64,000 bases of DNA from Psammoneis japonica (Eukaryota). The DNA lies in the NCBI GenBank assembly GCA_008632985.1, contig QPGO01000090.1, forward strand, positions 124,001-188,000, written 5' to 3'. A program made the position numbers and the translations under genes. Below the pieces are notes generated by a model that saw nothing but the letters and a program-made list of their open reading frames with translations, searched no databases and was not told the DNA's origin. Numbering within the stretch: position 1 is the first letter of the stretch; each line of letters begins with the position of its first letter. Below, in pieces: positions 1-64,000 of the stretch.

Positions 1-2570
1 CTTGTTCTTCCACTCCTCCAGATCTGCGTCCCGGAACTTCTTGCCAAATTTGATTGTGTTGTTCACAGCACACCTTGTCAAGCCAAGTTCTGACCGCATC
101 TTTTCTTTTGACTCTCTGGCAATGTTGCAGACAGTGTCCTTTGATGGTTGTGCAATGTGATTGGCCATGTAAAATGATGCATCTGTCATCTCCACCAAAC
201 TCTCCTTTGCAAACTCAGATGGCATCTTTTTGCCAGCTCTGAACTCATCAAGCAGATTCATTTGTGCCGTGCTGCAACAAGAACCACATGGCTTCCCTTT
301 CACATGGAGACAATTTCCTGCAAAGGTCAAACAAAGAGAAAACGCATTCCAGGTCTGTGTGGGACCTCGCACTGCTGAACTGTGACATCAACAGTTTTTT
401 GAATCGCATTGCATGTTGCGCATGCACATTTCTACGTGATTTTGGCAAAATTTTGCATCATTTTACAGCGCAGTTGTCAGGTGATCCATTCAACAACTTC
501 TAATGTTTTTTCTTCTGTGCCATTCTCGACTGTCTTGTGAATGGCACAGGGCAGGCGCATCATCCAAAACTTTGAGTGCAAACAGGGATGGATGCACTGT
601 TTCATGTCAAAGACAAACAATGTGTCCATTGACCATCAAAACCTGCTGCAAAAGATGTTGGACAACCATCAGATGAGGCAGCGCAATGTCCTTTGCTCCC
701 AAAAAGAAAAAGTTGTGCTTGTGCTTCCTTCCCCTTTTGGCTTTTTCTCCAACATCATTTGGGAAAGGAAGCATGAAATGTTGGTCAAAAGTCAATGAAA
801 CATGGCTCGGCATGTTGGGATGACCCTTGATCCACTCTCAAGATGAGCTTGACTGCCCTTGCTTGCCAGTTGTTTCAAATGACGGACCTGGCACATCTGC
901 CCCAATCCATGTGCGCAGCTGCTGAAATGGGGCAGGAGTTGTGCGTGGCCCACATTGCTTGTGTTCCATGAGGGCACAAAGGTCATCATCAAGGAAGGTG
1001 CAAAGTTGCATTGGATTTGCTTCTTTAGGTGCCACTGGAGCCATTTGATTTTTCAGCAGCAGCGGAGCCAGCTGACAACCTTGGTCGGAGTCACGGAGCA
1101 CAATTTCAGGGAGAGTGACACATTGCAATCATCATCTGCAGTGGAAGACAAAGGCTCTGAATGAGGTTCTTGCAAATGGGACATTGCTGGTGAGTCCAAA
1201 AAATCAATGGCGTTGGTGTCATCATTGCGAGAGCTCCTTTCTTCCGTCAAGCCGCCCATGATCACTCTTCCTTTCAAGTCTGCAAAAAGCAAATGAACCA
1301 CTTTGTTGGTTGTTGACTCACAAAGATCATCACGGGAAAGGAGAGGAGGAGTTGTCACTGTGCACTGCTTGCTTGTGTGCAGCAGCAACAGGATTGATGG
1401 AAAACAACCAAGAGCTCTTTCCGTTGCAATGCTTTTCGAATGTAAAAACTCCCTCCGACATCCAACCTTTAAGATGCAACGAAAAAGGATTTCATTGGTC
1501 AATGAAGATGGAAGATCTTTTGTGAGACATTCAGCAGCTTGTCATGCATGTCACAATGTCAACATTTGAGTCACAAATGAGCTGTGTGATGCCACGTGTG
1601 AGGTTTGAAGCAACTGCATCATTCTCAACAAGGGTTTGTCAGAGGTTCTTGAGCACCTGAGTCAAGGCTGTGTCATCATTCTAGGGAGCTTTGGTTGTCT
1701 TGATGATGCAGATGTTGAGATGACATCATGCCACAAGGTTGGTTTGATGCTGCATCACATTGGCACAATTGTGAAGCCACCCTTTGTTTCCAAAGTGCTG
1801 GCTTCAAGTGATGGCAAAATGTGCCACTGTTTTGTCTTTGGGATGACCCGTGCAGAAGAAGATTGTCGCCATGGACTGTGGCTCTGCACAATTTGGAGTT
1901 TTGAGGGATGGTGAACCATTTGTTGCCAGCAAACTCCAGGTGCATCTCAAGGAGTTGGGAACACATCACATGCTTGTTGGTGGAGAAGCCAGCCCTGGAT
2001 TGTGGGAGGCATTTGCAGAAGCGAAAGTGAGCACCATTGTTGAAGACGTGCTTTCATGGTCGGATGACTTGCAGTTGATCTCAGCCAGTTCTGGAGGTGG
2101 GTGATGATGTGGTCCCCACTGTCAATGACAAATCCACAGCTTCTTTTCAGGAGAGAGCAAAACAGCAAAAAGAAAGATGTCAGCTCCTCGCTTCATGGGA
2201 AGACATCGAGATTTCAGTGTCAATGAGCTGCGCCCACCAGCAACTGACTTCACCCACAATTGTTTCTCCCTCATGCAAAAAGCTGGTGGGCAAGTCCATT
2301 CAGCATGTCTTCTCGTGTCCCAGAAGCCACAAGAACCCACAAAACAAAACATGAGCCGAAAATTGAAAATGTTTGTGATGCTGCAGAAAAAAGAATTGAG
2401 AAACTCACAATCCGAGATTGACTGCACACACAAACATTCCTGTGACCTGTGCATGCAAAAGCTCTGCAGGCAACCCTCAGCGTTGTTTGTAGAGAGCACT
2501 TTCTCACGTAAATAATGTGTTGTGCCGGCAGTCACATCATGGCCACTCCATCCTCCATCACATACGTGCA
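1..2570. other. TpA-depleted, CpG-poor island 1; decayed, probably repeat- or transposon-derived, family not recognised
   Basis: About a dozen TA dinucleotides in 2.57 kb by eye. Overlapping six-frame ORFs are almost Tyr-free and rich in Cys/His. TA-rich sequence resumes at about 2590. Confidence 0.75.
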
Positions 2571-2960
2571 CATGAAAACAAAGACGAAAGAAGTAAAAAA
2601 TGAATAAGGGATGTTGCAGCTTTCTTTATTCAGCATCCTGAATAAACTCAATGATCATTTTTGCGATTTCCAAATTTTATATACTAAAAATTATTACTGT
2701 ATTGCACAAATACATTAACAGGGAACATTTTTCTAAGTTAGTCACTGTATAATTTTTTAATGTTTACCGCTCTCAACCCATGCTTTTGGTCGCCGTTCGC
2801 CGTGTCGCCTCATCGAAAATGGGAATGCGAATGGTTTTTTACCGGTAAGCTACCAAACCAGGTACAAAACACCACTGCAACACTTTTCACTAGTTGAGAT
2901 AAATCACAGAGCGAGAGATTTGACACAGGGTATATAATTCATGAAAGGTCTAAAGAAACC

Positions 2961-5900
2961 ATGAACGACGAGGCTGTATCATCAGATCCTGGGCAATCGC
3001 AAAAGGGGGTCTCTTCTCGTCGGGCGTACAGCGATCATGGGCAAGAATCATCGTGGCAGCAGCAGCAGGAAAGTGTACCAGTCCGTAAAGCGAGCTCTGC
3101 AGTAACCAGTGCTTCCCGATGGAGTGATACGATTCGCAAAGTTCTTCGAGGAAGTGAGGATCAAGCAGACGAGGATGAATTGGAACGCGATGCGGTTGGA
3201 GCTGAGGTGACTCGTCTCATCAATGCGAGTGCTACGTTCAAGAGACCACAACATAACGGTGTTATGGAAGACCGAGATATGACTACTCGATTTAATCCCC
3301 TTCTTAGCAGTCGAAACATCAAACGAGCTTACCGGTGGGTTGTAAGTTTGCGACCCCGTCACGTACTTGAGCTCTTCAGATTCATTCTCAATGCGTGCTA
3401 TACCAGTTGGAAGAATGCGTTTCGGGAACGCACTTCTGTTTTCAAGGCTGTGCGGGTCTTTGTGCTATTATTATTGGGTTCTTTGGTTTTGTTCGTCACA
3501 ATGAGCGTCATGCTCATCAAATGGGCCATTAGGAATGCGATTTTGTACGGAACATGGATGGCTTCGCTTGTGTTTGATTTGGAGGAACTGAAATCGTCTT
3601 GTCCAACTATAGTCAAGAGAGTTTGGGGTTTAGTCATCGGGACTGGGGCGTGGTTTGATGACAATGTGCTATTTAGAAGGAGAATTGCTGGGCGAGAGTG
3701 GAATGATGATGAATTTGTATGGAGAGGCTCGGGGAAAAGCCGCGGAGAAACACTATTGAAATGCCCACCGCCAAGCGTGATGTCGGATTTTCCCCGTAGC
3801 ACGCAACTGTGGAGAAAAAATTGGTCTCCTGATACGATCAATCACATTGTTGCATTGGAGTTCTGTCATGACATTCTGCACAAGGACAAGTTACGGAAGC
3901 AGGCATCACAGCGACGAAAGGCCATGAAACGTGCTTCGTCGGGCCCTGTTGGCGACTCAAAATCGACAAATCGACGTGCCGAGCTAATGATATCCAACAA
4001 GGCCAGATCCGAGCATTCGGTTCAGTTTTCGAGTCCCACTTATCCGGTGCTTTCCCCCATTGAGCAAGGCCAGTTCGACTTTTTGTCGGACGATGAAGCA
4101 AAACGTACTGCGACACTCTCGCCTCCTGAAACCGGCGTGAGCTTGCTAAACTTATCGGATGGCGAGAGCGTGGAATCACTGGTCGGGTCGTCATCCTTTA
4201 GAGATACAGATGGTGAACTGGGAGACGAATCAAGTTTAGATTCCGACGAGCTGCGACACGCCAAGCATAGAAACGCCAATGCCTCTGTTTGCTCGGATAC
4301 AGGACCGGACATGAACTGGCTAGATGTTGGAACTAGCATTGGCTTTCGTCTACTCAACTCGGAGCATGTACAAAAGGCGATTGCTTCACAAGACACTGCC
4401 GAGCGAATTATGGACATGAATAGCAAGCTCGATCCAGACGAAAAGGAGTTGCCAGGTGAATCCTTTCTTGCTTTCAACACGGCAGACCGCGACAAGGCAT
4501 TATCTCCCGATCGAGGGGTTAAATCTACGCCGCAACGACCAGTTCACTCCATGTGGACTTCACCATCAGCAGCTGAAGCCAATGGGGGCGTTTCCGTCTC
4601 GAGCATTTCTGACTTAGACGACTCGTCGCTGGCGAGCGACATACCGTCCCCTCCAGTCCGACGGCGAAAGAGTCTCATACCGGAAATGCGAAAGCATATC
4701 CCACCACGATCCACCATGACGAGTAACGGTGATAGAAACGTCGGAAAAGGAAAACGCCAGTTGGAGGACCACTCCGTCGACGCGATGCCATGGGAGCGAC
4801 GCGACGAGACTGAGATCTACATTGATAATCAAGTGAATTCCATGCAAGATTCGCCTCGCATTTCTGAAGCTGTGGAAACGTCCATTGCAAGGAAGAGACC
4901 AGTAGCTGCACTATCTCCTGATTTGTATGAGTCAAAGGCTTTGACGAACAGAAGAGCGACTTTGGTCCCGGGGATGAAACTCGTCGTACCACTGCTACCT
5001 CTTCAACCCTCCCCATCTTGTGGTGCTCGATCGAGTGCGCCAAAAAGGACCAGACGACTGGAGTCTCAATTTCAAATGGCTACCGTTGTCTCGAGCAAAA
5101 GGATTTACATTCCAGACCCAGCAAGTCCCAGAAAGTTTGGCGATCATCGCCGCTACTCAAACTGTCTTTCCGTGTCTGTGGCTTTGGACCGATCATTCTT
5201 GAGGAATGGTGAATTCGCCCAAATGACGTTTCGAGTTATGGATAAGTGGAGCTCACGTTTCATGCCAAAGCACTCAAAATTTCCTATTGGTACCTGTGTT
5301 GCGACGTCTTTTGGTCTTGGTGTTCTCGTTAGTTGGCGCGTCGAAGACGACTGTCATGTTGTGAGATCCTTGTGGCAGCGCAAAGGACCTGGAAGAGCTT
5401 ATGCGTACCTCAACAGGGATGCAATACATGATGTGGTTGAAGCTAGCGTCGGGTTTGATGTCGAAACAAGACTCGGTAGAGGTACAATCGTCGCATATGT
5501 AAATGGTGGAAGGGCGTTTCGGTCTGGACGATATTTTGTTCATCTTACGGGAGAGGGTAGGCACCAAGGAAACGTATTTGAGTTCAATCGCACAGACATT
5601 TTGAAGTGTGATGGAGCACAGTTCATCCCAATTATCGAGTATATACGCGAGGCAGCTCAGTACCAGATCCAAGTTGACAACTACAATGCTGCTGTCAGGA
5701 GACAGCATATCGAAGTTTCGGTACAGCCATCGAAGGAGGACAGCTTTTGGACTGAGTGGTCACAAACGTTTGAAGTTTTCTGGGAGAGTTTTCTCAAAGC
5801 TGTCGAAGAAGACAGCGAATTCGATGCTGGGATTAGTGAATTTGTCTCATCGCTAATCGATTTCTTGGAACGAATTGATAAGCCACAAAGTTCAAGTCAA

Positions 5901-8588
5901 TCAGATACAGTAAAGCCTCCCGCAACCGATGAATTAGAGCTTCCCGGGGATACCGAGTCATGTGTCGAAGTAACGTCTGTTGAAGCATCTACTTCATCAA
6001 ACGATGATAAGTTAAATGGATTCTGGATATTGGATGGTTTGTTTGGAGGTGTCTTTCAACGACATGCATCAAATGAAGAGAGTAAAGAAAAAGTGGAAAA
6101 TATAATATTTTCGTCGAGGACATCAGACACCGAGGAGACGCTTGAGAGGCAGATCCGCATTGTAAGGTCAGGGCACGATATGAGTGGCAATGATTCTTAT
6201 CGAAGGGTTTATGCTGTACTTCGGGTGTTGCTCCGGACAGTTGCTATCGCTCGTGCTTCGTGTGCAGACAAGCCCAACTTGAGCTTGGCTCTCTCCACTA
6301 TCTACGAGCTTTTGCTGTTCGTCAGAACATTTGTAAAAGTGCATCAAACGAACGTGTCGCAAGAATCAGTTGCTGCTTGGCGGCGAACGCTTGCTGAGAT
6401 AGTCGCTACATTTGGTCCCGCGAAAGAAAGGATGGCGAAAATTGGGCGAGGCATCGCCGAAAGAATCGAACGTCAAGGGAAGAAGGCAAAGATCCGAATA
6501 CTCCGCCTAGTTGATCTCCTCCTTGTCGACGAACAGCTGCTCTCTGCTCTGGAGGAAGGCCACTGGGATGTTTGTTTAGAAAGAATCGAGTGTGATCTGG
6601 TGAAGGCCAAAGTCATTGATTCAGGCAGCCGCGACCACTATCGCAAGTGTCTCATATTTATGTACGATCATTTGGTCCCGGTATCCAGAAACGATAGCGC
6701 AGCTGCACGCAACAACAAGAAGCTTGCCCACTTTGCGAAAGCTCTAAAATGGATGGCATCGCCACGTCGGTCGTTTCTTGGGCTGATCATGTCCGATGAT
6801 GTGCTTGAGATAGTCGAGAGAATGTTTGTTCGGGTCTTCCGTAAGGAAGAGGTTGCGTGTCGAATGTTGAATATCCATGCGTCCAATTTTTACTCTTTTC
6901 GTCACCTTCGCATGTTGAACGATTTCACCATTTCTGGGCGCCTATGGATGCCGCTGCTTGATGCAGCCGATGAAGAGTTTGCATGGGCTGGGTCAAGAAT
7001 GCCAGATAACACGCGGGGCTTTGTTTCTCCTCTTTCGAAACTTTTTTCGTTGGGGGTCACACAATTCCATCGTAAACACGCGGGCGATATGAATCGGGAC
7101 TGGCTTGATTTCCTCATGGAAGACGAGGCTGTTAAGTTGATCCACGAAATCGACACCAAGCTCATTCTGGGGCTTGGGGCGTTTTGTAATGACGTGAAGG
7201 AGGTTATGACGGTACTTCCATATTATCATAACATCGATGAAGATATTCTGAACTTGATCGACGAAGTCAACGTTGATGAGTTTCTGAAAGAGTTGTCGGG
7301 GGCTTTGGGTGACCCTGAAGGTCTTGGTGCGTTTCTCAAAGAGAAAGCAACGATAGGTATCGAGCGCTTCCTTGACTATCTACCAAAAATGTCGATCCCC
7401 GTTGAACGAAGAGAAATCGGAGATGATTGGGTAATAACCTGCCGGAGCGAGAGCGGAGGTGATTTGAAATTGTCGGATGTTACCGTCGAGAGAGAAAACA
7501 TGATTTGTCAGATAGTTGGGAGTGGTAACGTTCTCTTTCCAATGTTTGGTGGTGGTTCAAGTGGTTGTCCTGATCCCATTGCCTCAAGTTCCTCGGTTAG
7601 TGTTGATTCGACTGAAGGGGTGTCTGCCGTTCGAATCGAACAAGAGGAAACCTCGGTGTTGGATGATATCAGGGCATTGCTTCTGAATGCTCAGAATGAT
7701 GGATGTTGGAGGTCTGGGGTAGGCGGCGTTGGCCGGGTGAGTTAATCTGTTCTAGTTGCCATACCTCCACGACCTCTGGTGTCGATTCCGTCTGACGTAA
7801 CTCTCTCTTATTCGATACTTTTTCAGGCACCCTCTGACCCATACGTTCGATCCGTTCTGAAAGGCCTTCCTGTTTCTACCGTTCTTAATTGTGGCTTTGA
7901 ACTATGGCGAAATCTTGAAATCGACGACGACGAGTTGCTCGAAATTGCAATTAGAGACGTTTCATACCAAATTCAGCTGAAGAAAGATCGTGAGTTGGGT
8001 TTGGACTCTGGGTCGTTTTCTACCGTGCGGCCGCAGTCTTCTTCTGACTCTCTGGAGAAAGACAACCTCCTGAAGTTTCCTTTTGGTCGATTCAATCCAA
8101 GGATGGATCCTACTGTGCTGTATCTTGAAATGAACAAACTGACGCTCAATCTCGACAGCTTCATGTTCAGAATCGAGAAAGCGGAGAGAAGAACAATTCT
8201 GGACCCGGTGTTTGATGGGTGCGGGTCACTCTCTATCCATAACGTCTCGATAAAGCTTCGAGTGGAGTGCCGGAAAGATCGCATTCTCAAGCTAGGCACA
8301 TACCTCACAGTTCCCATTCTCGTTTTATCAGAATTGGATGTGCGATTAGCACAAGTGCGTTTCAAGGTCAAGTCGACCGGTGCTGACTGGTTCTTGAACA
8401 AGGTCGTGGACGGCTTTTCTGAAAACATTTCCCGAGTTGTGGAATCGAATTTGAAGGAGCAGGTATCGGAGCAGCTTATCCAAGGCTTGAACCAACTGAA
8501 TGCATACTTTGAGGTCAATCCTGAACTGATCTTGAACATGCTTGGGATCCATCTGGACGACCTGGAAGAGGCTTCTTCGTGGATCTAG
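2961..8588 (+). CDS. Large (~1845 aa) conserved hypothetical protein; N-terminal TM segment, central SH3/KOW-like beta repeats, C-terminal HAM1/DUF4449 (TULIP-like)-looking domain
   Basis: ORF 2961-7736 joins 7827-8588 in frame across an intron at 7737-7826 (GTGAGT...TTTCAG). Domain labels come from motif resemblance only. Confidence 0.75.
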
Positions 8589-9739
8589 GATTGTGACGCA
8601 GATAATACTTGACCGAGTAAGGAAGTCGATCAAGAGTTTATGCTGACGTTCTTTCAAGTTCCAAGGTCAGCATTCTTCCCCCCTCCAGTAGTCAAAGTTG
8701 AGAGAGCAAGAGAGATACCGTACTGCTAGGCCCTACTGTCTATCAGTTGACTTCTACTCTCTACTACGCTGTAAACAAATGCCTTACCCCCCCACAAAAT
8801 CCCCTCGAAACCATTGAGCGCAGATACGTGATGCCTCTCTCTGCGCCTCCTCCTCATCAACCTCGTACCTGACTCCCCAATCAATAAGGCTCTGCAGCTT
8901 ACACAAAATCTCTTTACTACGTTCCTTCGCGATTTCTTCGTTCTGACTCTAAAATAGCGGCAGTTTTGCAGTTGCTGAACACTTGATTGAACTTATCAAA
9001 GATTTCCACATCGTAACCATAAATAACCATCGCTCCTGGTTTGCGTTTCGGCCGAGTAACATCGGATGAAACATAAGCAAGAGTTGGATCCTAACCCAGA
9101 CCCTCGTCCGAACTCATTGTTTGACCATTGAGCACCTGGTGTCATCACTACGCGACCCTAGCTGGCCTAGAAACCAACGCCCATGGTGGCGTGTGTGCCC
9201 CTGGCAAGGCCTGTCTCTCCCACTTGGGCCCTCAAGGCCAAGGTCGTTGACGAGCTGCTCAGCGAGGATGGATTGATTGGTCCGATTCATCAACGACCTC
9301 TTTTCTATTGCGACCATTTAAAATCCCAAGTGTCCTTATCGCCATGCACACGGCATGAGGTACCCCGCCTCGTGATGTGAACGAAGACGATTCTCTTGCA
9401 GGTGAGTGAGAGCATCTATTGTCAGAAATTGTTTCTTTTCTATCGAAGGCACATTTTCCATTACATTGCGAGACCATTTACTTCTAGTATCGCCGATTCG
9501 CCTTGACACATGCATCGAGGTACAGCGCCTCGTGATCACGTGCATTGCGGTGGGTCTTGAAGACCCTCTTGACCATTCTCTCAAGCATGTCATAGTTCAA
9601 TTCAGGTGAGTCTGGGTCATTATGATAAGTGTGGTAGAGGACCATGTACAGTACTTCCGAGCATGGTCGGAAAACGGAAAACTCAAACCATGGCCAACAC
9701 GCCAGAACGTGTAACTATTGTGGCACCGTCTACATCGCT

Positions 9740-10208
9740 CTCTCTTGCTAAATTGGAGAAAAAAGTCCATCAGACTTTACACCAAAGGATCTAAAATAAT
9801 CAACGGCACATTGCGATCTAGACACAACAAAACCAAAGAAACGCTAGAGACAGCGGATTCGCTAAGGAAGGTTTAAAAAAGCTTCCTCGGTATGAGGGAA
9901 CGGTGTATCGAGCTATCGACCTTGAAGATGAGTTGCTTCAGAACTTGAAAGACAAGGAAATGCTTGTGGAAAAAGCATTCTGTAGTATGTCGGAAGTCCC
10001 GCTCGATCAGCAAGATCACAACAAATTCAAACCCAAGAAAGTTTGGATGACGATCGAAAGCAGCACAGGTCGGTAAATTTGGAGGTACGCCAACACAACC
10101 TCCAAGGATCAAAAGGAAGGCTTTGCTCCAAACACAATATTTCAAGTCGTCTCTGTGGATGAGGATGGGGGCAAATACCACGTCAACTTTAGAAAAGTTC
10201 TCATGTAG
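9740..10208 (+). pseudogene. Disrupted mono-ADP-ribosyltransferase domain (R-S-E clade, C3/VIP2/ART-like)
   Basis: Manual translation across two frameshifts: SIRLYTKGSKIINGTLR ... GLKKLPRYEGTVYRAID ... EKAFCSMSE ... MTIESSTGR*IWRY ... DQKEGFAPNTIFQVVSV. In-frame TAA at 10074-10076. Not in the ORF track. Confidence 0.75.
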
Positions 10209-10388
10209 GGAAAGCGGGTCGGTATGAGGAATGGCACGAGTGCCACGCTCCATTGGAAATGCGCTTAGCTGGGGTACACAGCAAAATCTATTTCATCTTC
10301 TGTGCCCTCTCGCTCGATAACGGATCTTCTGAATAGAGTTGTCAAATGAATTATATATCTGATTATTTCTGTTTCCCTTCTTAGACGT

Positions 10389-13300
10389 CTATTCCCGCAT
10401 TGTTTCCATGATGCGATTGAGAAAGCCCCGTTTCTTGCTATCAGATGCCCCGGCAAAACCCTCATCATACATACCGTCACCCTGAAGCAAGCTGTCCATT
10501 ACCTTTGCAAGTTGAGGATTCTCCTCGGCAAGGCCCAAGTCTTGGAATACTTGATATGCCTCGGACCAACATTGCTTTGCGTCTAAATCGCGACCTTCAA
10601 TCTTGTGAATGTTTCCCATCATGAAGAGTACATTCACAAACTCGCCATCCTTTTCGGCTTGATTCTCACGGCGAATACGTACAAATTCTTCCAAATAGCG
10701 TTGTGCGCTATCAAAGTCACCCGATCGAAACTCCATGGTTCCCATGTATTGAAGTACGGCAGCGACCTTTTCGTCGTTTCGACCATGAACCATGGTTCGA
10801 ATCGTAAGCGCCTCCTTGTACGCTTGCATTGCTGCCTCCGTCTCTTCCATGTCACTGCGAACGTTGCCAATTGCAACCAATGCGTCTGCAACCTTCTCAT
10901 GACCGTCGCCCAACTCTGTTCTACGAATACGAAGACATTCTTCATAGCATTCAGCGGCCAAATCATGTTCGCGCTTCTCTCTGTGTACGTTTCCGATATT
11001 CTTGAGAGTCTCGCACACTTTGATGAGATCTTCTTGGAGCTTCCTGATTCTCAAAGCATCCCAAAGCAATGATAGCGCATCATCCATTTCTCCACGCTTT
11101 GCCTGCAGGAAGCCCATCATGTTCAGCGTGTCACCAACCTCCTTGGAGTCTTCGCCAAGTCGTAGTTTCCGAATATTCAAAGCCTCCTCAAAGCATTGCA
11201 AAGCCCGCTCTGGCTCGTCTTGATTGTGAAGCGTGAATCCCATACTATACAAAGTAGCTGCAACGTCCTCGTGGTCCGGTCCCAAGCTCTTGCGACGAAT
11301 ATCAAGCGCCTCAGCATAGTATCTCATCGCCTGATCGTAATCACCCATATCATCTGCCAAGTCGCCCAGCTCATGCAAAACAGCCCCTACCAGCTCATGA
11401 TCTTCGCCATGTACCAGCTTACGAATCCGTAGAGCTTCTTGAAAGGCGGTTTCTGCTTTCTGACTGTGCCCTACGGCCTTGGATAGGGTGCCAATCTTTT
11501 CATGCGTAAGCGCCACCTTCTCGCTGTCTGGCAATCGGAGTTGACGGATTTTAAGCGCTTCTTCCAAACATTTCAACGCCTTTCCAAGTCGATTCCGCAT
11601 CTGGTGAAGGAATGCCATGTTGAACAAAGTACTGGCAACGTCAAGGTGCACCAATCCCAGAATCTTTTGTCGGGCATGAAGACTTTCCTCAAACAGCCGC
11701 ATCGCCTTCTTGTGTTCACCATTCAACAAATAGACGCAACCGATGAGATGAAGGAGAGCAGCAATCTTTTCCTTCCGATGCGGAACTTTCGTGACCAAGA
11801 GCTCAAGGCACTTTTCGTAGCAATGCAAACCCTGCTCTTGTCTTCCGTGCAAGTTGTTCAAGACACCTTCGATAGATAGAATATCCGCATCCTGCTCAAA
11901 ACCTCCCTCGGGGTCTAGCTTTCGCAATCTAATAGCTTCCTCAAAGTGCGCAATAGCTTCTTCTGCATCTCCCTGATCAGACAGACAATTTCCAATGTGC
12001 TGATAGATGGTGGACAGTTCGTAGTGATCACTTCCAAGCTCTACTTTTTTGGATCGAAGAGAATCTTCGTAGGATTTGAGTGCCTCTGGCACATCGCCTT
12101 TACTGTAGTGTATGTTTCCCATGTTTTCAAACACGTCCCCAATGTTGATCCGATGATAATCAGGCTCAATATGCATAACATCTAATGCCCAATTATAACT
12201 GTCCATCGCCTCATTGTAATCACTCATTCCTAAGAAGACGTCGCCAATCTTTTGTATAGTTTGGGCATACAGAATGTGTTTCTCGCCGTGAATGACTCCG
12301 CGAATGCGAAGACTTCGTTTGAGGGAGGACAAGGCCTTCTCGTACTGATTGATTTCCGCGAACGCCATTCCACTATTGACAAGAACAGCCGCAACAAACT
12401 CCACAAAACCCAAGGATGCAATCAACAAGTCTTGACTGGTTTCCCAGTGCAAAATGGCCGAATGCCACGATCGCTTCTCCGCTAGTGAATAGCCAATCGC
12501 GTACTGCGCGCGTCCAGTCTCCAAGTACAAGGCTTGTTCTTCCTCTGCCTCGCACCCGCTGTCTCCAACCGTAAGAAAGTTGCCCAATGTCTTGTACGCT
12601 CGCTCCATGAGCACTCGAGGATGCTTCTTCCTCTTCTTCACCTTTTCTGTCCGATCCTTTAGCAACTCGTAGAGCTCTTCGCAGTCGGTGATGTGTTGCC
12701 TAGTAGCGTGCTCCCTCCCCATTGTGTCGACACGCGCCTTTACGAATTCCTTATCCTGCAATAATTTGGACGCCTCTTCGTACATTTCAGCTCGCAACAT
12801 GTGCGAAACAATCATTTCCACTGCGTAGTCCCTCGATGCATCGAGTGTTTCGATGTCCCAGCTATCCAATGATGTCATGTAGGCGTTGACGAATTCTCGA
12901 TTCCACCGTCGCTCTGCGTCTTCAGTCAAGCCGAGCAACTCGTCTTCTTCAAACGCCAAGTATTCACCATACTCACGCTGCGATTCATGCATGATTTGCA
13001 AGAACAGTGTCTGCGACGAACTATCTGCGGAGCTCTCGTTCGTAGCTTCGTCAAAGCTTTGATCATCGGCAGACGACGCAATCACTTTCATAACCCCCAA
13101 GGCAGACAACGCTTCTGGAATGAGCATTGTAGCCTCCCTTCTTTGTGAGAAGAAAAGGCTTCCTTCCTGAAACAATTTTTCTTCTTCAAGCTCAAGAAGC
13201 GTTTCAAACAAAAGCTCCGCCAATGCCATGGGAATCACAGGCTGAACTTCAATTGGCGAAAATAATGAGTGATGCTGTCGACTGCAAAATACAGTACAAA

Positions 13301-15716
13301 ATGCTGAAAAGCAGAACTTGATGACCAGAGTTGGTTTTCCGTTGACGGCGGGGGAGAAAGCCATACTGAGGATTTCATACATTGTATCATCCATTCCCTG
13401 GTCTGCAATACCATTAATGGCATGTGCCACTTCCTCATGGATTTCCTCGACGCTTGCAATTACCCCAGATGTAGCGTGCTTCAGACTGAGCCATCGTCCC
13501 ACACTTTTCACCGCGAGCGGGTGGCACCCACACACCCTAACCACCGATTTGGCTTCTCTCGATGAAGTCATCACGTGGTCAGAAGGCTGGCCAGATTCTG
13601 TCACTAGAAGACGAATCGACTCCGCTTCGTTCAATAGATCGATTTCAACTGTATCTGCTGCGGGTAGCATATCCCGTATACGCGTAATGACGACAACGCC
13701 ATACGACGCCTTGCCATCTTTGTCAGCCGCACCTGCAGGCACGGTCGTGGTAGACGAGCCTTTGTTGGCACCAAACCGAAACCAATCAACGTCCGACTTG
13801 AACTCAACATCGTCTAGAACAACCAAAACACGTCGTCCGTGCAGTAATGATGCAATCGCGTCCCGGGCGTAAAGCATGAAGCCATACTCACGTCGAGCCC
13901 TTGCAGATCTCGTCTCACCTGGATTGCGAACCATTTCTGGTAGGAGAGGCATGGCTTCACAAAACTCAAGCTGAGAACAAAGATCTCGTAGACACTGACA
14001 GTACCGGAAATAGGACATTGCTTGCGATCCCACGTAAACCCATGCGACACCATCGGCATAGAACCTTCGTACGTCTTCATGAGACGTCACCATTGCCGTC
14101 ATGGTAGTCTTTCCCACTCCACTCATTCCAATCGAGGTCGGGTCGTTCCACACTTCTGGAACAGACGACACAGCGACGATAGAATCTGTGCCGTCCGATA
14201 GGCTCAAATGAGTACTTAGACCTTGAACATTGTAGAACTCGGAAGAAATATTGGAATCCGTCACAGCTTCAGGAGGCAAGATTCTGCGCAAGATATTAGC
14301 CATGACTTGTGCACGAGGCAGGGGATCACCCTGAACTTTATCCAATACCTCAAGTGCCATTGGCGGAACGGGAGCCCAGTTATCAGGGCCATCATCTATA
14401 TCAACCGATGAGTCGCGCACTGGTGGTGGTGATACGTTGCAAACCCGTCCAAGTTCCTTCTTATTCGGACACCAGTCATCTGTAGATATGAGAACGTCAA
14501 AGCACAACTGACGAAATGAAATCATATCCCGAGAGCTAAAGAGACTCGGTTCTAGCTTGTCTCCGTGGCCTGCAACACTCCATGCCTGACATAGTTTGGT
14601 GGGAAGCTGATAATCTGGCACAGGGCGGCCTTCGAACAATCCGACAATTTCTATTGTCGTTCGATCCAACAGTTCCACCAACGTGACAAGGCAGAGTTCT
14701 GCCCGGGATGAGTATTCTTGTCGTTGGCTTATCCTTGTCACAACCTCAGTCAAGAGACGCACAATGGTTTCCAAGCGCTGTAGTAGATCGTCTTGATCGG
14801 CTGAAGGCTCTTCTTCGTACAGGTAGTGCTGCAAAACTGGCCGAAGTTGTCCAAAAACTTGTTCCGTGATGGGCGCAATACTAAGAGCAGAGGTAAGGGC
14901 GTCCATAGACATGACTTTTTCAATAGCGTCTCTATTGCTCGTGACCCCTGCGAGCTCCAATTCATTGGAAACTTGCAAGAACGCCTTTGTCAATTTCTCG
15001 AACGCATGCACCGTGCCATGCTCAGCTTCCGCCACTTGACACTTGGTATCGTCGTCTTTGGCTAAAAGATTTCCTAAGCTAGATTTCCTGTCGGGATGAA
15101 GCTCTTTGAGCATCTCACCCACACCTAACTCCAATTCCTGCAAGGCTTCAACTCGTTCATAATAGTGGCTACGCTCTTCTGCTTCATCTGAACTCGATTC
15201 TTCTTCCTCATCCTCCTCAGGAATAGCTGAAGTGGGTGAGAAAGATCGTCTCTTGACAAACTCCTGCTCCTCTTCCTGACTTGGAGAATCATAGGAAGTA
15301 CTTTCGTCCTCTTCTTCACTTGTGTAGTCGCTTGACTCTCCCTCGTAACTTTCATCTTGTGATTCGTCGTCGTCTCCATTCCCTGTCACGTCATTAGTCG
15401 CCGTTGCGTCGTACACTTGCATTCCTTCGTACCCCCGTTGTTCTGACCGGGACGAAAGGTCCATCGAATCATCCTGCAATGACCCTCGATCATGATCCGA
15501 CGCGTCATGTGGGACTGGGTAGGGTTTTTCACTACCATCACTTGACGTGGTCGCAAACGACTGATCATCCTCCTCCCTCGTCGATAAATCTTCTGAAGTT
15601 GATGTCTCGTCGTAAGACGAATCCTCTTCTATGTACGATGAATCTTCCTCCTCCTCCTCCTCCACGTAGTCATTTTCACCATAGTCTTGACTGTCTTCTT
15701 CACCACGGGACGTCAT
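10389..15716 (-). CDS. STAND NTPase of NB-ARC type with a long C-terminal TPR array (NLR-like); acidic low-complexity N-terminus
   Basis: Walker A GMSGVGKT, Walker B VLVVLDDV, GxPLA-like GCHPLAV, then many ~42-aa kinesin-light-chain-type TPRs (e.g. ALQCFEEALNIRKLRLGEDSKEVGDTLNMMG). Intronless ORF; start taken at MTSRGEE. Confidence 0.9.
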   Translation of the reverse strand: MTSRGEEDSQDYGENDYVEEEEEEDSSYIEEDSSYDETSTSEDLSTREEDDQSFATTSSDGSEKPYPVPHDASDHDRGSLQDDSMDLSSRSEQRGYEGMQVYDATATNDVTGNGDDDESQDESYEGESSDYTSEEEDESTSYDSPSQEEEQEFVKRRSFSPTSAIPEEDEEEESSSDEAEERSHYYERVEALQELELGVGEMLKELHPDRKSSLGNLLAKDDDTKCQVAEAEHGTVHAFEKLTKAFLQVSNELELAGVTSNRDAIEKVMSMDALTSALSIAPITEQVFGQLRPVLQHYLYEEEPSADQDDLLQRLETIVRLLTEVVTRISQRQEYSSRAELCLVTLVELLDRTTIEIVGLFEGRPVPDYQLPTKLCQAWSVAGHGDKLEPSLFSSRDMISFRQLCFDVLISTDDWCPNKKELGRVCNVSPPPVRDSSVDIDDGPDNWAPVPPMALEVLDKVQGDPLPRAQVMANILRRILPPEAVTDSNISSEFYNVQGLSTHLSLSDGTDSIVAVSSVPEVWNDPTSIGMSGVGKTTMTAMVTSHEDVRRFYADGVAWVYVGSQAMSYFRYCQCLRDLCSQLEFCEAMPLLPEMVRNPGETRSARARREYGFMLYARDAIASLLHGRRVLVVLDDVEFKSDVDWFRFGANKGSSTTTVPAGAADKDGKASYGVVVITRIRDMLPAADTVEIDLLNEAESIRLLVTESGQPSDHVMTSSREAKSVVRVCGCHPLAVKSVGRWLSLKHATSGVIASVEEIHEEVAHAINGIADQGMDDTMYEILSMAFSPAVNGKPTLVIKFCFSAFCTVFCSRQHHSLFSPIEVQPVIPMALAELLFETLLELEEEKLFQEGSLFFSQRREATMLIPEALSALGVMKVIASSADDQSFDEATNESSADSSSQTLFLQIMHESQREYGEYLAFEEDELLGLTEDAERRWNREFVNAYMTSLDSWDIETLDASRDYAVEMIVSHMLRAEMYEEASKLLQDKEFVKARVDTMGREHATRQHITDCEELYELLKDRTEKVKKRKKHPRVLMERAYKTLGNFLTVGDSGCEAEEEQALYLETGRAQYAIGYSLAEKRSWHSAILHWETSQDLLIASLGFVEFVAAVLVNSGMAFAEINQYEKALSSLKRSLRIRGVIHGEKHILYAQTIQKIGDVFLGMSDYNEAMDSYNWALDVMHIEPDYHRINIGDVFENMGNIHYSKGDVPEALKSYEDSLRSKKVELGSDHYELSTIYQHIGNCLSDQGDAEEAIAHFEEAIRLRKLDPEGGFEQDADILSIEGVLNNLHGRQEQGLHCYEKCLELLVTKVPHRKEKIAALLHLIGCVYLLNGEHKKAMRLFEESLHARQKILGLVHLDVASTLFNMAFLHQMRNRLGKALKCLEEALKIRQLRLPDSEKVALTHEKIGTLSKAVGHSQKAETAFQEALRIRKLVHGEDHELVGAVLHELGDLADDMGDYDQAMRYYAEALDIRRKSLGPDHEDVAATLYSMGFTLHNQDEPERALQCFEEALNIRKLRLGEDSKEVGDTLNMMGFLQAKRGEMDDALSLLWDALRIRKLQEDLIKVCETLKNIGNVHREKREHDLAAECYEECLRIRRTELGDGHEKVADALVAIGNVRSDMEETEAAMQAYKEALTIRTMVHGRNDEKVAAVLQYMGTMEFRSGDFDSAQRYLEEFVRIRRENQAEKDGEFVNVLFMMGNIHKIEGRDLDAKQCWSEAYQVFQDLGLAEENPQLAKVMDSLLQGDGMYDEGFAGASDSKKRGFLNRIMETMRE

Positions 15717-16086
15717 CTCGCAACATACCATGCCGTTCTGAACACGGCAAAAAGCGAAACACAAAACGGCATGTTTCGCAAAATCAAGCGGTCACAAATC
15801 CATCGCCAACAGACAATAGGAATTGTAATATTGTATATATCGTTGAGGGTAAATCATTTAATTGTACATATTAAACATTTTATAATGATTTTGAAGAACT
15901 ATTGACTTATTGTACCCTTCACGATCGACCAATGTCTTATTTACACAGCTTTTGTGATATAAAACAATTATAGATAATTATAGTTAAAAATTATAAACTG
16001 TATACAACATTTAAGGTTTCGAGCTATTTTAAATTAGACCGCAGCACGTAGATCCATCCTTAAAAAGCAATCCGAAATCGAGAATA

Positions 16087-16430
16087 ATGAAATCCATCGT
16101 CACGAAGCAGCGCCCACACACAAACCTCTCAAGCGCATCTGCCTCACAGCAGATTCGAGGCTTTGTCGTTGTGCAGCAGGTGTGGCTGATTTTCTTTCTG
16201 GGTTTTCTTGTCTCTGCTTGTTGGGGCTCATTTTGGCTTCAGCAACAAAGCCGCGCAGTTGTCACACTCTCACAGCATCTTGTTCTCTTGCGTGTCTCAT
16301 GGCTCTGCTCTCCACCGGCATGCACAGAGCTCTGGAGTCATGAGCTCATGGTGGTGATGTGGAGGGCAAGGTGATCTTGAGTGCTTGCTTTGTTTTGCCC
16401 TGTCTCCATCCATGTCTTGGTCCTTGCCTG
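16087..16430 (+). repeat. Diverged direct repeat, copy A (partner at 19602-19982)
   Basis: Shares long blocks with copy B, e.g. CACAAACCTCTCAAGCGC, TTTCTTTCTGGGTTTTCTTGTCTCTGCTTGTTGGG and GAGTCATGAGCTCATGG. Confidence 0.9.
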
Positions 16431-19400
16431 CTGCCATGCAAAAGATGTCCGGAATTCCGGAGTTTTTTGGCTTTTTGTGTGGAATCATGTAGAAAGTGTG
16501 CCACCAGAGACCTCAAACGTTCCTGGCATCCGTGACTGAAATTTCACCGCGGTGAAGTGCGAGAGTTGAATGATTTGATTGGACTCAACTGGACATTGAA
16601 AACGGCACGTTGCAACTTGATGCATCTTGCCATGACACACATTGTCAGAGGCCCGCATCCATGACTTGTCTTGTGGTCTGACCAGCAGTCATTGTTGTAG
16701 ACAGCGTTTGTGAGAGCCCGCACACATTGTGTTTGTTTGTGATGAATCATGGCCATTCAACATGAATCACACCAGTTCGCCACAAATCGGTGTGGTTGAA
16801 ATGAACAAATGAACGTCCACACCAACCAACAAATGTCGCGGACTTTTGCAAACAGCCATCAATCCCAATGAGTGAGGTGCTGACCAATCAGTTGACGACT
16901 CCAAACTGGTTGCTTTGTGGGATCTCACTTTTCTCATTGCCGCTGACCAGGTGATGACTGAATGCAGTGTTGTGATTTATTTTCAATTTGTGCTGTGGAA
17001 GTCAATCGGTTGACCGGTGTGTTCAAACATTGTTTTCCATGGTCCCATCCGTTTGTTGCATGTCTCTGCTGCAATTGACTGTCAACAAGTGTGGTTGCAA
17101 TTCATGGCCACTGAATCACTCTTGACCAAACTGCCCCAACTCCAGTTTGTGTGTTTCTGCACAGTTGACCTGGTGGTTGTCTTCATCATCTGAACCATCC
17201 TGTGCTTCTTCTGCCACCCATTGATCTTGCTCAGTTGCAACGGCTCTGCAGAGCTCTCCCCCACCATCCGAGGCATCCGCTTGCAACATCTTGTTTGACA
17301 TCTCCATGACCATGTCAACAAAGAACTTGCTGGCCTTTGGTGACCACCCTTTGCTCTTCCTTGGTGTCTTGCGCTTCCTCGGTCCTGTGTTTCTGTCTGC
17401 GTCTTTTGGTTTCACCACCGTGAAATGCTTGAGTGTCCTGACAAGCTTTCTCTTCTTGCTGGATGCACCCGCATTGTTTTGGATGTCAACAAGCAATTTT
17501 GCAGCCTTGGTCAGAGCCGTGACTTGTTGTGCAGGCTTTGGCTCATCTTTGATCTTCTTGACCATGGCGTCCCATTTTGTGATGGACTCTTCTCTTGTGT
17601 CCTTGAACTTCTGCTTCAGTTCTTGCACTGACAAACCTTCCTCCCCCAACATCTCTTGTGGATCTTTCTGGAGCAGCACAACATGCTCCAGTCCTGGTTG
17701 TCCTTTTCCTTGGCTGTTGTGAGGTCTGGCATGATGGTCTTGCACAAGTCCTTGCCTCCCTCTTGGTCCATTGGGCCTCCATCATCAACCAACTCCATGT
17801 CGTAATCCATCATCAAAGTCCTGTCCTCGTTTCAGCTCTTGCACTTGGCATGGCATTTTGCCAATTTCAAAAATGTGGTTGTTTCCTTGGTGCTTTGCAG
17901 TGCACTCTCAACGGAACATCACACGTCACAGCACAAGGCATGTGATGAGCTCAAGAGCACACAGGTTCAAGTGGGCAGCTGATGGTGAAAATTCTTGCTG
18001 GAGGTTTGCATTGATGACACTGTTTCTGTTGCATCACGACCGACCTCATGCATTGCCATTTGTGCTGTGTTTTTCTATGAGGCTTCATGCATTTGTGTTG
18101 TTTTGACTTGCACATGTGTTGTCTTTTCCTGTTGTTGTTTTGTTCCGCAGGGTCTCAGTCATTGTGAGCCATCCCTGAGAAAGAAATGCATGCCCAGAAT
18201 GTCATTTCCACCTTGTGATGGCCACGGCAGTCTGACAACAAGGCCAAGTCACAGACACAGCACAAGGATGACTTCACAACAAATGCGGCAGCTTGGATCT
18301 ATGGTGTTTGAAGATGTTCAAGCTCTTGTCAGCTCAGATTTGTTGTTGAGCAATTTTGACGCGCATTTGATGTGACTCCAGAAGCTGATGCGGACTTTTG
18401 TTTGACAGAGAAACAAGCCATGGTGATTGTGATGGTTTGCATTGAATCTGCAGCTGCAAGGCAGTTTGTGATGCAGAAACATGTGACTCATTTGCCTCAT
18501 TTGCCAAGCCTGTGCAACACATTTAGAGGTGAAAAACGGGACAAAATGTGCACAGTGCCAAGTCTCCAAAAACAGCACAAGAGTGCAAGCTCAAAAGAAG
18601 AATTGGCTTCACAACTTGTCATGGGAGTGCAGAGCTCATTTTTCTGGGGCATCATGTCTCTGTTGTTTTTATTGAGTGAACATTCACTGGTGTTGTTGCT
18701 GCCAATGTGTGAGTTCACCTTGACAACATGTTGCACTGCATTCTGAGATTTTGGAATGAAAAAACAACTTGCACTCTTTGCATCATTCTGTCATGACAGA
18801 AACACATGAGCCATCCCTGGCCCTTTTGGAGAAATTGGGCAAGCAAAGGAGAAGCTGCAGACAGATGCGGACAGCGCCATTTTGATGGATTGTCATCAGG
18901 TGGTGTGTGTCGTGAGGAGGCGTCATGATGGAGTGCCACTTTGTGTTTTTGCACTGTGTCTGTGTGGGAATGTGCGTGCTTGGCTCTCATGCAGTTTCTG
19001 TGTAAAAAGTGCACCAGGCAATCTCTGGACTGCCCTCTTAAAAATTGTGAACTGTGCACAACATTCTGGGTTTCGTTAAAAAGCAACAAGCCACGTGCAG
19101 GGGGGTTGTGAGTCCCGAAAAACAGGGTTTTGGCCGATTTCTGGTGCAAAACCCATGTAGAAAATTCACGTAGAATGTCTTGTTTGTTGTGCTTTTCCCA
19201 TGCTTTGTGAAAAACAGGCCACGACCTCAAGGAATCAATTTCAGTCACAATGGTTGACACTTTGCGCACTTGTTTTTTGATGAGAAACACGACGATGTCC
19301 ACCATTCTGGCAAAATTCCATCATTGGAAAATGTCCACCTTGGTGGGACTGCAGTGAAGTGTTGATCAAATTTCTGAAAATGGAATTTTTAAGTGTTCAT

Positions 19401-20050
19401 GCACTGAATTGTGTCATTTGTGTAAAAGTCATCATGTAAAGTGTCAATGGTTTCAGGGGAAAATGATTCCTGAGGCGTCGGCGGAGCAAAGAAGCGCGGC
19501 CCAAACCCTGTTTTTGTCATTTTTTCTACGTAAAAATTCTGTGTGATTTTTGCACCAGTGCACATGGCTTATCTGCAAATCTAGAACACATGCACACAGC
19601 AATGAAGTCCATCTGTCACGAAGCAGCCCACAGCACAAACCTCTCAAGCGCGTCTGCCTCACAGATTCGAGGCTTTGTCGTTGTGTTCACATGTGGGGCT
19701 TTGCAGGGGCAGTGGGGATGGCTGATTTTCTTTCTGGGTTTTCTTGTCTCTGCTTGTTGGGATTCATTTTGGCTTTGGCAACAAAGCCGTGCAGTTGTCG
19801 CACTCATGGCATCTTGTTCTCTCTTGCGTGTCATGGCTCCACTCTGTGGCACCGGCATGCACAGAGCTCGAGAGTCATGAGCTCATGGCAGTGATGTGGA
19901 GGGCGAGGTGATCTTGAGTGCTTGCGTTGTTTGTTGTTTTGCCCTGTCTCCAGCCATCCATGTCTATCTTGGTCCTTGCTTGGTCGTTGTTGTTTTTGGA
20001 GTTGAAGCACCGATGTGATGGCAACAACTGCGGCAAGAACCATCGCGCGC
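16090..20050. mobile_element. TpA-depleted island 2, containing a decayed minus-strand coding remnant (17116-17816), probably a DNA-transposon accessory gene
   Basis: About 20 TA in 4 kb by eye. The 209-aa ORF has no Tyr, a K-rich segment, a KGWSPKASKFF motif and an acidic tail. The island is bounded by direct repeats. Confidence 0.55.
19602..19982 (+). repeat. Diverged direct repeat, copy B (partner at 16087-16430)
   Basis: Aligns with copy A along its length, with short indels and TG/CA/CG swaps. Confidence 0.9.
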
Positions 20051-20276
20051 GCGCAGTTTTGAGCTGTATTCAAGCTGCAGAAGAATATAAAAAATCTCCT
20101 ATTATTCAGGCACGAAGGACAAGATAGTGTATTTGAATTTCCAAACCGACGGGCGGGCGGGCGGGATTTGGAGGAGGCAGTCGGTCGTCGTCATTCATCG
20201 TTGCTTGATTTGTTGATGGGTTCGTTCTTTTCTTTTGATCCACTCTCTCTTCCCTCCGACGCTTCGAGTAGAGACC

Positions 20277-21496
20277 ATGACGATGCATCGTATTCTCCTC
20301 TGGGCTGCAGCTTACTTCTCCATAGTCTTACTGGAGATAACAATCATATCCAGATTGTCCGGTTCATTTCGACTGTTCAATGGAGCACGCACAAGAACTA
20401 AGGATGGTGTTGTAGTCAGTCGCACAAGAGGAAGAGGATCACAAGCCTCTATTTATTCTGCACGTCGGCCCACCAAAGACTGGAACTACAACGATACAGC
20501 GGTTTGCAATAAAGTATCGAGCTCTGCTGAAACAAGACAATGTATACTATGTTGGAAATGGAAGATTCGAAGAAGGCATCTGCACGCACGAGTTGGCTAG
20601 GAGCTGCCGGTTGGGGAGCCTTGAAGAATGCAAGACACAATGGGAAGCTCTTCGGAAAGTGCTGGATTACCACCACGGACTCAATCACACAGTGTTTATT
20701 TCAGAAGAGAACTTCTCATTGTTTCTGGATGAGGGCTTGGAGCGTGATCGTCTTTTCAAGTACTTGCGTCCACTCCTCGACCGCTGGCGAGTTCACGTAA
20801 TCTTTTCTTACCGACGACACTATGAATTTCTCTCCAGTCAGTATATGCAGCACCACGATCCAGCAAAAAGACCGGAGTGGAAAGTTTGGCCGACAATGGG
20901 AGGGAACGAAACCCCATCATTCCCTGAGTTTGTTGACTCTTGGGAGCAGGCCCCTGGTTTATACGAACCGGTTTCGATGAAGACAAGATGGCAACAAAAC
21001 TTTCCAAACCGGGAGGTTTCAATCTTCAACTTTCATTCCGACGGTTCTTTGTTGCAGAACTTCTTTTGTGTCGAGATACCACAGGCCGCAAGAGCTTGCC
21101 AGCACCTTCGTAAAGAAAAGGAGCGACCGTCACCAACCCGTCCTCTCCAAAGATTTACATTTCGACATGATTGCTGTCGCTGCCTACAAGCGAGCCATCA
21201 TACGCAATAAGACATTGACAAGGGCAGAAGCCGCCCAGGCGGCGAAAGAATACGCGTCCCAACTCGGACTGTCGAAGCTAGCAGACTTTCCGCTTGAAGG
21301 CTTGTCACCCCATCAGGCACAAGCCTTGCTATTGCATTCTCATAAAGTCGAACAGGCCTTGGTGCCTGATTTTTACTCTCCTAATGACATTGAATCCGGT
21401 TTTCAACAACACATGAATGAACACCGGTTTGCTTCTGTGAATACCAAAGCAGTCTTGAAAGACCAACGGTGGTCTCACTTCTTTTTGAGCCTCTAA
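20277..21496 (+). CDS. Type II membrane, sulfotransferase-like P-loop protein (frameshifted in this assembly)
   Basis: Signal anchor MTMHRILLWAAAYFSIVLL. LFILHVGPPKTGTTTIQ is read in an alternative frame at ~20446-20499. FISEENFS and WRVHVIFSYRRHYEFLSSQY follow. At least three frame changes. Confidence 0.7.
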
Positions 21497-21622
21497 TAAC
21501 GAAAAATCATAACTTTTAGTAGCTACTCTTCAAATCGGCCATCTCGGCTAGAGCCTGGTCGCAACTTCAACATCATAGCAACTGGAGACTTCCATCCAAT
21601 TCACAACGATCAAAACCTCCAC

Positions 21623-23881
21623 TTATTCTTCCACTCCGTCCCGAGCCTCAATATCATTGCTATCACCTCTGTCAGGTGTCTGATCCGATTGCTCTCGCTT
21701 GGCAGCTCGTTCCGCTTCGAGTTCTTCCACAGAGAACCCATCCCTTCCCGCTTGTAGTCCCCGACCTAACGCAAGCGGGTTGCCATCCTCGCTCAAGTCA
21801 TATCGATCGTCACGCTGTCGTGGATTGTTCTTTCTACGTTTCTTTCTCCTTGGCTCGGCGGTATCAAAGTCACTTCCTGGACCCAATACTCGTTTGGTGG
21901 AAAAGCCTGGCGGCGGTGAAGGCCAATGGGTAGGACGTTCGACCAGAACATCCAACGAGGAGGCCACACGCATCAACACACGGGCTGTCGTTCCGCGTCT
22001 ACCATACCGATCATTCGTCACCTGTCAGTTGGTATAGTAATTAAGCGAAGGAATGACATTGTTGGACATGAGAACGAAAAACATACGAAGAACGACGTTG
22101 TTGGACCTGGGAACACAACGAGACACTCGAAACTCCAGAGGGCGAAAACGTACCTTTTTGATTGGGAAACGACAAAATTTCCATCCCATGTTGCCGAAAT
22201 CCGGTGGACTTGTGCTCTTCCTCTTCTGAGCTTCCTCGCTTGTTGACGCAGTATTGTTGGAAACAGTCACCTCAGGCGGTGGAGGCGACGGGAGTTCTTG
22301 TGACATGTGTTGCAAGGCACGCGACGCCGAATACTTGTCTTCAAACAAAATGTTGCACGACAACTCGCCCAGCCACTCGACATAGGATGGACCATAGCTT
22401 GAGAACCATGACTTTCATCCAAAGCAAAACAAAAGGGCGTGAGTCGTCACAGACAGGGGCATCCTCCAAATTACAGTGCTCGTCACAACTCACCATGATA
22501 TCATCGGTCCGATCTGTTTGAACGCCGCCCAATCAATACTACATATATGAATCTTTTCTGGAACAAAATTGGTTCGGGAGGCTTTTCAATAGCAAACTGC
22601 TCCTCCTCGTCCGCATCTGGTGGTGGCTGCAACCATAGCTTTTTCGGTGGGTCAGTACGATGGGGTCGAACCAATTCCTCGTTATCCCACGCTTGTTCCA
22701 AGGCAATGGGTTCCTCTTGCATGGCACTGTCAGCATTGTTCTCATCCGCATCATCCATTTGATCTTGGCCGTCTTCATCTTCTTCATTTCGGTTTCGTTT
22801 GAATCGGCCTTCTTGCTTCTTGCTTGGCGCGTTCTTCTGGCGACATGATATCAAAGCCAGTCTCAAACCCCTTTCTGGATTGGCCCGGAGACGCCGCGCC
22901 TGACTCCATTTGAAAAAAGCTTGCGGTGGTGGTTCCTTGTAGGGGATACCAAATTTGGCGGCTCGTGCCTTGGCCTTGCGGCATTCCTCCTTGTATTCCT
23001 CCAACAATTTTTGTGTTTCTTCTGTATCCTCTTGTGCTTGTACCGACACAAAGGGCATGTCGGCTGGCAGCGACGACAATATCTCGGTAGGAGGAGGTAC
23101 GGTTGTGACACAGACATTTCGTATTTTCAAGGCCGCGCGTTTCGTCCGAGTGCCGAATTGCCCAATCCCACATACTGCACAGCATCGACAGGAGAACGCA
23201 ACTGATGATAAAGCGAATCATCCAAGCTCCCAATGCACTGCTTTCCCGGAATTTTACCCACACCCACATAGACCTGTCCACTGACGAGTGCCACCCAATA
23301 CGAGACCCAATCCCGTTCCAAACAAACGCGGCTGGGCAACGTAACGTCGACGGCTTCCGACCCCGAAGGCAAGCGACGACGAATCACCGTGCTGACATTG
23401 CCCGACGCACCAAAATGAACAACATAGGTTTTGCCCAAACAAAAGGATGGCTGCGGTGATAGTGCGACTGCCACACACTCTCGTGCCATGGCTGTGTAAT
23501 ATTGCAAAAACGAATGTCAGATCCCATAAAGCATACTGGAACAACAAGTTGAGAAAAGAAAGATGAATTTCATATAAATTTCAAGTTTTTACCTTCCAGT
23601 GTCACAACCATGCCTTGTCCTGCTGGACATTGTACAGGAAGACGTAAATCGGCATGAAAGTGTACGTTATCCCATCCGCCGTATTCACGCTCCATGGGTG
23701 CCACGCGAATCGAATTGGCTTCACTCAGTACGGTACAGGGTAGAGTCAGCAGACCATCCACTTCGCCTTGTTTGGAAACAACCCACGGATCGTCTTGTGA
23801 TGTCTTGACAATGGCAGAGTGATGATTACATTCGGACGTGGTGGTGTACTCTCGTGCAATGGATGTGGATGACGAAAACAT
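21623..23881 (-). CDS. NCBP3: NCBP3-like (DUF2414 RRM) protein with an N-terminal farnesoic-acid-O-methyltransferase-like beta domain; multi-exon, frameshifted
   Basis: YGPSYVEWLGELSCNILFEDKYSASRAL matches the NCBP3 RRM pattern. YVVHFGASGNVSTVIRR...WVSYWVALVSGQVYVGVG resembles Methyltransf_FA. KARAAKFG motif present. GT-AG introns near 23590-23490, 22494-22420 and 22150-22022 (approximate). Confidence 0.65.
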
Positions 23882-24756
23882 GATGGAACAGCAATCTTTG
23901 CGCGCTTTTATGGAATGCTCGACCGGTTTGTGTTTTGTTACCTGAAGAAAATGAAGACAGCCTGCAAAACCTCGTGATACTCCACAAAGTAGACACAGGT
24001 CGTCCTCAAGCATATACAGAGAGCGCACAGTGAGAGACTTGTGTGTTCTCTTATGGTTTGCTGCTGTCGTCTAATGACAGTGTCAATGGCATGGATGCGT
24101 TGGAACCATGCCCAAAAACTGCGCCACACTTTTCCCGCCACTTTTTTTGTTTGCAAGGTCATTTGCGTTGAGAACCTTACTGCGTGCTCCCCAATTTAAA
24201 AACAGACAAACTCATAAACAGATGCCGGATACCGCTTTACTTTTTTCAGTTCTACGACGATCTCCGTACATTTCTACGTGAACCCAAACTCACCGCTCGC
24301 AAACAAACCGGCAACGACACTGCACTTGTGCTGACAGGAGCAAGAAGACGTGTGTGAGTGTTTTGTATGCGTCGGACGATAACGTTTGTTGGGCGGTCAA
24401 AGCATCTTCCTTGTGAATGTGTGGACGTGAGCTGTGTGTTTGTTTCAATGAACTGGGTCGCAAGCGCCATGGCGACGATTGTTTCGTCTCTCGTTTAATA
24501 GGATATGAGACCGAAACATACCTCACCAAGGCGTAAGCTCAGAGCATCACGCATTTGTCCTTTTTCAATACGAAGCACCAGCGTATGATAAAGTCGAACG
24601 TTGCTCTGTAATGAGAAATTGACAGATGTTTCCGCGTTTAAGACGATTTTTGTTCTCTGTTTTCTCTGTTGGGAAACAGTTTCTCGTGCTCTTTACTCAC
24701 ACTTTTTTGTTTTTGATGTTACAACTCTCCTCTCACTTTGATTAACAGTTTGAATC

Positions 24757-25245
24757 ATGCCTCACTCGTACGGAACCCGGGCGCGTACGCGCCACATGTT
24801 TGCCAAGAAATTCCGGCAACATGGTCCCATCCACTTGAGTCAGTACCTCATGAGCGTCAAGGTGGGCGACTATGTCGACATCTTTGCCGATCCCTCGATC
24901 CACAAGGGCATGCCACACAAGGGATATCACGGACGCACGGGTATTGTCTTTAATGTTACCAAATCGGCTGTCGGTGTGCGTGTCAATAAGCTGGTCAATG
25001 GACGCATTATTGAAAAGCGCATCCACGTCCGTATCGAACACGTGCGCAAATCCAAGTGTCAAAAGGAAATTCTCGAGCGCAAAGTAGCCAACGAAGCTGC
25101 CAAGGAGGAAGCACGCAAGACGGGAACGAAAGTCAATCTCAAGAGGACACCCAAGCTTCCCAAGGCTGGATACTTTTTGGCCGCGGCTGGAGAGGATGGA
25201 GAAATTACTACCATTCAGCCTCTGCCGTTTAGTGATCTTGTGTAA
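24757..25245 (+). CDS. RPL21: 60S ribosomal protein L21 (eL21)
   Basis: [15 protein letters not shown]...VGDYVDI...[14 protein letters not shown]...[15 protein letters not shown]. Possible 5'UTR intron at 24533-24748. Confidence 0.97.
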
Positions 25246-26093
25246 ACAGTATATTATACTAATATGATAAACAAAACGAGACAGGTGCAATGAGATTTCT
25301 ATCTATGCTGTAATGCTTCAGTAGAGTTGCGTTTGGTTACTTTTTGCTTTGGTGGCTGTTCTGAAACTCTAGGTTTCGTGTTGGAGCGTCATTTTCATAC
25401 GGTACCGTTCATACTTGAGGATAAAGGTTAGGATAACGGTGTTCTGCCGTAAAAGTGTCGATTTGCAACCCTTCAGAAGATATGCAGTTTATGATAAGAC
25501 CGGCCTCCGTAGGTGCTGGGAGCATCGTGGAGGCAAAGAGCAGGAGATATCGTCGGCTGTGGGCTATGTATGTACTCTCTACTTCGTACTCGTAGATATT
25601 GTACAAGTACTGTAGCTCTGGCTTCCGGTAGCGCATAAAGCAGACAGATCCCAGACCATCTTGACCGTTCCAGTCTCTACCTATGAATCTTGGCGCAAGG
25701 AGTTTGCAAAGAGTTGGATACAATGGAGCGCACGGCTTTCCAATCCGGCCCATGAGGAGGTCTTGGTCGCGGAATTGTGGTCTTGGAAAGAATCGTGATA
25801 TCTGCTACACGTCGCCTCGACTCTCCTATGACACTTTCGTTCCGCGTTCACTAAATAAAAATTATAGCATATCTAAAAGTACAAGTCCTGGAAGAATTCC
25901 TTGATTCAACCATGATCGAATGTTCTATTGCCCTTATGCGACCATCGAGTTGAGAGTTATCCCGTGAGCAACAATCCCGCGCGCTTCGTCTCGCTTTCGC
26001 CTTTCCCACAACCGCGGCTCATTTTGTGCGCCTTTCGCAACTCTCACTTTTCTCGCATTCACATAACTCACACCCGAATCTTTACTCAATACA

Positions 26094-26492
26094 ATGAAGC
26101 TTCCAACAAAGGTCAAGACGCTACCGTCGAGGAGATCGTCATCGCCGTACTCTTCAAGCTCGTCATCCGACGAAAAAGAGAATGATGTCATTGTTCCGCA
26201 CCCTCACGATGTGCTCCTTACGGGCGGTCGTAATTCGGGTCGCATTGCTTACCACTACCGAACTCATCGAGGCAACGTTATGTACCATCTAATTGTTGAT
26301 TGCAACAGAGCCTTGTACCAAAAGTGCGGAGACAGACACAAGCCTCTCCTTTGCAAATCCATTGTCCTTGCGGTCGAGCATCAAAACCCGCCCGGACGCT
26401 TCTTGGAGCTCGACCGTGATTCACACAAGTGGTTGCCAGTCGGAATGGAACAAGCCATTGAAAAGACAAATGAACTCTTTCGAGACGACTAA
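26094..26492 (+). CDS. DUF6824-domain protein
   Basis: PHPHDVLL-GGR...HRGNVMY...KSIVLAV...PPGRFLE...W...AIEKT...FRD pattern of this diatom-expanded family. Confidence 0.85.
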   Translation: MKLPTKVKTLPSRRSSSPYSSSSSSDEKENDVIVPHPHDVLLTGGRNSGRIAYHYRTHRGNVMYHLIVDCNRALYQKCGDRHKPLLCKSIVLAVEHQNPPGRFLELDRDSHKWLPVGMEQAIEKTNELFRDD

Positions 26493-26759
26493 AGCAAATC
26501 AACGGGGAAGGGAGCTCTGACAAATGACACGTCGGGGTCAAGGGGATTTCATATGGGGAAAATCATACTTTGTGAAGATATCAATCGAAACGGAATACTG
26601 CGTCACTACTGCGGCTCCACTGGGGAAAAACAAGGTTGCTAGCGAAAACAGATAGAGAATGGGCCCTATGTAGTAATTGACAGCTTAGTAGAACACTGAG
26701 AAGCTGTCTTACGTACAGTATAATAAACGAAGCACATTTTTCGTACTGTACGATCATAA

Positions 26760-28945
26760 TTAATAACTACGCATAGCTTCGGAGCTACCGGAGCTGCTCT
26801 GTGTCTTGTCGATAGATTGGCTTAGACCTTGGGATTGGCTCAGAGCTTGATGGGAACAGAAGGCGTCGTACTGAGGCTGCGTTGCCGGGTAGTCATGGTC
26901 GTTCTCGTCATCGCTACCGCTCAAATCGATTACTACCTGTTCCTCGTGCGAGTTATTTGACTGGTGGTCGGCACCATCTTCGTCCTCGTATCCCTCATGA
27001 TCATGATGCATATCAGCGTTCGACTTTTCCGGCATTTCGAAAGTCACAGTATCGACAGATTCATCGTCGGTTTGCTGTGACAAGTGCTGATGCTCGCCAT
27101 GCTCTTCGACGCCAGCCCCTGCTTCTTGCTGATGCGCGACAAACCCAGCAGCCAACGGCTCGTCTTCGGCACCCTGCTTGTCTTCTTCCGGATACTCTTG
27201 TGAGGTTGATTCTCCGGGACTAGTTACAGCTTCGATATCAAAAAGTTCCGCCGCGGTTTCCTTGCCATCACGATCCAGAGTTTCTTTGGTATTCGCCTCG
27301 TAGATTTCTTCCTTGTTCGCAGCATCATCGTTCTTGTATCGACCTGTACCTTGCTCCTGTTGTGTTTCGAATCGCTGTTGGGTTTCTTGCTGCGTGGCAA
27401 AGTCACCATCTTCAGACATTGTGTCGTCTTGGTCTTGCATCGTACCACCGTCCCTGTGTGCATCTTGCGTTTCAGTCGTGGCGAATACTCTTGCTACTTT
27501 GGTCTTCAAGTCGTCGTTCTCGGGGCAATCACCTTGGTCTTCATCCTCGTCGTTGCATTGTTCGCTGCCCTCGCTTTGACCAATCCGTTGCCACACTTCC
27601 TTTACATTTGCCGGTAAGTTGTCCATGTCGTTGTCGTAAAGACGCTTGGTCCTTGGATTCACCCAACCCTCGGTAATCAATACGGCCATTTCTGGATTAA
27701 CCGTGACGGCTCCCAACATTTCCTCCAGTCGCTGCTGATTCGACACGAGCTCTGCATATGGCCCGTACTCCATAGCTCCAAATCCTTGCTGTGCAATGGG
27801 TCGCTCGCAAATATACACTTGCCTTGGACGGGATCAAAGACGATTGGGTGACGAAACATGGCAATAGCGGCCAAAAAATTGGACTCGTACTCGACCTTGT
27901 CCTCCGTAGTCAACTTTTTCTTGTCGTGCGTCAACTTATACAGCTCCGTCAAGACATGTTGCAAGGGTGGTATTCGTGGGGCGAGCTTTCGCTTCTTGAG
28001 ACGAGGGTTGCTGTCGTTTGACTCGTCACCGTGAAATGCCTTCTTGACAATGTTGCGAGCCGACACAATTCCAATTCCTCGCAAAGACTCACAATAGTCG
28101 CAGCCTGCGGCCACAAACATGGTGGCTAACATGGCATCGGAAAAGTCCATGAGAGAGCAGCCTCCAGCAGTGGAACCCAAGTCATGACGTTGTAACAAGA
28201 CACCGCTGCACGTTTGTTCTTGGAGTTTGTACAGGATATTGCTAGCACCGTGAGCAATCAAATCAGAATCGTCTGTAATAATCAAGTCGGTGTATCCGCA
28301 CTGTGATAAATACGCCAGTTGACCATCTGCTTCATACGGAGAAACCATAAAGGAGATTTGCTCCTGACGTAATGCCTTGATTAAGTCTTGTACAATCTCA
28401 CCGTGTAACGCAGGATCCTCGGCACCGGCCCGGCGTGCAGCCTTCATGCGTGCATCATTGTCCTCCTCGGCCAAGGCCTTGTCTCGCTTCTGCGCCGCTT
28501 CTTTACGACGTTCGCGTCGTAGACGACAGACACGTCGCTTGATGGGAGGTGATGCCCCATCCAAAACTACCATGACGTCGGCCTTGCACGATTTCTTCAA
28601 ATGAAGTACCTTGTTGAGAACAAAGAGTGCACACTGTGTCGTGTACTCGCGCTTGGCCATGGCAGTCTCAGGTTGTTCTGCTGCAGAACCTTCTCCTTCT
28701 TTTTGCTGCTGTTGTTCCATGAGCTTGGACCGTCCAAAGTTGGTTAGATGGTCTTCGTTCACAAGCATGCTGCCGTATCCGTGACAAGCTTTCGCAATCC
28801 AACCGCTAACATCAACCGCCATTCTCAATGGCCTTCTCTCGTGTTTGTTTCTCTTGTTTATCAGTATACCATTCTTGTACGTTGTCAAGTCCACCTTTCG
28901 ACCAGCAAAGGGCAAAAGACGGGGAAGAACGCCCGTGACACCCAT
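26760..28945 (-). CDS. EXO1: Exonuclease 1-like XPG/Rad2 nuclease with an acidic, TQ/SQ-rich tail; one frameshift near 27770
   Basis: MGVTGVLP, AVDVSGW, VVLDG, SPYEADGQLAYL, IITDDSDL and AGCDYCESLRGIG. Continues into the 26760-27818 ORF. Confidence 0.85.
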
Positions 28946-29166
28946 TGTCGGAATCGTCCTGCGTTCTTTTTTGGTGATGCTGAATGCGATCGAGCGAAAC
29001 CAAAAAACGTTCGAAAAAGCCCAACCGCCGAAATCTTTTCAAAAAAGCTAAATATTTCGAAAAGTCAAAGCCGCACGACGGACAGATCAGAAAGCAGTAA
29101 AAGCACGCACGCACGACCAAAGATAAAGATTTTGATTTTGAGGCCATCAGCAATCGATCACAAACC

Positions 29167-30052
29167 ATGAACCGCGGCAACCACGACGACAGTGATTGTT
29201 CTTACGAGCCAGAGTATGAGTGGGAAAGGGTAAGGATCGATCGGTATGAATTCCATGTTCAATCCCTGGTTCCTCCGCCCTTGGAGTACATGTCTATGCT
29301 GCATTCTCAAAGCAAAGAAATCAGTGGACGACGGGTGTGGTGCGGCTCGTATTTGCTGTCGATTGCACTTTGTCAAATGCACAAACACGACGAAACAATC
29401 TTTTGCGGTCAACGGTATGTATGGCTTTCTGATATATGATGAAACGTAGGGCCCTATGCCCTTTTCGATGTGCTTTGCAACGCGCTCACAGTATTCAAAT
29501 CTGCTCTTGCATAGAATCCTAGAATTGGGAACTGGTACCGGCTTGGCAGGAATGGTGATGTCAAAAATGAACCCCGCTTGTGTGGTACTCACAGATGGCG
29601 ATGAGCAGGCTATTGCTTTATTAAAACAAAATTTGCGGAATCCAAGAAACCAAATCGATCCCAATGTAGCCGTAGCAGCTCATCTTTGCTGGGGCAAAAA
29701 CGACAAGTCAAACGAGTATTTTTGTAAAACATGTCGAGTTGTGCTAGCCAACAAGAGCGTGAAATTTGATGTGATTTTGGCGGGTGATGTGCTGTACAAG
29801 GAAGAATTACCACAATTGTTTTTTGAGACTGTGCAATTGTACTTGGCCGATGGAGGAGTTTTGTGGCTGTGTCATGTCCCTCGTGCTGGTGTATCGCAAA
29901 ACGTTGTCATCGCATCAGCCAAGAAGGCTGGGTTCACAATAGAGCCATACAATAATGTGTATTTCAGGAAAGGTCTAAACGTTGACAATCAGTCTCCGCC
30001 ACAAGAGGATGTGAATCGAGCCGTCTTGTACAGAATCCGAAAGATATCATAA
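29167..30052 (+). CDS. Methyltransferase family 16 (METTL21-like) protein methyltransferase
   Basis: SGRRVWCGS, ILELGTGTGLAG, VLTDGD, LCWG and FDVILAGDVLY. Intron at 29415-29514 joins the exons in frame. Confidence 0.9.
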
Positions 30053-30172
30053 CACGAATCGAGCCACTCGGCAACGCAAAAATCCTAAATAGAATAGATC
30101 AACATAGTTACTACGGTAGTACAGTACACTCCATAAAATTGGTTGGTGCTGGATAAAATCTAGAGAAATGTT

Positions 30173-31647
30173 TTACTTTGACGGTATGCTGAGACCAAAT
30201 CTTTCAATATCGTGAACAACAAGAGGATCCGGTGGCAAATCGCCAAGAAGTCGTTGCAATCTGCGAATTTCCCTTCTTACCGACGTTGGTAGTGGTTCCT
30301 TGTCATTGTTATCGTCGTCGTGTGGCAGTCGCAACTTGAGCAAGTACGTAAGATGCCGTTTGGCTACTTTTTTGCGCTTACTCCGCAGGTGCAAGTCGCG
30401 CATGGACCGTTCATTCTCCAACATGCGAATCAATGCCTGCGTCCCAAAGGTTTTGTGGTCGTGTCGAGCCAATCGGTCCATAATGGCTGCTCCAGCCCAT
30501 GCATCACGTGCACTATAAAACAGCTGACCATCCGACAGTGGGACTCGGCTCCAATTACTCATGGCAAGCCTTTTCGACTTCTCCATGTTGACTCCCACAA
30601 TACTCTTTGTTAACCTTTTCAGACTCACAGGTTCTCCGTTTCGACTTCCAATTCCACTGACATCAAAACGCGACTTGATTTCCATGGGACGTACATGAGC
30701 GTAGAGCCCAATCATGTCGTTATCAATGCCTGCGCCTGCCTTGACAATGTTGGGATCCGACAGGACCGCTTCCAACACGTTTGCACACGACTTGCTGCGA
30801 TGGCCCGTCCTTTTCGCCAAGTGAATCACCAAGGCCGAGTGGGGTGTCGCAAATTGAACGGTTGCGGGCCCGTCAAAGGAGGCGTGCTTTTTGACCCACG
30901 GGCAATTTGGAACAGACTGAGAGAAACAAACGAGACAGACGTGAAGTTGTTAGAAATAAGAACATCATACAGCACCGTACTGGACGGAGGAGCGATTGGC
31001 AACGAGAGAAAGACAGTAAGAGAGCTCATTCTTGCACACATAGCACAAGGTTTCTGTGTTTTCGTTACACGTTTCAGGTCGGGGAGACTAAGCCCCTTTC
31101 AGTGTAGCTGGTTGTAAGTAATCATGGCTCTCTTCTGTTTCTCACTGATTGATTCCATGTGCTCATTTATACTCTCACAAAATGCAAGATTAGGATGATT
31201 TTCCTTCGACAGCTATTGAAACACCCTTTTCAGGATGTTACAAGGAGTCCGTGTCTGGTTAATGCAAATCATTGCACACTTCTTCTGACGGTTCTTGTAC
31301 ATCATACATCCACAACATACTAAACATACCTCTAAATCAAAGCCCAACACTCCGCCCTCCGAGGGAACATTATCGCTCAACCACCGCGACGCCACCCCTG
31401 GAGAATTCGTATATACAACGGGGAGTTCTGAAGTGAAAGCGGAAGAGTCATCAGTCGTTGTGGAATTGCTTGGTGCCATGGACATGCACAGAGGAGGAGC
31501 TGCTCCCTGAATGTTGAAAAAGGATCTTCTTCGCAAGTGACGGGCATTCCGCTTTGGATGCTCCCGATATGGCAATGTCATTGCTATGTCTGTCTTATAA
31601 GCATAAACAGAACTCAGAAGCGCCGACGAAACGGAAAGCAAGTGCAT
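30173..31647 (-). CDS. DnaQ-like 3'-5' exonuclease (WRN-exo/EXD2 type) with a probable N-terminal targeting peptide
   Basis: ExoI VLGFDLE, KAGAGIDND, SLKRL, SNWSRVPLSDGQLFYSARDAW. Intron at 31329-30917 joins in frame. Confidence 0.85.
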
Positions 31648-31917
31648 CCCGCGCCGTTTTCTCATGATTTGAACCTTAGATGTACAACGACGGGCTATTG
31701 TGAGCATAAGGTAGCGTCTTCAGTCAGAATTTCCACCTGTCTCTGCCTCTTTCATCTATCTACACACGAGAGGTGGAATTATATACAACTGAAGAAGTAG
31801 ATGTTGCGATTATTGTTGCCGAGATATGTACAGTAGGACGCCGCGTTGACGAGATGACCGATTATCATTGGCACATGTTTTTTGACACGCGGTGCCGACA
31901 CGGCGTTGAAGTTCTTA

Positions 31918-32235
31918 CTACGAATTGCTGAACAATTGCGCGATTCACGTGCCCGAAGGTCGAATATCGTTGCCCGAAGCAACATTCTCCCTTCGCGCAG
32001 ATGTCCATTCTACATAGCACATGGTATTGAAAATCTCATTGTAGTCGTATGAGTCGTCGAGGGAATTTCATCAAATGACCTCGTGGTACTGTGCTACGTG
32101 ATCTACACAAATCGGACATTCTCGAATGCTGGTACATTTTCTACGGTTTCTACGTGCGCGAAGCTCGAATTTCGTGCCCGAAGCAACAATCATCGTTCGG
32201 GCACGTGAATCGCGCAATTGTTCAGCAATTCGTAG
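31918..32235. mobile_element. MITE, 318 bp, Tc1/mariner-type
   Basis: Perfect inverted repeat TACTACGAATTGCTGAACAATTGCGCGATTCACGTGCCCGAA at 31916-31957 and 32196-32237, including the flanking TA. Internal direct repeat TGCCCGAAGCAACA. No ORF. Confidence 0.85.
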
Positions 32236-32666
32236 TATCAACAGAATCACGAGCCATCTGATGATGACGTGTCAAAGTTTTCAAAAAATGAAGGATCTGA
32301 GTTAGGCGTGTGAGCTTTCTAGCAACTTTGTGAAATAGCTTTATTCAAATTTAATTAAAAATAACGTAATAAACTCATATTGTATACGGATTTTAGGTTG
32401 TGACAAAATTTGAATTCGGATTTCAATTCTATTTCAATTAATTTTTATATGATCGCGAATAGCTTTGAACTAAATTTCTATGCGTTGAATTCATTTTGTA
32501 TTCTACAGACCCGTTTACATCACGCACATTTTATTTTTTAGCCGACTCAAACGCTCACAAAGTTTTGGGTCTGCAAGACACAAATAGTTCGCAAGATTCA
32601 CTCTTCGGCTTGTTCCTTTCACTTCTTCTCATTTTTCGAGTGAAGGAAAACGCCAATCGAGAAAAA

Positions 32667-33779
32667 ATGTTTGCGTTGAAGAATCGCCATGACAATCATG
32701 GCCCTTCTCTGTTGGCAGAGACGAGCCTTGCATCGCAAGTCTTGTCCCGAGGCCGAGCTCCCATGCTGATGCGCACAGTTTCGGACTCTCCTGATTCCAA
32801 GGCATCTATGAGAGAGTCCAATGAGGCTCATCTAAACTTGGAGCAGTGCCCGTCCATGACGAGCGAGTGCTCCAATAATACCGCGAGACATCAGTTCATG
32901 CCACCCGTCTATTCGCCCATGCAAGATGCAACAATGGCCTCTCCCAGGGAAAATACCGACAAGATTGACCTGCTGCTGTCTGTCGCAACTGGCAATATTA
33001 CCTCGCCGGTGAGTCCCTCGTCGGTTCATCCCGATTGCTTCATGCCCAATCTCGACGAGACGACGATTCCATCGCCTCCCTTCAAGCTAAAACCCAAGCC
33101 ACGGGCTTACGTGACGCTCGAGGCCAAGTCGAGCACGTCCTTTGTTCCAGTTGCAACCAAGCCTCCAAGACAATCTCACGAAGAAAAGTGGAACTCCATG
33201 TTTGCACGCTTGGAAGCCTTCAAGGCTCGCACGGGACATTGCCAAGTTCCCCGTGATTTCAAGGAAGACCGCAGGCTTTCCAAGTGGGTTGTCAATCAAC
33301 GCTGTCGCAAGTCAACCACATCCGCCGAACGTATCCAAAGGCTCGACAGCATCGGCTTTGCATGGAAAATCAAGCAGAGCAGCCCAAAACAGATTTGGGA
33401 AGAAAAATATCAACGCCTAGTCGAGTACAAGAAGCGACATGGCGATTGCATCGTGCCAAGCAAGTATCAAAACGATCCTTCTCTTGGCCGCTGGGTCCAT
33501 GCTCAGCGCTTTAACCGGAATCTCCTTCCCCGAGATCGTAGGGAGAAGCTTGATAAGATTGGTTTCGTGTGGAGTGTTAACCACGACACTTGGGACGTGA
33601 TGTTTCAGCGACTTGAAGAGTTCAAAGACAGGACCGGGCATTGCCACGTTCCAATGAACTTCGTTGAATTCCCCAAATTAAGAGGCTGGGTGGTGCAACA
33701 GAGAGCACGACGCGGCCTCCTTACCAAGAGCCGGAGGGACAGACTTGAGGCCCTTGGCTTTAACTGGAACTCTTGCTGA
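32667..33779 (+). CDS. Helicase-associated (HA) domain protein, three repeats
   Basis: Three W-x-x-M/K-F/Y-x-RL-x-x-F/YK-x-x-x-G-H/D-C-x-VP...L-x-x-WV-x-x-QR...L-x-x-IGF-x-W units. Confidence 0.9.
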   Translation: MFALKNRHDNHGPSLLAETSLASQVLSRGRAPMLMRTVSDSPDSKASMRESNEAHLNLEQCPSMTSECSNNTARHQFMPPVYSPMQDATMASPRENTDKIDLLLSVATGNITSPVSPSSVHPDCFMPNLDETTIPSPPFKLKPKPRAYVTLEAKSSTSFVPVATKPPRQSHEEKWNSMFARLEAFKARTGHCQVPRDFKEDRRLSKWVVNQRCRKSTTSAERIQRLDSIGFAWKIKQSSPKQIWEEKYQRLVEYKKRHGDCIVPSKYQNDPSLGRWVHAQRFNRNLLPRDRREKLDKIGFVWSVNHDTWDVMFQRLEEFKDRTGHCHVPMNFVEFPKLRGWVVQQRARRGLLTKSRRDRLEALGFNWNSC

Positions 33780-33819
33780 AAGAACAGTGCGGGGGAGTAG
33801 TCAGTGATTACAATACATA

Positions 33820-35266
33820 TTACGTAACTTCATGGATTCTATTATTTCTACTTGTACGCCAACCTAATCGTCTTGCAACGTTTTCGTACCCTCCAAATTG
33901 TTTCACTTCATGGTCAAGCGTAGCACCGATGGGCCCCGCGTCCAAAAGCTTTGCTCTAGTCGGCATGCAAATTGCCGGATTTTGCAGTGGTGCTCTCCTT
34001 CTCATTTCGCTCGAACGAATGAAGCAGAGCAATCGAATCCCGAAATCAAGATCAAAGGCACCCCAGTTCAAATCTTGGAACATAAACTCGCTATCAAAGA
34101 CATCGGGTTTACGTCCCCTGCTGTCATCTGCAAGTTCCATGCCCAGCCGGTTGGCTACAAACTTTTTCCCGCCAAACTGCTGCACCAGTCGATGCAACCG
34201 CTCGTGTCCCTTCGCCTTGACATTACTGACATTTGGAAAGGTCGTGTAAATTCCGTCGTGATGCAAGTCGAGAAACCGTTTGAGCTCCACAAAGAGTTCG
34301 AGTTGCCCCTCAAAGTAGTGCCATTCTCGGTAGGGTACCAACCCGGCAATTTTGCAAATTTTCCTGGCGCCACCGGAACGGGCAATGGCTAGCTTTAAAT
34401 CTCGACGACCACGCGTCTCCATTTCACTCGGTCGGGGCATCCAAACGGCGGGGCGAGACATGGTGTCTTGGCATTCGTCCAAATACTCATAGCTATGCAA
34501 ATCAAAAGAGAAAAAGTTCGCATGAGTAAAGTCGCTCCAGTATGAGCAGTTAAAACAACAGATTTCGATTGACTCACAGTTCTTCAATGACAAACTGCAA
34601 ATTGCGCCAATACCCGAAAGGCTTTCTTCCCTGTTGACGCGACCACATGATGGCAGCACTTCGCATAGTCCTATTTCCCGTTTTGGTGGGAACCACGAGC
34701 CGTTTCGATGGCGTGTATCTCTTGCTGTGTTTCTTTTGCTGGGGCGAGAGTGGTGGAAGATCCGCTGTCAAACCGTGTTTCTCGTAGGCTAGCAATTGTT
34801 TCAATTCGGGACTTGTCTTTACCGCGTCTCGCCACTTGCCCGGCATGATGGGAGCACCACCCAAGGCTTTGGATAGCTCTTGTCTTCCACCATGAGTTTT
34901 GATTGCCGCTCTCAAACCATGGCGCTGAAAGTGGTTCAGTAGGCTCTCGTTGGGTATCGGCGGAGGCGCCAAGTCGGGAATCATAACCTCCACGTCGGCC
35001 CAGAATTGCTGCAATTCGTGTCGTACGTTTGCAACGTTGGTCCAATAATAGGCGGGTCGTCGATTTTTTGGTTTGCGTCGTTTTTGCTGTTTTCTCGACA
35101 ATACCACAACTTGTGTCTCATCGTCGGCGGTGGACGACAGAGCACAAGGTGAATTTCTACAGCGGATCGCAGCAGGCGCCGTGACAAAGCTAGCGATAAC
35201 TGACAGATATCCTATCACAACAAAAGTTGTCAATAAAGTGAGATAAGTCCCTCTCAAACGCTTCAT
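33820..35266 (-). CDS. Probable plastid-targeted protein with repeated MP...L...R.DL..AI...GG...VA..LG helical units
   Basis: Signal peptide ending IAS-F (ASAF-like). Intron at 34577-34493 joins the two ORFs in frame. Four similar units. Confidence 0.7.
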
Positions 35267-35673
35267 ATTTTAACCATTGTCAGCCTTAGCTACGTAAGCT
35301 TAGAGCTCTACGTGCTCCGTCATGGTGAACAGTGCGGATGAGCGATGATGCGGGGAGGTGAATGGAATTAGGCGGGAAAACTGAAAGTGGCGCCGAAGAC
35401 GGCGAATCTGTATTGAGAGCTGAGTATATACATCCCAGTACGAATTCCACGTGAGACCTACGATGGAATTGGCGCCGCAATTTTTCATCCCGCAACGCTC
35501 GCGCCGCAGACGGCATGATAAAAAGAGTCACCATAACATGCATCGATTTATTGCACTCAGTGTCCTAAAACTCTAGCCGGCAACGCAGCGTAGCTTGATT
35601 GGTTCTCGAGAAATTCGCTAAAGTTCCGAGTCTCGCAATAATGCGGGATAGATAATAAGTCAGAAAGCAAACC

Positions 35674-37341
35674 ATGACGGAAGGCAGTACCCTCGTTGAG
35701 AATGAAGACAGCAGTCGTACCAACAACAATCAGAGTGCTGGAGCCACGTTTCCACCCCGTGATGCTATTCTTCCCAACATCCATGGCACGGAAATTGCCC
35801 ATAGCTTATTTGGTCCATCCGTAGGGTCTTGTTGGGGGAACTTTTCGTGTCAATACCATCGTCAGCAAGGACGACTCTACGCGGCCTCGAATGCGGTCTT
35901 GTTTTACAGTCAGTTGTTTGGCTTTGAGCGTAAAGTGTGTGTGTACTTTCAGGATATGGTACTGTTGGAAGCTTATCGATCCACGAGCATTCGAATCACG
36001 ACAGTAGACTCGGAACAGCACGTGTTTAAATCCTTTACCAATCGAAACCGCGTGGTTCAACTTTTGCACCAACTGCAACAGGGATCATCAGGACTAGTTG
36101 TGAGTGAAACGAGTGTTTTGAACGACACTTCGTTGATTAGTGATGCATCTGCAATCAATGGAGAGACTGAGAATATTGAAACAGAGTCACTGGAGCAGGA
36201 CGGTGATGGGGATGAAATGGAGGAACCACTAGAGGCACCTCCTCCCATACCGACTGCAGAAACCGAGTCAACTCCAGTCACGAGAAACAGTCTCGTTTCG
36301 TCCCTTCGCGGAAAAAAACTATCGTCACGATCAAAGTCGCTTTCCTGTTTGGACAATGAATCTGTGGTTGACGATGCCATTCCTAGCGTTCCGCCCACAG
36401 AATACGACAGCTCCTCTCTCGGCTCGGCTCCAGAAGTAGAAAAGCAACAACAACAAGGAACTACTGCATGGGACGAGATTGTCAAGACTAGTCAAGCTGA
36501 TTTCAAAGAGATTGCACTCGAACCACTCGAGGTGTCTTGTAGCTTGGAGGAGTTTTTCAATTTCTTCTTGGCAGACAATGCTCCCTATTCCACGCACAAA
36601 TATCAACAAGACGTCATTGGAGATTACGATCTGGAGGCATTTCCATGGACACAAGAGGGCGATGCATTGACGCGTACCGTAAGTTTTCGTCATCCCATTT
36701 CGGCCAAAACATTTGGATTTGGCCCTTCCTCTGTAAACACTTCGATTCGCCAGCGCTTGAGAAACTTTGGCTCGAGCGGAACATGCATTGAAACGTCAAG
36801 CAGCGTTGAAGGATCACCCGGTTCAGACTGCTTTACCGTGGAGGACCAATGGCTACTGACGCCACTGGGGCCGGGCAAAATTTCGCTGACGGTGCGGTAT
36901 GAAACTCGCTTTTCAAAACGAACCATGCTCAAGAGCATGATTCAAAAGTCGATTCGACAAGAAACGATTCAGTGGTACAAGGGATACGCCGATATGGTGA
37001 CCAAGTCGCTGCAATCCGAGGGACATGCCCGAAATGAACTTACAGCGGTTTCTGCAGCAACCGAAAAGTCTGTCCCAGAGGGGTTTCAGTGGAAACACGG
37101 ATGGCAGCTCTACTTGCTGGTGGGTCTGGCTGTTGTTGTCGTCCTGTTCATGGTTGTAGCATTGTTGGTGCTCGCCGTTCATGTTGTGCGGCTGCACGCA
37201 TTGCTGCGATCGCTACAAGATGAAATTCGTCAATTGCGTACTGAAAACACAGCTTCTGCCAATCAAATAGCAGAAGCTATCAAAGCTCTAACACAGAACC
37301 CAGCAAACGAGTGTAAATCAACAGAGCTGCTGCAGGAATAA
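35674..37341 (+). CDS. GRAM + VASt (StART-like) membrane-anchored lipid/sterol transfer protein (GRAMD1/LAM/VAD1 family)
   Basis: GRAM FSC...QGRLYAASNAVLFYSQLFG...FKSFTNR. VASt ...PGSDCFTVEDQW...FSKRTMLKSMIQK. C-terminal TM helix and coiled coil. Confidence 0.9.
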   Translation: MTEGSTLVENEDSSRTNNNQSAGATFPPRDAILPNIHGTEIAHSLFGPSVGSCWGNFSCQYHRQQGRLYAASNAVLFYSQLFGFERKVCVYFQDMVLLEAYRSTSIRITTVDSEQHVFKSFTNRNRVVQLLHQLQQGSSGLVVSETSVLNDTSLISDASAINGETENIETESLEQDGDGDEMEEPLEAPPPIPTAETESTPVTRNSLVSSLRGKKLSSRSKSLSCLDNESVVDDAIPSVPPTEYDSSSLGSAPEVEKQQQQGTTAWDEIVKTSQADFKEIALEPLEVSCSLEEFFNFFLADNAPYSTHKYQQDVIGDYDLEAFPWTQEGDALTRTVSFRHPISAKTFGFGPSSVNTSIRQRLRNFGSSGTCIETSSSVEGSPGSDCFTVEDQWLLTPLGPGKISLTVRYETRFSKRTMLKSMIQKSIRQETIQWYKGYADMVTKSLQSEGHARNELTAVSAATEKSVPEGFQWKHGWQLYLLVGLAVVVVLFMVVALLVLAVHVVRLHALLRSLQDEIRQLRTENTASANQIAEAIKALTQNPANECKSTELLQE

Positions 37342-38384
37342 CGCTTCTCAACAGCGGCTAGGTCACGCCTGCTACAATCTCAAAAGGTTATACCGTACCA
37401 GGGCTGCCAACCACCTTCAAAAGTGAAAACTGAAAAACGGCAAGATAAAACGGGGAGGATTTCCAAAACTTCGTCTCGCGATAGTCTGCTTGGATGCTAT
37501 CGACTACTCTAGCTGCACTAAGAATGCGAACCTCAAAATACCAGATTTTCTAATAGGCATCAAGAAGACTTCCAGTCAAGTGAGATTTCTTTTTCAAGTA
37601 GCTTCTCGTCCAACTTTGTGAGGTCGATTTCTAATCTGCGCTCTAAATAAACTGAAACGCGCCCTCACTTTTTTATGTCTACTCATCGAGAGCTAAAAAG
37701 GAACAGGTTAGGGAAAAAGAGAACAGGACATGACGAGAACTCGCCCACCGTTGAGAACAAGATCGCAAACAGTGATTGGAAGCGTTGACGTGGTCGTTTT
37801 GTGACGAGGACCAGCTTGCAAAAGTTGACGGATTTTCGATAAAGGCATTTTCGCAACAGTGTGAGGGGAAAATCAAAATCTTCTGGCCTTCGTCAAATGA
37901 CACCCGCCCAAAGGAGAATGAAACGCGAACCCGCCCAGCCACGCTGCAAAGACTGCTGGTCACTTAGGCACATGACGTAGCACGAGTTCGATGGCAGATG
38001 TTCCATTCTCCAGAAGTTATTTAGCTGGTATGCAGTTTCGTAGCTTGGAGCAATAATAGGCCAGATGGAGTTGCAGTCCGTGATGGAACACGTGTTGAAG
38101 TGATGACGCAAGCATTGCGCAGCTCTTACGTAGAAATATCGTAGGAGGAAGGCTTTCCGCGAAGAAACCCCTTCAACGCTCAAACGAGAAATAGCAGAGC
38201 GGCAGCGGCAGCAATGAAGGTATGCACTGTGGTTGTTTTCGAAGACTCTGTCTGAAGGCTCAAGGAGAACTGTGTAGGTGGAAGCGACACACCAAATCAC
38301 TACATTCAAGTTTCGAATATCCACGTCCCAAGGTTCTTGATACAGGGTCAATAAATTGGGTGTACCGGTACCGGTAGAGAAGTA

Positions 38385-40085
38385 ATGGCAGAAAATTCGG
38401 GGAATAACAATGCGAACGAGCAGAACGGAGAAAAAAGTCTGAACAACGACCAAGGACTCCAGGAACAAGCTACTCCTTCTAATGGTAATGCAACTGCCGC
38501 TGTGATGCATCAAGCAGTAGGTGGCAGCAGCAATGGCTCCAACCACCAACCAAACTTATTCCCGGCGTCCACGAATGATTCGTTTCGAAATTACATCCAT
38601 CATACAGCGGAAGGTTCAGAAACATCAGAGAGACTGGGAAGCAGTGAAAGCAGAAAGAGAATGCGAAACGAGACAGCCCCGGAGAGAAGTGTTGAACAGC
38701 GCGTCGATATGCCTCTGCAGCAACCTGCAACGACACAGCAACAGGTCGTGAGTGGGAACGCACCAATCGCACCGCATCCCACTCAACAAGTACCTCTTCA
38801 GCAAAGCCAAGACGCTCCAACACAGCCTCAAATTCAACCTCAAGCTCCCCAAGCTCAGGCTCAGGCTCAGGCTCCTCTGTTACCGGTAATGAATCCAGCT
38901 CTCTTAATTGGCTATGACGGATCAGGGAATCCAATCCATGTGCCAACGTCTCCGTTGTTGTACATGATACATTTTCTTTCCATGATGGGCGCAGCAGGAA
39001 ACGCGTTACCTGCGAATCCCCTCGTAGGTCAACCAGTACAGACTAATCCTGCCCCACCCACCGTCACTCCTCCGGACAGTGCTCTTATGCCACCTCCTCC
39101 GCCCCTTCCAGTAAGTAACGGTGAGGCGGCGCAGGCGCCGGCAGCAGCTCCTCAGGCACCCGCACCAGCTCCTCAAGTCGCTGGCACACCTGCCGCGGTT
39201 GTGCCACCGCAACCGGCCATGGGATTGTCTGTAGCAAACATTCAGCAAATTGCTGCTGCTCTACTGCAAGCTCAGCAGCAGGGACAAGTTGGAGCCGCTG
39301 GTGTTCCCGTAAATGTTCTTCAACAGGCTCAGTTGCTCCAGCAAGTAGCAGCCATGACGGGCAATGCTCCTGCAACAGCCATTCCTCCGCCAGCTGCTGC
39401 TGGAACGCCTCCTAACCTGTTATCAGCCTTGCTACCAAATGCTGCGCCAGCAACATCGGGACAGCAGGCTCCTGTGGTTCAGCCTACACTGGGTGTCGGC
39501 GTACCGACTACAGTAGCGGGACAGAATCTGAACTTGCCACCAACACAACAACCATGGGGATTTGTACAAGCGCCTGTTGGAAATATAGCTTTGCCCTTTG
39601 GCCTTGTAGCTCCAGCAAATGCTCAGCTATCAAACAGACCGCCTGTGAGTCTCTACATGAGCTGCGACGATGATCACCTTTCCGAATACCAAATACTCGT
39701 GCGAAAACAGTTGGAACTCTTTGAAGCACAGCAGGAAGACGTTCAATCAAGTGCAAGAGGACGAAAGAAACAACTCGTACTGGGGCAGATTGGCATCCGT
39801 TGCAAACACTGTTATAACAAGCCAGCTCATGAACGCGGCAAGGGAGCCGTGTACTATCCTGCAAAGTTGGACGGCTTGTACCAAGCGTCGCAAAATATGG
39901 CCAAGAGTCACTTGTGTGATTCTTGCTGCTCGATTGACGTGTCGGTAAAAGAAAAGCTAGTCTCTCTTCGTGAATGCAAAACGATTGGAGCGACAAGGAG
40001 CGGGGGGAAGCAATATTGGGCAGACAGCGCCAGGGTACTTGGGGTCTTTGAAACGGGAATCGGTCTTCGATTTGGCAGCAAATGA
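38385..40085 (+). CDS. Q/P/A-rich protein with a C-terminal Cys/His domain (putative diatom transcription regulator)
   Basis: Low-complexity N-terminus, then DDDHLSEYQILVRKQLELF...GQIGIRCKHC...GAVYYP...QNMAKSHL..C...GGKQYW. Confidence 0.8.
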   Translation: MAENSGNNNANEQNGEKSLNNDQGLQEQATPSNGNATAAVMHQAVGGSSNGSNHQPNLFPASTNDSFRNYIHHTAEGSETSERLGSSESRKRMRNETAPERSVEQRVDMPLQQPATTQQQVVSGNAPIAPHPTQQVPLQQSQDAPTQPQIQPQAPQAQAQAQAPLLPVMNPALLIGYDGSGNPIHVPTSPLLYMIHFLSMMGAAGNALPANPLVGQPVQTNPAPPTVTPPDSALMPPPPPLPVSNGEAAQAPAAAPQAPAPAPQVAGTPAAVVPPQPAMGLSVANIQQIAAALLQAQQQGQVGAAGVPVNVLQQAQLLQQVAAMTGNAPATAIPPPAAAGTPPNLLSALLPNAAPATSGQQAPVVQPTLGVGVPTTVAGQNLNLPPTQQPWGFVQAPVGNIALPFGLVAPANAQLSNRPPVSLYMSCDDDHLSEYQILVRKQLELFEAQQEDVQSSARGRKKQLVLGQIGIRCKHCYNKPAHERGKGAVYYPAKLDGLYQASQNMAKSHLCDSCCSIDVSVKEKLVSLRECKTIGATRSGGKQYWADSARVLGVFETGIGLRFGSK

Positions 40086-40452
40086 ATGATAGAGCAATTA
40101 ATTTAAACAGAGTATCTCTGCGAACGATACTCTAGCTACAGTGATTTTAATTGAGTGATTATTCTATAAGAAAGATAATGGCTAACTGCTGCTGTAGCTT
40201 TTCAGTAAAACATGCTTCGTCGTAACCTCTCAAAAGTTTTTTCAGTCCATACACTACATTTAGTAATCTTCGTGTATGAGGATAATTTATGCTGCGGATT
40301 TGCGTTCAACAAAACCGCGGAGAAATTGTGAGAAATGCTTCTCTGGATTCTCACAAGATTCTTCGGTGGTCGCTGACTGTTGGCTGTCGCTGCTGCGTGC
40401 TGCGAGTGCTGTTAACATCTTTGGTTTACCGGCATGGTAGAACTTATCGAAA

Positions 40453-41361
40453 ATGCAAAAGTACAGAAACATTAGCTACCACAACAAGTCGTGGGATGAA
40501 GAGCAGTTTGAAGTTCACGACAATGACTATTATGTGGAACGCCGTCGCCGATCGGCCGTAAACAGTCGCATTCAAGTTATTTCTCTTTCCCTATTGGGCT
40601 GTGTGGTTGTGGCTGCCGTGGCGATTGTGGTTTGGCATGCCATTCGTACACGTGATATCCGTCATCATCAAGTCATTTCCGAGCACCAACTGGCCCTTCT
40701 CAACGACATGAAAACCCACGCCCAACCCGGTGAATGCAATAGCACGGTGATTTTGATTCGGCACTGTGACAAGAATGGTCCCAATACCACAGATTCAAGT
40801 GGAAACGAACATTGCTCCGAGGCTGGCTATGAACGAGCGAGATTCATCCCAACTCTGTTTGGTGAAGAGGGGCGCTGGGCAAACCCCTCCTTTATGTATG
40901 CGCTCAGCATTGCTCGTCCTCATGTGCATCATAATAATTATCGTGAGATTGAAACGCTCTCTCCACTTGCAAAGCAAAGCAACATTGAAATTAATGCAAA
41001 GTACAGTGTCGGTCAGGAGCCGTACTTGGCAGAATTGGTGTTTGAGCAATTGGCAGGAGGAAACATGTGCGGCAATAGCACGGTCGTTTGTTGGAAGCAT
41101 AGCCGAATGCCGCTCATGTCGGCATCGCTTGGATGTGGACCAAAGCAGGGATGTCCTCCGAGGTATCCTCGAAACGATTTTGATCAAGTTTGGACGATTC
41201 GATTTGTCTATGCCGCGACGCCCAAGGAAACGTCATCCGAACAACGCAACCTTAGAAACAAGGGAACATGGACTGTTTATGGTAATGTCGAGAAGGAAGG
41301 TTTTCACGCAGGAGAATGGAAGAAAAAGAAAAAGAAGAAACACAAGAAGCATGGAAAATAG
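40453..41361 (+). CDS. Membrane-anchored histidine-phosphatase-superfamily protein
   Basis: TM helix, then VILIRHCDK, REIETLSPLA and VVCWKH motifs; poly-K tail. Confidence 0.75.
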   Translation: MQKYRNISYHNKSWDEEQFEVHDNDYYVERRRRSAVNSRIQVISLSLLGCVVVAAVAIVVWHAIRTRDIRHHQVISEHQLALLNDMKTHAQPGECNSTVILIRHCDKNGPNTTDSSGNEHCSEAGYERARFIPTLFGEEGRWANPSFMYALSIARPHVHHNNYREIETLSPLAKQSNIEINAKYSVGQEPYLAELVFEQLAGGNMCGNSTVVCWKHSRMPLMSASLGCGPKQGCPPRYPRNDFDQVWTIRFVYAATPKETSSEQRNLRNKGTWTVYGNVEKEGFHAGEWKKKKKKKHKKHGK

Positions 41362-41480
41362 TGTGCTACACCGTTTTTAGAAGGTTGAGGAGGACAGGAT
41401 GAAATCGTAGAGGACGAAAGACAACATAAAAGCGCACATAGATGTTAACAACCATGTTGAACACACTCTAGATAAGCACC

Positions 41481-42604
41481 TCATTGCACTGGCTCTAGCT
41501 TTTCCGCCAGTACTTGAGAATTAGCGCACCATTCACGGTCGGGTCTAGTGCCAGCTACAACCTTTGCTTCTTTCAGGGGACCAGCACAAGAAACCTCCAG
41601 ACACCTGCTGGTCGACCAATCCAACGACTGCAAACTCTGTACCGCCAAGGCAGCAATGTCTTCACGGGGAATGGTTGTTCTTTCTCCACCACCTCCTCTC
41701 GCGTCTACAAGTGAGTCCATCCAGTCTCCTGCACTATAACCGCTTGCCTTGCTGTAGCCCTTGCCAAACGTAAAGCTCTCAATATCAACGTCGCTTTGAA
41801 CTCCCTTGTAGTGAACATAGTCTTGCGTGTTGACCCATTCATCGCATTTGGCATGAATATAGGTAAAGGGGACCCCTACATGGTCCAAAATCTCAGCAAA
41901 GGGCTTTGGATCACGCGTCTGTGGTGTTTCAATAACAACAACGTGCTGAATATCGGCTTTGGAACACGCTTCGAGCGAATTACGAAACAAAGTCAAGTGT
42001 GTCTCCATGTCGTTCTTATCATCTCGTCCCTGTTTGGCAGTATCGAGATAAAATTCCAATGTTTTGTCGTTTGGCGAAGTCTCATAGGAATTTCCAGTGA
42101 CGGGTCTGATTTCCAATTGGTATTCCGTGCCTAGAATGGCTGCATCGTAACCACTCAATCGATTCGCAATGGACTCCACGTCTTGCATATTGGTCAGTCG
42201 GACCATGTCTTCTCCAGCATAGCCCAACACAAAGCTTTTAGCCAAGACACTGTTCAAGGTCATGGATGCCATGCTGGTTGCACAAATGCATCGCGGCGAG
42301 GAAACTCCACCCAACCCGGTTCCGTAAAGCGACGATGCACGCTGCAAGAAACCAAACGCTGTAGCTCCCAAGTATCCTCCACCTCCAAAGACAGCGACCT
42401 GTTTGAAAATAGATCAATGTGTTAGTCTCTGAAAAAAAAAAGCGAGTGTTCAATTTGAGAGAAGAAACCGGGACGACTTGCCTTTTTCTTTTTTGCGGGG
42501 GTCGCCGCCGACCCCCGAGGTTTCGCCGACATGGTCATGGGCGAATAGGCCTGAATGGAACATGCAGACAACACCAACACTATCAATCGATTGCACCACA
42601 ACAT
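41481..42604 (-). CDS. Plastid-targeted atypical NAD(P)-binding Rossmann-fold protein
   Basis: Signal peptide exon 42604-42482 and a GC-AG intron 42481-42399. Exon 2 starts VAVFGGGGYLGA; later IPREDIAALAVQSL. Confidence 0.8.
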
Positions 42605-42909
42605 TGGTTATGTATTTTTTAGAGTAATCCCTATTCAACTGTCCCACTGCGGTGTCGTGAACTGCAGATTGTTCATGTTCTCTGTCATCATTTTTTTCGT
42701 CGGGGTCGGAGGGAAAATCTTCAAGTCTTGCTTTCGTGGCGCGACCACCTCCGGGATCGACAAAAAGTCAGTCCCGCGCTGATTGATGATACAAAGATTC
42801 CTGATTCCATCAAGTCGTGCGTGTCCTTTTCCGGGTCTTTTTGACCCACCGCGTTGTCCGTCGTTGTCCGTCGCAGTTCGCAGAGCGAGACGAAAAGAAG
42901 GCAGAGACC

Positions 42910-44087
42910 ATGGCGGCGGAGACCCATAGTGAGCGCATCGATATGACGGCGCCGCCTACGCATGTATTGAACAGTGAAATTGTGGAGGAGGTATTGGATA
43001 CAAGCAAGAAAAAGGCCGCAACCATGACGGAGAACGACAGTGAGCGCGTCGCTATGGCGCCTGCTCTGCATGAATTGAACAATGAAAATATGGAGATATT
43101 AGAGGAGGTGCTGGGACACGGATCAGAGGAAGGATTAGACGAAGAGGGCGAATGTTCAGTCCCCTTGCATACCGTCGTACAAAAGAAAGCGGTCGAAGCA
43201 AAGGAGGCCATGGAGGAGGACGAAAAACACCGCGACGACGACAAGAGTGATTTTGCGGTGGGAGATCACGTTTACCAGTGGTGTTCGTTGATTGGTATTC
43301 CGGGGGTGTTTCAGCACCATGGAATTGTTATTCAGGTTGAAGACGGAAAGCTTACAATTGCTGATTTTAACGGACTGATATCTGCTTCGTCTGGCGATGC
43401 AAATGAGGAAAACGAAAACAACGAATCACTGAGAGAATCCCCCAGACCCAAAAAGAAGCTTTTCCCCTGTTCTCGTTCTGTCAGCTCTATGCGCGAATAT
43501 ACAATTGAAGAATCTCTGGAAGGTACCAAGTGGAAGAAAGTTCGATACCAGGCTGGGTGGTTGCAGAGAAGTCTCTGGCGATCGGGAACCTGTACAGCTT
43601 CCGAGTCTGATCCACCCGGGCTCGTGTTAGCACGTGTGCAGTTCTTATTGGAGAATCAACAGTATCTGCCACCGTATCATGCCCTCAAGGCCAATTGCGA
43701 ATGTGTTAGTGTATGGTGCAAGACTGGAAAATGGGCCACGCTTCAAGCGAGTTCACTGTTGGAAATCACGGCTGCCGGCCAAGTCAAGTCTGCGACAACT
43801 GTGGCGCTCTATGCTTCAAGTCAGACCGTGACAGTGCCAGCAGCGGGGGTTTGGGGATGGTTGGGATTTACAACAAAAGCATCGCTCTTGGCGACCCAGC
43901 CTCTGTTGTTGCCTGCTCTCGTGGGGTATGGTGTCTTGAGTGTTGGCGGTCCAGTGTGGATGCTATACAGATGCAAGACTGCTTGGAATGAAACAGCACC
44001 AAATTGAATGAATTGTTTTGGGCGAATGCTACAGAGAGACCTGATGTGTTTGTGGAATGCATCACTCACTGGAGTTCACTCGAGTAA
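42910..44087 (+). CDS. LRAT/NC-domain (permuted NlpC/P60) protein; probable frameshift near 44000
   Basis: GDHVYQW, FQHHGIVI and YHALKANCECVSVWCKTG. An alternative frame continues KLNELFWANA...SLE* to 44087. Confidence 0.85.
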
Positions 44088-44173
44088 CAGTTTTAATCAT
44101 CTAGTTTTAGTTTTGTACTAGCTGTGTACTGAAATTATAGCGGGAGGGATGAGGGTTCGCCGGTGAGGCTCGA

Positions 44174-45481
44174 CTATGTGTTGGACACACTTCCAGCCCC
44201 ATTCGTTGTTATAAGACTGCCTGGAAACTCGTACAGCAAGTCTTGTCTTGCAGAATCGGAGAGCGACGCACAGCCAATCACGCAAACAACGGGAACACCA
44301 CAAGGTGATCGGTCTGTGCCATGTTGTGACTTGTGATGTAGAAATGTTGCCCAAAAGGATCGCAATAAAGCCTCTGTGACCCAAGAGCAAAAGGACACAT
44401 CCAAGACTTGCAAATTGGGAAGCAACGAGAAAAGCTGCGGCATAATGTCGTGACCAACGTTCCAAGAGAGAGACCCAGAAAGAGAAAAGTGCGTAATACA
44501 GGAGCATTTGGAAAGCAGCAAAGACAGTGTTTCTGTTGATATTGTATAGGCATTGACAAGCTCGAATCGTTGCAGTCGAATGCATCCCGCCATTTCAACC
44601 GTGTCTTGCGAGTCCTCAACTTGCTCCCACGAATCCAGAACTGTCGGTTCTTCTTCCTCGTTGTTCTGTGGATCATAGGTAGTGGTAGATGACACTAACC
44701 GCGGTATAAGTTGCGATAAACCCTTATCAGACACATAATCACCCCACCCTGTCAAAGTTCCCTCTTCCAGGTCCTCATGCTGAGTCACCATTGTATCCGG
44801 GTGGTTGCAAAGGCACAGCTTTTCCACAAAATCATGCTTGCCAACAACACATGCCAACCCATCCGTCATGCCCGCGGTGGATGAAATTCGAATCGAAAGC
44901 GCTTCAAGAGTCCATGAAGGAAACATGCTCATGATGCCATGCAATCCTTGTCGTCCGAGTGCGTCCAAGTATTCGGGCATGGCGGGGCCCAACACTCGAA
45001 TGCATTGACTTTGCAGAGATGGAACAGATCTTCTCCGCCGAATCTCGTGTTCTTCAGTATTGGTATTGTTACTTTTGTAATTCAAAATCCATCCCGGTGG
45101 GTTTCGTTTCAGATTGTGAAAAGAACCTTGTGCTTCAGACGGTCGTGCTGCAGCTCCGATTGAGTTGTTTCCAATACCCTGAATCATGGCGTTTGACAAA
45201 TTCTGACGTCGTCTCCGAGCCACACGATCCGCCAATCGATCATACATTTGACGTTCCTGTAATAGTCCTTGCAATTGATGCAACAATAATTTGGGTCTTT
45301 GAGCCTCGCCAATGCTTGTTATTGTCGTTTTCGTTGTTGCGGAACTGCTGTTGCTGCGACTTTTGCCGGAAAAGGGTCGCCTAGGAACCTCTTGCGCATG
45401 ACTCTTTACTTCTGCCGCAAATGCTGCTCTCATGGACTTGGAAGCAAAGCCCCCCGATTGCCGTCCTTTCTTTTTTCCCAT
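44174..45481 (-). CDS. RNI-like leucine-rich-repeat protein
   Basis: VPSLQSQCIRVL, CSCITHFSLSG, LPNLQVLDVSFCSWVT; basic N-terminus. Confidence 0.7.
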   Translation of the reverse strand: MGKKKGRQSGGFASKSMRAAFAAEVKSHAQEVPRRPFSGKSRSNSSSATTKTTITSIGEAQRPKLLLHQLQGLLQERQMYDRLADRVARRRRQNLSNAMIQGIGNNSIGAAARPSEAQGSFHNLKRNPPGWILNYKSNNTNTEEHEIRRRRSVPSLQSQCIRVLGPAMPEYLDALGRQGLHGIMSMFPSWTLEALSIRISSTAGMTDGLACVVGKHDFVEKLCLCNHPDTMVTQHEDLEEGTLTGWGDYVSDKGLSQLIPRLVSSTTTYDPQNNEEEEPTVLDSWEQVEDSQDTVEMAGCIRLQRFELVNAYTISTETLSLLLSKCSCITHFSLSGSLSWNVGHDIMPQLFSLLPNLQVLDVSFCSWVTEALLRSFWATFLHHKSQHGTDRSPCGVPVVCVIGCASLSDSARQDLLYEFPGSLITTNGAGSVSNT

Positions 45482-45519
45482 GTTGGCGCAGATCGATCTC
45501 AAGACAACAACGTCAACGC

Positions 45520-48190
45520 GACAACAACAACAACAACAACAATAACAGCGTGCAGCGGGCCCAACAATTGCTCACTGTTGTCAATGTCTGCTGATTGCTG
45601 ATGAAGCCTGTCTTGCTGCTTGCTGTGCTCGCAATGGCCAGCAGCACAAGAATCGCGCGCAGCATTTTGGGAACAGTTGGCAAAAAATAACCGCGCACTT
45701 CCCAACTGTTCGCTGCTCTGCACTGTGTCCTTTGTCTTTCAGAAAGGACACTGCTGATTCATGCTCGAGCCCATCCATTCCAACATGGATTCTCTCAAAT
45801 GCGCCAAGTGCCACCCATCAAACCTGGCTAAAAAGGACAAATAAAGGCTCAGACAATGATGGCCAGCAAAGAAACATGTTGCTCGTGGGAGTGGCTGCGT
45901 TTGAAGCCTCAAAACCCTCACACCATCCGTGCGGCCCAATCGTTTCGGCACAATCGCACCACATGTGAAGCCGACCAATGGGGAAGAACCTGTTTGCAAT
46001 GCCGCACACTTGACAAATGCATTCTTCTTCCACTGCACCAGTTTGTCGACCCAAGACCTTGGAAGAAAAGTGTCGAAAAATCAAGCCATTGAAAAGCACA
46101 AAGTCGGGTGTTTGCCAACCTGAAAATCAATGCAATCTGGACAAGCAAAGACGTTGGAATCTGACCAGCAGAACAAGAAAAAATCACACAGAGGAAACTC
46201 TCCTTGTTTGCTTTGTCCTCCACACCAACCAGAGGAGAGGGTGCAAGTCAAAACCCAGGTCAATCCCCACGGTGGCGAAGCGACGACTTGTTGTTTGTGC
46301 ACGACTCTTGCTGAATTGATGGAGACCACACGTGTGGTGTGAAAGATGTGCGTGCTGCAATGTCATAGAAACTTGAAGAAGATCTTTGCTCTCTTCCCCT
46401 GAAAACATGAAATTCAAGGTCGTCTCTCATTGGCCATGTCCCCTCAAGGTGGGACTTTCGAAAAGGAACGATGACACAGATGAAATGAAATTCCTTGTTT
46501 TCAAAAGCAAATTTCCCATTCTGGTGCAGTTCTCAATCATGTTAAAACAACAACAATGCGCAGTCAACCACCACACCATGTTGTCCTCTCCTCTTCCCAG
46601 AGGGGCAAAAATCAGTTGCAGCTTCATCAATGCCATGGCACCTCTGTCTCAAAAGCAGCCCACAGCGACTCCCAGTGCACTCACCCATCTAAAAGGGGGG
46701 ACCTCATTACAAAAAAAGGTGTCATGGCCCTCCCAAAAGCAGCCACCACCAGAGAGCCAGCCGGCCGGCAACTCAAGTGTTGAGCAGGAAGCTGGGAGGA
46801 GAGGACAGCAGGATGGCAAAAAAGCCCTTTTTGTTTCCTCACAATCTAGGAACAATGCGGCCCTGCACTTTTTGAAACTTGACCCTCAGATTCAACAACT
46901 TCTGCAGAGTGCCAAAACACAAAAATGCACAAGCGCAGAAAAAACAGAAGTGTTTTGCAAGAAAATGTGGAGCAAATGTGTGCAACATGGCTTTTCCTTT
47001 TTGCCCTTTGTTGACTCTCTGCACTGCTGAAGAAGTTGGCAAAAACACCCCAGAGGGATTTCTTGCAGTTGCGTGCTCAAGCACTGTGGAGCTGCCAGTT
47101 GTTTGTGGCATGCCCATTTTTGTTGACAAGCTCCCAAGATTCATGAGCAATGAGCAGCACAAGGGTCACCACACTCCAATGTTGTTGGGCTGTGCCTTCC
47201 TGTTCTTGAACATTTTGTCAAAACTTGAGGTGGAAATGAGGTTGAACTTTTGACCCACCTGCCAGGTGATGGGAGCACAAATTTCACAGTTGCTTCAGGT
47301 GGCACCAGCTGCAATGTCAGCACACTTCTTGGGCAATGCCAGCCCCCACATTGTCACCAGCTGTCATGCAACAGAAAAAGTTGGAGCAGGAGCAGCCTTC
47401 TTTGTTGTTGACAATCATGTGGTGATCAATGAGCAGCCATGTTGGTGACAGTGCTGTCATGGCAAAAAGACACCACTGCAAAAGCATGTGGGAGGTTGGT
47501 GATGGAAGGTGCTGGCTGCAGGAGGCACTGGCTGCAGAGTGAGGCCAATGAACTTTGTGCATGTTTTTGGCCAACTGCTGCACCAGTGCAGTGCTGCCAG
47601 AGCTCAAAAGAGCATCAACATTTTGTTCACTCTCACTGCAGCCCCATGATGCACTGGACTGGACTGCCAGCATTGCTGATCTCATCAAACTTTTTGTGCA
47701 CTTGGCTTCAAGACATGCTGCATCAGCAAACACCGGCAGTGTGCAACTGGGGTAGGCTCAAAGCAAGAAGCAGAAGAACAGGTTTGTCAAAGGCTTTCCT
47801 GTTTCCGTTGCAGCCCTTGGTGGGTGTTTGTTTTGATGGTGTGGGTCTTTTTGTTGCCTGGGGAGCTGCAAGACTGTCCTTTCTTGTGAAACTGCAGCTT
47901 TCTGGGAAATGCTGACAAATGGAAAATTTGACCTGCTGCCAAATGCTTGCACACAATGCACTGGTGGCACCAACCCTGACAGTTTCTCCTCGCTTCTGCA
48001 GTTTTGTCTGAGGCTGCCAGTTTCTGCCTCTTTTGCACTCAGATGCAATGGTGTGTGTTCAATCCTTCACACATGACAGCCAATGAGTGCGGCGGGATTG
48101 GATGGCCCTTCGTTCTCCCAGTGAGCGTGTGACATTTGACACGAGACATGCCTGATGTGAGTGTGATGGCGGCAGAGAAAAGAGGCAGGC
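45520..48190. other. TpA-depleted, CpG-poor island 3; decayed, family not recognised
   Basis: About 10 TA in 2.7 kb by eye. Dense, almost Tyr-free ORFs in all frames. Abrupt return of TA at ~48197 (CTAAAGACTTAATCTAAGCTTAG). Confidence 0.75.
45521..45546 (+). repeat. (CAA)n microsatellite
   Basis: ACAACAACAACAACAACAACAATAAC at the left edge of island 3. Confidence 0.85.
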
Positions 48191-48291
48191 GCACAGCTAA
48201 AGACTTAATCTAAGCTTAGCAAGGATATAGTTCAGACGTGGATAAAACAATTTACGCATTTTAAATTACCAACTCACATGAAAATGCCTTC

Positions 48292-49790
48292 CTACTTGGA
48301 TGCACCCGCAGAGTGTCCAAAGTCTTTCAGGAAGTCATCAACTTTTTCGCCGGTTCTTGCTTCAAGATCGAGCTTCTTCTTAAGCTCAATGAGGTCATTT
48401 AGAACCTTTCTGAGCTCTCTCTGCTCTTCGCTAAGGAGGTTATCAAAATGAGAGTTGAGGATAATTCCAGTTTCGGCTTCCCTTTGCACCAGACCTTCTG
48501 CAACGCAGTCGAGGAAGCAGTCGTGATACCAACTAGGATTGTCACCCCAGCTTGCTCCAAATGAATGGATGTCAAAGTCCTGGTCCCAGAGCCGGCGGAA
48601 CATTGGGTTCTCTACCATGGTGAGGATTGTGCCCAAACTGTCCTTTGGCTTTCCGGTCTCGTCGTACAGGACCTTGCGACAGTCATCGATGACCTTGTGA
48701 ACGTTGTCATCGGTCATGGAGAAACCACAGAAGAGCATCTCGGTTGTGAGAAACATCCCCTGAAGACGACCACGTAGAGCTTGGTATCGATCGGAATAGC
48801 GCATGTAATCCTTGCGAGAGAGAACAATGCTGTCTGGGTGATCAGTGCATCCGTGCAACTTCAAGACGCTGTGAGTTGATGCCGTGCCCGACTTGGCAAT
48901 TTCTCTAGAGTCCCACGGCAACTGAGGTATTTTGTCGCCACCGCTAATGGCGGCAGCTTCGTAAAGAGTGTCATAATTTGTGGTCACTGTAGGAGCTCCA
49001 AAAGACTTGAGTAAAGCATGAGCTGGAGTGTAGCGTCCGGAGGTCTTGATGATATCCGCCACAGCATGCTTCCAACTAGGGCCAATGACCTCAGCCAAGA
49101 TAGTTGGCTGATCGAGAAAACCAAGCTGTTTGATCTGCTCCTTCTCATCCTCATTTAGGCCCGCATTTTCTGCCAGCTTATCAAGAAGCTGACCCCAAGA
49201 TGGTGCTCCTGACGGAATCGAAATCCCAGCACCAATAAAGACAGATAGACGCCCCCTTGCAGCGGAACTCTCCAGCCGCGCGGCATCCTGTTTCTGTTTG
49301 TCAGAAAGCATCCAGAATGCTCCTCCCTCCATTGGGCAACACGTCCGACGCATGAGCTGAGAAAGGATATATGCATCCTTATCGGCGAAGCAAAGAGCAA
49401 CATCGACTCCGTAATCGTTTGCGGCAGCATAAACTTTTGGGAAAACTGCTTCCAATAGTTTGCTCTCCGGTTCAGAATCACTATCCTCGTATAGATTGCC
49501 GATGCCAGGGAGAGACAAGGCAAGGAGCGGCTTGCCCCGACGAAAAGCAGAACATTCACCCTCGAAACGTTTCCCTGCTCTCTCAAGGAACGAGTAACAA
49601 ATTGACTTGCACATGTCGAAATGCTCCTTGCAATCAAGATCGTCAGCGTTAACCTCGTAGATAACAGGCTTGCTTGTCCCTTCCTTCAAACAAACCTCTC
49701 CAGATGCAGCGCCTGGATTGTGACAAGGATTGCATCGGCCGCAATCCCTTCTGCGGCGCAATGAAGGACAAATACGTGTCCGCATTTAGA
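48292..49790 (-). CDS. Bacterial-type SIR2-like (SIR2_2) protein with a macrodomain-like N-terminus; 5' end frameshifted and uncertain
   Basis: LSVFIGAGISIPSGAPSW, VTTNYDTLYE, VLKLHG, IVLSRKDY and LFCGFSMTDDN. GHVFVLHCAAEGIAADAILV lies in a shifted frame at ~49725-49785; PLLALSLPGIG is also present. Confidence 0.85.
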
Positions 49791-50411
49791 CTGACTTTGA
49801 TCGACATGTGATGGTTTGGGAAAAGGCGGGCAACCGGAAACGAAAGAGCAAAAGATCTGTGAGGTCGGATAAGAGAAAAGATTGCATCTACGGCGTTTCT
49901 ATATTCATGGTCCCTAGCATTGGGCGTTGGGCTGCCATTGAATGGCAACGTTTTCCCCTAGATTTCCAGCACTTACTCCGGAACGATCATTACTGCTATC
50001 GTAGACCGCAGTGGCTGGGACACGAGACGACTAGAGATGACTAAGTCTGAGTAACGGTCCCTCAAACGACCTGAGCAAGGAGCTTCCGAGGCCGTTTTGC
50101 GTACCAATACCCAATACCTTACCCCAACTTTGTGTTGAAAAGTGTGATGATTGAATCATCATCTTGATGCGATCTGATGCGATTTTAGACAGAAAACGTA
50201 TCCGCGGTATGGTAAGTGCGGTCATAACGGCGGTATGGAAATCTGATTGGACAAACGACGTCAGCTAAGAACCGTGTGATAATCGATAAGTAACGATGAC
50301 ATCATCCTTACCTCACCATACGTGTACATTTTCATCGGTGGATATATTATTATGAATGTTCCCAACTTACTCACAGCAAACTGCAGCGCTGCAGCGCACA
50401 ATGACACCGGT

Positions 50412-51359
50412 CGACGGTGTCCCACTTTACGGCGAGATATCTCAATGATACTTACACCGATTTCCCCGTTTCTTTTTTCAGTATTGGGATAAATTGTACA
50501 ATTCATCCTACTAGGTTGGTGCCATTGTACATTATTGAGAATTATGGATTTCCGTTTTGTTTGAAACCTCGCAGCAATTTCAAATTTTGGAAAAGCGCGC
50601 ACGACGGTGTCCCACTTTACGGCGTGATATCTCAACGATACTTACACCGATTTCCCTGTTTCTTTTTTCAGTATTGGGATACATCGTACAATGCATCCTA
50701 CTAGGTTGGTACCATTGCGCATTATTGAGAATTGTGGATTTCTGTTTTGTTTGAAACCTCGCAGCAATTTCAAATTCGGAAAAGCGCGCACGACGGTGTC
50801 CCACTTTACGGCGTGATATCTCAACGATACTTACACCGATTTCCCCGTTTCTTTTTTCAGTATTGGGATACATTGTACAATTCATCCTACTAGGTTGGTC
50901 CCATTGTGAATTATTGAGAATTATGGATTTCTGTTTTGTTTGAAACCTCGCAGCAATTTCAAATTTGGAAAAGCGCGCACGACGGTGTTCCACTTTACGG
51001 CGTGATATCTCAACGATACTTACACCGATTTCCCCGTTTCTTTTTTCAGTATTGGGATTCATTGTACAATTCATCCTACTAGGTTGGTCCCATTGTGAAT
51101 TATTGAGAATTATGGATTTCTGTTTTGTGTGCAACCTCGCAGCAATTTCAAATTTGGAAAAGCGCGCACGACGGTGTTCCACTTTACGGCGTGATATCTC
51201 AACGATACTTACACCGATTTCCCCGTTTCTTTTTTCAGTATTGGGATTCATTGTACAATTCATCCTACTAGGTTGGTCCCATTGTGAATTATGAGAATTA
51301 TGGATTTCTGTTTTGTGTGCAACCTCGCAGCAATTTCAAATTTGGAAAAGCGCGCACGA
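50412..51359. repeat. Tandem array of five ~189-bp units inside the MULE
   Basis: Units start CGACGGTGT at 50412, 50602, 50791, 50980 and 51169; near-identical. Confidence 0.97.
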
Positions 51360-51451
51360 AGGATGCAGGTAAGTACCATTCGATTCTCCGTGGTGCTACA
51401 CCAATATTCTTACTTCTTTGCACCATTTTAACAAGAAGTTGACAACGTCCC

Positions 51452-54035
51452 TTAATGATTAATGCTGTCATGACTTATGATGAGACGTGTCCACACCTTT
51501 CCAGTGTTGGAGCTGGCATATTTAGATATCCAGTTTCTCACCGACACGCTTTTTGCGATTCGACGCTCGAATTGAATGTTGCCAATTGCAAGCGGTACCC
51601 CCGGCACCTCCATAGCAAGATACTTCCACACCAATGTTGTCTTCATTTCCCATTGTTGTAGCCAATGGTCGTATGTTGTACAAGGCATGAAAAACCACCC
51701 ACTTTGTACCCAACGGTAGTGTCTCCAACACTGGCTTTTCGGTGGAGACGAGCGTTGCCAATTTCACCTGGTCTGTAATAGCTCTTGAAAATGCATTGAA
51801 TCTGTCATGAACTTGTTGATATCTTGTTGCCTAACCCTGTGTCCAATCTTTCTTAATTCCCTGCAGGTGACAATCGTTCGGCAATTCTTGTCTCCACAAA
51901 AGCTGCAGGTAGATTTGGACTTTTCGTTTTTCTTTGCAGCTACGGTGCCACCATTTCGAGCCATCACTTGTGAAGCGATTCTCTTCTTGCGAGGTGCCCC
52001 AGCTCTGTTGGCCTCTGGACCACGTTTTGTTGGGGGGTTGCTCAAAGATGAAGCTGGTCTTTTCCTGGCAGCTTGCGCAACAACACCAACAACATCAGCG
52101 GCGTCATCTGGGCTACCCCCCTTTTTGGCAATGTCCAGCAGCTCGAGTATGGAGCCGTACAATGCCCCTCCAGTGCTGTGCTAGAACTCACTGCATATTC
52201 TGTCAGCTTTGTGCAAGCCTTTAGCATCTGGTTTCTATTAACTTTTTTTGGCTTTCGGGAGTTTGTTTCTTTTGATGCCGTTTCTGACAGCGCCGACACC
52301 GTCGACACTGTTTCATTCGGCGCGGCTTCGGCAGACTCAAATTCCATTGATGCCATTTCCGATTCTGATGCTTCGGTTGCTGTTGATTCGGTTTGTGGAG
52401 CGAGTTGAGACAATGCAACATCGTCGTCGCTGGAATCACTGGCTCGGCCGTCTCCATCGTCACGGCAACTGTCATCCACGTCAGCTATCGGTTCCATCTT
52501 GTGAGGCTGATACAACCGTTCTGGGAACAATGCCTTGTCAAACACACGGCCGTTTCTGCAGCACTCATGGGGACACATGCTGAGCGCCTCCAATCGGCGA
52601 GTACAGTCACATCTCCCATGCTTGGGACGAGTCTTACGCTGTCGACGCTTGTGCCTTCTCTATGCACACGGTCAAAGTTGTCGCCTTTATCTTCCAACAA
52701 CTTATAGTTGAAACTTTCATTGTACACTTCTGTCCAGTAAGTCTCGTGTGCCCACTTGGACAGAGTTCGCAACGCCTCCGCCTCTGACGCATTTTCTGAT
52801 TGTACTTCTTCGGCTTTCCTTGCAGATATAAGCCGGCACTTTGCATCCTCTGTTTTGTTTTGTTGGTCACGGGTAGTCTGCCGTTCGAGTAGCCCACTGA
52901 TTTGCTCCACCATGTCTTCAGTAGACCCACTCCCGAGATGAGCCTGTTTGAGTCATCCACACAATGGCGCAGGGTTCTCCGTTTGCGTCTTTCTTGACAC
53001 GATAGTCTAAGCCTCGACTGCTCTGCTTTATTTTCATAAGATACAACTCAGCCTTCCATGCCTCACCACGATCTTGCATCACTTGCCGCAACAACTCCCT
53101 CACCTTGGTGCGACATAAATCAGTGTCGGGTAATTGGATAGCCTCATTTTCTGCAAGAGGCTTGAACCTCATGAGGTTCTCAGCAGCTTTAGCATCCATG
53201 GGCTTGTCTTCTAGATAGTGTTTCTTTGCCCGCATCCTCACGTTTCGAACGTCATCAGCTGTAATTACCTGCCCATCTGGAACGTATTTTCGAAGGAGCC
53301 CACGAATGCCACGGGGGTTTGTGACGACTCCAGTCGCGATAGTTTCTGCAATGCGATCCATGTCTGCGAGATTGATGTTTCCCAACACAGCGCCAGCCGC
53401 TTTCTTTGCCAGGCGGGGCGCCTCCACACCCGGGTTACAATTGTGCTCAAAGCAGTGGCCAGTGATACGCACCATTCTTCGGTGCCTTTCATCTTTGGGA
53501 TTTCGTTGGTCTACAGTGGCCTTTATGACAAACGGGCAGTTTCCCTTGATGCTCTGCCGGTTTCTCTGCCTTGAAGGCGACACCACCGACTCTTGTGCTT
53601 TCTTGTTTGCTTTCTTAAAAAAGCACTTCAAATGATAGTTGTTCACTGTCGTAAGGTGAAATCCCCAAGCATCACCAAATCGAATCGCCGCTTGTTTGAG
53701 CTGACAGAAATTCACGAAAGATCTCTTCTTCAGGATGCTTCCAAACAGCTCTTGAGCTGCCGACTCCAACTTCTCCAGTTTTACCATGCCCTCCTTGTCA
53801 ACATCCGTATCCAGATTTGGTCCATGTTGGTCCACCACGTCTTTCAGGGACTTGGGCAACCAATCGATGCTGTCGGCCACTTTAATTTTGCGTTGCTCAG
53901 AGCTCTCTTAGTCGGCTTGTCATCTGGCCCAGTGTCAGTCACCGCGACGTTGTCGACTCGCTCGAATGGATCTCCGTCCCCTTCATTCCATTCAGGCTGT
54001 TCCGGTGGGTGGTTTTCAAAGAACTTGTAAGACAT
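51452..54035 (-). pseudogene. MULE transposase remnant: FAR1-like zinc finger, SWIM finger and C-terminal CxxC knuckle; DDE core deleted
   Basis: WGFHL...LKCFF...NCPFVIKA...FEHNC; DYRVKKDANGEPCAIVWMT joined directly to AHLGSGSTEDMVEQI at ~52948; GRCDCTRRLEALSMCPH; CSFCGDKNC. Several frameshifts. Confidence 0.8.
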
Positions 54036-55275
54036 GGTTTGCACACTGCGGTTGTCAATGTTGGCGCCAAGGGCCGATGGTGTTGGTGGTTTTTCAGGCG
54101 GTGTTGATTTAGAGGCGGTGTGGATGTAGCCAGAGTTGACAACGGTGTGGTTGTCGCAACGATGCTGGTGGTTGGTGCGGCACACCAAATTCGAAGTATT
54201 TGATCGAGTGCTGCCGAGTAAGTGCAACTACCTACGTGGAGAAGTGTGTTTGTTATCGGTGTGTTGCGGCACCGGTAGCACATCTGATTGCTGGTAGACA
54301 CCGGTAATAAAGTGCGCGCGATGTTGCGTTTTTGGCAGGTGCTGGGGGGCAATGATGATGTCAACATCACTCATTGTGAACAAATAAGTTCTTAGCTGAC
54401 GTCGTTTGTCCAATCAGATTTCCATACCGCCGTTATGACCGCACTTACCATACCGCGGATACGTTTTCTGGATTTTAGATCTTATTTGATGATTGTGCGG
54501 ACGACAACATACGATTTATGCACCCCCGAAGGACACTCTTTTTTTACTGGGAGTTGCAGGAAAAAACAATTGTTGCACTGCTGCTTGATGGCACGGATGA
54601 TGTGACACGCGGCAGCTTTTTTTGTAGCATTGTTTGTCTGCCGCATTGCCCCGCAAACAACATCATCATCTTGTCTGCCAGTTGTCATGCTGGGTGTGTC
54701 TGTCGTGGAAACGAACAGAGGGCTGTTTTGTGCTTTTGATTTTTGTTGCTGAGAATCTTGAAATTTGCCATGCGAGAGGAAAAAGTGAGTGCTTTTGGTT
54801 GAAGAGAAATGGAGTCAACCAACCACAAGCTTCAACGGGTGTGAGACAAGAGTGTGGTTTTGAAGCTCGGCATCGGCATCTCTGTCGCACCGGCATGACA
54901 TCCCCATCATCTGCGCGCGGAATCATCAGAAATGAAAAATGCATGCGCTGATGCACTGCCGGCGTCTGTCTGCACCCCGCAAGGCTCACCACGAAAAAGC
55001 GCGTGAAGCACACGTCACAATTGCGCCATCGGTGGGTGCATTTTCATCCCCGGGCGCGCTGCCGCCACCCGCCCGTGCATCACGGAGATGCAGTCCGGCG
55101 CATGCTGTGGGCCCTGTGACAGTGCTGTAGGGCCCTGCTGTGGGTCTGCCTGTGGTGGGGAGGAGGGGTTCGCTTTTGCTCGCGATCGAACTCGCGAGGC
55201 GTTGCATCGACAATGAGATTAAGGAGCGTTCACGGCAACATCATCTTGGCAACAACATGCTTTCTGCTGTTGATT

Positions 55276-56193
55276 TTAGTTGTCAAAACAATCCACATCA
55301 AATGGTGAGTGACCCACCATGAGGGCCAACTGTGTGATGTTGGCCACGGCATGAAACACACGGCAATGTGTTTCCTTCGCGTGGCGGTGTCTTTTGTCAA
55401 GCATTCCGAAACGCTTGAACCATCCATTGACAGCCTCATGCCTTGCCCTTGCTGTTGTTTTCATGGCCTCGTCTGCATTTCTCAGGCCGGATGGAGTCGA
55501 GCTGTGCTGGCTCCCGTCGCTGCAGCCACTGTCGGCTGGATGCATCTCGCCGTCTTCAAGCTCTTCAATGATCCATTCACGAGCAATGTTCAGATCCAGC
55601 AACCCAGCTGGGTGCGGCCCATTGACCCAAACAATCCACCCTGTCTGAATGCATGCTCCAATTTCATGCCGCAGACCAGCACCGTGGAACTCATGGGAGA
55701 ACCACATTGGATCGAATGGTGATGGCTCGTAGACTCTGAAATCAGTGCCGTCGAGTGTCACCAAACATCTGCTGCCGTTGTCATCAATGAAGCGGTCTTC
55801 CCAGTGAATCTAAGAACAAGGTGTCAGTCCATTTGTTTCATGCACACAAGTCCTGTCTGGAATGGTGCACGCCAAATTTAACTGTCCAATGAGTTGAGTT
55901 CCGACCCAAACCCATTTTCTCAGCGTGTCTTCATGGATTTTATTACAGATGCCAGCAACGACTGTCTCAGATTCATGCAATTTGAGAAAGCAAAGGGTGT
56001 GGAGCATGTGAATGGGCAAAAAACCTCGTGGCATTTTCCCGTCATCAAGGAGAAGCCCCCACAACTCAGACGCTGCTTCTTCTGGGGTGCAGAAGCATGA
56101 TGCGAACCGACGTTTCCATGCTGCAGTTGACCCTTTTGGCTTCTGAATGATCGTCTGTGCTGAGTGCTCTGCGGCCTCTTTGGGCAGTCTCAT
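55276..56193 (-). pseudogene. PIF/Harbinger DDE (DDE_Tnp_4) transposase, ~284 aa, hypermutated (Tyr->His/Cys)
   Basis: Exons 56193-55873 and 55809-55276; 63-bp intron with a GC donor. IHWEDR...CLVTLDGTDF, WFSHEF, ADSG and ARARHEAVN carry the D-D-E triad. Only one Tyr. Confidence 0.88.
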
Positions 56194-58517
56194 GATGAGC
56201 AGTTGGCAACATGCCACAGTGTGTTGCTTTGGTCTTTTCTCTGTTGCGCTGTTTGTGCCAGTCTCCACTGCCAGCAGCCAGTCTCTGGTCTCCAGCTGGC
56301 CACTCTAGAGCAGCAGTTGTTTTGTGTTTGACAATTGTGTTTTGTTGTCTTCACGCAGTTGGGGTTCTCATCAGAAGAGGCCTTTGGCGAGATTCCGTCG
56401 TGTTTGAAGAAAATGCGAAAAAAATGCGATTCGGGTGTGGTTTCCGAATGGTGACTTCGGGACATTCGCAATGGGCAACTTTGGGCGTCGTTTTGTCAAC
56501 CGGAACACGGTAGAATGACCATTCCAAAGCATGCTCTTGGCTCAACTAACACAGCAGTTTACATGCAACATGTGACACAGAATTTTACAACCATGATCCA
56601 TCATTGGCGGGGCATTAAAAAAGCATTCTTGTTCTACAAATCGAAATGAAATCGCCTTTTCACAGACGAAAAGCGCACGGAAACATGCCAATGAAAAGCC
56701 AAAACAAACATCAGGAGCTAGCCCACCATCAGTGCTGTCGCAAATGCACGCCGAAGCTTGGGATTCAGCCACTCATTCTTCAGTTGAGTGGGTCCAAAGT
56801 CATCGTTCTGGAGCTGAAAATCGTTTTGGGTGTGATTTGGGAACGATTTTTGCATGGTCTCGGAACGTTTTTCGTGTGGTCTTGAGGGAATCTTCGTTGT
56901 CAAGAGGCCCTTTCTCAATGTTGGCGGTTGGTGTTTTCTCAAATCTCATTTTGGCGGGGGGTTGCAGGAAAAAACGAAATTTTCATTTTTCCTTGTTTTT
57001 GCTAAGTTTTTCCCCTCATTTTCGAACTCCGCGGTCTTTCGAAGCTTCAGCTTCTCTCGATTTCGCAGAAGTTCGAATTTTTTATTTTTTATTTGAGAAA
57101 ATGCGATAAATGTCATTGTGAATGGAAAATGGACGTTTTTCACTAAAATCCATCATCGAGGTGCATTCGCGCACGGTGCTTTCGCACGATTCTTCGCGCA
57201 GCAACGGGTGGCTTCGACCGAGTTCGCTTCGGAAGGCTGATGAGTTGATGAGAACTCCGATTTGAATCATTGACGACCCTCTCACCCCTCTGCTTCTTGC
57301 GGGATAGTCTGTTTCAAATTCAAGTGCCGCCAAATAACTCCAACTGCCAAAACCAACAAAGGCCTCTTGGGGGGGACCATTTCGATGTAGTGGATTTCGA
57401 GATTCCCTTGCAGATCGCACTAAAAACGTTCCAAGATCATTCCAAAAGCGTTCCGAGAACGTTCTCAAATGCACTGGTTCGCGCTGAGAGCCAACTTTGG
57501 AGCCTGAGAATCAGCCAATGGGAAAGATGATGCACCATCATGACCGCATTGTTGTTCAAACTGTCCGAGCATGACACAGCAATGTAAAATTTAAACGGGT
57601 TTGATTGGCACATTGCTGAGAGGCACACCTGTCAAAACCGGTTTTTGTTTTCTCCCAAAAAAAGTGCGGTTCTTAGAAGCCTCAATGCTTTTCAATTGCA
57701 GCAGCTGCAGTCAATCCACTGTAATGTGTTGCAACTGCTGGGCTGGCTTTGCACCAAATGTGCTCTGTGACAATCACCAACAGCTCCAACATTGAAAAAC
57801 CATTCGACGAAATGGGCATTTCATCATTCCCGCATTTTGACCGTTCTCGGAACGTTCCAAAAGCGTTCCCGAATCGCACCCAAGCCGCGCCCGAAGGGAA
57901 TCTTTGAAAAGGCCTGTCCACGAAAAACAATTTTTGACTGCACTCTGAACAGATGAGAACCCCAACAGGTCCGCAGAAACTGAGTCCACCTGCGGCAACA
58001 AAAACTTCTGCCTGCCGCCCGCGGTCGCTGTGGCATGCAGCCAGCATCACTTGGCAAGAACACAAAACATCAAGCACACGATGACCACAGAAGCGCGCAC
58101 TCACCATGTCAATGCACCCATCCAAAGCCACAGTGCATTGAGCCCAGACAGTCATCCAGTGGCCAACACAGCAGGGTCGGAACGGATTTCGGAACAGCAG
58201 TGCTGTCGGTTCATTCGCACTCGCATCGTGCTCATCTCCGCAAGACGAAGAACAAAAAGGCGCACCGCGTGACCGCGTGGTGTTCGAAAAAGCGGGAAAA
58301 AGCAAGGAAAAATGAAAATTTCGATTTTTCTTGCATCTCCCGGTGGAATTTATTCAAATTTGAAAAGAGCATCCCGCGGACAGTGGTGAGGTGAGTTGGT
58401 CGTGACCCATTCAAAAATGGGGTTCTCATTGCTGCCCGTCAATGCGAGCGCTGATCTTGACGACTCTCGACTGTGCACCATCAATCCTCTCATAAAAAAG
58501 AGAAAACCAAAGAAACC

Positions 58518-59714
58518 ATGCCCAAACTCAACCAACGAACCAAATCGGTTCTTGACGCTGAGGCTGCCGGCCCCCTTCGAGCAGTGTGGCGCAAGGGGTC
58601 CGCCAACTGCAAACTCTTGAAGGAGATGCTGATGGATGGGAGGGCAAGCGCTGGAGCGATGCCAAAAGAGATCCAGCAGATGCGCGCAGAGTTCATGCAC
58701 CATCCACTGGACAAGTTCCGCACTGGCTTGTGCAGGCTCAAAGACGAAACCGGGTTCAATCTTCGTCGAACGATGAACGACAGCAATGAGAACCCTGGCG
58801 GTGAGTTTTGATTTTCACCGCACTCGCACATGCACTCGAAATAAATGTGAGTGACGTCACTGTGTTGCTGACGCGTGCATTTTCATTTGACCGCGTCGTG
58901 CGGTGTTCTTTTTTTTCATCTGGCCACAGACACCGACGACGGCGACGAAGAGCTGTTCTCGGGTGGCCTTGACAGCACTCGTCGGACGGCATCGGCTCCA
59001 GCTCCTGCAAACAACAACGATGCAGCTGCTGTTGTGAATGGAGCTGGTGTTGCTTCTGTGATGGAGGCACGTGGTGGTGGGCAAGGAGGTTCTTGGAAAA
59101 GCTTCAAGCCCATGGTTTTGCAAGCCACTTGCAAGGACTCTGTCACCAAGACCAATCATGTCGTGTTGGTTGTTGTGGCTCCATCTGGTGTTTGCACCAC
59201 GGACCTTTCTGGTGTCCAGCTGTCTGTTGTGAGCAATGGGTGGATGCTCAGTTGCGTTTCCCAGTGGCCACAGCACTCCATGGACATGGACGCTCTCCAC
59301 GCAGTTCTCCTTGATGAAGCCACTGCCCAAGGGGGAAACCACGGTGGCGATGATGAACTCCGTGACGTCTACAAGCGCCTTGAAGCTCTTTCAGATGAGC
59401 TGTCTTCAATGAGGCAGTCTGACTCTGAGGTCCTGTCTTCCACATCCCTCGTGCCCTTGCCAATCCAGGTCTCTAGGAAAATCAACAAGGTTCATTTGTT
59501 GGGTGGTCGCGATGGGTCCAGGATCATTTGTGTGGACCTCAAGTCGGAAGATTCGACATGCTGCGCTGTGGAGAATCCAAAAGTCAAGTTGATTGATGCC
59601 ACAGGCGACGGTGTTGGACTCATTGGCTGCAATTGGGAGCTGGACGCCAGCGGACAGGATGCACGTGCATTTGACACAATGCACAGATTGGGATTTAGGA
59701 TCATCAGCAACTGA
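58518..59714 (+). pseudogene. Second (accessory, putative DNA-binding) gene of the Harbinger element, hypermutated
   Basis: Exon 58518-58800, GTGAG...CAG intron 58801-58929, in-frame exon 2. W..GSA..KLLKE...MPKEI...R.EF..HPLDKFR helical domain. One Tyr in ~350 aa. Confidence 0.65.
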
Positions 59715-60035
59715 TTGGTACAACAAAATATTCTTTCAATAACAGTCTTAGCACAGCTGCTACTGTAGCAGCAGCAGGGCCTGCTCTAGCTAGCAGAGTA
59801 GACTGTAGTTTGACTCGGTGATGAACTCGGCAGTGCGAGTGCAGCAGTGCTCACGCCTTTGGCTTTTCGCTGTTGCACGTACGACGTACGTGCGGCATGC
59901 TGGCAGTCGTCGTAATCGTCTGCTCTCTTTCTCTGGTAGGTGCAGCACAGTACGGCCGCCCGGTACATACAGTGGGTTCGTTTCTGTAGGGCCCTGCTCT
60001 CTCCACTCTAGCTACTACTAGTAGTGGGACTAGTA

Positions 60036-60814
60036 CAAGTAAAAAACCGGTCTGTCCTCTTCCGACCGGTCTGTCCTCTTGCAAGAGCAAACTTTGTAAA
60101 GCAACTCTAAGAGTGACTTCCCATTGTTTGCCATACAAACCCAATCTATAAGCATTAGTTAGAACGTCAATAGAGATCTTGGAGAAAACAGCGGGATAAA
60201 AGAATATTGTATCATAGCGTAATCGCGGGCTAAAAACGGCACATCGCCATTTTGTAAAAAAATCCACAGTCTGAGAATTTACAGAGATTTTCGTTCATTA
60301 AATATCTACATATTTTAATATTTTTTAATATCGTATCGCGTTTTGTTGATTTCTCCACCAACGACATGAAGTTGCACCGTGTCATGATGGCCAGTGACAA
60401 AAACCTGCATGCCGGTACGCAGTGCCAGTGACAAAGTAAAACAACAATCAATGAGAGCTTATGGGCCCATATTACTCGAAACGAGTGTGTACTATGGACT
60501 TGCCATGCTGCCGTTGCAAGAGATGATGGCCACGAGCGAGCAAAAAAAAAACTCTGTAAATTTCTCGGTACATTTCCACGTAGAATTCTACTGACGACCG
60601 GTCTGTCCTCTTGGAGTGAAAAAAGGCCCCTCTTGCGACACTAGTTATGGCGTTCAGAACCGTGATTCTGGTGAAGTTAGCCATGGGAACATGTCAATCG
60701 ACAATGTTAGAAGACGTAAGAAGCATTGTAAAGTGAAAAACCCATCGATTTTGGAAACAAAATCGACTTTTACAAAGATACCAAAAAGTAGAGGACAGAC
60801 CGGTTTTTTACTTG
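60036..60814. mobile_element. MITE, 779 bp, Tc1/mariner-type
   Basis: TA|CAAGTAAAAAACCGGTCTGTCCTCT at 60034-60060 and its exact reverse complement at 60790-60816. Internal copies of CGACCGGTCTGTCCTCTT at ~60063 and ~60595. Confidence 0.88.
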
Positions 60815-61089
60815 TAGCCAGCTATCTGCGGCGCGGGCTGGTGGCGCCTTTTTAGGGAAAAAACGCGTGGAACCATGCGTAGACGTTTTTTCCTGCAACT
60901 CCCTGCTTTCCGTACGTACAGTACAATAGGAACAGAAAAGAACACCGAAGCAAGGATATTGCATCGGCATGTGAAACATGTTGAATGTTACACATTATTG
61001 TGTTATTGTTGTCACATTTTACTCTTTCATTCTGAATTCACACGAAGCAAGCGTCTTTGAGAAGAAGCAACCATACTGCAAAGTCAACC

Positions 61090-62441
61090 ATGAAGATTAC
61101 ATTCATCACTGTGGGCAGTCGTGGTGATGTAGAGCCCTTTTGCGCCGCAGCAGATGCCTTTATATCGTCGGGCCACGACGTGAACTTTTTTGTTCAGCCC
61201 GATTACAAGCACCTCGTTCCAACAGAATGTACGGCCGTGCACGAGCTACCCTTTGTGTCGAACGACTTTTACAAGTACGTTGGAAATCCATCTCATGGTG
61301 CCAATCACCCGAATCCTAGAGTCACATTTATGGCGTCGTGACGGATGTGATTGGTGAATTGGTCTTGCCCTGCTGGAAGGATCTGATGCAAGTAGAAAGC
61401 GAATTATCATTTCTTCCTCACTAGCTCGGTCGCTCGCATTTGCGGTAGCAACCAAGAAATCCATACCGGTGGGCGTTATTCATCTTCAACCATTAGCTCC
61501 AACAAGCTTGTTTCCGCACTCGAGCAACACGGACGATTGTGTGAAAACTTTAATCTCCTTCGCGAATGGGCATCGGCGGAAGAAGCAGAAGCAGAGAAAA
61601 ACCTGAACAGCTACATTGAGCTGGAGAAGTACCAGTACGATTTTCTCCGAGATCGCCTAGAGCCAGTCTATAAAGATCTTGGATTAGAACTTATTAGCTT
61701 TGAGAGACAAAGCAAAAGCTAATGGGACACGATTCAAATACCTTGATTCTCAACTCGTTCTTGAACGACTTGATCCCACCTCTGCCGGATGTTGGTCCTA
61801 ACGTGTACGAGATTGGCGCCTTGGCAGACTCGTACATTCCAAAGGATTGGAAGCCACCTACCGACTTGGTGGACTATCTAGAAAATACAAAGTGCAAAGG
61901 AGTGCTTCCCGTATGCATTGGATATGGATCCATGCCCTTTGACAAGGTCCAACACGTGGTAGATGCTCTCAAGGAAACGGATTCGTACGCGGTCGTCGTA
62001 GGCGACGCTTTTCAGTCTGTCGTTGAGAATGAAGACGAATGGGTGCAGGAACACGTATTTATGACTTCAAGTGCACCATATGCGTGGTTACTGCCATGGT
62101 GCAGCATGATGCTGTGTCACGGCGGAGCAGGCGTTGTCATGGCTGCTCTCAAGGCTGGTGTCCCACCCGTGATTAGTCCATTCATGGGTGACCAGTTCTT
62201 TTACGCCAAGCTGCTAGACGCAAAGGGCCTTGGTGCTCAAGCTGGATCCAATCTTGCGTCCGTCGGTACCAGCGACCTTGTAAAAGGCATCGAGCACGCC
62301 CGCGAATGCTACGACAGCTGCCAATCACTAAAGGAAAGTTTGAAAGACTCACCAAGTGGTCCTCACCGGCTACAAGGAGTTATTCAAACTACATGGAAGC
62401 AAATCATGAGTAAGGTAAATAGATTTCAACGCTTATTCTAG
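61090..62441 (+). CDS. Sterol 3-beta-glucosyltransferase-like GT1 enzyme (frameshifted in this assembly)
   Basis: MKITFITVGSRGDVEPF; PVCIGYGSMP; APYAWLLP...CHGGAG...AGVP..ISPFMGDQFFYA. Several frame changes between 61330 and 61720. Confidence 0.85.
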
Positions 62442-62497
62442 ATGCTCCTGTCTGGTATTGTGTTGCCCATTCCCATTTACTGCAGTAACTGACATGT

Positions 62498-64000
62498 TCA
62501 CTTCATTCTCTTACGGAACTGGTTCAGGTACTCGCGAACACTAGCCAGAATGCTAACCACAAAAAAGATGTAAAGGACGTGTAAATGCAATCCAAGCGCC
62601 TCTTGAACCTTTCCACCAAGGCTTGATTGACAACCTCAGGTGCCTCCTTCAAATCTGATAAATTGAAACTGATGCGATTGCGCTCAAGCTGCTCAAAAAA
62701 GAAATGATTACAAAGTGTAAGATAAGGCTCAGTGTTGGTGAGTCATCCCCCCAACTCGGCATGGTAACGACTTACGATACGAGTAATCCTGGAATCGGAA
62801 AGGATAGGCCGAGCCATGTGGGCACATTCCGAGCTAGTCATGCCACGGGGAATGGCCAAGGTGACCTGACTCGACGCCTTGCAGAGCTCCGAAACTGGAA
62901 GAGACTTGTTTGGCTCCTCCCCATTGATATCACAGATACCCGTGTAGAGGGTTTGCAAGACACTGCTGTCGGTCACCTTTGTGATTGCCTTGAGCAAAAT
63001 GTCGCCGACGACGTCATTCTTTGCATCTGTTTTGACCAGAGACAGCTCGAAACGTAGAGACGATGGATTCACAAAGAGCACAGCAATCGAGCATGCGTTG
63101 CCGCATGTGTTGCCGAGGCTTCGCATCCTAGTCGTCGCTTCGTCGACATTCGTAGTCTCAACAGAATGAACTTGAATTCCATTGGACTTAAGCTGCGCGG
63201 TAAGAGAGCAGAAACATGTGAGAAACTGAGACGCATGGAAAAGGCCTACCTGCTGTACATTGCTCAGTGAGTCTATGAGACTGTGGACTCACCATACGCG
63301 CCACCTTGATATTGGACAGGATATTCCGTGCCATCCTTGCGCACTCGCCGCCCGTCATGTCTAGCGGCATGGCCAACACGACTTGACTTGCAGTCTGCAA
63401 GAGCTCTGGAGTGAGCGGGGCGTCCCCCAGTTCTTCGCCATTAACATCACAGAGACCTGCGTAATGAACTGCCGACATGTTGCAGTCTTTTGCCGTCTCG
63501 ATTGCACGTGATAAGACAGTATGGGCCGTCATTGTCTCGGGGACAAGCTTTATCAAGGAAACCTCAAATTGACGAAGGACGGGATTCATTAAAAGAACAG
63601 CAACTGATACCTTTTCCTTCGCATGGGTTGCATTGATGACCTCGGGCCTAATCGTAGCAGCGATCCCGATTGAATCCTGCTCGCAATCCGAAACCAAGTC
63701 TTGGAACCCGCGTGGCTCCGGCGCCTTTTCACGTTCGTGGGTAGTAGCAGGGTCGTCCGACTCTTCTGTTTTTCCATCTTTCGCCTCCATATCGCGCTGA
63801 AAATAATCGATTTCCTCGGTATCCATAGTCAGGTGACTCATTGGTTGCTCAAGAACATCGATGGACTCCTTGGACTCCGGTGCATCCAATTCCACCAAAT
63901 GTGTATCGGGAGAAGTGACCGCTTCGTCTTGTGGCGTGTCATCGACCAGTTCGAACGGTGTGGGGGCTGTGGCAGATGCAGCTGTATTGTTTCTTTCGCT
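62498..64000 (-). CDS. 5'-truncated hypothetical protein with at least two copies of a ~95-aa domain and a C-terminal hydrophobic segment
   Basis: Repeat AVL..NP..R.FE.SL.K...Y.G.CD.NGEE...LA.P..M...ECA.MAR.ILS. Introns 63292-63193 and 62775-62689 join in frame. Confidence 0.75.

What the first reader, a model, noticed from the sequence alone, without database searches (positions are those of the whole stretch)
54550..59720. Candidate repeat-targeted TpA->CpA/TpG hypermutation system (reverse-direction RIP), shown by a Harbinger transposase
Seen: TA occurs about 4-7 times per kb in four islands, against roughly 30-40 per kb in two small hand-counted samples of flanking sequence. The transposase keeps its frame and DDE triad but has one Tyr in ~284 aa. 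His or Cys sit where I recall Tyr in this family: FLKLH, GLRHEIG, NGPHPAG, EMHPAD (ATG CAT CCA, restorable to ATG TAT CTA = MYL), DSGC, KRHRH, DVDCF. Each change is TAY->CAY or TGY, i.e. A->G at TpA on either strand. Known: fungal RIP (CpA->TpA) creates TA, and 5mCpG decay does not remove it. CG also remains common in this island, so ordinary methylation decay cannot explain it. Inference: a genome-defence or heterochromatin-coupled mutator acts on repeats. Possible mechanisms are a TadA/ADAT-like DNA adenine deaminase, Pol-eta-type error-prone patch repair at TA hotspots, or a modified T/A base. I do not know whether this has been described in this lineage.
Basis: partly seen in the sequence, partly recalled or inferred. 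Interest (0 to 1): 0.92.

Follow-up and report, generated by a model that had tools for sequence, protein, structure and literature searches.

The report
TpA hypermutation of diatom transposons
Mobile elements in this diatom-like genome have had almost every TA dinucleotide converted to CA or TG, the mark of a targeted DNA mutator so far reported only in a 2026 preprint on an unrelated alga.

Summary
Four islands (1-2490, 16085-19965, 45540-48198, 54625-59696) have TA observed/expected of 0.04-0.11, against 0.56 in the rest of the window. CA and TG are in excess, and the island edges are very sharp.

The direction TA>CA/TG is shown in three ways:
- The Harbinger transposase has His or Cys at 6 of 7 Tyr-rich columns; 21 homologues have His or Cys in 2 of 138 cells.
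- Sibling copies in sequencing runs keep TA where this copy has CA, TG or CG.
- The two LTRs of island 2 differ by CA<>TG swaps.

The same signature occurs in metagenome relatives of this transposase. 7 of 80 loci have a TA-free tract, and near-identical pairs differ mostly at TA.

New detail: RTAY is eliminated completely (0 of 78 surviving TAs), and lightly hit copies follow the rule A>G in 5'-TAY-3'.

The host is a diatom by homology. The signature matches TpA hypermutation of integrated viruses in Bigelowiella natans (bioRxiv 10.64898/2026.01.13.699255), so I rate this a new member of a very recently described kind.

Targeting by repetition was not shown: short high-copy repeats and a tandem array keep normal TA. 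The enzyme is unknown. A TadA/ADAT-like DNA adenine deaminase is my inference. No whole genome was held.

The parts
54549..59710 (.). TA-poor (hypermutated) part of a TIR-bounded Harbinger-type element (island I4)
   Evidence: 36 TA in 5162 bases, o/e 0.113, CA/TG o/e 1.48/1.46, RTAY 0. The RTAY-free gap 54510-59719 is the longest in the window: 5209 bases against a median of 59.
54549..54567 (+). Left terminal inverted repeat of the outer element
   Evidence: The TIR pattern has 4 matches in the window against 0.05 expected. The copies at 54549(+) and 60903(-) are perfect. A contig in run X1 starts exactly here, and a joint 54546>60903 is seen.
60885..60903 (-). Right terminal inverted repeat of the outer element
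   Evidence: 0 mismatches.
55279..56304 (-). PIF/Harbinger DDE transposase pseudogene with one in-frame TAG at 55810-55812; Tyr codons turned into His/Cys codons
   Evidence: Pfam DDE_Tnp_4 hit with E 2e-4, below the curated cut-off. 98 homologues, best E 7e-67, many carrying PF13359. Alignment and Tyr columns. 5 TA in 1026 bases.
56957..58341 (.). Nested non-autonomous element of the same TIR family, also TA-poor
   Evidence: 56-nt inverted arms, 82% complementary. Its TIRs match the pattern. Contigs that join 56957 to 58344 without it are seen at depth 351. 13 TA in 1385 bases, RTAY 0. A sibling copy keeps TA at 9 listed places.
59711..60884 (.). TA-rich segment inside the outer TIR pair, not hypermutated; contains a MITE-like insert at 60040-60812
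   Evidence: 76 TA in 1174 bases, o/e 0.86, RTAY 21. A 22-nt inverted terminal motif is read. High summed word depth and several joints are seen.
16086..19982 (+). LTR-flanked element (island I2), TA- and CG-poor; LTRs at 16086-16430 and 19601-19982
   Evidence: Direct repeats of 81% identity. TA o/e 0.08, CG o/e 0.40. TA is dense up to 16085, then absent until 16490. The LTR pair has 35 mismatches in 341 positions, 9 adjacent doubles, 5 of them CA<>TG.
1..2490 (.). Island I1, cut by the window start; TA- and CG-poor, element type unknown
   Evidence: 8 TA, o/e 0.04, CG o/e 0.32. RTAY 0. No Pfam hit in 10 open frames. No terminal repeats.
45540..48198 (.). Island I3; TA- and CG-poor, element type unknown
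   Evidence: 10 TA, o/e 0.06, CG o/e 0.32. RTAY 0. No credible Pfam hit in 15 open frames. No terminal repeats.

Best explanation
The islands are mobile-element DNA that has been hypermutated at the DNA level by A:T>G:C transitions at TpA, giving TpA>TpG and, on the other strand, TpA>CpA. In the four islands of this window the process ran close to saturation.

The process is confined to the element and stops within a few bases of its ends. It hits both strands about equally. It prefers an A followed by a pyrimidine (5'-TAY-3'), so the palindromic RTAY, which is a target on both strands, disappears first and completely.

It inactivates elements by missense changes (Tyr>His/Cys and others) and by erasing TA-rich signals. 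It removes TAA and TAG stops and does not create them. 5mCpG-type decay (CG>TG/CA) runs alongside more slowly, so young islands such as I4 are TA-free but still CG-rich.

Shown: the signature, its polarity, its restriction to elements, the context rule, and its recurrence in other genomes.

Inferred: the chemistry. I think the most likely chemistry is deamination of adenine to hypoxanthine in DNA by a TadA/ADAT-type deaminase recruited to silenced mobile DNA, acting in bursts over tracts of about 1 kb. This would be the same kind of system as the TpA hypermutation reported in Bigelowiella natans.
For: Composition and sharp edges.

Polarity from a protein outgroup: the window has His or Cys at 6 of the 7 columns where at least 30% of the homologues have Tyr. 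Homologues carry His or Cys in 2 of 138 cells. K>E arises through a T|A codon boundary, and EMHPAD aligns to EM/KY-L/I-AD.

Sibling copies in runs X1/X2: 230 transitions against 44 transversions. TG<>CA swaps occur at 55115-6 and 55310-1. TA is kept in the sibling at 9 of 13 listed events in 57877-58233, 4 of them GTAC.

LTR pair: 5 CA<>TG swaps.

DNA transposons are hit, namely the TIR-bounded Harbinger and a nested TIR element, so no RNA intermediate is needed.

Independent genomes, among 80 metagenome loci kept of 266 relatives:
- 7 have a 600-bp window with TA o/e below 0.2, CA+TG o/e of at least 1.44, and RTAY 0.
- TA<>CA/TG accounts for 31 of 55 (L012/L026), 22 of 34 (L038/L041) and 24 of 39 (L038/L042) mismatches.
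- Three control pairs show 7 of 51, 3 of 36 and 3 of 17.
- L072/L077 differ by 11 CA<>TG swaps inside the TA-poor part and by nothing in about 1.8 kb of TA-normal flank.

Context:
- RTAY is 0 of 78 surviving TAs, against 31.6% in the background, and 0.0/kb in each of the four islands against 12.0/kb.
- Polarised pairs: RTAY 19 of 24 mutated, RTAR 10 of 22, YTAY 15 of 27, YTAR 7 of 19 (Fisher P 0.008).
- In the lightly hit L038, RTAR gives only CA (3 of 3) and YTAY gives only TG (3 of 3).
- Per strand, the base 3' of the edited A: C 24/61, T 11/36, A 9/43, G 6/44.

No strand clustering of CA against TG in the islands.

Same signature in print: TpA-only A>G/T>C de novo mutations in integrated viruses, 124 TpA-depleted/CpA+TpG-enriched clusters, enrichment of DDE and RT domains, and an ADAT2-like candidate.

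Recalled, not from a call: the target A34 of TadA/ADAT is always preceded by U33, and TadA's native loop reads U-A-C-G.
Against: No enzyme was seen. No whole genome is held, so no deaminase search was possible.

Sequence alone cannot tell A-directed chemistry (A>G in TAY) from T-directed chemistry (T>C in RTA).

The runs are not the window's exact haplotype. The share of sampled words is 0.61, and the unique flank differs at 5 places plus one inserted base. At several island places all laid depth shows the other letter. The window's exact island sequence is confirmed only for 54549-54835. The platform of the runs is not on record.

I1 and I3 are not shown to be mobile elements.

The TACG preference (12 of 15) is not singled out among the window's survivors.

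Two TG-versus-GA doubles in the LTR pair would need T>G at TpA.

Whether the metagenome pairs are the same locus or paralogues is inferred from flank identity only. Their hosts are unidentified.
Confidence: 0.6

Rival explanations
1. The signature and targeting are the same, but the chemistry is thymine-directed. T in 5'-RTA-3' is oxidised or otherwise modified (for example a TET/JBP-type 5hmU/5fU route) and mispairs with G, giving T>C.
For: A>G in TAY and T>C in RTA are the same event read on opposite strands, so fit this equally well. That oxidised thymines can mispair with G is recalled, not from a call.
Against: No thymine-modifying enzyme with an R-T-A preference is known to me (recalled). 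The T-A-Y context fits the U33-A34-C35 loop of TadA (recalled). The only published treatment favours adenine deamination. Nothing here tests it.
Confidence: 0.15
2. The editing happens before integration, on extrachromosomal transposition intermediates (cDNA or excised DNA), as APOBEC3 does to retroviral cDNA. Copies would arrive already mutated.
For: The island edges coincide with element ends to within a few bases. Younger nested inserts are untouched.
Against: L072/L077 share an identical TA-normal flank yet differ by 11 CA<>TG swaps. L038 differs from three sibling sequences (L040, L041 and L042; L040 is identical to L041) only in an 800-bp tract. The nested element and its host element are both mutated. 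In Bigelowiella the mutations arise in situ in an integrated single-copy region.
Confidence: 0.1
3. A-to-I editing of double-stranded element RNA (ADAR-like), fixed in DNA by reverse transcription.
For: The 5' U preference resembles ADAR, as the preprint's Discussion notes. Island I2 is LTR-flanked.
Against: Cut-and-paste elements with TIRs are equally hit. Both strands are hit within one gene, with Tyr>His and Tyr>Cys both present. The 3' preference is Y, not G. That ADAR prefers a 3' G and is confined to animals is recalled.
Confidence: 0.03
4. Assembly or base-calling artefact on modified DNA: the true sequence has TA.
For: The window's own letters are not seen in the runs at several places, and the share of words is 0.61. 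The sequencing platform of the assembly is unknown.
Against: One contig matches 54549-54835 exactly. Differences to contigs are symmetric (A>G 55, G>A 65, C>T 57, T>C 53) and include TG<>CA swaps, so they do not restore TA. The same signature is present in metagenome contigs from other projects. A half-and-half strand miscall would leave about a quarter TA and create CG. Instead RTAY is 0 and RCGY is not raised.
Confidence: 0.03
5. No targeting: TA loss is this genome's general neutral bias, and the islands are simply old unconstrained DNA. Alternatively, the families were TA-poor from the start.
For: Background TA o/e is already low at 0.56.
Against: Other non-coding sequence keeps high TA: intergenic stretches, a tandem array, MITE-like repeats and the nested young inserts have o/e 0.67-1.14. 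Conserved Tyr codons are lost. Sibling copies keep TA. RTAY-free gaps of 2.6-5.2 kb compare with a next-largest gap of 495 bases.
Confidence: 0.03

Closest known systems
TpA>TpG/CpA hypermutation of integrated giant-virus and virophage DNA in Bigelowiella natans (bioRxiv 10.64898/2026.01.13.699255; I read the abstract, Results and Discussion and ran a term search; Methods were not read and the supplements are closed)
   Same: The changes are A>G/T>C at TpA only. They are confined to foreign or mobile DNA next to normal sequence. The long-term footprint is TpA depletion with CpA+TpG excess in clusters where DDE-endonuclease and reverse-transcriptase domains are enriched. An ADAT/TadA-type adenine deaminase is proposed.
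   Different: The host here is a diatom by homology, not a chlorarachniophyte. The targets are a Harbinger-type element, a nested TIR element and an LTR-flanked element. Depletion is near saturation (o/e 0.04-0.11), against Rho 0.45 for their virus region. An extended context (TAY; RTAY lost completely) is seen here; a term search of the preprint's main text found no 'trinucleotide' or 'context'. CpG loss runs alongside in 3 of 4 islands. No mutation rate was measured here.
Repeat-induced point mutation (RIP) of fungi
   Same: Element-restricted transition hypermutation that skews dinucleotides and kills transposon genes.
   Different: The direction is opposite: RIP makes TpA from CpA, while this removes TpA. 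No evidence of duplication sensing was found, since short high-copy repeats and a tandem array are untouched. Stops are removed, not created.
APOBEC3 and ADAR hypermutation of retroelements and viruses in animals
   Same: Clustered, context-specific, deaminase-type transitions used against selfish nucleic acids.
   Different: Those act on cDNA or RNA and are strand-asymmetric. Here cut-and-paste DNA elements are hit on both strands, and the 3' neighbour is a pyrimidine.
5-methyl-CpG deamination decay
   Same: It also yields TpG/CpA and is present in the same islands (CG o/e 0.32-0.40 in I1-I3). CG<>CA/TG differences occur in near-identical pairs.
   Different: It cannot remove TpA. Island I4 has lost about 80% of its TA but only about 18% of its CG.
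TadA/ADAT tRNA adenosine deaminases and the adenine base editors derived from TadA (recalled knowledge)
   Same: The target A is preceded by U/T. TadA's native loop is U-A-C-G, which resembles TAY, and TACG was hit 12 of 15 times in the polarised pairs.
   Different: The native substrate is RNA. No such gene could be sought here. The TACG preference was not replicated among the window's survivors.

Membership tests
TpA-specific A:T>G:C hypermutation of integrated foreign DNA (Bigelowiella type) | Changes are A>G after T and T>C before A | tested here: met
   Polarised by the protein outgroup, by sibling copies and by near-identical metagenome pairs.
TpA-specific A:T>G:C hypermutation of integrated foreign DNA (Bigelowiella type) | Confined to foreign or mobile DNA, with a strong local contrast to neighbouring sequence | tested here: met
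   Edges lie at the LTR and TIR ends. Flanks have 29-39 TA/kb against 7/kb inside. I1 and I3 are of unknown type.
TpA-specific A:T>G:C hypermutation of integrated foreign DNA (Bigelowiella type) | [quoted passage not shown] | tested here: met
   In one search, the fully internal 1-kb windows of I1-I3 have TA o/e 0.02-0.07 with CA and TG o/e 1.38-2.12. I4 meets the TA cut-off throughout, but its CA/TG o/e is only 1.20-1.65. My o/e may not be computed exactly as their Rho.
TpA-specific A:T>G:C hypermutation of integrated foreign DNA (Bigelowiella type) | Directly measured excess of de novo mutations (about 1000-fold) in some lines only | not testable with these tools
   This needs mutation-accumulation lines. 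The 800-bp tract in L038 only suggests bursts.
Fungal RIP | C>T at CpA (or another CpN) in duplicated DNA, raising TpA | tested here: not met
   TpA is lost, not gained. Tyr codons become His/Cys codons.
Fungal RIP | Triggered by sequence duplication | tested here: inconclusive
   The I4 family is multi-copy in the runs. However, short high-copy repeats and a tandem array are unmutated, and the copy number of I1-I3 is unknown.
PIF/Harbinger DNA transposon | DDE_Tnp_4 transposase with the catalytic D, D, E | tested here: met
   The Pfam hit is below the cut-off (21.4 against 24.8 bits). Homologues reach E 7e-67, and many carry PF13359. DGTD, AD and RARHE are kept at invariant columns.
PIF/Harbinger DNA transposon | Terminal inverted repeats and a 3-bp TWA target duplication; a second Myb-like ORF | tested here: inconclusive
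   A perfect 19-nt TIR pair lies at 54549/60903. No matching 3-bp duplication could be read at the ends. There is no Pfam hit for the other open frames.
ADAR-type RNA hypermutation | Acts on RNA, so heritable only through retro-copying; sense-strand A>G; 3' G preferred (recalled) | tested here: not met
   TIR elements are hit. Both strands are hit. The 3' neighbour is Y.
TadA/ADAT-type deaminase as the agent | A deaminase gene of this family beyond the tRNA enzymes, active on DNA | not testable with these tools
   No genome is held. Only the sequence context (T before, Y after) is compatible.

The most novel reading that the evidence does not exclude
Diatoms and chlorarachniophytes, and so perhaps much of the SAR clade, share a genome-defence system in which a TadA/ADAT-derived deaminase edits adenine in double-stranded DNA at 5'-TAY-3'. 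It would act on both strands, in bursts over tracts of about 1 kb confined to silenced mobile or viral DNA. The CA<>TG swaps between otherwise identical alleles (11 in L072/L077) would then be the two daughter duplexes of single events that edited both strands of a TpA.
Probability: 0.3. Interest if true: 0.9.

Novelty: new member of a known kind. Interest (0 to 1): 0.68.

Why it matters
A natural system that writes A:T>G:C into chosen stretches of chromosomal DNA is known only from one 2026 preprint on one alga.

Finding its footprint in a second, distant and ecologically dominant lineage has three consequences:
- It argues that this is a widespread eukaryotic defence and not a curiosity. The footprint here lies on ordinary transposons, is near saturation, and recurs in environmental DNA.
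- It gives a sharper target motif (TAY/RTAY) with which to look for the enzyme. A natural DNA adenine deaminase would also interest genome engineers.
- It matters for annotation. Hypermutated elements lose TAA and TAG stops and so appear as long open frames in all six phases. They also escape similarity-based repeat masking.

Tried and rejected
- Whole genome: none is held. No genome-wide scan, family consensus or deaminase search was possible.
- Earlier notes of this scan: three look-ups returned nothing.
- Pfam on 53 open frames of the islands gave no credible hit. I1 and I3 have no terminal repeats.
- Strand clustering of CA against TG (runs test): z is -2.25 to 0.7 in the islands, within the background range of -3.1 to 2.1. 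No processive one-strand tracts can be shown at saturation.
- New CG from double hits: RCGY is not raised in I4. One CG-against-TA double at 57888-9 is the only case.
- Codon parsimony over all conserved columns: 31 of 135 differ, and only 5 are TA>CA/TG, 4 of them Tyr. At 45-55% identity ordinary divergence swamps the signal.
- Whole-locus TA o/e of the 80 metagenome loci (minimum 0.34, median 0.66) hid the tracts. Sliding windows and pairwise comparison were needed.
- RNA runs: no RNA holder is listed.
- Names for the closest protein hits: a cluster look-up gave none.
- Flank frames of L041 and L077: only zf-UBP and DDE_Tnp_4 were found, so the hosts stay unidentified.
- Literature: apart from the Bigelowiella preprint, searches for diatom or TE hypermutation, TpA depletion and DNA adenine deamination found only fungal RIP, APOBEC and ADAR papers. 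I read passages of one listed paper, PMC9258296, and it was irrelevant. I therefore found no report of this signature in diatoms within that library. Subscription journals are not covered.

Full report
**1. The observation.**
A 1-kb scan and the list of long TA-free gaps show four TA-poor islands: I1 1-2490 (cut by the window start), I2 16085-19965, I3 45540-48198 and I4 54625-59696.

| | I1 | I2 | I3 | I4 | rest of window |
|---|---|---|---|---|---|
| TA count | 8 | 21 | 10 | 35 | 38/kb |
| TA o/e | 0.04 | 0.08 | 0.06 | 0.11 | 0.56 |
| CG o/e | 0.32 | 0.40 | 0.32 | 0.82 | 0.99 |

CA and TG o/e are 1.45-1.88 in the islands against 1.17-1.18 outside. Base composition is unchanged.

Given the background density, the counts expected are 95, 148, 101 and 193. 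Poisson P is 1e-30 to 2e-44.

- The transposase frame has one in-frame TAG at 55810-55812.
- CG is retained only in I4.
- The TA-poor tract ends near 59710, inside a larger element.

**2. What the islands are.**
I4 lies in an element bounded by a perfect 19-nt inverted repeat at 54549(+) and 60903(-). The pattern has 4 matches in the window against 0.05 expected. The other two matches bound a nested 1.4-kb element at 56957-58341, which has 56-nt arms. Contigs of a public run join 56957 to 58344 without that insert.

The outer element carries a PIF/Harbinger DDE transposase on the minus strand at 55279-56304.
- The Pfam DDE_Tnp_4 hit is weak: E 2e-4, 21.4 bits against a cut-off of 24.8.
- A sequence search gives 98 homologues, best E 7e-67. 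Many carry PF13359, and the organism-named ones are from Seminavis and Amphora.

I2 is flanked by 345-380-bp direct repeats of 81% identity, so it is an LTR-type element.

I1 and I3 have no Pfam hit and no terminal repeats. Their nature is unknown.

The host is a diatom by homology:
- All 14 organism-named homologues of the Exo1-like gene are diatoms. The best identity in that search is 46%, to unnamed proteins; the best named hit (Fragilaria crotonensis) is 44%.
- The nearest Atlas clusters of two host genes are Bacillariophyta.
- The best hit of a GRAM/VASt gene is only 50% identical, so the organism's own proteome is not in the collection. It is not Bigelowiella natans.

**3. Polarity: TA was lost, not never there.**

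(a) *Protein outgroup.* In an alignment with 21 homologues, the window reads H,F,H,H,C,H,C at the 7 columns where at least 30% of homologues have Tyr.
- Homologues have H or C in 2 of 138 filled cells.
- Two of these columns are Tyr in 21 of 21 homologues.
- Tyr content is 1 in 342 residues, against 2.0-4.8%.
- CAT and TGC are one TA>CA or TA>TG step from TAT and TAC.
- EMHPAD (ATG CAT CCA) aligns to EMY-L/I-AD, and SHE (CAT GAG) to SHK through a T|A codon boundary.

(b) *Copies in sequencing runs.* Two coded runs of one sample hold part of the stretch, with shares of sampled words of 0.61 and 0.22.
- Laid on 53000-61000, they give 816 contigs for X1, with 230 transition places against 44 transversion places.
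- TG>CA swaps are seen at 55115-6 and 55310-1.
- Inside the nested element, a sibling copy has TA where the window has CA, TG or CG at 9 of 13 listed events between 57877 and 58233. Four of these are GTAC.

(c) *The two LTRs of I2.* These are normally identical at insertion. They differ at 35 of 341 aligned positions, with 9 adjacent double mismatches, 5 of them CA<>TG. That is the expected outcome when one ancestral dinucleotide is resolved independently to CA or TG. The ancestor could be TA or CG, so this point alone is ambiguous.

**4. Is the sequence real?**
The runs are not the window's exact haplotype or strain.
- The unique flank differs at 5 places and one inserted base.
- At several island places all laid depth shows the other letter.
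- The platform is not on record.
- Only 40 of 283 difference places were listed.

Only 54549-54835 is confirmed letter for letter (287 bases, 0 differences, word depth 364).

Against an artefact:
- The differences are symmetric (A>G 55, G>A 65, C>T 57, T>C 53) and include TG<>CA swaps. Accurate-read contigs carry other TA-less versions and do not restore TA.
- A miscall of a modified base on both strands should leave about a quarter TA and create CG. RTAY is 0 and RCGY is not raised.
- The same signature is found in unrelated metagenome assemblies (section 5).

**5. The same process in other genomes.**
A scan of metagenome contigs with the transposase alignment found 266 relatives, of which 80 were kept. 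Whole-locus TA o/e is unremarkable (minimum 0.34, median 0.66). Finer analysis shows the signature:
- 7 of 80 loci hold a 600-bp window with TA o/e below 0.2, CA+TG o/e of at least 1.44, and no RTAY.
- L022 and L057 show Tyr>Cys/His at conserved positions.

Near-identical pairs:

| pair | mismatches | TA<>CA/TG | note |
|---|---|---|---|
| L012/L026 | 55 | 31 | plus 2 CA<>TG swaps |
| L038/L041 | 34 in 4519 bases | 22 | 33 of the 35 listed differences (34 mismatches and one deletion) fall in the first 830 bases |
| L038/L042 | 39 | 24 | |
| L029/L062 (control) | 51 | 7 | |
| L043/L049 (control) | 36 | 3 | |
| L014/L071 (control) | 17 | 3 | |

L072/L077 differ at 32 places, 22 of them forming 11 CA<>TG swaps. 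All the swaps lie in the TA-poor first 1.6 kb. The TA-normal 1.8 kb that follows is identical until the contig end.

In the trio L012/L025/L026, the changes private to L012 are 14 A>G after T and 5 T>C before A, out of 36.

The process is therefore recent and patchy in natural populations. Because flanks are shared, it most likely happens in place. The hosts of these contigs are unidentified.

**6. A wider motif.**
Among the 78 TAs that start inside the four islands, none is RTAY, against 31.6% of 1899 background TAs. RTAY density is 0.0/kb in each island against 12.0/kb outside.

The four RTAY-free gaps are 5209, 4064, 2983 and 2563 bases. The next largest is 495 and the median is 59.

Survival of the other classes is about 0.2-0.35 of background density.

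In the two polarised metagenome comparisons:
- RTAY was mutated 19 of 24 times, RTAR 10 of 22, YTAY 15 of 27 and YTAR 7 of 19 (Fisher P 0.008).
- In the lightly hit L038, RTAR gave only CA (3 of 3) and YTAY gave only TG (3 of 3).

Both observations reduce to one rule: A>G in 5'-TAY-3' on either strand.

Per strand, the base after the edited A is C 24/61, T 11/36, A 9/43, G 6/44. TACG was hit 12 of 15 times, but the window's survivors do not single it out. I treat TACG as a lead only.

**7. Targeting.**
The edges are very sharp. TA occurs about every 10 bases up to 16085, and the LTR starts at 16086. The next TA is at 16490.

Several repeated sequences keep normal or high TA:
- the 1.17-kb segment 59711-60884 inside the outer TIR pair, which contains a MITE-like insert at 60040-60812 (o/e 0.86);
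- a 123-bp MITE-like repeat with very high word depth in the runs;
- a 189-bp x5 tandem array (o/e 0.67).

Copy number alone does not trigger the process, and younger inserts inside a mutated element are spared. In Bigelowiella the main target is single-copy. 'Repeat-induced' in the RIP sense is therefore not supported. Marking of long mobile or foreign DNA, by chromatin or small RNA for instance, is an inference.

CA and TG are balanced and not clustered by strand in the islands. Both Tyr>His and Tyr>Cys occur in one gene, so both strands are hit.

**8. Consequences.**
TAA and TAG are removed: on both strands the islands have TGA 689, TAA 59 and TAG 42. This explains the many long spurious frames, with 60 ORFs of at least 60 aa over 7.3 kb. 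Inactivation is by missense change and by loss of TA-rich signals, not by nonsense as in RIP.

I4 has lost about four-fifths of its TA but little CG, while I1-I3 have lost both. CG<>CA/TG differences also occur in the young metagenome pairs. The TpA process is much faster than CpG decay.

**9. Comparison with what is known.**
Eight literature searches found one matching report: bioRxiv 10.64898/2026.01.13.699255. I read its abstract, Results and Discussion and ran a term search. I did not read the Methods, and the supplements are closed.

That preprint reports, in mutation-accumulation lines of Bigelowiella natans:
- 231 of 302 nuclear mutations fall in two integrated viral regions.
- Nearly all are A>G or T>C, and all are at TpA, in a subset of lines.
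- The genome holds 124 TpA-depleted/CpA+TpG-enriched clusters.
- DDE-endonuclease and reverse-transcriptase domains are enriched among TpA-poor genes.
- It proposes an ADAT2-like DNA adenine deaminase.

In a term search of its main text, 'diatom', 'trinucleotide' and 'context' do not occur.

The window shows the long-term footprint of the same kind of process in a diatom, on transposons, at saturation, with a sharper motif. It is not RIP (opposite direction). It is not CpG decay. It does not fit ADAR-type RNA editing, because TIR elements are hit, both strands are hit, and the 3' neighbour is a pyrimidine.

**10. Mechanism and verdict.**
Shown: a DNA-level, element-confined TpA>CpA/TpG process with a TAY preference, recurring in other genomes.

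Inferred: adenine deamination by a TadA/ADAT-type enzyme. The U33-A34-C35 context of that family is recalled, not tested. A thymine-directed chemistry at RTA fits the sequence data equally well. No genome was available to look for the enzyme.

I rate the reality of the signature at about 0.9, and the full statement including the chemistry at about 0.6.

Novelty: a new member of a kind described only in 2026. It is of real interest because it widens the phenomenon to a major lineage and to ordinary transposons, and gives a motif with which to find the enzyme.

Noticed in passing
window 10389-15791 (-): An 1800-aa open frame with NB-ARC, an APAF-1 helical domain and many TPR repeats. This is an NLR-like architecture, and it lies directly left of island I2.
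   Followed up: no
window 48292-49785 (-): A 497-aa open frame with a SIR2_2 domain directly right of island I3. Together with the NLR-like gene, immune-type genes sit beside two of the four islands.
   Followed up: no
window 2898-7745 (+): A 1615-aa open frame with no Pfam family, directly right of island I1.
   Followed up: no
window 50412-51359: A tandem array of five 189-bp units, 96% alike, with normal TA (57/kb).
   Followed up: partly
window 50190-50312 and 54348-54470: Inverted copies (89% identity) of a 123-bp MITE-like repeat with normal or high TA. Summed word depth in run X1 is 2403 over 54335-54601.
   Followed up: partly
window 60040-60812: A MITE-like element with a 22-nt terminal inverted motif, TA-rich (61/kb), nested in the right part of the hypermutated Harbinger-type element. 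A third copy of the motif lies near 60597.
   Followed up: partly
L072:481-1582 versus L077: Two 99% identical metagenome contigs differ by 11 CA<>TG swaps and only 3 single TA<>CA/TG changes, with an identical TA-normal flank. These could be two independent saturations, or the two daughter duplexes of events that edited both strands.
   Followed up: partly
L038:24-828 versus L041: 20 TA>CA/TG changes are confined to an 800-bp tract just upstream of the DDE domain. The remaining 3.7 kb has 2 differences, which points to a burst limited to a short tract.
   Followed up: partly
window 16086-16430 versus 19601-19982 (alignment columns 147 and 302): Two TG-versus-GA double mismatches between the LTRs. 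They would need T>G at a TpA in one copy and are not explained by the transition rule.
   Followed up: no
window 58872-59714 (+): A 280-aa open frame at the right end of the TA-poor tract with no Pfam hit. It is possibly a remnant of the element's second gene, or a spurious frame of stop-poor DNA.
   Followed up: no
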